A stretch of 24,519 bases of DNA from Bryobacteraceae bacterium (lineage in GTDB: Bacteria > Acidobacteriota > Terriglobia > Bryobacterales > Bryobacteraceae): the NCBI GenBank assembly GCA_035633775.1, contig DASQEG010000470.1, forward strand, positions 1-24,519. The letters run 5' to 3'. Of the stretch, positions 1 to 24,519 are shown in pieces. How positions within the stretch are numbered: the stretch's first letter is position 1; every line of letters begins with the position of its first letter. The notes beneath the pieces are model-generated. The model was not told where the DNA came from and ran no database searches. It was given only the letters and a program-made list of their open reading frames with translations. The position numbers were made by a program, and so were the translations under genes.

Positions 1-27
1 CTTCGGCCGCCGCAACGTTAGCGCTGG

Positions 28-990
28 TCAGAACCCTTCCCAAACGTAAGCAGAGAACCGCCGGGCCGAACGAAATCCGACGCGCTGGTACAGTCGGATC
101 GCTTCCGTGTTCGATGCTGTGACCGTGAGACTTGCCTTGGCGCAGCCGAGGGTTGAAAGGCTCGCGAGGGCGTGCCTCAGGAGTTCATAGCCCAGCCCTG
201 TGCCGCGCACCTCCGGCGTGACGCAGATCTGGGTGATGTGTCCCGTCTCCTGTGCGACTACGCTGCTGAGAACTACTCCCTTTACCCGATCGTCGGCATC
301 GACAGCGAGCAGTGACGCGGATTCCTGGAAGACGCCACACCCCGGATACTGAATTACATTCGCCAGAAATCGGCGCGCGCCCAGCCACGTCCGGTACTGG
401 TCGTTAATGCGTGCGTCGACATGGCCCTGATAGGACGAGGCGATCGCCATGGCGGCCTCGTCGTGGAGGGCCGAGTCCCAGGTAAGCAGGCGATGTGAAC
501 CGATGTCGTGCGCCGGGAGCTCATCAGTCAGGCCGGTCTCGGCCAGCATCAGCACGCGCGAAAATGCCTGAGCATAACGCGAATAAGGGGTCGTACGGTC
601 AAAAGCGCCGTGGACGAGCATCATCTGCGCTTCGATCCGCCGAATGCCGGGCGTCCGGAACAGGCCGCCGAGGAGCGCACTCAGCAGGATGCCGGCGTTC
701 GCTGCCGTGTCAAACGCCCGAATCAGGTAGAGATCGCCGATCAGCCCTTTGCCGTCCTCGCAAACGTAATAGCCGTAGCCCACCACGCGCCCGGCCAGAA
801 CCAGTGCGTACCCACTCAATGCGTGGATCCGCACAAAGCGCCGCACGAGTTCAGCGGAGGGCTCAAAGTCCCAGTGGAGGGCCGTCCTCCAGGACATGCA
901 CTCCTCCCGGAGCAGCTCCTCAAGATCCGGGAGGGCGATGCGCGTCAGGTCGACCAGTTCGGGCGCGAATCGGTCCGGAGCAGCGGCCAT
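28..990 (-). CDS. GNAT family N-acetyltransferase, about 320 aa, probably tandem GNAT (degenerate N-terminal half, intact C-terminal half)
   Basis: C-terminal acetyl-CoA motif ITQICVTPEVRGTGLGYELL and LTVTASNTEAIRLYQRVGF. Start moved from 1158 to the ATG at 990 (MAAAPDRF): the upstream extension is not protein-like, overlaps the next gene, and a TATAAT lies 7 nt upstream of 990. Confidence 0.85.
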   Translation of the reverse strand: MAAAPDRFAPELVDLTRIALPDLEELLREECMSWRTALHWDFEPSAELVRRFVRIHALSGYALVLAGRVVGYGYYVCEDGKGLIGDLYLIRAFDTAANAGILLSALLGGLFRTPGIRRIEAQMMLVHGAFDRTTPYSRYAQAFSRVLMLAETGLTDELPAHDIGSHRLLTWDSALHDEAAMAIASSYQGHVDARINDQYRTWLGARRFLANVIQYPGCGVFQESASLLAVDADDRVKGVVLSSVVAQETGHITQICVTPEVRGTGLGYELLRHALASLSTLGCAKASLTVTASNTEAIRLYQRVGFRSARRFSAYVWEGF

Positions 991-997
991 TGCCGGT

Positions 998-1026
998 ATT
1001 ATACGTGTCCCGTCATTCTTTTGGAA
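998..1026 (-). promoter_or_regulatory. Putative sigma70 promoter of the GNAT gene (leaderless or near-leaderless transcript)
   Basis: Minus strand reads TTCCAA (1026-1021), a 17-nt spacer, then TATAAT (1003-998), ending 7 nt before the ATG at 990. No Shine-Dalgarno sequence is present. Confidence 0.55.
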
Positions 1027-1127
1027 CCTGGGTGATCCACTCGAAGTGCAGTCTGCGCGACTACTACTGGCGCGCAGATTGGGGAATAGCAAGCTGCGCA
1101 AATTCATCGGATGATGGACGGGAGAAC

Positions 1128-1958
1128 ATGAGGACAAGCAGATTTCTGATGAGCGCACTGAGCGCTCTCGCAGCCGGACAGGTCGCCTGGGCGGGTGTCA
1201 CCATTCCGAACGGTACAAAGCTCAGCTGCCGCCTCGAGCAGACGATCTCGTCGGCAACAGCTGAAGAAGGACAGCAGGTGCAGCTGTCGGTCACTGACCC
1301 GGTCCGTATTAACGGGGTGGTCGTCATTCCGCAGGGCGCGCCGGTGCTCGGCACCATCGTCATGGCACAGGGCAAAAGAAGCATGGGTCGCTCCGGGAAG
1401 CTCGATTTCTCGGTCGACAAGGTGCGTGCAGCGGACGGAGCGTTCGTTCCGTTGCGCTACCACATGAATAAGAAGCAGGGTGAAGGAAAGGGCATGTCCA
1501 CGGGCATCATGACAGCCGGCGCCGCCGTCCTGTTCTGGCCTGCCGCACCCTTTTTCCTGATGCGCAAGGGCAAAGACATAAACATCAACAAGGGGATCGT
1601 TTTCGAGGTTTTCACGGATCAGGATCATGACACCGGCGGTGCCACCGTCTCCGGCCCTGTCGCTCCTGCGCCGCCGCAGACGCTCGCCACCCAGCCTCAG
1701 GTCATGCTCGCCGCACAGCAGCAGGTGGTCCCGGCTGCCGCGACGCCCGCCGAGCTGGCGACGGTGAACATTACGTCCGATTTGCCCGGCGCCGAAGTAG
1801 AGGTGGATGGCGTTTTCGTGGGCAGCACTCCGGCGTCCACGAAGCTTGCGCCTGGAGTACACAAGGTTCAGGTGAAGCATGGCTCTGCCGCATGGAGCCG
1901 CGATTTGATGGTTCAGCCGAACGGAACTGTAAACGTTAACGCAATTCTCAGAAAGTAA
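1128..1958 (+). CDS. Secreted protein with N-terminal TrbI/VirB10-like beta domain and C-terminal PEGA domain, 276 aa
   Basis: GGAG at 1121-1124 precedes ATG 1128. Signal peptide MRTSRFLMSALSALAAGQVAWA. PEGA signature VNITSDLPGAEVEVDGVFVGSTP...LAPGVHKVQV. Pro/Ala/Gln linker. The ORF-track start at 495 is a shadow of the GNAT gene. Confidence 0.8.
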   Translation: MRTSRFLMSALSALAAGQVAWAGVTIPNGTKLSCRLEQTISSATAEEGQQVQLSVTDPVRINGVVVIPQGAPVLGTIVMAQGKRSMGRSGKLDFSVDKVRAADGAFVPLRYHMNKKQGEGKGMSTGIMTAGAAVLFWPAAPFFLMRKGKDININKGIVFEVFTDQDHDTGGATVSGPVAPAPPQTLATQPQVMLAAQQQVVPAAATPAELATVNITSDLPGAEVEVDGVFVGSTPASTKLAPGVHKVQVKHGSAAWSRDLMVQPNGTVNVNAILRK

Positions 1959-1974
1959 GCTCTTCTCCACTCAT

Positions 1975-2008
1975 GAGGGGGGCCGCATTGGCCCTCCTCG
2001 ATTTTATT
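1975..2008 (+). terminator. Intrinsic terminator after the PEGA gene
   Basis: 10-bp stem GAGGGGGGCC (1975-1984) / GGCCCTCCTC (1990-1999) with one G-U pair, loop GCATT, followed by GATTTTATT. Confidence 0.7.
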
Positions 2009-2082
2009 CACGTCACACCGTCGCCGTTGTCCCCTGCGGCCCTGCCGTTTGCGCTTATGATGTTGTCACAAGACGAGCGCAT

Positions 2083-4902
2083 ATGCCGACCAATTTCAGA
2101 GAATTCTTTCCCCAGGAACTTGCCTCCCTGCTCGCGGCATTTCCATTCCAGCGCAGAATCACGAACGTCCACCTGCACCATACATGGCGTCCCAATCACT
2201 CTCAATTTCGCGGACTTACGTCAATCGAGAGCATGGACCGCTTCCATACGGAACAGGGATTTGGCGGGCTTGCACAGCATTTGACGCTGGCGCCTTCCGG
2301 ATCTTTATGGACCGGGCGCGACTGGAATCGCAGGCCCGCTTCCGCACGGGGCTTTAATGGCAACAATATCGCCGGCCCGTTTATGATCGAGATGGTCGGT
2401 GATTTCGACAGCGGCAAGGATCCGTTCATCGATCCGCAACGCAGCAGTGCTATTGAAACAGTCGCTACACTTCTGCGGTTTTTCGGCTTGCCGGTAAGCA
2501 GTCTGCGATTCCACAACCACATGTCGTCCAAGACGTGTCCGGGCTCGGGCCTCGACTATGACGGCTTCTGCGGTGAGGTCGAGGCGGCGATGAGCGCACG
2601 GCGTGATCTGTCGTCAGGCACCGGCGGCGAGCGCGGGCCTTTTCCCGAGTCGGCGCGTCTCGGCGCTCCGAACTCTTCACGGATTAGCGACCTGGTGGAT
2701 TCGTTGCGCGCGACTACGGGCGGGGCGCGCGATCTGGAATCTGATGCTGAGCCTCCAGAGGAACTTGCGGACCGGGACACGATCCTGATGATGCGTGGCG
2801 AAGGTGTTCCGTCCGGTGCACGCGGGGGTGACCGTGACCTAACGTCGGACGAGTTGGAAGAACTGCGGCCTTACGCCATCAATCTCCGTCAGGGCCGGCT
2901 CTCGAAAGGAGGCATCTTCAACACATCGAAGGGCCACGTTGAAGCGATTTTCCGTGAGCATCTGGTGCGTGCCTATGATTCGAAGCCCCAAGGTGATCCG
3001 CTGCGGATTGTGCTCTGGGCGCACGGCGGGCTGGTGAGCGAAGCAAAGGGCCTCGGCATTGCACATCTGCAGCACAAATGGTGGCTGTCCAATGGATGCT
3101 ATCCAATCCACTTTATTTGGGAATCGGGGCTGCTCGAAACATTGCTGCCCTTCTTCGGCCGTGGTGTTACGCGTGATTTCTTCGATTTCACCAGCGATTT
3201 TGCAATTGAGCAGGCGGTTCGAGTTCCTGGCAGCGGTATATGGGGGCTGATGAAGCTAAGTGCCGAAGCCGCTTCGACTGCTGAAGACGGAGGCGCCCTG
3301 CTGGCAGCACGCCTGCTTGCCGAATTCTGCAGCTCACGGCCGGAGGTGGAACTGTATGCGTGTGGCCACAGTGCCGGCTCGATTTTTCACAACCACTTTC
3401 TTCCCGCGTGCCGGGCGTCAGGCGTGCCGAACTTCGAGTGGGTCCACTACCTGGCCCCTGCTGTTCGGGTGAACAACTTTCTCGAGAAGCTGCATCCGCT
3501 CGTCGGCGATTACGTAAAGCGCATCTCAATTTACACGATGCACGAGGCGCTTGAGAAGGACGACAACGTGGCGCGTGTATATCGGAAGAGCCTGCTCTAT
3601 CTGATTCGAAATGCGCTTAACCTCGAGTTCCGTTCCGACATCCTGGGTCTGGAGGAGTGCCTGCTTGAGAACGATCAGCTGAAAGCGACCTTCGGGCTCG
3701 CAGGGCACAGTTCCGCCGCAGGCGATTGTGTCTTCTCGAAGACCTCGTCCGACAGCGGCCGAAATGCGAGCCGGTCTACAACACATGGCGGCTTCGACAA
3801 CGATCGGCCCACCATGCACTCGATTGCTCGCCGCGTGCTGAAGATGAACGATTCGGACCCACTTAAGGCCGACTTTCCCGTGCAGGCCAGCCGGGATCTG
3901 TTTGCGGGCATGGAGTTTCCGATGCCTGCCGTGCCGTCCGTATCCACCTCGATGCCCCAGGCAACTGCGGCAGTCGCAGCCGGATGTACCGTCCCCAGCC
4001 GCGGTGGAAGTGGCGGTAAGACGATTGCGCTTTGTGTGGGCATCGACACCTATCCCACTGCCCCTCTGAACGGTTGCGTCCATGACGCACGACTTTGGGC
4101 GTCGACGTTCCGAGACCTCGGCTTTGATGAAGTACGCATGCTCGTGAACAGCGAGGCTACGCACGCCCGCATGACGGCCGAACTGACGCGGCTTGTCTCC
4201 GAGGCTCAGTCCGGCGACTGCATTGTCTTTCAGTACGCAGGCCACGGAACGCACGTGCCTGACATGGAGGGCGATGAAGAAAAAGGCGAGGACCAGGCGT
4301 TTGTTCCTGTCGATTACGAGGCAGGCAGGCACCTGATCGATGACGAGGTAAGGCTCATCTTCTCGCGAAAGAGTCCCGGCGTGAATCTTACCTGCTTCAT
4401 CGACTGCTGCCACTCGGGGACCATCACGCGCATGCTCGGTGGAGGTCGACCGCCCTTCGCGCCGGGCGAGAACGCGCGCTTCCTCAAACTGACAGACACC
4501 GAAAAGGACAGGTACCGCGAGTTCCGGAGCACGCACCCGGTGAGCAGGGCGCAGCCGGGGTTCTATGCCGTGTCCTTCTCCGCATGTCAGGACCACGAAG
4601 TAGCGCTTGAGAATGCAGGCCAGGGTGATTTCACTCGCAGGGCAGTGCCGCTCCTCCGCAGCGGTTTTCGCAAGATGTCGCACGCCGATTTCCAGCGTCA
4701 GGTGGTTGGGGCGTTCGGCTCCGCACCGCGGCAGAACCCTAAACTTGACTGCGATGCAGCTGTCACGAACAATGTCCTGCTGGCATGCGTGGCGCCGTCG
4801 GGTCAAATTAAAGCTGTGTCCTCCGGGGGAGGCGTCGACGTCGTGGATCGTATCCAGGCCGGCCTGCGGCAGATCAGTCTTGATCTTGAAACCCTGAGGT
4901 AA
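2083..4902 (+). CDS. Three-enzyme fusion, 939 aa: Amidase_2/PGRP-like N-acetylmuramoyl-L-alanine amidase (aa ~22-165), alpha/beta hydrolase (aa ~255-590), metacaspase/peptidase C14 (aa ~646-900)
   Basis: Amidase: VHLHHT (H32/H33), E103 in MIEMVG, H144-x7-C152 in HNHMSSKTCPG. Hydrolase: HGG 314-316, GHSAG with S430, D493/D494, H568 in THGGFDND. Caspase: IALCVGIDTY, QYAGHG (H721), IDCCHSG (C776), FSACQDHE. No signal peptide. Confidence 0.9.
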   Translation: MPTNFREFFPQELASLLAAFPFQRRITNVHLHHTWRPNHSQFRGLTSIESMDRFHTEQGFGGLAQHLTLAPSGSLWTGRDWNRRPASARGFNGNNIAGPFMIEMVGDFDSGKDPFIDPQRSSAIETVATLLRFFGLPVSSLRFHNHMSSKTCPGSGLDYDGFCGEVEAAMSARRDLSSGTGGERGPFPESARLGAPNSSRISDLVDSLRATTGGARDLESDAEPPEELADRDTILMMRGEGVPSGARGGDRDLTSDELEELRPYAINLRQGRLSKGGIFNTSKGHVEAIFREHLVRAYDSKPQGDPLRIVLWAHGGLVSEAKGLGIAHLQHKWWLSNGCYPIHFIWESGLLETLLPFFGRGVTRDFFDFTSDFAIEQAVRVPGSGIWGLMKLSAEAASTAEDGGALLAARLLAEFCSSRPEVELYACGHSAGSIFHNHFLPACRASGVPNFEWVHYLAPAVRVNNFLEKLHPLVGDYVKRISIYTMHEALEKDDNVARVYRKSLLYLIRNALNLEFRSDILGLEECLLENDQLKATFGLAGHSSAAGDCVFSKTSSDSGRNASRSTTHGGFDNDRPTMHSIARRVLKMNDSDPLKADFPVQASRDLFAGMEFPMPAVPSVSTSMPQATAAVAAGCTVPSRGGSGGKTIALCVGIDTYPTAPLNGCVHDARLWASTFRDLGFDEVRMLVNSEATHARMTAELTRLVSEAQSGDCIVFQYAGHGTHVPDMEGDEEKGEDQAFVPVDYEAGRHLIDDEVRLIFSRKSPGVNLTCFIDCCHSGTITRMLGGGRPPFAPGENARFLKLTDTEKDRYREFRSTHPVSRAQPGFYAVSFSACQDHEVALENAGQGDFTRRAVPLLRSGFRKMSHADFQRQVVGAFGSAPRQNPKLDCDAAVTNNVLLACVAPSGQIKAVSSGGGVDVVDRIQAGLRQISLDLETLR

Positions 4903-4909
4903 AGAGCGA

Positions 4910-6544
4910 ATGGAGTTTCAATGGGGCAGCAGGATCACCAAGCCTGCCAATTGCATTCCCTATGAGCGGACGGCGGATGACCCTGTCTTCCGTCCGCTCC
5001 GCATCTTCGCCGTCGACCCGCTGGTGTCTCAGTTCGAAGGCGCGATAGCTACCGTTCAGGTCCCGTACGAGCCGCTGAAGCCGGGCCCTGTCGGTAGCAC
5101 CATGGAAGTTCTCTGTCACGACGGGTATCAGGAGAACGAGCCCGCCGATCTCGACAACCCGCGAGTCCTGATTGAGAACGGGTACGCTCCATCGGTAACG
5201 AACCCGAAGTTCCATCACCAGATGACGTATGCAGTTGCATCGCTGATCTGTGCAGCGTTTCGCAAAGCGCTCGGGCGGCAGATTCTCTGGGGCTTTGACG
5301 CACCGCGCCTGCGAATACGGCCTCACGTTCCCGGAGTGGCGGATGCGTGCTACGACAAGGCAACGGGAGAACTGCGCTTCGGCTACAGCAAGGATGGTGA
5401 CGGGCGGTACGTGTTCGCAGCCCTGTCCCACGACGTGATTGCACACGAGTGTGCCCATGCGCTGCTCGATGCGCTTCGCACTCACCTCAACTTGCGTTCG
5501 AATCCGGACGTTGAGGCTTTCCACGAAGGTTTCGCCGACCTTGTCGCACTCCTGCAACACTTCACCTATCCAGAGGTAGTGCGCGCCGCGATTCAGAAGG
5601 CCGGCGGGAACCTGGCGCGCGCGAGTCTGCTGACCGAGATCGCCAGCGTGCTCGGCTACAACATCCCTGCAGCAGCCGAGCGCACCGGAGTGCGGAGCGG
5701 TGTCCGTGTCGAGGCGGAGAACGTTGACGACCCGCACACTCGCGGATCAAGGCTGGTTGTAGCGGTCTTCGACGCGTATCTCACGCTATTCCGTCGCAAG
5801 ACGGCACCCTTCATCCGGCTGGCAACGGGTGGCACGGGAGTACTTCCGCCCGGTGCACTGCCGTACGACCTGGTCGAGGTGCTGGCAAAGCGCGCATCGC
5901 GACTGGCAGAGCAGATCCTGCGCATCTGCATTCGTGCTATCGACTACTGCCCGCCCGTCGATCTGGAGTTGGGTGAGTTCCTCCGTGCGATGATCACGGC
6001 GGATCGGGACGTTGCGCCGAACGATCCGTACGGATATCGTGAGGCGTTCATCGATGCATTTCGCAAACAGGGCATCTACCCAAGCGGCGTGAGCATGCTC
6101 AGCGAAGACGCGCTTGTCTGGGGCACGCCCGAGATGCGTATTCCCTCCATAGACGATCTGACGTTTGCTCAACTGCAGTTCCGTGGCGATCCTGCGACTC
6201 CGGCCAGCCTTGACGAGATTCAGAGGCAGGCCACCGCTCTGGGCAGGATCGTCACAGACAGGCGCTACGCCTATGTATTCGGGTTGAGTCCGAGTGATCA
6301 GGGCGCCAGTCCTGCAAGCATCGAATCGATCCGCACAGCGCGGCGGATCGGGCCGTACGAGTCAGTCGTCTTCGATCTGGTCGCCGAAGTAACACAGGTC
6401 CGGGTACACGATGGCATCAGAGTTTATGGGGGCTCAACGATCATCATCGACCCCGAGGGGCGGGTGCGGTACAGCATTGCCAAGAACGTCCTCAGCCGGC
6501 GTCGGTGGGAGGCGCACCGTGAATACCAACACGACGCCCGTTAG
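4910..6544 (+). CDS. Zinc metallopeptidase (gluzincin, M4/M36-like fold) without signal or propeptide, 544 aa
   Basis: HDVIAHECAHALLD (H179-E180-H183) and FHEGFAD (E206, third ligand). Starts 7 nt after the fusion stop, with GAGG at 4896-4899. N-terminus is hydrophilic. Confidence 0.85.
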   Translation: MEFQWGSRITKPANCIPYERTADDPVFRPLRIFAVDPLVSQFEGAIATVQVPYEPLKPGPVGSTMEVLCHDGYQENEPADLDNPRVLIENGYAPSVTNPKFHHQMTYAVASLICAAFRKALGRQILWGFDAPRLRIRPHVPGVADACYDKATGELRFGYSKDGDGRYVFAALSHDVIAHECAHALLDALRTHLNLRSNPDVEAFHEGFADLVALLQHFTYPEVVRAAIQKAGGNLARASLLTEIASVLGYNIPAAAERTGVRSGVRVEAENVDDPHTRGSRLVVAVFDAYLTLFRRKTAPFIRLATGGTGVLPPGALPYDLVEVLAKRASRLAEQILRICIRAIDYCPPVDLELGEFLRAMITADRDVAPNDPYGYREAFIDAFRKQGIYPSGVSMLSEDALVWGTPEMRIPSIDDLTFAQLQFRGDPATPASLDEIQRQATALGRIVTDRRYAYVFGLSPSDQGASPASIESIRTARRIGPYESVVFDLVAEVTQVRVHDGIRVYGGSTIIIDPEGRVRYSIAKNVLSRRRWEAHREYQHDAR

Positions 6545-6596
6545 CTGCCGCATGGTCCTTGCAGCATCAACGGTGAGGTCGCAGACCCGCGCAGGT

Positions 6597-6602
6597 TATA
6601 AT
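6597..6602 (+). promoter_or_regulatory. Possible -10 box for the small ORF-wzm-sulfatase unit
   Basis: Perfect TATAAT in an AT-rich patch 35 nt before ATG 6638. No convincing -35. Confidence 0.35.
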
Positions 6603-6637
6603 TCGAGTTACATCTAATTGCGGAGCTTTCCCGACCC

Positions 6638-6769
6638 ATGCAGGCGGACCTTTTCCTGGCGTGTTTATTGATTTGTCTCGGCGCTATGCTGGCATATATT
6701 GCCGATGAGCGCTACAGCTTTACCCCACGTATCGCCGAGTGGCTGGGCCGGGTCATCGACCAGGGCTGA
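6638..6769 (+). CDS. Putative small single-pass membrane protein, 43 aa (MQADLFLACLLICLGAMLAYIADERYSFTPRIAEWLGRVIDQG)
   Basis: Translated by hand because it is below the ORF-track cutoff. ATG 6638 to TGA 6767-6769, GGAG at 6622-6625, an 18-aa hydrophobic stretch then an amphipathic tail. It fills the gap and ends 9 nt before wzm. Confidence 0.55.
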   Translation: MQADLFLACLLICLGAMLAYIADERYSFTPRIAEWLGRVIDQG

Positions 6770-6778
6770 CACCTGCTC

Positions 6779-7585
6779 ATGAGGATCCCTGGCAGACATT
6801 TTCTGCGGAATCTGTTTGCTGGCCGGACGCTGCTTTTTCAGCTTGTCCGGCGTGACTTCCGCCAGCGTTTCGTCGGTTCAGCAGCGGGCTGGCTCTGGGG
6901 TCTGATTCAGCCCATCGTCCTTCTCGCCAGCTATAGCTTCGTTTTCCAGGTCTGTCTGCGCATGGAGCCGCCTCCTGATGCAGGGACCAGCAACTACACC
7001 ATATATCTGTTTTGCGGATTCCTTCCGTGGCTTCTGTTTCAGGAGACGGTGACCCGGTCGGCATCATCGCTGCTGGAGAACGCAAGCCTGATCACGAAGA
7101 CGGTTTTTCCGTCCGAGATCGTGCCACTGGCCATCTTCCTCTCGTCATTGATCAGCCATCTTCTGGCCCTCGCACTGGTGCTGGCCGCAGTGGCCATCTG
7201 GGGTGGCGGATTGAGCCCAATGGCGGTGCTTCTGCCCGTTTACATGGCATTGCTCGGGTTGCTCGCTGTCGGGATTGGCTGGATTGTATCGAGCCTCCAG
7301 GTGTACCTTCGCGATACCGCTCAGATGCTGGTGGTCGTGATGACATTCTGGTTCTGGATGACGCCGATCTTCATCGACGCGGCAATGATTCCACCGCAGC
7401 TTCGGTTCGTTGTTCGGTGGAATCCGCTGGCCGGGATCGTTCAGGGTTATCGGGAACGACTTCTCAGGCCGGATCTGCCGGGAGCAGGTGATCTCCTCCT
7501 GCTGGCAGCGGTGTCAGCATCCGTCTTCATCGCCGGGGGCCTCTTCTTCCGACAATTGAAGCGGGGCTTCGCAGATGTCCTCTGA
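6779..7585 (+). CDS. wzm: ABC-2 type polysaccharide export permease (Wzm/RfbA/TagG-like), 268 aa
   Basis: LVRRDFRQRFVGSAAGWLWGLIQP, YLFCGFLPWLLFQE, NASLITKTVFP, YLRDTAQ, WNPLAGIVQGYR. About six hydrophobic segments. Confidence 0.85.
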   Translation: MRIPGRHFLRNLFAGRTLLFQLVRRDFRQRFVGSAAGWLWGLIQPIVLLASYSFVFQVCLRMEPPPDAGTSNYTIYLFCGFLPWLLFQETVTRSASSLLENASLITKTVFPSEIVPLAIFLSSLISHLLALALVLAAVAIWGGGLSPMAVLLPVYMALLGLLAVGIGWIVSSLQVYLRDTAQMLVVVMTFWFWMTPIFIDAAMIPPQLRFVVRWNPLAGIVQGYRERLLRPDLPGAGDLLLLAAVSASVFIAGGLFFRQLKRGFADVL

Positions 7586-7600
7586 CCGCTGAGATTACTT

Positions 7601-8986
7601 ATGAATCGAAGAGACTTCCTCGTCGGCGCTGCCGGCGCAGGTCCAGTGGCGGCGCAACTTCGCAGTGCGGGAGGCGTACGACCGAACATCGTCGTCGTGC
7701 TTGCGGACGATCTGCCTGCGTGGGTGCTTGGCTGTTACGGGAACAAGGATTTTCGTACGCCGAACATTGACGCACTGGCCCGCACCGGCATGCGATTCAA
7801 CAACAGCTTCGTCGTGACTCCGATCTGCTCGGCCAGCAGAGCGACGTTGTTCACTGGTCGCGTGCCGCGTCAGCATGGAATCCATGACTTTCTGACGGAC
7901 AATCCCATCGAGAGCCCGCCGCAGGGGCAGAAGGCTCCTCCCGCGAGTTTCGCGCGTGAAGTGATGATTTCCGATCTGCTGACGCAAGCCGGGTATGACT
8001 GCGGCTACGTCGGCAAGTGGCACATGGGCGCCGATCAACAGCCTGGTCATCAGTTCAGCTACACGTACACGATGGTGGGAGGGCAGCGGAGCTACACCGA
8101 TCCGGAGATGTATCTGAATGGCAAGCCTGTCCAGGAGAAGGGGTACCTGGCGGAGCTGATGACGCAGCGGGCCTGTGAGTTTCTCGATCGCCAGACCGCG
8201 ACGAAGCCATTCTTCCTGACTGTCGGTTACCTCAATCCGCACACACCGTACACCGGTCATCCGCAGCGGTACTACGATATGTACGCGAACAGCAGGTTCG
8301 ACACCGTCGGGTGGGAGCCACCCGCAGCCAACGCCCTCCGCGAAAAGGATCTGCTGAAGGACACCCTTGGGAACCTCCGGCGGGCAGCGGCGGCGACGAC
8401 GGCGCTCGACGATCAGATTCCTGTCCTCTTGAAGAAGCTTCGCGAGAAGGGCTTTACGGACAACACGCTGATCCTGTTCACCGGGGACAACGGCTATCTG
8501 CTCGGCCGGCACGGTTTGTGGAGCAAAGGGCTGGCTTCCGACCCGATCAACATGTATGAGGAAGTGATGAGGGTCCCGATGATCCTGTCGTGGGCAGGCA
8601 AGATCCCGGCCGAGGCATCGGCGACGGAGCTTGTCAGTTTCACTGATGTTCTGCCCACGCTCTGTGACGCCGCGGGCGTCACCACTCCAGGCGATCGGGG
8701 GCTGCTCGGGCGAAGCTTCCTCGGGATTGCACGACGCGACGTCCCTGACCGCAGAGCGCCGCGATGGCGCAATCTGGTGTTCGGGCACTTTCGCAATACT
8801 GAGATGGCTCGCGACGTACGTTACAAGCTGGTGCTTCGCAACGGCGGCTCAGGGCCGAACGAGTTGTACGACCTCGTCGCGGATCCGCGCGAGAAGGCAA
8901 ATCAGTACGAGAATCCGCAGTACATCACCGTCCGTGACCGGCTCGGGAAAGAGCTCGCGGGATGGCGGCAAAAGACTTCCGGATAA
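7601..8986 (+). CDS. Tat-exported sulfatase (formylglycine-dependent family), 461 aa
   Basis: Twin-arginine NRRDFL, RPNIVVVLADD, C76-SASRATLFTG, GYVGKWH, YLNPHTP, FTGDNG, ELYDLVADPRE. Confidence 0.92.
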   Translation: MNRRDFLVGAAGAGPVAAQLRSAGGVRPNIVVVLADDLPAWVLGCYGNKDFRTPNIDALARTGMRFNNSFVVTPICSASRATLFTGRVPRQHGIHDFLTDNPIESPPQGQKAPPASFAREVMISDLLTQAGYDCGYVGKWHMGADQQPGHQFSYTYTMVGGQRSYTDPEMYLNGKPVQEKGYLAELMTQRACEFLDRQTATKPFFLTVGYLNPHTPYTGHPQRYYDMYANSRFDTVGWEPPAANALREKDLLKDTLGNLRRAAAATTALDDQIPVLLKKLREKGFTDNTLILFTGDNGYLLGRHGLWSKGLASDPINMYEEVMRVPMILSWAGKIPAEASATELVSFTDVLPTLCDAAGVTTPGDRGLLGRSFLGIARRDVPDRRAPRWRNLVFGHFRNTEMARDVRYKLVLRNGGSGPNELYDLVADPREKANQYENPQYITVRDRLGKELAGWRQKTSG

Positions 8987-9033
8987 ACTGAGCAGGAGCC
9001 CTGAGCTCCGGGATTTGCGCGTTTCTCTGGTGA

Positions 9034-11382
9034 ATGCATCAGAGATTTGCAACCTCAGCAATTGTTATCCTCAGCGCACTGGCTGCACGGGCGCAAGGAC
9101 CTTTGAAACCGGCCGTGCCCGAGCCTGCCCGCGTCGACACTCACAAGGCAATCTCGGCAAAACTGGCAAGGACCGCCACAGGGCAGGGACTGACGCTGAA
9201 GTGGCGCCGCAACGGCAGCGTGCAGTCGGCCGCGGGATTCAGGTCTCGCGCGTATGCGGGGACGAAGCTGCAGGCCGCTCAATCGTTCCTTGCCGAGCAT
9301 TCAGAACTGGTCGGGCGCGCAGAAGTCTTGCCCTTCAATGAGAGGCGTCTTGGCCAGCGCACATTCATTCGCTTCCAGCAGCGGTTGCACGGCATTCCGC
9401 TTCGAGGCGCACATCTTGTAGTCAGTCTCGGCTCGGACAACTCCGTCGGCGGGGTTAGCGCACACCTTGAGCCCGCCGCGCAGGTGCGCGGCGAGTGGCG
9501 GCTGACGGCACAAGACGCGATCACACGGGCGGTCCGGGAGCACGGTGCCGCGGCCTCGGACACACCTACTGCTGAAAAGGAGTACGTGCTCGTGGAACAA
9601 AACGCCGTTCCCGCCTGGCGTGTGCGATTCGACTCGGCTGACCCTGCAGGTACCTGGGAGTACGTCGTAGCGGCCGACGATGGCCTGATTCTCGAACGGC
9701 AGAACCTCCGCCGCGGCGTCAGTGCACAAGGTTATGCTTATCCGCGGAATCCCGTCCGAGGCGAGCGTGAACGCGTGATGCTGGACAATCTTGGGACTGA
9801 CGGTTCGCTGACCAGCGCACAAACCAAAGTCTTCTCTTACCTGCCTGCTCTGAAAGGCCAGGTTGAACCAGGAACTGTGGTGCAGGGCGCGGCCATGCGA
9901 GGCGGCAACTTTCTGTACGAGGCCGATGACGCGCGAGCCGCCGAGGTGCAACTCTACTGGGGCATGGAAACCGCGAGCGCACGGTTTCGCGCACTCGGTT
10001 TCGAGGGCTTCTCGCAGCCACTTCAGGGTGTGGTCCTCTACCAGGACTGGGACCCGGAGAAGAAGCGCTTCATCGGGGCGGACAATGCGTTCTTCAAGCC
10101 GGGCGCGTTCGGTGAAGGCCGCGGTGGTATTTTCTTCTACCTGACGAGCCGACAGGGCGACACTTCTCTCGACACCGACGTCATTTTTCACGAGTACACG
10201 CATGCGGTGGTCAACGAACTCGTGGGTCCGCGACAGAGTGCAGGCTTCCGAGCACTAAACGAAGGCACAGCCGATTACTTTTCCAGCAGCTTCCTCGACG
10301 ACCCTGTGATGGCGGAGTATGTGGCGAAGATCTTCGGCCTGCGGTCCCCGTTCCTTCGCAGGACCGACAATGAGCAAGCCTGGCCCTACAGCGCAGTTGG
10401 AGAAGAGCACGCCGACGGCAACATCTGGAGCGGCGCCTTGTGGGATGTTCGGCGCGTGCTCGGTGCGGCAGCAACGGATGAGATCGCAATTAACACCGTT
10501 GCGTTCCTGTCGCCCGACGCAGAGTTCTACGATGCGGCAGAGATGGCTGTGCTCACGGCTGAGGAGCTTTATGGTGAGCGCACGGCGGAGCTGGTCGCTA
10601 AAGTGATGGGGCAGCGCGGTCTGCTCACGCAGGCCGCAGAAACTGCCGCGAATTCACGATGGCTTGAGTCTGGCGCCTCTGCCGAGGGAACGATTGCAGC
10701 TGCCAGGCCCGGGTACCTCCTTCTCGGCGAGCAGCAATACAGGATCGAAGTGCCGCATCGCGCGACAAAGTTGAACGTTCGCGTACGGGCGAACAGCGAC
10801 GCGCGATTCTACATCCGTTATCGCGTGCCGGTCACCATCGAACAAGGCAAGCTGCAGGCCGAACAAATGTCGGACACCGGGACGAGTCTGGGCGGGTACC
10901 TGTCTGTTGAAAATACCCCGGAGCTCCAGGCCGGCACATACTACGTCGCTGTCGTCAACGCTTCAACGAGCCCGCTTGAGTATAGTGTGCGAGTTGAGGT
11001 GGACGACTACAACCCCGCCGCTCGTCCTGCCCTTATCGCTGTCCGTGACGGTGAGACTGTCCAGGGGTCGCTGCCGTCAGGACCGTTCCTCGGCTCGAGG
11101 CAGTTCGCGGTCGAGGTGCCCGAAGGCACGTCTGCCCTGTCCCTCACGCTGGAAGGTGACGAGGACGTTGACCTGTACGTTCGTCAGGGCCGTTTCGTGA
11201 CCGTCAACGGCACCGGGTTCCCGGAAGCCGATCTGGTCGCCAACAGCCCCGACACCCGTGAGTACCTTCGCATTACAGGAGAGAACGGCGGGCCCATACC
11301 GCCCGGCGTCTACGTTGTAGGGACATATAACTACAGTCAGGCAACCACGCGCTTTCGCTTAACGGCCCGCTTTGAGCGGTGA
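9034..11382 (+). CDS. Secreted M36/M4-family zinc metallopeptidase with FTP/PepSY propeptide and two C-terminal PPC-like beta domains, 782 aa
   Basis: Signal peptide, propeptide-like FIRFQQRLHGIPL and AWRVRF...WEYVVAADDG, VIFHEYTH (H386-E387-H390), LNEGTADY, EEHADGNIWSGALWD, and repeated YRIEVP/FAVEVP...DxDxYxR modules. Confidence 0.88.
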   Translation: MHQRFATSAIVILSALAARAQGPLKPAVPEPARVDTHKAISAKLARTATGQGLTLKWRRNGSVQSAAGFRSRAYAGTKLQAAQSFLAEHSELVGRAEVLPFNERRLGQRTFIRFQQRLHGIPLRGAHLVVSLGSDNSVGGVSAHLEPAAQVRGEWRLTAQDAITRAVREHGAAASDTPTAEKEYVLVEQNAVPAWRVRFDSADPAGTWEYVVAADDGLILERQNLRRGVSAQGYAYPRNPVRGERERVMLDNLGTDGSLTSAQTKVFSYLPALKGQVEPGTVVQGAAMRGGNFLYEADDARAAEVQLYWGMETASARFRALGFEGFSQPLQGVVLYQDWDPEKKRFIGADNAFFKPGAFGEGRGGIFFYLTSRQGDTSLDTDVIFHEYTHAVVNELVGPRQSAGFRALNEGTADYFSSSFLDDPVMAEYVAKIFGLRSPFLRRTDNEQAWPYSAVGEEHADGNIWSGALWDVRRVLGAAATDEIAINTVAFLSPDAEFYDAAEMAVLTAEELYGERTAELVAKVMGQRGLLTQAAETAANSRWLESGASAEGTIAAARPGYLLLGEQQYRIEVPHRATKLNVRVRANSDARFYIRYRVPVTIEQGKLQAEQMSDTGTSLGGYLSVENTPELQAGTYYVAVVNASTSPLEYSVRVEVDDYNPAARPALIAVRDGETVQGSLPSGPFLGSRQFAVEVPEGTSALSLTLEGDEDVDLYVRQGRFVTVNGTGFPEADLVANSPDTREYLRITGENGGPIPPGVYVVGTYNYSQATTRFRLTARFER

Positions 11383-13110
11383 AGCAGCGAGCGTTTGCCG
11401 GATATATGCAGCAACGACTTCTTCCAGCATCTCCATAGGCAACGCGCCATTGCGCAACACCACATCGTGGAAATCGCGGATGTCGAACCTGGGGCCGAGT
11501 TCCTTCTCGGCCCTGTTTCGCAGCTCGCGTATCTTGATCTGGCCCATCTTGTAGGACAGAGCCTGTGCTGGCCAGGAAATGTAGCGATCAATCTCCGCGA
11601 CGCTCTCCGTCGGAGCATGTGTGCTGAAGTAGTCGATCGCCTGAGCGCGACTCCACGCAAGCGCGTGCATCCCCGTATCTACGACCAGCCTGACTGCACG
11701 GAACCGCTCGCTGTCCAGTGCTCCAAATCGGCTTAGCGGATCGCGGTAAACGCCCAGTTCAGAACCGAGCAGCTCAACATACAGCGCCCAGCCTTCGGTA
11801 TAGGCGGAAAGGCGTCCGCCTCCTTTTCGGAACTCCGGCAAATCACCGAGCTCCAGCGCAACCGAAAGCTGAAACACGTGCCCCGGAGCCGCCTCATGCA
11901 GTACGAGGGCTTCCTTGTCGTACTTAAGCTGCTTCTCCGGTTCGAAGGTATTCAGGTTAAACCAGCCCGGCCGCGAGCCGTCCGGAGATGGCGGTTGAGC
12001 ATTGCTCGCCGTCGAAGCCTCGACCGCTTCCGGAATCGCCCGAATTCCGTAGATCAGGCGAGGGATGCGTCGGAACAGCCGAGGCAGCTCCGGTTCAATG
12101 ACCTTGGCCGCGTTTCGACAGTAGATCAACATCTCCTCTTTCGATCGGAACCGCTGCTCCGGCATGGACGCGATCTTCTTTTCGAACTCGTGAAGTGAGC
12201 CGGTGAAGCTCTGGCTGCGGGCGATGGCGAGCATCTCCTTCTCAATCCTCTCCACCTCCTGCTTCCCGATTTCGTGAATCTGCTCGGGCGAAAGATTGGT
12301 CGTTGTCATGGATCGAACCTGGGCGGCGTACAGCTTCTGACCCTCACTAACGGAGGTGAGTGCAATCGCCCCACGCGCCCGTGGCGCATAGGTTCCTTCG
12401 AAGAAGCCCAGCAGTCTTCGCCACGCTGGAAGGAACGAGTCGGAATAGGCCTTCGCCGCGTCGGCCTTCACGCGGTTGCGCTCAGACTCAGGAAGGGCGG
12501 CGGGCATCTGGCGAAACGGAGTAAGAAGCTCGGACCGCTCGGGTTCGGCTACTGCCTGCGCTCGCAATTGCGCAACGATCCGCTCCACAACCACCGGTGG
12601 CTGAACCAGGCCGCGAGCGATCGCCTCGGTAAACGTAGCGATGTTCTGGTCGACCAGGGCAGGCACAGCGTTCAATCGCTTGATGATGTTCTCGTAGTCC
12701 CGCACCGTACTTCGCGGCATTGCATCCACAGTAAGGAACACGCGCGAGTGGAATCCGAGAATCTGCGTGACCCGCAGCAAGTACGTGTCAAGCACCGCAG
12801 TGTCCGATTCACGTTCGAGCGTGTACAGCAGCAGTCGGGTGCTCAGGTCGTCCTGTTCTGAAAGTTTCGTCTTAAGGAACGGCTTCAGGCGCTCGACAAA
12901 CTCCTGACGCTTTCGCGTGCGCTGCTCGATGGCTTGCCGGGACCAGTCAGTCCAGCGGTCATCGTACTCGGTCCGGCCCCGAAACGTGGCTGCTTCGGGA
13001 AAGTTCCGCATCTGGTCCTCGAAGAAGTCGTGAAAGATGCGGTGCAACGCATCGTTACGCTGAGCGAAGGCGACGGGAATAAGTGCGAGCAACAGCAGAT
13101 TCCTGAGCAT
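11359..13110 (-). CDS. DUF885 family exported protein (metallopeptidase-like), 583 aa
   Basis: Signal peptide, LSPEQIHEIG, LHEAAPGHVFQ, AYTEGWALYVE, RAVRLVVDTGMH, EIDRYISWPAQALSYKMG, FDIRDFHDVVL. Its 3' end overlaps the peptidase gene by 24 nt. Confidence 0.92.
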   Translation of the reverse strand: MLRNLLLLALIPVAFAQRNDALHRIFHDFFEDQMRNFPEAATFRGRTEYDDRWTDWSRQAIEQRTRKRQEFVERLKPFLKTKLSEQDDLSTRLLLYTLERESDTAVLDTYLLRVTQILGFHSRVFLTVDAMPRSTVRDYENIIKRLNAVPALVDQNIATFTEAIARGLVQPPVVVERIVAQLRAQAVAEPERSELLTPFRQMPAALPESERNRVKADAAKAYSDSFLPAWRRLLGFFEGTYAPRARGAIALTSVSEGQKLYAAQVRSMTTTNLSPEQIHEIGKQEVERIEKEMLAIARSQSFTGSLHEFEKKIASMPEQRFRSKEEMLIYCRNAAKVIEPELPRLFRRIPRLIYGIRAIPEAVEASTASNAQPPSPDGSRPGWFNLNTFEPEKQLKYDKEALVLHEAAPGHVFQLSVALELGDLPEFRKGGGRLSAYTEGWALYVELLGSELGVYRDPLSRFGALDSERFRAVRLVVDTGMHALAWSRAQAIDYFSTHAPTESVAEIDRYISWPAQALSYKMGQIKIRELRNRAEKELGPRFDIRDFHDVVLRNGALPMEMLEEVVAAYIRQTLAASPLKAGR

Positions 13111-13119
13111 AGTGGTGGC

Positions 13120-13131
13120 AGTTTAGCGTAC
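13120..13131 (-). promoter_or_regulatory. Possible -10 element for the DUF885 gene (GTACGC-TAAACT)
   Basis: TAAACT on the minus strand at 13125-13120, 9 nt before ATG 13110. No clear -35. Confidence 0.3.
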
Positions 13132-13160
13132 ACGCACTGCGCCGCGCGCGTCTCCTGTTC

Positions 13161-14030
13161 ATGACGACCTGGGCCGTATGGGCCGGCGCCGCGATATTGC
13201 TGTATGGGGTCGCTGCATGGGGTGCCAGCAGGATGCTCTATTACCCAATGAAGTACCCGGCCGGCAACTGGGAGGTACAGGAGTCCATTGGGGCTCGGGA
13301 CGTCCATCTGAGAGCTGCCGACGGGACCGCCCTGCATGCCTGGTGGATCGAACGCCCGGGAGCGAAGCTCGCGACGATCCATCTGCACGGCAACGCCGGC
13401 AATGTTACGCACCGGGCACTTTCGGCAGAACACATCCTGGCAGCGGGATCCTCGGTGCTGCTTCTCGACTATCGTGGCTATGGCAAGAGCGAAGGCCGGC
13501 CCTCCGAAAAGGGGCTGTACCAGGATGCCGAGGCTGCATTCAAGTGGGTCCTGTCACAGGGGTTTCGGCCGCAGCAGATCATCCTGCACGGCGAATCTCT
13601 CGGTACAGCCGTGGCGACCCATCTCGCTGCCGGCGCCGAGGTCGGCGGGGTGATTCTTGAGGCTCCTCTTACCTCCGCGCGGGCAGTGGCGGGGCGGGTA
13701 GTCCCTGTGCTTGGGCCTTTGCTGGTGTCCGGCTATAACAGCCTCGGCCGAATCAAAAAGGTGCGCGCGCCGCTGCTGGTCATCCACGGGGACCGCGACG
13801 AGGTGCTTGCGTATGACCTTGGCCAGGAATTGTTCCGAGCAGCGAATGAGCCGAAGACTTTCTGGACCATCCGCAATGCCACGCACAACGATATTCACCT
13901 GGTAGGCCGGGCCGAGTTCTCCATCCGCCTTGCTGCTTTCTACCGCACACTCCGGGAGCAAAGTAGCGCGTTGCTTAAAATCAACCCCGCCGAAGCAAGC
14001 AGGCTTGAAGCCCAGCTTCCTGAGAAGTAA
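13161..14030 (+). CDS. Membrane-anchored alpha/beta hydrolase (ABHD13/17, BEM46-like), 289 aa
   Basis: N-terminal hydrophobic anchor, HLHGNAGN, DYRGYGKSEG, GESLG nucleophile elbow, VIHGDRDEV, THND. Confidence 0.92.
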   Translation: MTTWAVWAGAAILLYGVAAWGASRMLYYPMKYPAGNWEVQESIGARDVHLRAADGTALHAWWIERPGAKLATIHLHGNAGNVTHRALSAEHILAAGSSVLLLDYRGYGKSEGRPSEKGLYQDAEAAFKWVLSQGFRPQQIILHGESLGTAVATHLAAGAEVGGVILEAPLTSARAVAGRVVPVLGPLLVSGYNSLGRIKKVRAPLLVIHGDRDEVLAYDLGQELFRAANEPKTFWTIRNATHNDIHLVGRAEFSIRLAAFYRTLREQSSALLKINPAEASRLEAQLPEK

Positions 14031-14272
14031 CCGGCGCTGTTCCGACCGCGCAGCGGGAAGATGTGACAACAGGATCGGTCTTCAGGGTTCTTCCTCCATC
14101 GGAATCGCAAGCAGGAACTATGTGAAAGTGAGGTCGACTGCCAACACAGCAGAAACGTTCGCTGAAGCAGGACAACAAGGGCCATAATGTCTAGGGCGGC
14201 AGAGCCGTAAAGCCTGGTCCGAACAAGTGGATGAGGTCACGCTCAATCGCTGTCAGTGACGCCAGCTAAGCA

Positions 14273-14641
14273 ATGACTAAGCCTCTCGAACTTCGCGTTT
14301 CGATGATCTCCTTGGGAGTATCTGACATGTCGCGGTCAGTGCAGTTTTACTCCGAGACGCTCGGATTGGAGCTCGCAGGGCCTCAGGGCGAAGTAACGGT
14401 GCTCCGTGCGGGAGACGTGATAATTGCGCTGAACCGGCCGCTCGGTCAGAGTGCCGGCGGCGCGATGGCCGGGGCCGTCGAGGTTGTCTTTCGTGTCAGT
14501 AGTGTGGCCGAGGCACATCGGCTCCTTGCTGACCGTGGGTGTACCTTCATCCGCCAGCCGCGCGAGATCTTCCCTGGAAATCACGCAGCCACGTTCACCG
14601 ATCCTGACGGCCACCATCTAACCCTGCTCGGGCCCGAGTAG
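14273..14641 (+). CDS. VOC/glyoxalase family protein, 122 aa
   Basis: ISLGVSDMSRSVQFYSETLGL, VEVVFRV, ATFTDPDGHHLTL. Confidence 0.9.
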   Translation: MTKPLELRVSMISLGVSDMSRSVQFYSETLGLELAGPQGEVTVLRAGDVIIALNRPLGQSAGGAMAGAVEVVFRVSSVAEAHRLLADRGCTFIRQPREIFPGNHAATFTDPDGHHLTLLGPE

Positions 14642-14644
14642 ACG

Positions 14645-17285
14645 CTACTGCGATCGAAGCGTAGCGGCAGGATCGATGCGGATAGCTCGGATTGCGGGCG
14701 GTAGTGCAGCGACGATCGCCACCGCCAGAATCACCGCAGCCGGAAGTGCGAGCATGGCCACGTCGGTTGCCTCCACGCCGAAGAGCATGGATCGGACGTA
14801 TCGCTCGCACGCCAGCCCGATCGCCACGCCCGCGAAGGCTCCCACCATCACCATAGCCAGCGTCTCCGATGCGATGCCGCGCAACACCAGTGAGGCTCTT
14901 GCACCGAGCGCCATCCGAATGCCGATCTCGCGCCGCTGCTGCAGCACCGAATAATCCAGCACACCAAACAAACCGACGCCCGCCAGCAACAGCGCCAGGC
15001 CGGAGAAAAACAACGCTATAGCCGCCAGCAGCCGTTCGCGGACGGTATAGGCGTCGATCAACTCGCGTTGCGTTCTTAGATTACTCACGCGGAACTCGGA
15101 TCGAGCACGGGAAACTTCGCTTCGCAGCACGGCGGCGAGTTGCGGCGAGTCCGCCTGTGACGTGCGAACCAGAATTGTCGCGTCCCTGACGGGCTGCGTT
15201 TGCGCCTTTGCATCCACCGAGCGGAAGGGCAGGTACACCACGGGCACGATCGGCTCCCGCGGTCCGGCATATCTTGCATTCGCTGCGACACCGACGATCT
15301 CATAGGGCGCTTGTCCGAAAGTGATCTCGAACGTCTTGCCGAGAGGGTTTTCCCCGCTGAAGTACTGCCGGACGAATGCCTCGTTCACGATTGCAGCTCC
15401 CGGCGTGGCGTCGCCCTCGCGCAAGTCTCTGCCCGCCATCAGCGGAATCTTCATTGTTTCCAACCAGCCAGGCGACATCGTCAAAATGTAGGGCAGCACC
15501 TGCTCGGGCGCCCCCTTTCGCACTGAGATGTACTCGTTCCAGGTTCGGCCGCTCATCAGCGCCTGCCCGGAAAACGCGACGGACTGAACTCCCGGTACCG
15601 AGCGGAGGTGATCTGCCACCTGCGCCCACGCCTGCGGTAACTGCGGGGTGGCGGCGACAGTATCGAGCACAAGCAGCCGGTCGGCATCGAAGCCCAGCGG
15701 CTGATCGGTCAATTTCTGATACGTTCCGACGAAGAGGCCTCCGGCAAAGTGCACCACGAAGCAGAACGCAACCTGCACACCCACCAGCGCGCGCATGAAC
15801 CGACGGCGCTGGTGGGGGTCTTCACCGCCCTTCAGAGCGCTCGCGGGCCTCACGCTGGACGCCCTCAAGGCCGGTGCCAGTCCAAACAGCACGGTTGCGG
15901 CAAGCGTCACACCGGCTCCGAATCCGAGTACCCTCCAATCAGGCGGCAGATAGATTCTCGCCGGATCATCCGGCGGGTTGATCATCGAGACGATGAAGGG
16001 CGCCGACCACCATGCAAACACCGCCCCTGCTGCGGTGGCCAGCACAGCCAGGCACAGGCTTTCCATCATTACGAGCTGGATGAGCCGGGCACGTCCGGCA
16101 CCGATCGACACGCGCAGTGCCATCTCCCGCGCTCTCGATGCAGCACGGGCGGACATGAGGTTCGCAACGTTGACACAAGCGATCAGCAGGACCAGCGCAA
16201 CCAGCACTGCAACTGCCACTAAGCCGCTTCTGTTGCTTTGCTGGATGTTGGAGTACCCCGACGACGCAGGCCTAAGTGCCGCCCTGCGCTTCAGAAATAT
16301 CTGCTTGTCCGCGCTGGGCATGCCAGTGAAGCCCTTCACCCGCCGCTGCTGGAAAGCCTGAAAAGGGCCCTGAAAGCGATCCTCAACGGACTTCAGCGCC
16401 ACGCCGGGATGCAGGTGCAGCATGGCTCGAAGCCAGTGAGCACCTATGCGGTCGACCGAGGGGTGCATGACCGCGGGGACGAAGATATCGACGGACACGC
16501 CGGGCTCGGTTCCTGTGAATGGCGCAGCTACCGATCACCTCGAACACCTGATTGCCGGCCCGGAACGTGCGCCCAGGAATGTTTCGATCCTGGCCAAAGC
16601 GGCGGGTCCAATAGTCATGGGAGAGAACCGCATAGGGGTGGGCGCCCGGCGTTCTGTCATCGCGCTCAGTCAGGACCCGGCCGATCGCCGGCTGAAGTCC
16701 AAAGGTCGTGAACATGGACCCAGATACGTATTGCCGCCGTGCTTTCTCAATCTCGGTGCTTCCTGACCAGTTCACGTCGACGCGCTCGGCAAAGGAAATC
16801 GCGAGCAGCTCGGCCTCGCCCCGCGCTGCTTCGCGCAGTTCGCGGAAAAGTGGATATTGCATTCCGTCGCCGAAGGTGACCTGGCCATCCCTGCCGGGAA
16901 TCAGCACGCCAGCTATGTGCAGCCGTTCGGCAGAAAGGATCGGCAGCGGCCGAAGCAGCAGTGCATCTATGAGGCGGAACGCCGAAATGGATGCTCCCAC
17001 GGCCAGTCCGAGAGACAGCACCGCCGCAGCGGACGTGACGGGACTTTTGGCGATCTGTCGGGCGGCGAAGACAGCATCGGCTCGGAGCGACTCGGCCCAC
17101 GCGAGTGTTCGAATGTCCCGGCTTGCCTCACGATGCTGCAGCGCATTGCCCAGAGCTGCCCGCGCCGTGGCGGGATCGTCGCCGTTGCTGATTGCTTCTT
17201 CGACGTGAGCGTTTAGCTCCTCATCCAGGTCGCGGTTCAGGCGATCGCCCTTGAAGAGGTTCCGAATGCGCGTGATCAGAGACAT
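14645..17285 (-). pseudogene. ADOP (acidobacterial duplicated orphan permease, MacB-like), split by one frameshift near 16530; true pseudogene or sequence error
   Basis: ORF 16383-17285 gives the N-part (permease prefix DLDEELNAHVEE, SPVTSAAAVLSLGL, VLSHDYWTRRFG, FEVIG). ORF 14645-16498 gives the rest (LLIACVNVANL, RAREMALRVSIGA, QRRREIGIRMALGA, IDPAATLR). After ATC GGT the homologous text VAAPFTGTEPGVSVDIF continues in another frame. Total span is 2641 nt (3n+1). Confidence 0.85.
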
Positions 17286-17407
17286 GGGACGGTCTGGTTG
17301 CCCTCTGTTGGTGAGACTGCTCCATATTGAGCTATCTCCATAGGGCTGTCAAGACCTGCCCCTGAGTGTGAAGCCCAGAGCGTAAGCTACCCGTTTGCTT
17401 CCGTTTG

Positions 17408-17416
17408 TGCTAAACT
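17408..17416 (+). promoter_or_regulatory. Extended -10 promoter for rplU-rpmA-obg
   Basis: TG-C-TAAACT at 17408-17416, about 145 nt upstream of the rplU ATG. Confidence 0.45.
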
Positions 17417-17561
17417 CCAGTTTTGCGGCACATGTTGTAGGGCGCCCTCCTGGTGTGTTCCCCACGATCATCTTCGGGTCCACAGCAGCGGAATCCGGCT
17501 TCGTAGCGGGATGGAGCACTTTGATATGAGCTCGCAACGAAAGCTTAGCCCAGAGGACCTT

Positions 17562-17873
17562 ATGTACGCGATTATCGAGACCGGCGGCAAACAGTACCGC
17601 GTCGCTCCCGGCGAGCGGGTGCGGGTGGAGACCATCCACCGCGAAGTAGGATCTGAGGTGGAGCTCACCGGCCTGAAGGCGGTTTCCACCGATGACGGCA
17701 GAATGCTGACCGGCTCCGACGTCTCCGGCGCGAAAGTCACTGCGACCGTTACATCGCAGGGCCGCGGCGAGAAGCTCATCGTTTTCAAGTTCAAACGCAA
17801 GAAGCAGTACAGGCGCACCTACGGTCACCGGCAGAATTACACAGAGCTGACCATCAACCAGGTTCAGGTCTAG
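17562..17873 (+). CDS. rplU: 50S ribosomal protein L21, 103 aa
   Basis: MYAIIETGGKQYRV...GEKLIVFKFKRKKQYRRTYGHRQNYTEL. GAGGA RBS at 17553-17557 supports start 17562 rather than 17511. Confidence 0.98.
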   Translation: MYAIIETGGKQYRVAPGERVRVETIHREVGSEVELTGLKAVSTDDGRMLTGSDVSGAKVTATVTSQGRGEKLIVFKFKRKKQYRRTYGHRQNYTELTINQVQV

Positions 17874-17894
17874 CCCGGAAGCAGGAGATCCGCA

Positions 17895-18188
17895 ATGGCA
17901 CATAAAAAAGGTCTTGGCAGTTCCAAAAACGGTCGCGATTCAAATGCACAGCGGCTGGGCGTTAAAGCGTTCGGCGGTGAGTTTGTAACCGGCGGTTCAA
18001 TCATCGTGCGTCAGCGCGGCACCAAGTTCAAGCCCGGCGAAAATGTTGGTCTCGGGAAGGACGACACCCTGTTCGCCCGAATTCCTGGTACGGTGGTGTT
18101 CCGCGACCGGGGCCGCATGGGCAAGTTCGTCAGCATCCAGGCACTCGAGCAGCAGCCGCAGCAGCAGGAAACGCCCGCCGCATCCTGA
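17895..18188 (+). CDS. rpmA: 50S ribosomal protein L27, 97 aa
   Basis: [24 protein letters not shown]...[18 protein letters not shown]. Short Gln-rich C-terminal tail. Confidence 0.98.
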
Positions 18189-18213
18189 TAACCGGCACAA
18201 TTCAGCGTTCGAT

Positions 18214-18246
18214 GGAGGGCCGCACGGTGTGCGGCCTTTCGCTTTT
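18214..18246 (+). terminator. Stem-loop between rpmA and obg (partial terminator or mRNA-stabilising hairpin)
   Basis: GGCCGCAC (18218-18225) / GTGCGGCC (18229-18236), 3-nt loop, extendable by 4 pairs, followed by GCTTTT. Confidence 0.5.
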
Positions 18247-18261
18247 CAGCGTCCAACTCCC

Positions 18262-19275
18262 ATGTTCATCGATGAAGTCCGCATCAAGGTGAAGGCCGGT
18301 GACGGTGGCAACGGCTGTCTTGCGTTTCGGCGCGAGAAGTACGTTCCCCGTGGCGGCCCGTCGGGCGGAGATGGCGGGCGCGGCGGCGATGTCGTCCTGG
18401 TCTGCAACCCGCACTACAACACCCTGCTGCACTTCCGTTTCAACCCGGAGCATACGGCCGAGCGCGGCCGCCACGGTGAGGGCTCGAATCGAACGGGACG
18501 CGAAGGCGAAACGATCGAAGTGCCCGTGCCTGTTGGCACCGTTGCTTATGACGGCGATACAGGCGACCAGCTGTTTGACTTCACAGAAGCCGGGCAGCGG
18601 TGCGTCGTAGCAAAGGGAGGGCGCGGCGGACGTGGGAACGCCCGGTTCACCAGTTCAACCCACCAGACGCCGACCGAGCATGAACCCGGGCGCCCCGGTC
18701 AGGAGCGGCTGCTCCGGCTGGAGTTGAAACTGCTCGCTGATGTCGGGCTGGTCGGGTTCCCCAACGCCGGAAAGTCTACCCTGATCTCGCGCGTATCAGC
18801 GGCTCGGCCAAAGATCGCTGACTATCCGTTTACCACGCTCGAACCGAACCTCGGTGTGGTCGCCGCCGGCGAGTACAAGACCTACGTCGTAGCCGACATT
18901 CCCGGCCTGATCGAAGGAGCGCATGAAGGCGCCGGGCTGGGCATTCAGTTCCTTCGTCACGTGGAGCGTTGCCGCCTGCTGGTCCATCTTGTCGACGTCT
19001 CCGGGATGTCAGGCCGTGATCCTATGCATGACTTCGAAGTCATCCTGGCCGAGTTGCGCAACTTCAGCGATGAACTGGCCGCGAAGCCGATGTTTGTTGT
19101 CGCCACCAAGATCGATGTCATGCAGGACGAAGATGCCACGGTCGCGCTCGAACAGATCGCGAAAGAGCGCAGGATGCCGTTCTTCCGCATCTCGGCAGTC
19201 ACCGGTGCCGGGGTGGAAGAATTGCGCTTCGCTATGGCCGACTTCGTAAGCGGCCACCTGGCCGCGGGTAGCTAG
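18262..19275 (+). CDS. obgE: GTPase ObgE/CgtA, 337 aa (short form without C-terminal OCT domain)
   Basis: [32 protein letters not shown]1 [22 protein letters not shown]3 DIPG, G4 TKID. Start set at ATG 18262. Confidence 0.98.
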
Positions 19276-21059
19276 GGAGCCGCCTCGAACGCAAGCAATA
19301 CATTGCCCGGCATGCCACCCCAATAGGAGTAGCCGGACGGGATCAGCACCAGACCTTCGGCGACCACGGCGCCGGGACCGTCAATAGACCCGCCCTTCGC
19401 TTCGACGCCATTGACCGTAGTGAACGACCGGACTGTGTCGAACGACCACAGCACTTTGCCGGTTTCGGTCGAGTAGGCCCGCATGACTCCATCCCGAGCT
19501 CCCGAGAAGACCGCGCCGGGGATCACAGTGGCCGCGGCCATCTGCGCGGGACTGCACGGGCGCCGCTCGCCACACGACGCCGGGGCCGCGCGCCAGACTT
19601 CCTTGCCCGTCTCGACACGGAGTGCGACCAGACCTCCGCCTGTTGTTGCTGCCTCGGGTATCACCACATCCGAAATTGGAGCGTAGACATACCGGCCGTC
19701 CGTCGCGGGTCCCCACTGAATGCCGCCCAGGAGACCACCCTTCCCTGCCCGTGCCTCCCATATAATGCGGCCGGCGCGGTCAGGATCGAGTGCGTAGACA
19801 ACACCGGACTTCTGCGCTGCGATGATCAGTTCGCGGCCTGCCTCCGTCCGAACAAGCATGGCAGGCGACCCGAAGTCGTGGTCGGGACCCTCCTCCTCCG
19901 GACAGTTGATCTTGTCGCCCATACAGGCCGCGTTCCATGTATCACCGGGGGTCACCTGACGCGACCAGGCAATTGCGCCATCGCGGAGCCGAAGTGCGAG
20001 CACGGCATCGCTCAGATCAGTGGCCGGGTCAGTGTAGTTGTCTCCCGTTGTCACATAGACAAGCCCCCGTGGCGCGTCCACCGTGGGTGTCGACCACACA
20101 GCGACTCCGGAAGGCCCGAAAAGCTGCACGCCACTGCTGTTCTTCCGCGTTGGCCTGGCCGCCGCAGGCACTAGATACCGGCGCCACAGTTCCGTTCCCG
20201 TTGCAGCGTCCAGAGCGGCAACGCTCCCGCGGAACGTGCAGCAGGCGTAGGTTGGGTCAGAACCCATCCCTTCCTCAAACGAGGAGACCGGGACGTACAA
20301 CTTGCCGTCGTGCAGTGCCGGAGCAGCCGTCAGCCGTGCGACCGGGTGCGGATCGAGGCGCTTGCGCCAGATCAGAGTCCCGTCCGCCGCATCGAGCGCA
20401 TAGAGGTTCGACTGCAAGTCCCCCACAAACAGAACGGTGCGTCCGCCGGGCTCCTGCCAGATCACCGGTGCCGTCCGAACGCCCGTATCGGCACCGAATC
20501 GCCAGATTGTGCAGCCTGACTTCGAGTCGAGAGCCCAGACGTCGCCGGCCGCGCTGCCCGTGAACACGCGTCCACCGAAGACCGCGGGATGAGCGAAGGC
20601 AACCACGTCGCCCTCGAACCCGAACGCCCACCGCAAGCGAAGCTTCGAGAGGCTGCTCACGGCCGGTCCTCCCATCGCCAGGTAGCGCGTGTTGCCTGAT
20701 GATGCGCTCCAGCCTGTCCACCGCGGAGCATTCGGGCGTAGTGCGACCGGCTCGGAGCATGTTCCTGCGAGCGTGGGCAGGGGATCGTCGGCAAGTTTCC
20801 TGCCAGTCAGGAACTCGGCGATGGCGCGCCTGCCGTCGGGGGTCACCCGGCGGCCGGGCATCATCATGATGCCGGTATCGAGCGACTGGACAATGCGGCG
20901 AGTACTCAGATTCCGCAAGGCCGCTTCGTTGGGGACGCGCGGAGCAGCCGGCCGTGTGTGGCAGGCGGAGCAGTGTTGCCGGTACAGCTCGGCACCTTCC
21001 GGAGCGGACGCGGCAGAGAGCCCGAAGGCAAGGGTACTCAGAAGAACGAAAATTCGCAT
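19272..21059 (-). CDS. PQQ-dependent quinohemoprotein dehydrogenase (polyvinyl alcohol dehydrogenase-like) with N-terminal cytochrome c, about 595 aa
   Basis: Signal peptide [19 protein letters not shown], heme motif CSACH, repeated PQQ propeller W-motifs ([33 protein letters not shown]), vicinal Cys in YACCTFRG. Confidence 0.88.
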
Positions 21060-21144
21060 TCGGGACTGAGTTAAATGACGAGTGTACACGCGCTTAGGTA
21101 ACCTTGGCGTCCCCGGCTTTCGCCTTATGGAAAAGGATGCGGCA

Positions 21145-21156
21145 GTACGCTATACT
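21145..21156 (+). promoter_or_regulatory. Possible -10 element for the DUF1592-DUF1552 operon (GTACGC-TATACT)
   Basis: TATACT at 21151-21156, 31 nt before ATG 21188. Weak -35 (TGGAAA) at 17-nt spacing. Confidence 0.35.
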
Positions 21157-21187
21157 TCTGCCCAGACTGGCGCCTCGTTTGCTACCC

Positions 21188-23515
21188 ATGCGCATTTTTG
21201 TTACCACTCTGTCGGCCCTGATTGCCGCGACCCTTGCGGCCCAGCCGCAACCTGCTCCCGCATCGCCCAGTTTTGACTTGGCAGTCAAGCCCATATTGAC
21301 CAAATCCTGTGTGCCCTGCCATAACGAGCGTATGGCATCGGGCAGCCTGAACCTGACGGGCCTGAACACCGCGGCGTCGATTGCTCAGCATCGTGATGAG
21401 TGGGAACGCGTGATCCAGAAGATTCGGACAGGTGAGATGCCGCCGAAGGGGATTCCGAGGCCCCCGGCCGCTCAGCTGGATGCACTGATGGGTGTTGTAC
21501 GCGAGGAGTTCGCACGGGCTGACAAGAACGTCAAGCCCGATCCCGGTCGTGTGACGGCCCGGCGCCTGAACCGAGCCGAGTATACCAACACCATTCGTGA
21601 TCTGCTGGGCGTCGACTTCCGTGCCGACAAGGAATTTCCAACCGACGATTCCGGCCATGGCTTTGACAATATAGGTGACGTCCTGACCATCTCGCCCATA
21701 CTGATGGAAAAGTACGTCGATGCAGCTGAGCGAATCGCCGCTCGGGCAATCGGTGCCACGCCGCTGCCAAAGAAGCCGCTTGAATTCGAGTACCACTCCA
21801 AGAACAAGAGTATTCGCCGCCTGAACTTCAGCACGATCGAAGCAACGCACCGTGTGGACTGGGACGGCGAATACCGGGTCATCATCGGCCTTCCCGGCCA
21901 GCGGTCGGAAACGGCGAAGCCGGTCAAGCTGGGCTTCTGGATGGATGGCAAGCTGCTCCACACACAGGAAGTGGAGACCAGGCCGTCCAAACTGGTCTAC
22001 TTCAATCCGTATTCTGAGGAGGAGTTCCGGGTAGTGCTTCCCGAAGGCGATCACGTCTTCCGGGCGGCGTTCATCGACGATGACTTCGTTAAAGACCTGA
22101 CTCCCAAGGAAGCCTACAGCGACAAGACGAACAAGTTCCTGAACATGGTCAAGTTCATCGGGCCCTTTCCGGCAAAGGTCGAGAAAGCCAGCCGGAAGAA
22201 GGTTCTGATCTGCGACCCGGACAGCGGCCCGGGATGCGTGAACAAGATCGTCAGCACGCTGGCACGGCGCGCCTTCCGCCGCCCCGTCACCCGGGTTGAG
22301 ACCGCCTCGCTGCTCAAGTTCGTCTCGCTGGCGAAATCGGAAGGTCAATCAACGGAACAGGGGATCCAGCTCGCGATTCAGGCGATGCTGGTATCTCCCC
22401 ACTTCCTCTTCCGTATCGAGCGGGATCCTGATCCGAACGACCCGGCAAAGGTTCACAAGATTTCCGACATCGAGCTTGCATCGCGCCTGAGCTACTTCCT
22501 GTGGAGTTCGATGCCCGATGATGAGCTGCTCTCCCTCGCCGAGGCCGGCAAGTTGCGGGGACCAGGGGTTCTGGATGCGCAGGTAACCAGGCTGCTGGGA
22601 GATCCCCGTTCCGCTTCGTTCTCCGAGAACTTCGCCGGGCAGTGGCTGGAAACCCGCAATCTCGACAGCGTCAAGCCGGACCCGAAGAAGTTCCCGGAGT
22701 GGGGTCCGGAGCTGCGTGACGCCATGCGCACTGAAACGCGCATGCTTTTCGACCACATCCTGCGTGAGAACCGGCCCGTAAGTGAGTTCCTGGACGCTCC
22801 GTATACGTTTCTGAATGAACTGCTGGCGAAGCACTACGGCATCAACGGAGTGACAGGACCCGACTTCCGCCGCGTCGATTTGACCACCGATCAGAGGCGC
22901 GGAGTGCTGACGCATGCGAGTGTGCTCACGGTCTCGAGTTACCCGACGCGTACCTCACCGGTTATCCGGGGCAAATACGTGCTGCAGAACATCGTGGGTT
23001 CGCCTCCACCTCCGCCGCCGCCCGACGTTCCGGCGCTCGATGAGGAGCAGGCGGGCAGCACCGCATCGCTGCGCGTCCAGATGGAGAAGCATCGCAGCAA
23101 CGCCGTCTGCGCTTCCTGCCACAACCGGATGGACGCATTGGGCTTCGGCCTTGAGAACTACGACGCGATCGGCCGGTGGCGGACGATGGACGGCAAGTTC
23201 CCAATCGATTCCAGCGGAACGCTCCCGAACGGCAAGAGCTTCAAGCAGCCGGTGGAGCTAATTGGGCTCCTTAAGCAGGATCTGCCGGAGTTCACGCGCG
23301 CACTCACCGAGAAGGTTTTAACCTTCACGCTCGGACGAGGGCTGGAGCGCTACGACCGTCGTACCGTGGACGCCATCAACGAGAAACTTCTCGCTTCCGA
23401 GGGTCGTTTCCAGGTCCTCATTCATCAGATAGTTCATAGTTTGCCGTTTCAATCACGCCGCGGCGAAGCATCGCGCGGAACTTTGTCAGCCAGAGGGGAT
23501 CTAGCAAGCAAATGA
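21188..23515 (+). CDS. DUF1592/1588/1587/1585/1595 (PSD/PSCyt) protein with c-type heme motifs, 775 aa
   Basis: Signal peptide, CVPCH and CASCH, RRLNRAEYTNTIRDLLG, SPHFLFRIE, ELASRLSYFLWSSMPDDELL, NFAGQWL, RTSPVIRGKYV, GFGLENYDAIG. Start moved to ATG 21188. Confidence 0.92.
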   Translation: MRIFVTTLSALIAATLAAQPQPAPASPSFDLAVKPILTKSCVPCHNERMASGSLNLTGLNTAASIAQHRDEWERVIQKIRTGEMPPKGIPRPPAAQLDALMGVVREEFARADKNVKPDPGRVTARRLNRAEYTNTIRDLLGVDFRADKEFPTDDSGHGFDNIGDVLTISPILMEKYVDAAERIAARAIGATPLPKKPLEFEYHSKNKSIRRLNFSTIEATHRVDWDGEYRVIIGLPGQRSETAKPVKLGFWMDGKLLHTQEVETRPSKLVYFNPYSEEEFRVVLPEGDHVFRAAFIDDDFVKDLTPKEAYSDKTNKFLNMVKFIGPFPAKVEKASRKKVLICDPDSGPGCVNKIVSTLARRAFRRPVTRVETASLLKFVSLAKSEGQSTEQGIQLAIQAMLVSPHFLFRIERDPDPNDPAKVHKISDIELASRLSYFLWSSMPDDELLSLAEAGKLRGPGVLDAQVTRLLGDPRSASFSENFAGQWLETRNLDSVKPDPKKFPEWGPELRDAMRTETRMLFDHILRENRPVSEFLDAPYTFLNELLAKHYGINGVTGPDFRRVDLTTDQRRGVLTHASVLTVSSYPTRTSPVIRGKYVLQNIVGSPPPPPPPDVPALDEEQAGSTASLRVQMEKHRSNAVCASCHNRMDALGFGLENYDAIGRWRTMDGKFPIDSSGTLPNGKSFKQPVELIGLLKQDLPEFTRALTEKVLTFTLGRGLERYDRRTVDAINEKLLASEGRFQVLIHQIVHSLPFQSRRGEASRGTLSARGDLASK

Positions 23516-24519
23516 TTACGCGTAAGGCACTTCCACGTCGTACCTTCCTTCGCGGCCTGGGCGCAGCCATTGCACTACCGGCAATGGACGCCATGGCTCC
23601 TGCATTTGCCTCGAGTGCGCTGCCGGGAAAAACGCCCGTCCGTATGGCGTTTGCCTATGTTCCCAACGGCATCGACATGCGGCATTGGAATCCGACTTAC
23701 GAAGGTGCTCTGGGCGAGTTGCCGCGCATCCTGAAGCCGCTGGAACCTTTCAAGCAGGACATCACGCTTCTCAGCAACCTGACCCACAACAATGGGCGGG
23801 CGCTACTCGACGGTGCGGGCGATCATGGCCGCTGCTGCGGTGCCTACCTCACCGGTGTCCAGCCGAAGAAGACCTTTACCGACATCAAATGCGGAGTTTC
23901 CTGCGACCAGATCGTGGCAAACACCGTGGGCAAGAACACTCGGTTCGGCTCGCTTGAGGTTGGACTCGAGGACGCCCGCCAGGCGGGCGACTGCGACTCC
24001 GGCTACTCCTGCGCCTACACGAACAATCTTGCATGGCGAAGCGAAACTCAACCGCTTCCCCCAATTCTCGACCCGCGCGCACTGTTCGAGCGACTGTTTG
24101 GGAGTGGCGCCGAGCTGACTCCGGAGGCACGTGCGCAGCGCAACCGCTTCCGCCGCAGCATCCTCGATTTCGTCGAACAGGACACGAAGAAGCTTCAGGG
24201 CGATCTGGGGCCAACCGATCGCCGCAAGCTCGATGAGTATCTGTCGTCCATCCGCGAAATTGAGCGGCAGCTGGAGAAAGCTGAGCAGGACAACGCTCAG
24301 ATCAACCCTGGTATGGACAAGCCCTACGGCGTCCCTGCCGATTTCGCCGAGCATTTTAAGCTGATGACCGACATGATCACGGTCGCCTTCCAGGCCGACC
24401 TGACTCGTGTGGTCACCTTCCTCGTCACGCGCGAGGGCACCTCACGCGCGTACCGCGAGATCGGCATCGCTGACGGACCTCACCCCCTGACGCATCACAG
24501 GAACGATCCCGCGAGGAGG
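23512..24519 (+). CDS. DUF1552 family protein, 3'-partial (336 codons visible, runs off the window)
   Basis: Translated by hand: MITRKALPRRTFLRGLGAAIALP, FAYVPNG, VSCDQIVA, CDSGYSCAY, DPRALFERLFG, RSILDFV, DRRKLDEYL, AFQADLTRV. ATGA overlap with the DUF1592 stop codon. Confidence 0.92.
   Translation, partial: MITRKALPRRTFLRGLGAAIALPAMDAMAPAFASSALPGKTPVRMAFAYVPNGIDMRHWNPTYEGALGELPRILKPLEPFKQDITLLSNLTHNNGRALLDGAGDHGRCCGAYLTGVQPKKTFTDIKCGVSCDQIVANTVGKNTRFGSLEVGLEDARQAGDCDSGYSCAYTNNLAWRSETQPLPPILDPRALFERLFGSGAELTPEARAQRNRFRRSILDFVEQDTKKLQGDLGPTDRRKLDEYLSSIREIERQLEKAEQDNAQINPGMDKPYGVPADFAEHFKLMTDMITVAFQADLTRVVTFLVTREGTSRAYREIGIADGPHPLTHHRNDPARR

Follow-up and report, generated by a model that had tools for sequence, protein, structure and literature searches.

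Within the window (the whole stretch of 24,519 nt that we analyzed), two adjacent genes on the + strand are, on balance, probably a horizontally mobile protease-effector module of the conflict type, acting in abortive infection or regulated cell death by the mechanism that we propose below. This reading draws on what we observed: which domains the genes encode, how well their catalytic residues are conserved, that the two genes are linked and diverge together, that they are mobile and patchily distributed, and that their cargo domains are swapped. Gene 1 encodes a fusion of an amidase domain, an alpha/beta-hydrolase domain, and a metacaspase-type domain, and gene 2 encodes a thermolysin-like metalloprotease (Table 1).

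Table 1. Features of the two-gene cassette, with positions in the window
Feature	Positions	Strand	Description
Terminator-like hairpin and T-run	1974..2008	+	12-pair stem with 8 G-C pairs, then a T-run
Gene 1	2083..4902	+	939-aa fusion of amidase, alpha/beta-hydrolase, and metacaspase-type domains; predicted cytoplasmic
Amidase_2 (T7-lysozyme/PGRP-type) domain	2149..2550	+	aa 23-156; Pfam and match to T7 lysozyme (1ARO)
Variable linker 1	2560..2853	+	aa 160-257; conserved Arg island R247
Alpha/beta-hydrolase domain	2854..3882	+	aa 258-600; AF2 model and Foldseek
Linker 2	3883..4017	+	aa 601-645; disordered in the model; starts with R604
Metacaspase/orthocaspase-type C14 domain	4018..4782	+	aa 646-900; Pfam, PADLOC, and PDB matches
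Gene 1/gene 2 junction	4896..4909	+	GAGG, stop TAA (4900-4902), 7-nt spacer, ATG of gene 2
Gene 2	4910..6544	+	544-aa leaderless thermolysin-like zinc protease
Thermolysin/fungalysin-fold catalytic part	4979..6109	+	aa 24-400; structure comparison and Foldseek
Extra C-terminal alpha+beta domain	6110..6541	+	aa 401-544 (~145 aa); secondary structure of the model

Organization of the locus

A first reading of this DNA from its letters alone (the sequence-only reading) described two genes that lie 7 nt apart, that are isolated upstream by a terminator, and whose products have neither a signal peptide nor a transmembrane anchor, in a window with no gasdermin, cyclase, or STAND gene. All of this held up. 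The terminator-like hairpin itself spans 1974-2000 and the T-run follows. The hairpin is 3' of the upstream neighbor, a gene for a PEGA-domain protein that ends at 1958; it closes that gene and sets the cassette apart from what lies upstream. At the junction, the GAGG (4896-4899) is within the 3' end of gene 1. In relatives the intergenic gap is 3-7 nt, or the genes overlap. It is likely that the two genes are co-transcribed and that their translation is coupled. Neither product has an N-terminus that resembles a signal peptide, and no 19-residue window of either protein is above 1.28 on the Kyte-Doolittle scale.

A domain search of the other open reading frames in the window identified no gasdermin, cyclase, TIR, SAVED, or STAND domains and no MBL gene, and no recognized sensor domain is present in the cassette itself. 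PADLOC did not match any system; its sole match was of the generic "caspase" model to gene 1 (5e-18). We also considered the described anti-phage systems (gasdermin, CBASS, type III-E Craspase, type IV Thoeris, canu, and the Avs/Hachiman protease-MBL systems), and the partners that define them (cyclase/SAVED, TIR, gasdermin, Cas7-11/Csx30, MBL nuclease, or STAND/helicase sensor) are absent from the window's other open reading frames.

The three domains of gene 1

Gene 1 has over 400 full-length homologs (42-74% identity), and we scored the conservation of catalytic residues across 120 homologs. The claim that gene 1 joins three enzymes with apparently intact catalytic residues stood for nearly all of the residues, which are invariant, and failed for one, a tyrosine of the amidase that is replaced by glutamine (Gln65).

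The N-terminal domain belongs beyond doubt to the Amidase_2 fold family. It matches PF01510 (Amidase_2) in Pfam at aa 23-154, with 37.8 bits (the cut-off is 26), and its best match in the PDB is T7 lysozyme (1ARO, E 8e-7). The zinc ligands H33, H144, and C152 are invariant; their counterparts in T7 lysozyme are His17, His122, and Cys130 (mature numbering). K150, which is equivalent to Lys128 of T7 lysozyme, is Lys in 117 of the 120 homologs. The domain shares its His/His/Cys zinc ligands and its catalytic Lys with T7 lysozyme, AmpD, and the catalytic PGRPs, and like T7 lysozyme and AmpD, it has no export signal. Unlike T7 lysozyme, it is part of a larger fusion with two further enzymes, and the position of the catalytic Tyr46 aligns with Gln in 119 of 120 homologs, which makes catalysis by this domain uncertain. 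Judging by its residues, the amidase is a candidate wall-lytic enzyme whose activity in vivo is uncertain.

The middle part of gene 1 had no match in Pfam, NCBIfam, or PADLOC. It is confidently modeled as an alpha/beta-hydrolase fold (AF2 model m7258b21cfde5, mean pLDDT 88), with strands that alternate with helices. A GxSxG nucleophile elbow, a Ser-Asp-His triad in the canonical order, and an oxyanion HGG are all present, and these residues (HGG at 314-316, S430 within GHSAG, D494, and H568) are invariant or nearly so across the 120 homologs. Searching the PDB with Foldseek gave lipases, cutinases, and esterases at probabilities of 0.94-1.0, with low TM scores (~0.3); these matches are weak. 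The strong matches in AFDB have the same hydrolase domain fused to caspase, papain-like (C1), CHAT, or trypsin proteases, and in L089 this domain adjoins trypsin and caspase genes. The hydrolase may be a membrane-lytic enzyme.

The third domain matches PF00656 (Peptidase_C14) at aa 647-859 (86.4 bits, with a cut-off of 21.4). Its matches in the PDB are GSU0716, Yca1, and TbMCA2. The catalytic dyad (H721/C776) as well as D668 and D774 are each found in 120 of 120 homologs and line up with two motifs of Yca1, GCxxDA and DxCHSG; the S1-pocket residues C665, D668, and D774 are invariant. Given the published structures of TbMCA2 and Yca1, we take C665/D668 and D774 to form an acidic S1 pocket. An acidic pocket of this type confers specificity for Arg or Lys, so the sequence supports a caspase of the Arg/Lys-specific metacaspase type.

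Gene 1 also contains conserved Arg residues in flexible segments between and within its domains, which is consistent with an Arg-specific caspase. R364 (codon 3172-3174) is Arg in all 120 homologs, with the motif R-D/G-hydrophobic-x-D. In the AF2 model it lies within the hydrolase, in a lower-confidence loop directly before long lid-like helices, and it is retained even in loci that lack the metalloprotease. R247 (codon 2821-2823; consensus A-R-G/D) and R604 (codon 3892-3894; motif R-G/A/S-hydrophobic) are conserved islands amid variable, disordered linkers; they are Arg in 105 and 117 of the 120 homologs, respectively, in columns that depend on the alignment and shift in position between alignments. 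The R247 column has an information content of 3.6 bits, versus less than 1.6 bits in the adjoining columns. The disorder in linker 2 corresponds to pLDDT below 50 at residues 350-378 of the modeled domain.

Gene 2 belongs to an unannotated family of metalloproteases

The sequence-only reading identified gene 2 as an HExxH...E peptidase, and both the residues and the model (pLDDT 87.8), which has a thermolysin fold, agree. All 120 of the 120 homologs have H179, E180, H183, E206, and D210. HECAH (179-183) is encoded by codons 5444-5458; E206 and D210 are within HEGFAD, so that the third ligand is the Glu of an ExxxD motif, 23 residues from H183; and H276 is where the transition-state His is expected. 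The structure matches M36 fungalysin (Z 17.6), LasB (16.5), and thermolysin (16.2) over ~265-296 residues (VIA), and Foldseek matches residues 24-400 to this same M36/LasB/thermolysin set (E 9e-5). However, gene 2 has no match in Pfam at E <= 0.1, including to M4, M4_C, or M36, and none in NCBIfam or PADLOC. We scored over 2400 homologs, some of which NCBI labels as "peptidase M4", and a collection with one genome per species contains at least 590 relatives. Gene 2 represents a distinct, unannotated, and presumably cytoplasmic family within the gluzincins of clan MA(E) (M4/M36).

Gene 2 shares with the secreted M4 thermolysins and M36 fungalysins the whole catalytic fold, the HExxH motif, the Glu ligand of ExxxD, and a His at the transition-state position. 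Unlike them, it has no signal peptide and no FTP or PepSY propeptide, its location is predicted to be cytoplasmic, and it has the extra C-terminal domain. This domain is conserved across the family (tblastn coverage extends to residue ~540 in every subfamily), and searching the Atlas for its relatives gave fragments of gene 2's own family and no informative known relative. A disordered loop (residues 245-269) bears an L-R262 motif that is present in all subfamilies. The same window also encodes an M36 enzyme of the classical, secreted kind, which has FTP and PPC domains (9034-11382), in clear contrast to the leaderless gene 2.

Linkage, mobility, and swapping of cargo

The proposal that the two genes form one cassette predicts that they co-occur. 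Indeed, the metalloprotease gene lies downstream in 58 of 73 assessable fusion loci, the hydrolase-caspase gene lies upstream in 36 of 80 retrieved metalloprotease loci, and the pair is linked despite different flanks. About one fifth of the fusion loci lack the metalloprotease, so it is a frequent and not an obligate partner; some subclades of the metalloprotease lack the fusion gene. The pair is found in over 10 phyla with unrelated flanks, and the same gene order recurs in Verrucomicrobiota, Betaproteobacteria, Nitrospira, and metagenomes, with different flanks each time. The two genes co-diverge (Mantel r = 0.86, which none of 2000 permutations reached); for adjacent genes this reflects joint inheritance and does not prove that they interact. 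In the tree of metalloproteases, the type of partner follows the tree, and sister taxa come from different phyla. The nearest relative, which is from the same family of bacteria, has 74-76% amino acid identity that ends at the borders of both genes. Our data support a self-contained module whose two genes are passed on, vertically and horizontally, as a unit.

The expected patchy distribution was also found: the metalloprotease family is present in 10 of 36 genomes from the bacterium's own family and in 0 of 24 genomes from the rest of the order. In a profile search of 250 genomes from one gammaproteobacterial family, the hydrolase domain was present in 34. The genome that the window comes from carries a second, divergent copy of the cassette, and a syntenic site has decayed copies. 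The host bacteria come from soil and sediment. In contrast, a location in defense islands was not borne out, as most of the contexts that we inspected, including the window, hold housekeeping genes. In Desulfopila, the fusion adjoins a Pepco-CHAT-caspase cluster, and a sister clade of gene 2's family lies directly upstream of MBL-fold hydrolases (two of three that were tested match Lactamase_B).

The sequence-only reading had also suggested that the effectors are carried in cis. In some loci, a DUF7379 alpha/beta-hydrolase takes the place of the amidase; another variant is an amidase-caspase with no hydrolase; and a minimal two-gene variant has the caspase alone with the metalloprotease. The constant core is thus the caspase and the metalloprotease, and the N-terminal enzymes are swappable cargo (the amidase, a second alpha/beta-hydrolase, or none). 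That the amidase slot is swapped or empty in relatives is more in line with effectors in cis than with a sensor.

Comparison with known systems

The cassette is new only in part: a 2012 survey lists the Amidase_2-metacaspase fusion (PMC3501461), and the pairing of alpha/beta-hydrolases with caspases was first noted in 2020 (Kaur et al., PMC7159879) and tested in 2025 (Evans et al.). In Lysobacter capsici, LcHydrolase is toxic only once LcCaspase has cleaved it after two conserved Arg residues, which flank an excised fragment (Evans et al. 2025, bioRxiv 10.1101/2025.11.14.688446). Our best reading of the cassette is as a variant of these caspase/alpha-beta-hydrolase zymogen modules. Both genetically couple a caspase-fold protease to an alpha/beta-hydrolase that resembles lipases; the conserved Arg residues of the cassette, one of them in a flexible loop right before the lid, are candidates for comparable sites; and the proteolytic licensing of a death effector, as in L. 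capsici, is what we propose for the cassette. In contrast to the L. capsici pair, the hydrolase and the caspase of the cassette are in one polypeptide with an N-terminal amidase, there is no attached STAND, WD40, or vWA-MoxR sensor, the partner is a thermolysin-like protease, and the invariant site is mostly R-D instead of R-G. The likeness to LcHydrolase, which has 161 homologs, is in the fold and the coupling to a caspase, and putatively in the Arg sites. The profile search of 250 gammaproteobacterial genomes, from the family that holds Pseudoxanthomonas, gave no clear caspase-adjacent hydrolase of ~300 aa and mainly long, fusion-like frames.

Cascades of two proteases are also known. SAVED-CHAT activates PCaspase (Steens et al., bioRxiv 10.1101/2023.06.23.546230), the caspase of type IV Thoeris is Arg-specific (Rousset et al., bioRxiv 10.1101/2024.10.24.620036), and the outcome of both systems is abortive infection. 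The cassette likewise encodes two proteases, one from the caspase family, with the Arg specificity expected from its S1 pocket. However, the upstream part of those cascades is driven by nucleotides (cA3 or N7-cADPR), while the window has no cyclase, TIR, or SAVED; and unlike CHAT, the second protease of the cassette is a zinc metalloprotease.

Finally, MBL pro-nucleases are gated by proteases, as in the trypsin-MBL pairs of Hachiman/AVAST and the caspase-nuclease "canu", and the proteases of these pairs are trypsin-, caspase-, or subtilisin-like (PMC12799240; Evans et al. 2025). Neither source mentions a metalloprotease, and we found no description of the metalloprotease partner of the fusion in the literature that we searched. 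With its sister clade immediately 5' of MBL-fold hydrolases, the metalloprotease family has a two-gene protease-effector arrangement of this kind; in contrast to those pairs, the cassette has no MBL gene in its window.

Proposed mechanism and alternatives

We infer as follows where cleavage occurs, which protease acts first, what sets off the cascade, what the enzymes act on, and that the module may serve in phage defense. Gene 1 would encode a latent polyprotein. Once active, its metacaspase-type domain would cut after R364 in the hydrolase, and probably after R247 and R604 in the linkers as well. These cuts would release the T7-lysozyme-like amidase and would convert the alpha/beta-hydrolase from a zymogen to an active enzyme. 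From inside the cell, both enzymes would then act against the envelope, in a manner resembling a holin-endolysin pair or the action of LcCaspase on LcHydrolase. Gene 2 would be the conserved partner of the caspase and most likely the protease that senses the trigger and starts a two-step cascade, upstream of the caspase as SAVED-CHAT is upstream of PCaspase. A broader version of this proposal, which we regard as speculative and rather unlikely, is that gene 2 founds a new class of sensor protease. Its C-terminal domain would sense infection or damage without an NTPase or a nucleotide messenger; a metalloprotease-to-metacaspase cascade would free an endolysin-like amidase and a lipase-like enzyme ("lysis from within"); and in sister clades, members of the family would license MBL nucleases and small proteins of unknown kind, so that the family as a whole would be a general immunity hub that has yet to be described.

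If the order of the proteases were reversed, then the caspase would be the sensor and initiator, and the metalloprotease would be a latent executioner of broad specificity that the caspase unlocks. The minimal variant, with a caspase and a metalloprotease, fits this order, as one of the two proteases must then be the effector. So does the disordered loop, which is near the active-site half of gene 2, and so do the fusions without a metalloprotease, as expected if it is optional cargo. However, R262, which is the loop's only invariant Arg, is kept even in subfamilies that are paired with MBL proteins and lack a caspase, and its presence in every subfamily implies that it belongs to the metalloprotease as such and is not a site for the caspase. 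Also, the metalloprotease is the sole protease beside the MBL hydrolase in the sister clade, which argues that it is an activator. We consider the reversed order to be unlikely. Roles in autolysis or stress-induced death have long been proposed for bacterial metacaspases, and the cassette might be a regulated module of this kind with no link to phage, such as for developmental or nutrient-stress death. The 2012 survey (PMC3501461) read Amidase_2-metacaspase fusions in this way, and housekeeping-type neighborhoods and hosts from soil and sediment are in keeping with it. The patchiness even inside one family, the transfer between phyla with precise cassette borders, and the proximity to Pepco-CHAT and MBL modules are typical of conflict systems and count against autolysis or stress alone, which we think quite unlikely; the autolysis and conflict-system readings are mutually compatible.

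Interbacterial toxins often carry amidase or lipase-like domains, and the sequence-only reading offered, as its alternative, a non-classically exported toxin that uses both enzymes against competitors, with the metalloprotease as its maturase. The lack of a signal peptide would suit this, as some cargo of secretion systems lacks one too. But we found no secretion-system marker domain in either gene and no secretion system or recognizable immunity gene in the neighborhoods that we inspected, and it is not evident what a delivered toxin would need a caspase in cis for, so we view export as very unlikely. We give even less credence to a chance fusion of housekeeping cytoplasmic enzymes, for AmpD-like recycling of muropeptides and general proteolysis. 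AmpD is indeed a cytoplasmic Amidase_2 enzyme, and the flanking genes do look like housekeeping genes. Housekeeping functions are hard to square with a metalloprotease family that is missing from most of the relatives that we searched, a hydrolase domain in so few of 250 genomes, two divergent copies in one genome, decayed copies at a syntenic site, and swapped cargo domains.

Implications

The role of bacterial metacaspases is a long-standing question. The module brings two proteases, one of them a caspase, together with two candidate death effectors within 4.5 kb and has no external sensor, so it could be rebuilt and taken apart in a laboratory host. If the protease-effector mechanism is correct, then zinc metalloproteases would join the proteases that are known to gate bacterial death effectors, the cassette would be an example of effectors that are carried in cis as a polyprotein, and the large, unannotated family of gene 2 would gain a function.

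Domains and active sites of the two proteins

The cassette consists of two adjoining genes (see table), with the 7-nt spacer and the upstream terminator that the sequence-only reading had described: the terminator is a 12-pair hairpin with a T-run, 3' of the gene upstream. GAGG is inside the end of gene 1. Gene 1 encodes the fusion of an amidase, a middle domain and a metacaspase-type protease. Among proteins of solved structure, T7 lysozyme is closest to the amidase (E 8e-7); in this alignment, H33, H144 and C152 are the zinc ligands, K150 corresponds to Lys128, and Gln65 takes the position of the catalytic Tyr46. The caspase domain aligns over its full length to Geobacter GSU0716, and in its p20 part to the metacaspases of yeast and trypanosomes. 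NCBIfam and PADLOC gave weak or generic caspase models only for the two proteins.

For the middle domain, Pfam, NCBIfam and PADLOC gave nothing usable. We folded it with an alignment of 51 homologues, and the model (mean pLDDT 88, pTM 0.85) has the strand-helix alternation of an alpha/beta-hydrolase. Its matches in the PDB were lipases, cutinases and esterases, all weak (E ~1e-3, TM ~0.3). Among AFDB clusters there were strong matches, in which the same domain is fused to caspases, papain-like C1 peptidases, CHAT or trypsin-like proteases.

Gene 2 has no Pfam match and nothing usable from NCBIfam or PADLOC. In its model (61 homologues; mean pLDDT 87.8, pTM 0.90), residues 24-400 superpose on the whole of mature M36 fungalysin (Z 17.6), LasB (16.5) and thermolysin (16.2), so gene 2 encodes a thermolysin-clan enzyme. 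As modelled, it is a protease without a leader or a propeptide, from a family that has no Pfam model so far. Residues 401-544 form an additional alpha+beta domain that is conserved family-wide; a search of the ESM Atlas with this domain returned fragments of its own family and weak NTF2-like matches (TM ~0.4), nothing informative. We found no signal peptide or membrane helix in either protein (Kyte-Doolittle means over 19 residues peak at 1.28), as had been supposed.

For each gene, conservation was read from 120 full-length homologues. Selection looks to have maintained four active sites, and the single caveat is a conserved change from Tyr to Gln in the amidase. The earlier statement that the catalytic residues of gene 1 are apparently intact thus stands for the hydrolase, the caspase, and the zinc ligands and K150 of the amidase, but not for the Tyr position of the amidase, which is Gln65 (119/120).

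Coordinates of the cassette, of neighbouring features and of related loci (aa, protein residues; L-numbers, homologous loci from other genomes or contigs)
Feature	Position	Strand	Basis or content
Gene 1, 939 aa	2083..4902	+	ORF call
Gene 2, 544 aa	4910..6544	+	ORF call
Hairpin and T-run	1974-2008
Amidase_2	gene 1 aa 23-154	+	Pfam; invariant or near-invariant H33, H144, K150, C152, Gln65
Middle (hydrolase) domain	gene 1 aa 255-645		Model; invariant or near-invariant H314-G-G, S430, D494, H568
Peptidase_C14	gene 1 aa 647-859	+	Pfam; invariant or near-invariant H721, C776, S1-pocket D668 and D774
Gene 2 active site			Invariant or near-invariant H179, E180, H183, E206, D210, H276
GNAT, longest ORF	28-1158	-
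PEGA/TrbI-like, longest ORF	495-1958	+
M36 peptidase	9034-11382	+	FTP propeptide motif, C-terminal PPC
L111 (contig C203, same genome)	3-1145 and 1138-3006		Hydrolase end and caspase, then 622-aa thermolysin-like gene; 8-nt overlap
L088 (Burkholderiales MAG)	6001-8313		770-aa amidase-hydrolase gene alone
L018, L040, L063, L065			Amidase replaced by DUF7379 (PGAP1-like alpha/beta-hydrolase); DUF7362 too in one
L106 (window's own family)			Amidase-caspase fusion without middle hydrolase, then gene 2
L037			Lone 280-aa caspase and gene 2
L035			TPR-CHAT protein upstream of gene 2
L034, L042, L044, L047, L048, L068			105-118-aa ORF directly upstream of gene 2
L115 (Desulfopila sp. IMCC35006)	4550-9929		Fusion without gene 2, multi-protease cluster
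L114 (Hymenobacter sp.)	12901-16152		1083-aa protein in place of gene 2
L089 (metagenomic contig)	6001-13278		783-aa hydrolase-domain protein, protease genes
L113 (Kovacikia minuta megaplasmid)	13308-15234		Two overlapping ORFs (464, 204 aa) downstream of fusion

Conserved arginines and tested systems

R364 of gene 1 is present in 120/120 homologues, in the motif R-D/G-hydrophobic-x-D, and it is retained at loci that lack gene 2. The model places it in a loop where confidence drops, immediately ahead of the hydrolase's long lid-like helices. Two further arginines are in the linkers, which are otherwise variable: R247 (105/120; the next residue is mostly G or D; 3.6 bits) and R604 (117/120; the next residue is G, A or S; 4.2 bits), the latter at the onset of disorder in the model. 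The columns around both are below 1.6 bits. In a second alignment the R247 and R604 columns shift, and an alignment-free motif check is crude, as linkers of this kind often contain Arg plus a small residue; hence R364 alone counts here as robust, and R247 and R604 count as probable. The combination of an Arg-specific metacaspase pocket, as read from the sequence, and conserved Arg in flexible segments fits what autoprocessing would predict.

The pairing of a hydrolase with a caspase is already known, and it was tested experimentally in 2025. The caspase domains of the vWA-MoxR and GAP1 conflict systems always have an alpha/beta-hydrolase gene alongside (Kaur et al. 2020, PMC7159879). In Lysobacter capsici, LcHydrolase is cut by LcCaspase after Arg73 and Arg117, in each case R then G (Evans et al. 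2025, bioRxiv 10.1101/2025.11.14.688446), and these two sites parallel the conserved flexible-segment Arg of gene 1. The caspase of type IV Thoeris is Arg-specific and promiscuous (Rousset et al., bioRxiv 10.1101/2024.10.24.620036), and the activation of PCaspase by SAVED-CHAT is a protease cascade (Steens et al., bioRxiv 10.1101/2023.06.23.546230). Trypsin-, caspase- and subtilisin-like proteases license pro-nucleases of the metallo-beta-lactamase (MBL) fold (PMC12799240; Evans et al. 2025), and Pepco is another of the tested protease-activated effectors (Evans et al. 2025). An Amidase_2-metacaspase fusion was listed in 2012 (PMC3501461).

Neither Evans et al. 2025 nor PMC12799240 mentions metalloproteases. 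Our searches found no thermolysin-like partner of a caspase in the anti-phage literature and no paper on PGRP with caspase in the literature on conflict-system effectors. Nor did we find, in the literature searched, a description of the thermolysin-like family and its clades, of a caspase and metalloprotease core, of swapping of N-terminal hydrolase cargo, or of an in-cis polyprotein with conserved Arg sites.

The two genes as a mobile unit

The evidence from sequence indicates that genes 1 and 2 form a unit. Tightly spaced and in this order, the pair is also present in Opitutaceae, Polaromonas naphthalenivorans, Nitrospira and metagenomic contigs, and its flanks are unrelated in each case. 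Co-occurrence was evident in both directions: a hydrolase-caspase gene is directly upstream in 36/80 of the gene 2 loci retrieved from contigs of one genome per species, and gene 2 is downstream in 58/73 assessable hydrolase-domain loci. About one fifth of the fusion loci lack gene 2. Furthermore, pairwise distances for the two genes are correlated (Mantel r 0.86, reached in 0/2000 permutations; r 0.68 among distant pairs only), which indicates joint descent and transfer and says nothing on physical interaction. Complex prediction for the gene 2 protein and aa 640-939 of gene 1, the caspase domain, scored 0.15 (below the mark of 0.34), which weighs neither way on binding.

The nearest relative, in a Bryobacteraceae MAG, has 74-76% amino acid identity, and the similarity spans ~2058 to 6526 and ends there. 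The gene 2 tree groups sisters across phyla (Chromatiales with Chthoniobacterales is one case). The distribution proved patchy: the gene 2 family is in 10/36 genomes of the window's family and in 0/24 from other families of the order, and the hydrolase domain is in 34/250 genomes of one gammaproteobacterial family. When LcHydrolase relatives were sought by profile in 250 genomes of the family to which Pseudoxanthomonas belongs, nearly all strong matches were in long fusion-like open frames.

The genome to which the window belongs is 83.5% complete, in 1036 contigs, and has a second, divergent copy of the cassette at a contig edge, whose gene 2 is 48-51% identical to that in the window. This copy reflects either coexisting paralogous systems or a mixed bin (contamination 2.5%). 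In L088 the thermolysin-like gene is gone; this locus looks like a decayed copy because it occupies the slot, between a YjgF-like gene and parC, where Polaromonas naphthalenivorans CJ2 (L004) carries the full pair.

Apart from the cassette, the window codes for a GNAT acetyltransferase, a PEGA protein, an ABC-2 permease, a sulfatase, a secreted M36 peptidase, a DUF885 protein, an alpha/beta-hydrolase, MacB/FtsX permeases, Obg, a PQQ dehydrogenase and planctomycete-type cytochrome-domain proteins; we found no known defence components among them and no tRNA genes in the window. G+C is even throughout. The window sequence occurs in soil-metagenome DNA runs only, with no RNA run among them. The longest GNAT and PEGA/TrbI-like ORFs, on opposite strands, share ~660 nt; the PEGA gene probably starts well 3' of 495, given that its PEGA domain is at 1761-1958 and that the GNAT domain occupies the low-coordinate end. 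The M36 peptidase, 2.5 kb past the cassette, is of the classical secreted fungalysin type, an ordinary exported relative within gene 2's clan.

Variation in partners and cargo

In several loci the amidase, the middle hydrolase or both are replaced or absent (see table), and a Chitinophaga homologue has an extra GDSL lipase (2012 metacaspase survey, PMC3501461). These variants imply that the constant core is a caspase-fold protease with a thermolysin-like protease. The hydrolases at the N-terminal positions are interchangeable, which is more in keeping with cargo effectors than with sensors. Where the hydrolase stands alone (copies of 362 and 422 aa), there is no protease gene nearby.

The gene 2 family forms two well-supported clades (both 100 SH-aLRT). 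In one, the hydrolase-caspase partner dominates. In the other, an ORF of 447-566 aa is directly downstream (Lactamase_B in 2/3 tested), often with a patatin gene or an S8 protease fusion. A subclade has a small upstream ORF (105-127 aa), separated from the thermolysin-like gene by 2-46 nt or overlapping it by 4 nt in the loci of the table. Two of these small ORFs were compared with Pfam and had no match, Pepco included; they may encode an undescribed protease-licensed effector.

Other protease genes also adjoin the fusion or its hydrolase. In L115, the genes directly upstream of the fusion encode Pepco, whose family of pore-forming effectors has been validated, together with CHAT-CHASE2, a FecR/PASTA protein and a second caspase of 271 aa. 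The protein that follows the fusion in L114 has weak matches to LCAT (lipase-like) and CHAT and is, by sequence, an alternative partner. In L089, the hydrolase-domain gene is followed by Trypsin_2, a caspase with Y4kD_C and another trypsin, a different multi-protease operon built on the same hydrolase family. The ORF pair in L113, which has no Pfam match, may be a frameshifted copy of gene 2, as one gene is expected there; IS1, Mutator and Y1 transposase genes are within 10 kb.

A proposed protease cascade

We observed the domains and their conserved active sites, the linkage and mobility of the two genes and the swapping of cargo; from these we infer that gene 1 encodes a latent polyprotein. 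Once activated, the caspase domain would cleave it behind R364 and, probably, behind R247 and R604 as well, which would free the amidase and turn the hydrolase into its active form. From within the cell, both enzymes would next act on the envelope. T7 lysozyme has no export signal and needs membrane damage to reach the wall, so a lipase-like partner for the amidase would make functional sense. Alternatively, the amidase might act on cytoplasmic precursors.

In our proposal, gene 2 would act upstream in the cascade, as the initiator and possibly the sensor, since it is the sole protease beside the MBL hydrolase in the sister clade and its C-terminal domain is conserved family-wide. This is the weakest step, as the fusion loci that do without gene 2 illustrate. 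The reverse order, in which the caspase unlocks the metalloprotease, is a live alternative. The one candidate gate that we examined for it, R262 in a disordered loop of gene 2, was rejected: all subfamilies have the L-R motif, even the MBL-linked ones that lack a caspase, and so it is intrinsic to the family.

The cassette, whose function is predicted, is real, widespread and compact enough for direct testing.

Follow-up and report, generated by a model that had tools for sequence, protein, structure and literature searches.

Conserved arginines as candidate self-processing sites in an amidase-hydrolase-metacaspase fusion protein

The tri-domain gene and its thermolysin-like neighbour

We analysed a contig of a Bryobacteraceae bacterium (DASQEG010000470.1), of which the window is the whole stretch of 24,519 nucleotides. 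The locus contains a gene for a three-domain protein and, downstream of it, a gene for a peptidase:

2083..4902, + strand: tri-domain gene (P0001), 939 aa; from the ORF, its translation and the Pfam matches PF01510 and PF00656
2149..2544, + strand: Amidase_2 domain (PGRP/T7-lysozyme-type), aa 23-154; Pfam 37.8 bits, cut-off 26
2836..3882, + strand: middle alpha/beta-hydrolase-like domain, aa 252-600; from alignment and AlphaFold, without a Pfam match
4021..4797, + strand: C14 metacaspase-type domain, aa 647-905; from Pfam, Foldseek, alignment and invariant columns
4910..6544, + strand: partner gene (P0002), 544 aa, thermolysin/M36-like zinc peptidase; from fold, invariant residues and neighbourhood

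The order in the 939-aa protein is Amidase_2, alpha/beta-hydrolase-like domain and C14 metacaspase, and a homologue search found more than 400 full-length homologues of this fusion. Relatives of the cassette were observed in at least 544 species genomes from many phyla. The full-length AlphaFold model has uncertain packing between the domains (pTM 0.52). In the Amidase_2 domain, the alignment columns of H30, H32, H33, H144 and C152 are invariant across the family. The middle domain has a GHSAGS nucleophile elbow, with S430, H568 and E491 invariant and D494 at least 90% conserved, and lies near DUF900 and lipase-like clusters in the Atlas. Searching the PDB by sequence with the middle domain returned only noise. 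Besides the Amidase_2 match listed above, Pfam, NCBIfam and PADLOC searches of both genes gave a generic caspase match only, and the middle domain and the partner were without match. A general literature search for systems combining amidase, caspase and metalloprotease found no specific match.

The sequence of the C-terminal domain identifies it as a C14 protease of the metacaspase type, whose S1 pocket is acidic. It matches PF00656 with 86.4 bits (cut-off 21.4) over aa 647-859 and has the caspase-hemoglobinase fold, the best Foldseek matches being GSU0716 (3bij; E 1e-16, TM by target 0.78), AtMC9, AtMC4, Yca1 and TbMCA2. The His-Cys dyad, H721 and C776, is invariant in 118 sequences and matches the dyad motifs in an alignment to TbMCA2 and Yca1. 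Also invariant are C665, D668 and D774, which line up with G-C-x-x-D and D-x-C-H-S-G in TbMCA2; this supports an earlier suggestion that D774, beside the catalytic Cys, belongs to a pocket for a basic P1 residue. The acidic S1 residues predict specificity for Arg or Lys at P1. Arg or Lys is the residue after which non-caspase C14 proteases cut, and autoprocessing is known for the orthocaspase MaOC1 (PMC5756287). Since AtMC9 has a strong P1' preference for acidic residues (PMC6460961), a cut at R|D is plausible. A complex prediction of the caspase domain (643-909) with the hydrolase domain (252-600) scored 0.00, which is below the mark and counts neither way.

The residues H179-E-x-x-H183, H205, E206 and D210 of the partner are invariant. 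The partner gene lies immediately downstream of the fusion gene in 67 of 80 related loci; it was not seen in the other 13, about 9 of which have room for it downstream. R262 of the partner is invariant and located in its least confident loop. It probably corresponds to the active-site Arg of thermolysin, and it was set aside as a cut site for that reason.

R-D-[L/F] triplets and conserved arginines

A preliminary description of this DNA had drawn attention to five R-D-[L/F] triplets in the protein, at R174, R216, R251, R364 and R604. The triplets and the other arginine sites considered here are as follows:

2602..2610, + strand: R174-D-L, present; Arg not conserved, column consensus Ala at 17%
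2728..2751, + strand: R216 with the island R-x-[DE]-P-x-D-A-E223, in low-pLDDT segment 213-249; P1' G/A/T/S
2821..2826, + strand: R247-G248, end of the disordered linker; P1' mostly Gly
2833..2841, + strand: R251-D-L, present; Arg 9% conserved, L253 the only conserved residue
3160..3180, + strand: loop R360-G-V-T-R364-D-F, between helix 350-359 and lid helix 370-399
3892..3900, + strand: R604-D-L, start of disordered linker 602-642; P1' G/A/S
4111..4119, + strand: R677-D-L, a sixth triplet, absent from the first list; not conserved
4429..4431, + strand: R783, invariant, in low-pLDDT loop 779-789 just past the catalytic Cys motif

All five triplets were found in frame at the positions given for them, their codons do differ between copies as claimed, and the rough estimate that fewer than one would be expected agrees with our composition-based expectation of 0.68. 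The sixth, R677, is located in a helix of the caspase domain (665-678) that AlphaFold predicts with pLDDT >90. Treated as a pre-specified motif, R-D-[L/F] would reach five or more copies with a probability of 0.0006 in residue shuffles. The motif was picked after looking, and the shuffle tests were widened to allow for motif choice. Shuffles of the same protein contained 5 copies of some tripeptide in 8% of cases, 6 copies of some X-Y-[Z1Z2] pattern in 60% and 6 copies of some R/K-initiated pattern in 8%. Because motif choice must be accounted for (the look-elsewhere effect), the R-D-[L/F] count is not beyond chance.

The placement of the triplets was confirmed in part. As described, the AlphaFold model puts R364 in a loop of the hydrolase that it predicts with low confidence, and R604 where the linker to the caspase begins. 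Three triplets had been assigned to the linker between amidase and hydrolase; R216 is within this disordered linker, but R251 is two residues past it and R174 ends the last amidase helix. The Arg is 85-97% conserved at R216, R364 and R604, all in low-confidence segments, and not conserved at R174 and R251. The R-G sequence ARGG, previously listed as a secondary site, contains R247, which is 92% conserved and in a low-pLDDT segment.

Six arginines are conserved across the family, each with a small or acidic residue after it: R216 (90%), R247 (92%), R360 (78%), R364 (85%), R604 (97%) and R783 (100%). Arg is present at all six sites in 68 of 118 homologues, and Lys almost never occupies these positions in the alignment. 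All except R360 are in low-pLDDT segments, and R360 is two residues before one; the residues around the conserved Arg in such segments are mostly variable. Among columns conserved to at least 85%, Arg accounts for 4 of 10 in low-pLDDT segments vs 12 of 277 in structured regions (Fisher p = 0.001), a count outside which R364 falls since it is 84.7% conserved, just below the cut. In the hydrolase loop, P1' of R360 is A or G, D365 is 86% conserved and position 366 is L, I, F or V. At least two R-[GASD] sites are present in this loop in 95 of 118 homologues, and most carry 2-4. The P1' residue of R604 is Asp in only 7 of 118 sequences. Positions 366 and 606-607 are conserved as hydrophobic, unlike those after R216 or R247. 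The invariant R783 is a candidate maturation site of the p20/p10 type.

R247-G248 is 6 residues ahead of the start of the hydrolase fold, and R604 is 5 residues past a conserved F-P that ends free-standing hydrolases. These relatives, which have no protease, begin between 2 and 21 residues ahead of L253 and stop 4-14 past P599, so R247 and R604 mark natural domain ends. Arginines like R247 and R364 are also found in some relatives without a nearby protease (P0152, P0174) and in papain-fused relatives, and could therefore serve the hydrolase in some other way. The hydrolase-loop Arg is present in 4 of 4 relatives with a protease vs 2 of 5 without, a sample too small to count.

The domains around the hydrolase vary among its relatives. 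The papain-fused proteins have GH19 or a muramidase as the putative N-terminal effector, a Bact_GSDM domain replaces the amidase in one hydrolase-caspase relative (L089, a frameshifted assembly), and one unfused hydrolase adjoins a separate CHAT protease (L087). P0124, P0128 and P0131/L082 were rejected as natural split or stand-alone forms, being frameshifted assemblies of the fusion, as P0141 probably is too.

Interpretation of the arginine sites

R-D-[L/F] itself had been read as a code recognised specifically by the metacaspase, each of the five or six copies being an equivalent site. Six copies where 0.68 are expected, the acidic P1' preferred by AtMC9 and the R-D-hydrophobic sequence conserved at 364 would fit this reading, which we nevertheless consider very improbable and which the family alignment has already largely refuted. 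The nearest orthologue (P0004, 74% identity) has zero triplets, and 120 family members average 0.97 per protein, where 0.65 are expected. The conserved Arg is missing at three of the six sites (R174, R251 and R677), the D-L/F part is conserved at R364 only, and the family P1' at 216, 247, 360 and 604 is G, A or S, not D. An alignment of homologues had been proposed as a check for R-D/G-hydrophobic motifs; R-D-hydrophobic is kept only at 364, and the Arg of 174, 251 and 677 is not conserved. The R-D-[L/F] repetition appears to be mostly a coincidence of this orthologue, overlying arginines conserved family-wide, and, eye-catching as it is, it is unfit as a proteome-wide substrate motif. The idea that the protein cuts itself into separate enzymes survives in part, in the form of conserved-Arg candidate sites in a protein with a metacaspase-type domain, not as an R|D-L/F code.

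Whether the metacaspase domain processes its own protein with these conserved arginines as P1 residues seems to us evenly balanced, judging from the alignment, the structure models and analogy. Two other explanations have to be weighed against it. It is rather unlikely that no self-cleavage takes place and that the arginines instead form lid salt bridges or hinges, contact the partner, or belong to a docking or pseudo-substrate motif that keeps the caspase inactive, R-D-[L/F] being pure chance. The unremarkable motif count after the look-elsewhere analysis would agree with this, as would the 247-like and 364-like Arg in relatives without a nearby protease, and low pLDDT may also mean folding upon binding. 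R216, moreover, belongs to a conserved island of eight residues (R..P.DAE, up to E223), which resembles a docking motif more than a simple cut site. Arg is, on the other hand, 15-fold enriched among the conserved columns of flexible segments, the sites share a small or acidic P1' and are fused to a predicted Arg-specific protease, and two of them coincide with natural domain ends. Self-processing is also favoured because R|G cuts are known in a caspase-associated hydrolase (10.1101/2025.11.14.688446). We regard it as improbable that the linkers are cut by the thermolysin-like partner (before L606/F607 or F366) or by a housekeeping protease, with the caspase domain as an effector. Such cutting would suit the partner's usual place directly downstream, its intact HExxH...E site and thermolysin/M36 fold, and the hydrophobic residues conserved at 366 and 606-607, after R364-D and R604-x. 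The constant element of each site is Arg, which fits the P1 of a metacaspase and not the P1' of thermolysin; the hydrophobic positions following R216 and R247 are not conserved, and 13 of the 80 loci, about nine of them with room for it, showed no partner.

In the self-processing mechanism that we propose, a cytoplasmic chain would combine the peptidoglycan-amidase-like domain, the lipase-like hydrolase and the Arg-specific metacaspase, and the metacaspase domain would cut at R216, R247, R360, R364, R604 and R783, acting either on its own chain or on another copy. By cutting at R216/R247 and R604, it would divide the chain into its three enzymes at natural domain ends. By cutting at R360/R364, it would remove a short peptide preceding the lid helices and switch on the latent hydrolase, as in LcHydrolase. 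The earlier suggestion that a cut at R364 unlocks the hydrolase lid has a published analogue in LcHydrolase (10.1101/2025.11.14.688446). We infer here that cleavage occurs, which protease is responsible and what gets activated. Tentatively, and with clearly less confidence than in the P1 role of the arginines, we picture the protein as a polyprotein-like death effector: self-cutting at about six Arg would free the amidase and the protease and activate the hydrolase, the N-terminal effector would be interchangeable, and the partner would be a trigger or a fourth effector.

Gating of effectors by proteases is emerging as a common principle in bacterial immunity and cell death, and a widespread cassette in which the protease is fused to two candidate effectors is unusual. 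With the conserved arginines listed, mutagenesis and N-terminal mapping can be aimed at exact positions, which makes the question of a self-dismantling multi-enzyme zymogen directly testable.

Comparison with known protease-effector systems

In Lysobacter capsici AZ78, the LcHydrolase zymogen is cleaved by LcCaspase at two R|G sites, both conserved, whereby a middle piece in front of the lid is removed and a death effector results (Evans et al., bioRxiv 10.1101/2025.11.14.688446). The cassette has in common with this pair a caspase-like Cys protease associated with a lipase-like alpha/beta hydrolase. As in LcHydrolase, a conserved Arg with a small residue after it is found ahead of the nucleophile elbow, in the segment that joins the second core strand to the lid helices (topology compared by eye), and two or more candidate sites may bracket a short excisable piece. 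This piece would be 4-15 residues here vs about 44 in LcHydrolase, and the last loop site is R|D here vs R|G there. Unlike in the Lysobacter module, protease and hydrolase are on one polypeptide here, which also carries an N-terminal Amidase_2 but no fused sensor domain such as STAND or WD40, and a gene for a thermolysin-like partner is conserved beside it. LcHydrolase (WP_060410396.1) was absent from the phmmer listing with the middle domain as query.

With the orthocaspase MaOC1 and the metacaspases of types I and II (C14B; TbMCA2, Yca1, AtMC4, AtMC9 and GSU0716), the C-terminal domain shares the fold, the His-Cys dyad, the acidic S1 pocket (C-x-x-D and D-x-C-H-S-G) and a conserved Asp cluster. 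Arg/Lys autoprocessing is a tradition of the group to which MaOC1 and the metacaspases belong, whereas the sites here are candidates only. In contrast to those proteins, the catalytic domain is C-terminal in a 939-aa chain, behind two other enzymes, and the candidate sites are mostly outside the protease domain, between or within the fused enzymes. Gasdermin is listed among the experimentally studied effector domains associated with proteases (10.1101/2025.11.14.688446). The proposed arrangement resembles bacterial gasdermin systems in that a latent effector has a neighbouring or fused caspase-type protease, but the effectors here would be an amidase-like domain and a hydrolase, with no pore former.

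Domain layout and genomic setting of the fusion protein

P0001, a fusion of an amidase, an alpha/beta-hydrolase-like domain and a C14 metacaspase, is encoded next to P0002, a thermolysin/M36-like zinc peptidase.

Genes and Pfam domains of the cassette (nucleotide positions refer to the window)
2083-4902, + strand: P0001 gene, an ORF of 939 aa
P0001 aa 23-154: Amidase_2 (Pfam)
P0001 aa 647-859: Peptidase_C14 (Pfam)
4910-6544, + strand: P0002 gene, 544 aa with an HExxH motif, starting 8 bases downstream of the P0001 gene

Pfam gave no match in P0001 between Amidase_2 and Peptidase_C14, and a GHSAGS nucleophile elbow is present in this middle part. The AlphaFold2 model of P0001, built with 118 homologues as input (mean pLDDT 85), contains three well-folded domains, and pLDDT falls below 50 at residues 178-188, 213-249, 362-367, 602-642, 779-789, and 910-919. 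The architecture is common: it was found at full length in more than 400 homologues (about 40-46% identity), and relatives are spread over many phyla, in at least 544 species genomes.

In structure, the C-terminal domain was most similar to GSU0716 (3bij), a bacterial protein, and to metacaspases of plants, yeast, and trypanosomes. The motifs G-C665-x-x-D668 and D774-x-C776-H-S-G are invariant in the family; in an alignment with TbMCA2 and Yca1 they coincide with the S1-pocket and catalytic motifs of those enzymes. This supports the earlier proposal that D774, beside the catalytic Cys, fits a basic P1 pocket. All characterised C14 proteases except caspases cut after Arg or Lys, and the orthocaspase MaOC1 autoprocesses upon expression (PMC5756287). 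AtMC9 strongly prefers an acidic P1' residue (PMC6460961), which makes an R|D bond plausible.

Of 80 related loci, 67 have a P0002-like gene immediately downstream, and several others end at a contig boundary. HExxH, H205-E206, and D210 are invariant in P0002, and in structure its model (pLDDT 91) resembles thermolysin, vibriolysin, LasB, and the M36 fungalysins. The partner may be a trigger, a processing enzyme, or an effector. An invariant Arg of P0002, R262, lies in an L-R-[ST]-A context 14 residues before the invariant H276, within the partner's sole lower-confidence loop (pLDDT 56-70). It probably corresponds to the active-site Arg of thermolysin and is not a cut site.

The genomic neighbourhood in the window consists of ordinary metabolism and transport, with no defence island. 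At 9034-11382, 2.5 kb downstream of the cassette, lies a separate metalloprotease gene of ordinary appearance; its product, a secreted enzyme, combines an FTP propeptide motif with M36 fungalysin and PPC domains. The long upstream ORF (495-1958), with a probable internal start at the signal-peptide-like MRTSRFLMSALSALAAG, codes for a protein with a PEGA domain and a weak TrbI-like match.

R-D-[L/F] triplets, chance, and the family

The preliminary description had read five R-D-[L/F] triplets as a metacaspase autocleavage code. The triplets are indeed present at residues 174, 216, 251, 364, and 604, with codons differing among the copies, and a sixth, R677-D-L, lies in a helix of the caspase domain that is modelled with confidence. 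Fewer than one had been expected, and composition gives 0.68. Five or more occurred in only 0.06% of P0001 shuffles, a figure that presupposes a motif named in advance; some tripeptide occurred five times in 8% of shuffles, and some X-Y-[two residues] pattern six times in 60%. The count is therefore real but statistically unremarkable: the observation is correct, yet not beyond chance.

The family alignment refutes the code itself. P0004 from Bryobacteraceae, at 74% identity the nearest orthologue, contains no R-D-[L/F] anywhere; five of its equivalent places read RAL, REL, RDI, RDS, and QAL, with RDA near the sixth. In 118 aligned sequences, R174 (17%), R251 (9%), and R677 (18%) were unconserved, and the D-L/F part was kept only at 364-366. 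Across 120 family proteins the mean was 0.97 motifs per protein against 0.65 expected, and about half of the motifs were at site 364.

Conserved single arginines

What is new here is a map of conserved candidate cut-site arginines.

Conserved arginines of P0001 in the family
R216: Arg 90%, then G/A/T/S, then [DE]-P-x-D-A-E223
R247: Arg 92%, then mostly Gly
R360: Arg 78%, then A/G
R364: Arg 85% (84.7%), then Asp (86%), then L/I/F/V
R604: Arg 97%, then G/A/S, then a hydrophobic residue
R783: Arg 100%

R360 directly follows the helix 350-359, and the other five lie within low-confidence segments of the model. Flanking residues are mostly less than 40% conserved, Lys almost never substitutes, and in 68 of 118 proteins every one of the six sites is Arg. 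Among columns at least 85% conserved, Arg accounted for 4 of 10 in low-pLDDT segments and 12 of 277 in structured regions (Fisher p = 0.001); R364, just under the cut at 84.7%, is outside the 4. In most homologues the hydrolase loop has 23-25 residues, among which 2-4 Arg precede G/A/S/D (as in ...GAR|S..ER|G..R|DFWD...).

Residues 216-223 (window 2728-2751) form a conserved eight-residue island, R-x-[DE]-P-x-D-A-E with E223 at 99%, in the middle of a variable disordered linker. The island resembles a short linear motif; it may have a role beyond that of a cut site and could be a docking motif.

Hydrolase relatives and the LcHydrolase precedent

Free-standing, protease-less relatives of the middle domain begin 2-21 residues ahead of the L253 position and stop 4-14 residues past the conserved F-P at 598-599, which places R247 and R604 at natural domain ends. 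The middle fold also occurs in predicted structures (ESM Atlas) of papain-like protease fusions with GH19 or muramidase domains. A cell-envelope-directed domain, the middle hydrolase, and a cysteine protease are a recurring combination.

In L089:4265-6946, a Bact_GSDM (bacterial gasdermin) frame takes the amidase's place before the hydrolase and C14 domains of a module related to P0001, which suggests that the N-terminal effector is interchangeable; this module has at least three frameshifts, from error-prone assembly or a pseudogene. Genes for Peptidase_C11, CHAT, and metallo-beta-lactamase-fold proteins follow downstream. In L087:3948-6578 protease and hydrolase are separate genes: one for a CHAT/C25-type caspase-like protease and, immediately after it, one for a 525-aa hydrolase relative with the loop GGRRGW. 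In L083:3250-5628 the relative carries a papain-like C1 peptidase as an N-terminal fusion, and a Peptidase_M15_4 gene follows. Stand-alone protease-less relatives without the loop Arg adjoin a ThiF/JAB/UQ_con ubiquitin-like gene set (L085:1-6080) and an RHS-repeat protein (L084:5001-9752).

In Lysobacter capsici AZ78, the caspase-like protease LcCaspase cleaves LcHydrolase, an alpha/beta-hydrolase zymogen, at R73|G and R117|G, motifs conserved across 161 homologues; once the middle piece is removed the lid can form, and the cleaved enzyme is lethal to cells (10.1101/2025.11.14.688446). The self-processing proposal survives in revised form, without its code: we hold with moderate confidence that the linker arginines are candidate self-processing sites, including a lid-unlocking hydrolase cut. 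However, 247-like and 364-like Arg also occur in a few relatives without a protease nearby and in papain fusions. A complex prediction for the caspase domain (643-909) and hydrolase domain (252-600) of P0001 scored 0.00, below the mark, and is not evidence either way.

Compared by eye, LcHydrolase and the P0001 middle domain have a common layout, which runs from a first strand with H-G through a helix, the second strand, and another helix ending in Arg-small to the lid helices and the nucleophile elbow. A cut at R364 that unlocks the lid would fit the LcHydrolase precedent, and the fuller picture would be cuts at both R360 and R364, or three cuts in most relatives.

Follow-up and report, generated by a model that had tools for sequence, protein, structure and literature searches.

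This locus raises the question of what a peptidoglycan amidase domain does in a protein without an evident route out of the cell. In the 24,519-nt contig DASQEG010000470.1 of a Bryobacteraceae bacterium (the window, i.e. the whole stretch of DNA that was analysed), such a domain forms the first part of a three-enzyme fusion protein, whose gene is followed by a second gene (Table 1). A preliminary description, made from the sequence alone, had left two options for the domain: a latent lysin acting after membrane damage, or a cytoplasmic muropeptide sensor that turns the fused caspase on. Comparative evidence, namely membership in a subclass with phage endolysins, a catalytic Glu of the PlyL type and GH19 domains in sister fusions, favours the first option, and the second is weakened. 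Wall cutting, within a self-destruct module, is therefore a more probable role of the amidase than the sensing of wall fragments.

Table 1. Positions of the fusion gene, its domains and putative active-site codons, and the neighbouring features (nucleotides of the window)
Feature	Position	Strand	Evidence
GC-rich hairpin and T-run 3' of the upstream PEGA-domain gene	1975-2008	+	read from sequence
939-aa fusion gene: amidase, serine hydrolase and caspase-like protease	2083-4902	+	ORF, translation, Pfam, homologues
Predicted Amidase_2/PGRP-fold domain, residues 22-165; Glu type, Gln at the Tyr site	2146-2577 (Pfam match 2149-2544)	+	Pfam, PDB alignments, AF2, Foldseek
His33 codon, predicted zinc ligand 1 (T7 lysozyme His17)	2179-2181	+	alignment, homologue conservation
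Gln65 codon, site of T7 Tyr46 and PGRP-LB Tyr78	2275-2277	+	alignments, family, phage lysins of the subclass
Glu103 codon, site of PlyL Glu90 (catalytic Glu of Glu-type amidases)	2389-2391	+	alignment, PMC12203907
His144-Cys152 (H-x5-K-x-C), predicted zinc ligands 2 and 3, and Lys150 (T7 H122, C130 and K128)	2512-2538	+	alignment, conservation
Low-complexity linker between amidase and hydrolase, residues 166-254; candidate proteolytic-release site	2578-2844	+	no Pfam match
DUF900-like alpha/beta hydrolase: HGG motif, G-H-S430-A-G, D494, H568	2845-3900	+	invariant residues, nearest Atlas clusters
Caspase-like Peptidase_C14 domain, dyad His721/Cys776	4021-4659	+	Pfam E 3e-24, PADLOC 'caspase' model
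Partner gene, 544 aa: predicted thermolysin-fold (M4/M36-like) domain with HExxH...E, and C-terminal beta-rich domain	4910-6544	+	AF2, Foldseek

The fusion chain begins directly with the amidase, and no signal peptide, secretion-marker domain or membrane segment was found in it; the N-terminus is not hydrophobic and the Kyte-Doolittle 19-residue maximum is 1.28, in agreement with the preliminary description. The linker that follows the amidase is weakly conserved among homologues (alignment A1), except for a DPxDAE motif, and would be a candidate place for cleavage releasing the domain.

Pfam Amidase_2 (PF01510) matched residues 23-154 with an E value of 2.8e-9 and 37.8 bits (cut-off 26); in the genome search its score was 42.7 bits. 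For residues 1-180, AF2 gave a model with a pLDDT of 91 and a pTM of 0.88, and a Foldseek search with this model yielded 40 matches at E<=1e-3. Amidase_2 endolysins, PGRPs and T7 lysozyme stood at the head of these matches, which included PGRP-LB and PlyL. Residues 22-165 are predicted by this model to form a mixed alpha/beta amidase fold.

The translation reads H32-H33-T34, Q65 (in LAQHL), E103 (in MIEMVG), H144, K150, C152 and P153. Among PDB sequences the best matches of the domain were T7 lysozyme and the catalytic PGRPs, and phmmer aligned the domain with T7 lysozyme (1aro/1lba; E 1e-6), pairing H33 with H17, Q65 with Y46, H144 with H122, K150 with K128 and C152 with C130. H33, H144 and C152 are thereby predicted to form a three-ligand His/His/Cys zinc site, and the zinc pattern (HHT plus H144-x7-C152) first described with the spacing of T7 lysozyme is borne out. 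The H-x5-K-x-C spacing of ligands and Lys is the same in T7 lysozyme (gp3.5) and Drosophila PGRP-LB, but these enzymes have the catalytic Tyr where Gln65 stands here, Q65 being aligned with PGRP-LB Y78 by the family profile, and Cys or Val in place of E103. The glutamine had thus been correctly located at the Tyr site. AmpD is likewise cytoplasmic with a Glu-based mechanism, but it is a weak fold match only (2y28, rank 49), gave no family-profile match at E 0.01, and has Asp as its third zinc ligand, where the fusion has Cys; neither close similarity to AmpD nor a His-His-Asp set was found.

The Glu at position 103, which the preliminary description had placed at the site of the catalytic Glu of AmpD-type amidases, aligns with Glu90 of PlyL, the endolysin of the Bacillus anthracis prophage Ba02 (1yb0), in an alignment of low similarity (E ~0.01 over 75 residues). 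PlyL, LysGH15 and AmiA share the fold, the His/His/Cys zinc site and the Glu, which is an essential catalytic residue in all three, "in contrast to" Tyr46 of T7 lysozyme (PMC12203907). [quoted passage not shown]

Conservation was counted in 81 family members. H144 and C152 are present in all of them, H33 in every readable row (79/79, i.e. all intact homologues), Gln65 in 80 and K150 in 79, so that the zinc/Gln/Lys pattern is not a chance one; E103 is found in 75. The hydrolase triad (S430/D494/H568) and the caspase dyad (H721/C776) are retained by all 81. Conservation along the chain is highest in the amidase core, where the median identity is 0.64, vs 0.54 in the hydrolase and 0.53 in the caspase.

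Outside the fusions, Gln occurs always together with Glu in about ten Amidase_2 + SLH proteins on IMG/VR viral contigs (L084, L085, L132-L140), and the pair is also present in the Amidase_2 + PG_binding_1 proteins P0162-P0166. These lysin relatives share 34-43% identity with the amidase domain, none of them has a signal peptide, and the motifs HxHHTW-P, DI(A/G)QH, (V/I)EM-G-FD and FH...K(T/S)CPG are common to both; the fusion clade has a four-residue insertion before GPFM that these lysin relatives lack. Gene context suggests a phage-lysin role for these proteins, the L085 lysin gene having tail genes upstream and a holin directly downstream (phrog_6918, E 3e-23). A tblastn search of 50,697 phage records returned only T7-like lysozymes (~29% identity), and IMG/VR was the source of the closer phage relatives. 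T7 lysozyme has Tyr at the first site and no Glu at the second. Since Gln65 is nearly fixed in the family and is paired with Glu in phage lysins, the Tyr-to-Gln change is no sign of lost catalysis; it belongs to the usual make-up of a subclass of enzymes, and the main argument for a sensor, which the preliminary description had drawn from this change, falls.

PlyL, a holin-dependent endolysin, also has no signal peptide, and among the nearest relatives of the domain at least the L085 gene lies in a putative phage lysis cassette. These comparisons suggest that the domain most likely descends from the same subclass as the holin-dependent phage endolysins and, like them, carries no export signal. 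It differs from the Glu-type endolysins in sharing a chain with a hydrolase and a caspase outside any lysis cassette, its gene adjoining a metalloprotease gene and not a holin gene. The phage lysins with the Gln/Glu pair carry SLH or PG_binding_1 wall-binding domains, whereas neither a wall-binding domain nor a holin accompanies the amidase here, an observation that speaks against a lytic role.

Other members of the subclass are stand-alone proteins without a signal peptide, encoded between yqeY and dnaG. To judge from this housekeeping context, the Gln/Glu type presumably works in the cytoplasm too, on soluble muropeptides, and such cytoplasmic members count against a lytic reading as well. 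The Gln/Glu subclass of Amidase_2 thus appears to comprise three groups, namely phage lysins, a cytoplasmic enzyme with a housekeeping role and the fusions. A quick tree gave three well-supported clades with the branching order among them not resolved, and the fusion clade may be nearer either to the lysin clade or to the stand-alone clade.

The Peptidase_C14 match covers residues 647-859, and in PADLOC the generic 'caspase' model alone matched, with no known system. The middle domain had no match in the PDB sequence search, its nearest Atlas clusters being alpha/beta hydrolase or DUF900. An intact caspase dyad is thus linked to an intact alpha/beta-hydrolase triad, as in the description of LcCaspase/LcHydrolase, where the caspase-like protease cuts an alpha/beta-hydrolase death effector at two Arg sites and activates it (Evans et al., bioRxiv 10.1101/2025.11.14.688446). 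In contrast to that pair, both enzymes lie here in one fused chain, an amidase is added and a gene for a thermolysin-fold partner follows. The hydrolase also has homologues in fusion proteins that lack a signal peptide and contain a papain-like protease as well as a GH19 endolysin domain: the L099 fusion matches the PWe2 endolysin (9ms7, E 8e-42) and the L100 fusion contains PG_binding_1 and GH19, while the L101 and L102 fusions have no wall hydrolase. These sister fusions suggest that unrelated wall-cutting folds are interchangeable add-ons, comparable to the domain shuffling of endolysins.

The start codon of the partner gene lies 7 nt after the stop codon of the fusion gene, and the partner is directly 3' of the fusion gene in 68 of the best 80 loci. 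The partner protein had no match in the PDB sequence search; its AF2 model (pLDDT 87) matched vibriolysin, thermolysin and LasB in Foldseek, and it is predicted to be a cytoplasmic thermolysin-fold protein. Elsewhere its thermolysin-fold domain is fused to subtilases or adjoins an MBL-fold protein, without an amidase, which makes the partner the better candidate for an upstream or sensor component. The hairpin and T-run set the two-gene unit apart from the PEGA-domain gene.

At least 412 full-length homologues of the fusion were found, and the family is present in 426 of ~185,600 species genomes scanned, with hosts in many phyla including Chloroflexota, Armatimonadota and Cyanobacteriota. The two-gene unit is patchily distributed over these phyla and its surroundings are variable. 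The window contains housekeeping genes, and no phage genes or secretion-system genes were found in it. Among 94 flanking ORFs scanned, mostly of housekeeping type with a few transposases, there were PADLOC matches to LmuA, mads, PD-T4-6, NACHT and others, too scattered for a defence-island setting to be evident.

We give about an even chance to a two-gene suicide module gated by a protease, in which the amidase is a latent lytic effector that gains access to the wall once the membrane is damaged; the module would probably serve in abortive infection. From the fold, residues, conservation, relatives and gene pairing described above, we infer an activity, cleavages, an order of events and a trigger as follows: i) a trigger would be sensed or relayed by the thermolysin-fold partner, turning the caspase on, ii) the caspase would cut the linkers and license the hydrolase, as for the related caspase/hydrolase pair, iii) the lipase-like DUF900 hydrolase would damage the inner membrane, and iv) the freed amidase of ~18 kDa would reach the sacculus and strip peptide stems, leading to cell lysis. 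In the active site, Glu103 would act as the general base beside the His-His-Cys zinc and Lys150, with Gln65 in the place of Tyr. The attack of the hydrolase on membranes is itself putative. Such a module would amount to holin-free lysis from within, a single chain supplying the endolysin-type amidase, the lipase-like hydrolase and the caspase; in the sister families, the part of the amidase would fall to a GH19 lysin. Protease-gated death effectors are an emerging common logic of bacterial immunity; to our knowledge, there is no demonstrated case of a wall-cutting enzyme among them.

The same cytoplasmic location would suit a muropeptide sensor, in which anhydro-MurNAc peptides or similar wall fragments would be bound by the domain, perhaps with slow cleavage, and the fused caspase would thereby be turned on. 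Fragments of this kind would build up after the action of phage lysins or transglycosylases or after antibiotic damage, in parallel to the PGRP cascades of animals. The extra domains on the proteases of protease-effector modules are usually sensors, the profile and fold matches of the domain include PGRPs that bind tracheal cytotoxin, and the stand-alone members show that cytoplasmic forms of the subclass exist. Non-catalytic PGRPs (PGRP-SA/LC/LE) typically lack the zinc-binding Cys, whereas all three ligands, C152 included, are invariant here. A domain can lose cleavage and keep binding, as in PGRP-LB Y78F, where loss of the Tyr hydroxyl abolishes cleavage but leaves zinc and ligand binding (PMC8124813); Gln65, found in phage lysins always with a PlyL-type catalytic Glu, is not a mark of binding only.

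The members without E103 bear on the same point. Six of the 81 lack it, two of these also lack K150, and all six retain Gln65 and the zinc ligands along with the hydrolase and the caspase, which leaves room for a non-catalytic role and could be taken as a sign of binding only. That explanation is disfavoured, as the whole domain changes faster in these lineages: the six members have the lowest ratio of amidase to rest-of-protein conservation (Mann-Whitney p 8e-6, uncorrected for phylogeny, three of the six being Chloroflexota), as expected if E103 carries the main function of the domain. The domain-wide faster change points to decay. In addition, the GH19 of the sister fusions, with or without PG_binding_1, acts on glycan strands and not on monomeric cytoplasmic fragments, and the partner protein is better placed to sense. 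Taken together, we regard a sensor as unlikely, striking though the parallel to animal innate immunity would be if wall-damage sensing and a caspase were joined in one bacterial protein.

The absence of a signal peptide would be explained without membrane damage if the licensed amidase cut UDP-MurNAc-pentapeptide or lipid I/II at the inner membrane face and so starved wall synthesis. The catalytic set is intact, and the stand-alone relatives in the cytoplasm suggest that soluble substrates are open to the subclass. However, monomeric precursors are no substrate for the parallel GH19 fusions, the nearest relatives whose role can be read are lysins that act on the polymeric wall, and E. coli expression strains tolerate cytoplasmic T7 lysozyme, a relative. 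Precursor destruction is thus improbable in our view.

Amidase and lipase activities are classic among interbacterial effectors, which would fit an antibacterial toxin delivered to competitors in a type VI-like manner, its precursor being processed by the proteases; a related lipase-amidase-metacaspase protein has been termed a 'destructive weapon' (Asplund-Samuelsson et al., PMC3501461). Against export stand a chain that opens with the amidase and has none of the export features sought, a window without detected secretion-system genes, the spread over such different phyla, and the failure to find a conserved third gene, as a possible immunity protein, at related loci, so that we consider a toxin very improbable. 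A T7-lysozyme-like decoy for phage RNA polymerase was also considered, but it would leave the invariant zinc site and the Glu unexplained.

The pairing of a metacaspase with Amidase_2 was listed in 2012 for Polaromonas, Nitrosococcus, Chitinophaga and Desulfobacterium, and autolysis or programmed death was proposed (PMC3501461). That list comprised four sequences described by Pfam content only; it dealt neither with the type of active site or the hydrolase in the middle nor with the partner gene or the lysin relatives. For annotation, the Gln/Glu subclass implies that a missing T7/PGRP tyrosine should not be taken as lost activity. Cultured carriers of the module include Pseudomonas fluorescens, Azotobacter chroococcum, Polaromonas and Massilia.

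The fusion gene and its partner gene (see table) form a two-gene unit set apart by a hairpin and T-run 3' of the upstream PEGA-domain gene. In the fusion protein, Pfam assigned residues 23-154 to Amidase_2, with a score exceeding the cut-off, and residues 647-859 to a caspase domain, with no Pfam match between the two. The middle stretch, which has an HGG motif, G-H-S430-A-G, D494 and H568, all invariant across the family, groups with DUF900-type alpha/beta hydrolases in the ESM Atlas. The AF2 model of the partner (pLDDT 87) matches thermolysin, vibriolysin and LasB in fold. Neither a signal peptide nor a membrane segment was detected in the two sequences, which for the fusion protein bears out the preliminary description of an amidase domain lacking a signal peptide.

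Coordinates of the two-gene module and of related fusions in other genomes
Locus	Coordinates	Strand	Feature
Window	2083-4902	+	Fusion gene; 939-aa ORF, amidase domain at its start
Window	4910-6544	+	Partner gene; 544-aa HExxH...E protein, starting 7 nt past the fusion-gene stop codon
L099	2330-5020	+	GH19 domain (E 8e-42 to a solved phage endolysin) with C1 protease and DUF900-like hydrolase
L100	1930-4929	+	PG_binding_1 and GH19 with papain-like protease and DUF900-like hydrolase
L101	2496-4598	+	Shorter form, papain-like protease and hydrolase, no wall hydrolase
L102	4099-6162	-	Shorter form, papain-like protease and hydrolase, no wall hydrolase
L103	2767-4584	+	Form split into two genes
L186	5146-8976	-	Subtilase fusion
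L187	3299-6796	+	Subtilase fusion
L188	4919-8491	-	Subtilase fusion
L189	2871-6941	+	Subtilase fusion
L190	4946-8464	-	Subtilase fusion

More than 400 full-length homologues of the same architecture (41-46% identity) were found in many phyla, the fusion being encoded in 426 of about 185,600 species genomes. The thermolysin-fold gene lies directly downstream in 68 of the 80 best loci, which contain no conserved third gene. No part of the fusion protein is better conserved than the amidase core. In an alignment of 81 sequences, none departs from H144, C152, the hydrolase triad or the caspase dyad; H33 is present in every intact row, Gln65 in 80, K150 in 79 and E103 in 75 sequences. Since only one sequence departs from Gln65, this residue is a fixed family trait and not the decay of a single copy. 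A second, divergent copy of the module is present in the same genome (contig C203, L191:1-3006); its caspase part and partner are 42% and 48% identical to those of the window, and its amidase and most of its hydrolase are cut off by the contig start. In two Hymenobacter genomes (L053:9247-13152, +; L076:9968-13261, +), the fusion is followed by a gene other than that of the metalloprotease: in L053 it encodes a 1301-aa protein with an LCAT-like hydrolase, an M17_N region and a CHAT protease domain, and by BLAST clustering the L076 gene is its homologue. In Azospirillum canadense (L034:7001-11974, +), the fusion runs on into a 1657-aa frame ending in a CHAT domain. Two homologues look broken, one by a frameshift within the amidase domain (L061:7001-7540), the other, in Desulfopila (L008:7010-10722), by a split over two ORFs.

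All amidase residues named in the preliminary description were read from the translation. Alignment with T7 lysozyme pairs H33, Q65, H144, K150 and C152 with H17, Y46, H122, K128 and C130, respectively, and in the family profile the Q65 column corresponds to PGRP-LB Y78. AF2 modelled residues 1-180 with confidence (pLDDT 91), and the top fold matches are amidase endolysins, PGRP-LB, T7 lysozyme and PlyL, with AmpD lower in the list; the predicted fold is thus an amidase, and the non-amidase fold set beforehand as the refuting result did not occur.

The Tyr-to-Gln change had been taken as a hint of a sensor that detects muropeptides and switches on the caspase. Tyr-type amidases need the tyrosine, and PGRP-LB Y78F, having lost the hydroxyl, still binds zinc and ligand without cleavage (PMC8124813), which, taken alone, would favour a binding role for the Gln65 domain. 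However, in a Glu-type class, PlyL Glu90, LysGH15 Glu282 and AmiA Glu324 are essential catalytic residues, "in contrast to" T7 Tyr46 (PMC12203907), and PlyL Glu90 aligns exactly with E103. Beyond the caspase fusions, the Gln-plus-Glu pair is shared by PG_binding_1-containing proteins of 270 aa and by Amidase_2 plus SLH proteins on about 10 IMG/VR viral contigs. On one viral contig (L085), such a gene lies downstream of tail genes and directly before holin and integrase genes, forming a lysis cassette. Where the fusion family and phage lysins have Gln and Glu, T7 lysozyme has Tyr and Cys; the two sites therefore co-vary. The domain thus belongs to an enzyme subclass that phages appear to use for lysis, and the Tyr-to-Gln change ceases to be an argument for a sensor.

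The subclass has a third clade, made up of signal-less stand-alone proteins about 180 aa long. Their genes (L106, L110, L111, L112 and L114; e.g. L111:2220-2798, +) keep a conserved place between yqeY and dnaG, close to carA, and may encode AmpD-like recycling enzymes. Members of the subclass therefore act in the cytoplasm too, presumably turning over muropeptides. Three supported clades (lysin, stand-alone and fusion) emerge from the tree, which does not resolve their order; ancestry alone therefore does not decide between polymeric wall and soluble fragments as substrate.

Pseudomonadales homologues of the hydrolase domain are signal-less fusions with a papain-like C1 protease (L099-L103), with no thermolysin-fold partner nearby; the ESM Atlas also lists a putative muramidase version. 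As related cores carry GH19, amidase or no wall hydrolase, unrelated wall-cutting folds are optional, interchangeable add-ons to a protease-hydrolase core. Such interchange matches the behaviour of lysin catalytic domains and is less expected of a receptor for one particular cytoplasmic fragment.

The thermolysin-fold domain is common, occurring in 29 of 400 other Acidobacteriota genomes, mostly without an amidase fusion, either behind a subtilase or adjoining an MBL-fold protein. The subtilase fusions (L186-L190, 1170-1356 aa) have Peptidase_S8 in the N-terminal half and the thermolysin-fold domain in the C-terminal half; L192 instead has the domain as a separate protein, with an MBL-fold protein encoded after it. 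Several protease modules therefore share this domain as an upstream part, and the partner is a better upstream candidate than the amidase domain. The six members lacking E103 have the lowest amidase-to-rest conservation ratio among the 81 sequences, with a p value uncorrected for phylogeny; E103 loss thus goes with decay of the amidase domain. Given these points, a muropeptide sensor is unlikely.

We put at about even the chances that the amidase is a latent lytic effector. A trigger would act via the thermolysin-fold partner, the caspase would then be switched on, and the linkers of the fusion protein would be cut; the licensed hydrolase would damage the inner membrane, and the freed amidase would gain access to the sacculus and lyse the cell. 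There is published precedent for a caspase-like protease that cuts an alpha/beta-hydrolase death effector at two Arg sites and thereby activates it (bioRxiv 10.1101/2025.11.14.688446), and protease-rich conflict systems have been predicted to include effector domains that attack the wall (PMC7159879). That the amidase instead destroys cytoplasmic wall precursors seems quite improbable, and an exported toxin is very unlikely; some probability is reserved for roles outside this list. A 2012 survey already listed proteins pairing an amidase with a metacaspase, from four genomes, and suggested autolysis (PMC3501461); in the literature searched, no description was found of the active-site class of the fusion amidase domain, its phage-lysin relatives, the interchange of amidase with GH19, or the constant thermolysin-fold partner and its wider use.

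The other window genes are ordinary (ABC transporter, sulfatase, secreted M36-like peptidase, DUF885, MacB/FtsX, Obg and PQQ dehydrogenase). The long upstream ORF (495-1958, +), encoding a TrbI-like stretch and a C-terminal PEGA domain, is probably over-called, with a signal-peptide-like start (MRTSRFLMSALSALAAGQVAWA) about 210 codons inside. The M36/M4-type peptidase (9034-11382, +) has FTP and PepSY propeptide motifs and a PPC domain, in contrast to the propeptide-less partner. The MacB/FtsX-type permease (14645-17285, -) comprises two overlapping ORFs (14645-16498 and 16383-17285), which may reflect a frameshift or two genes.
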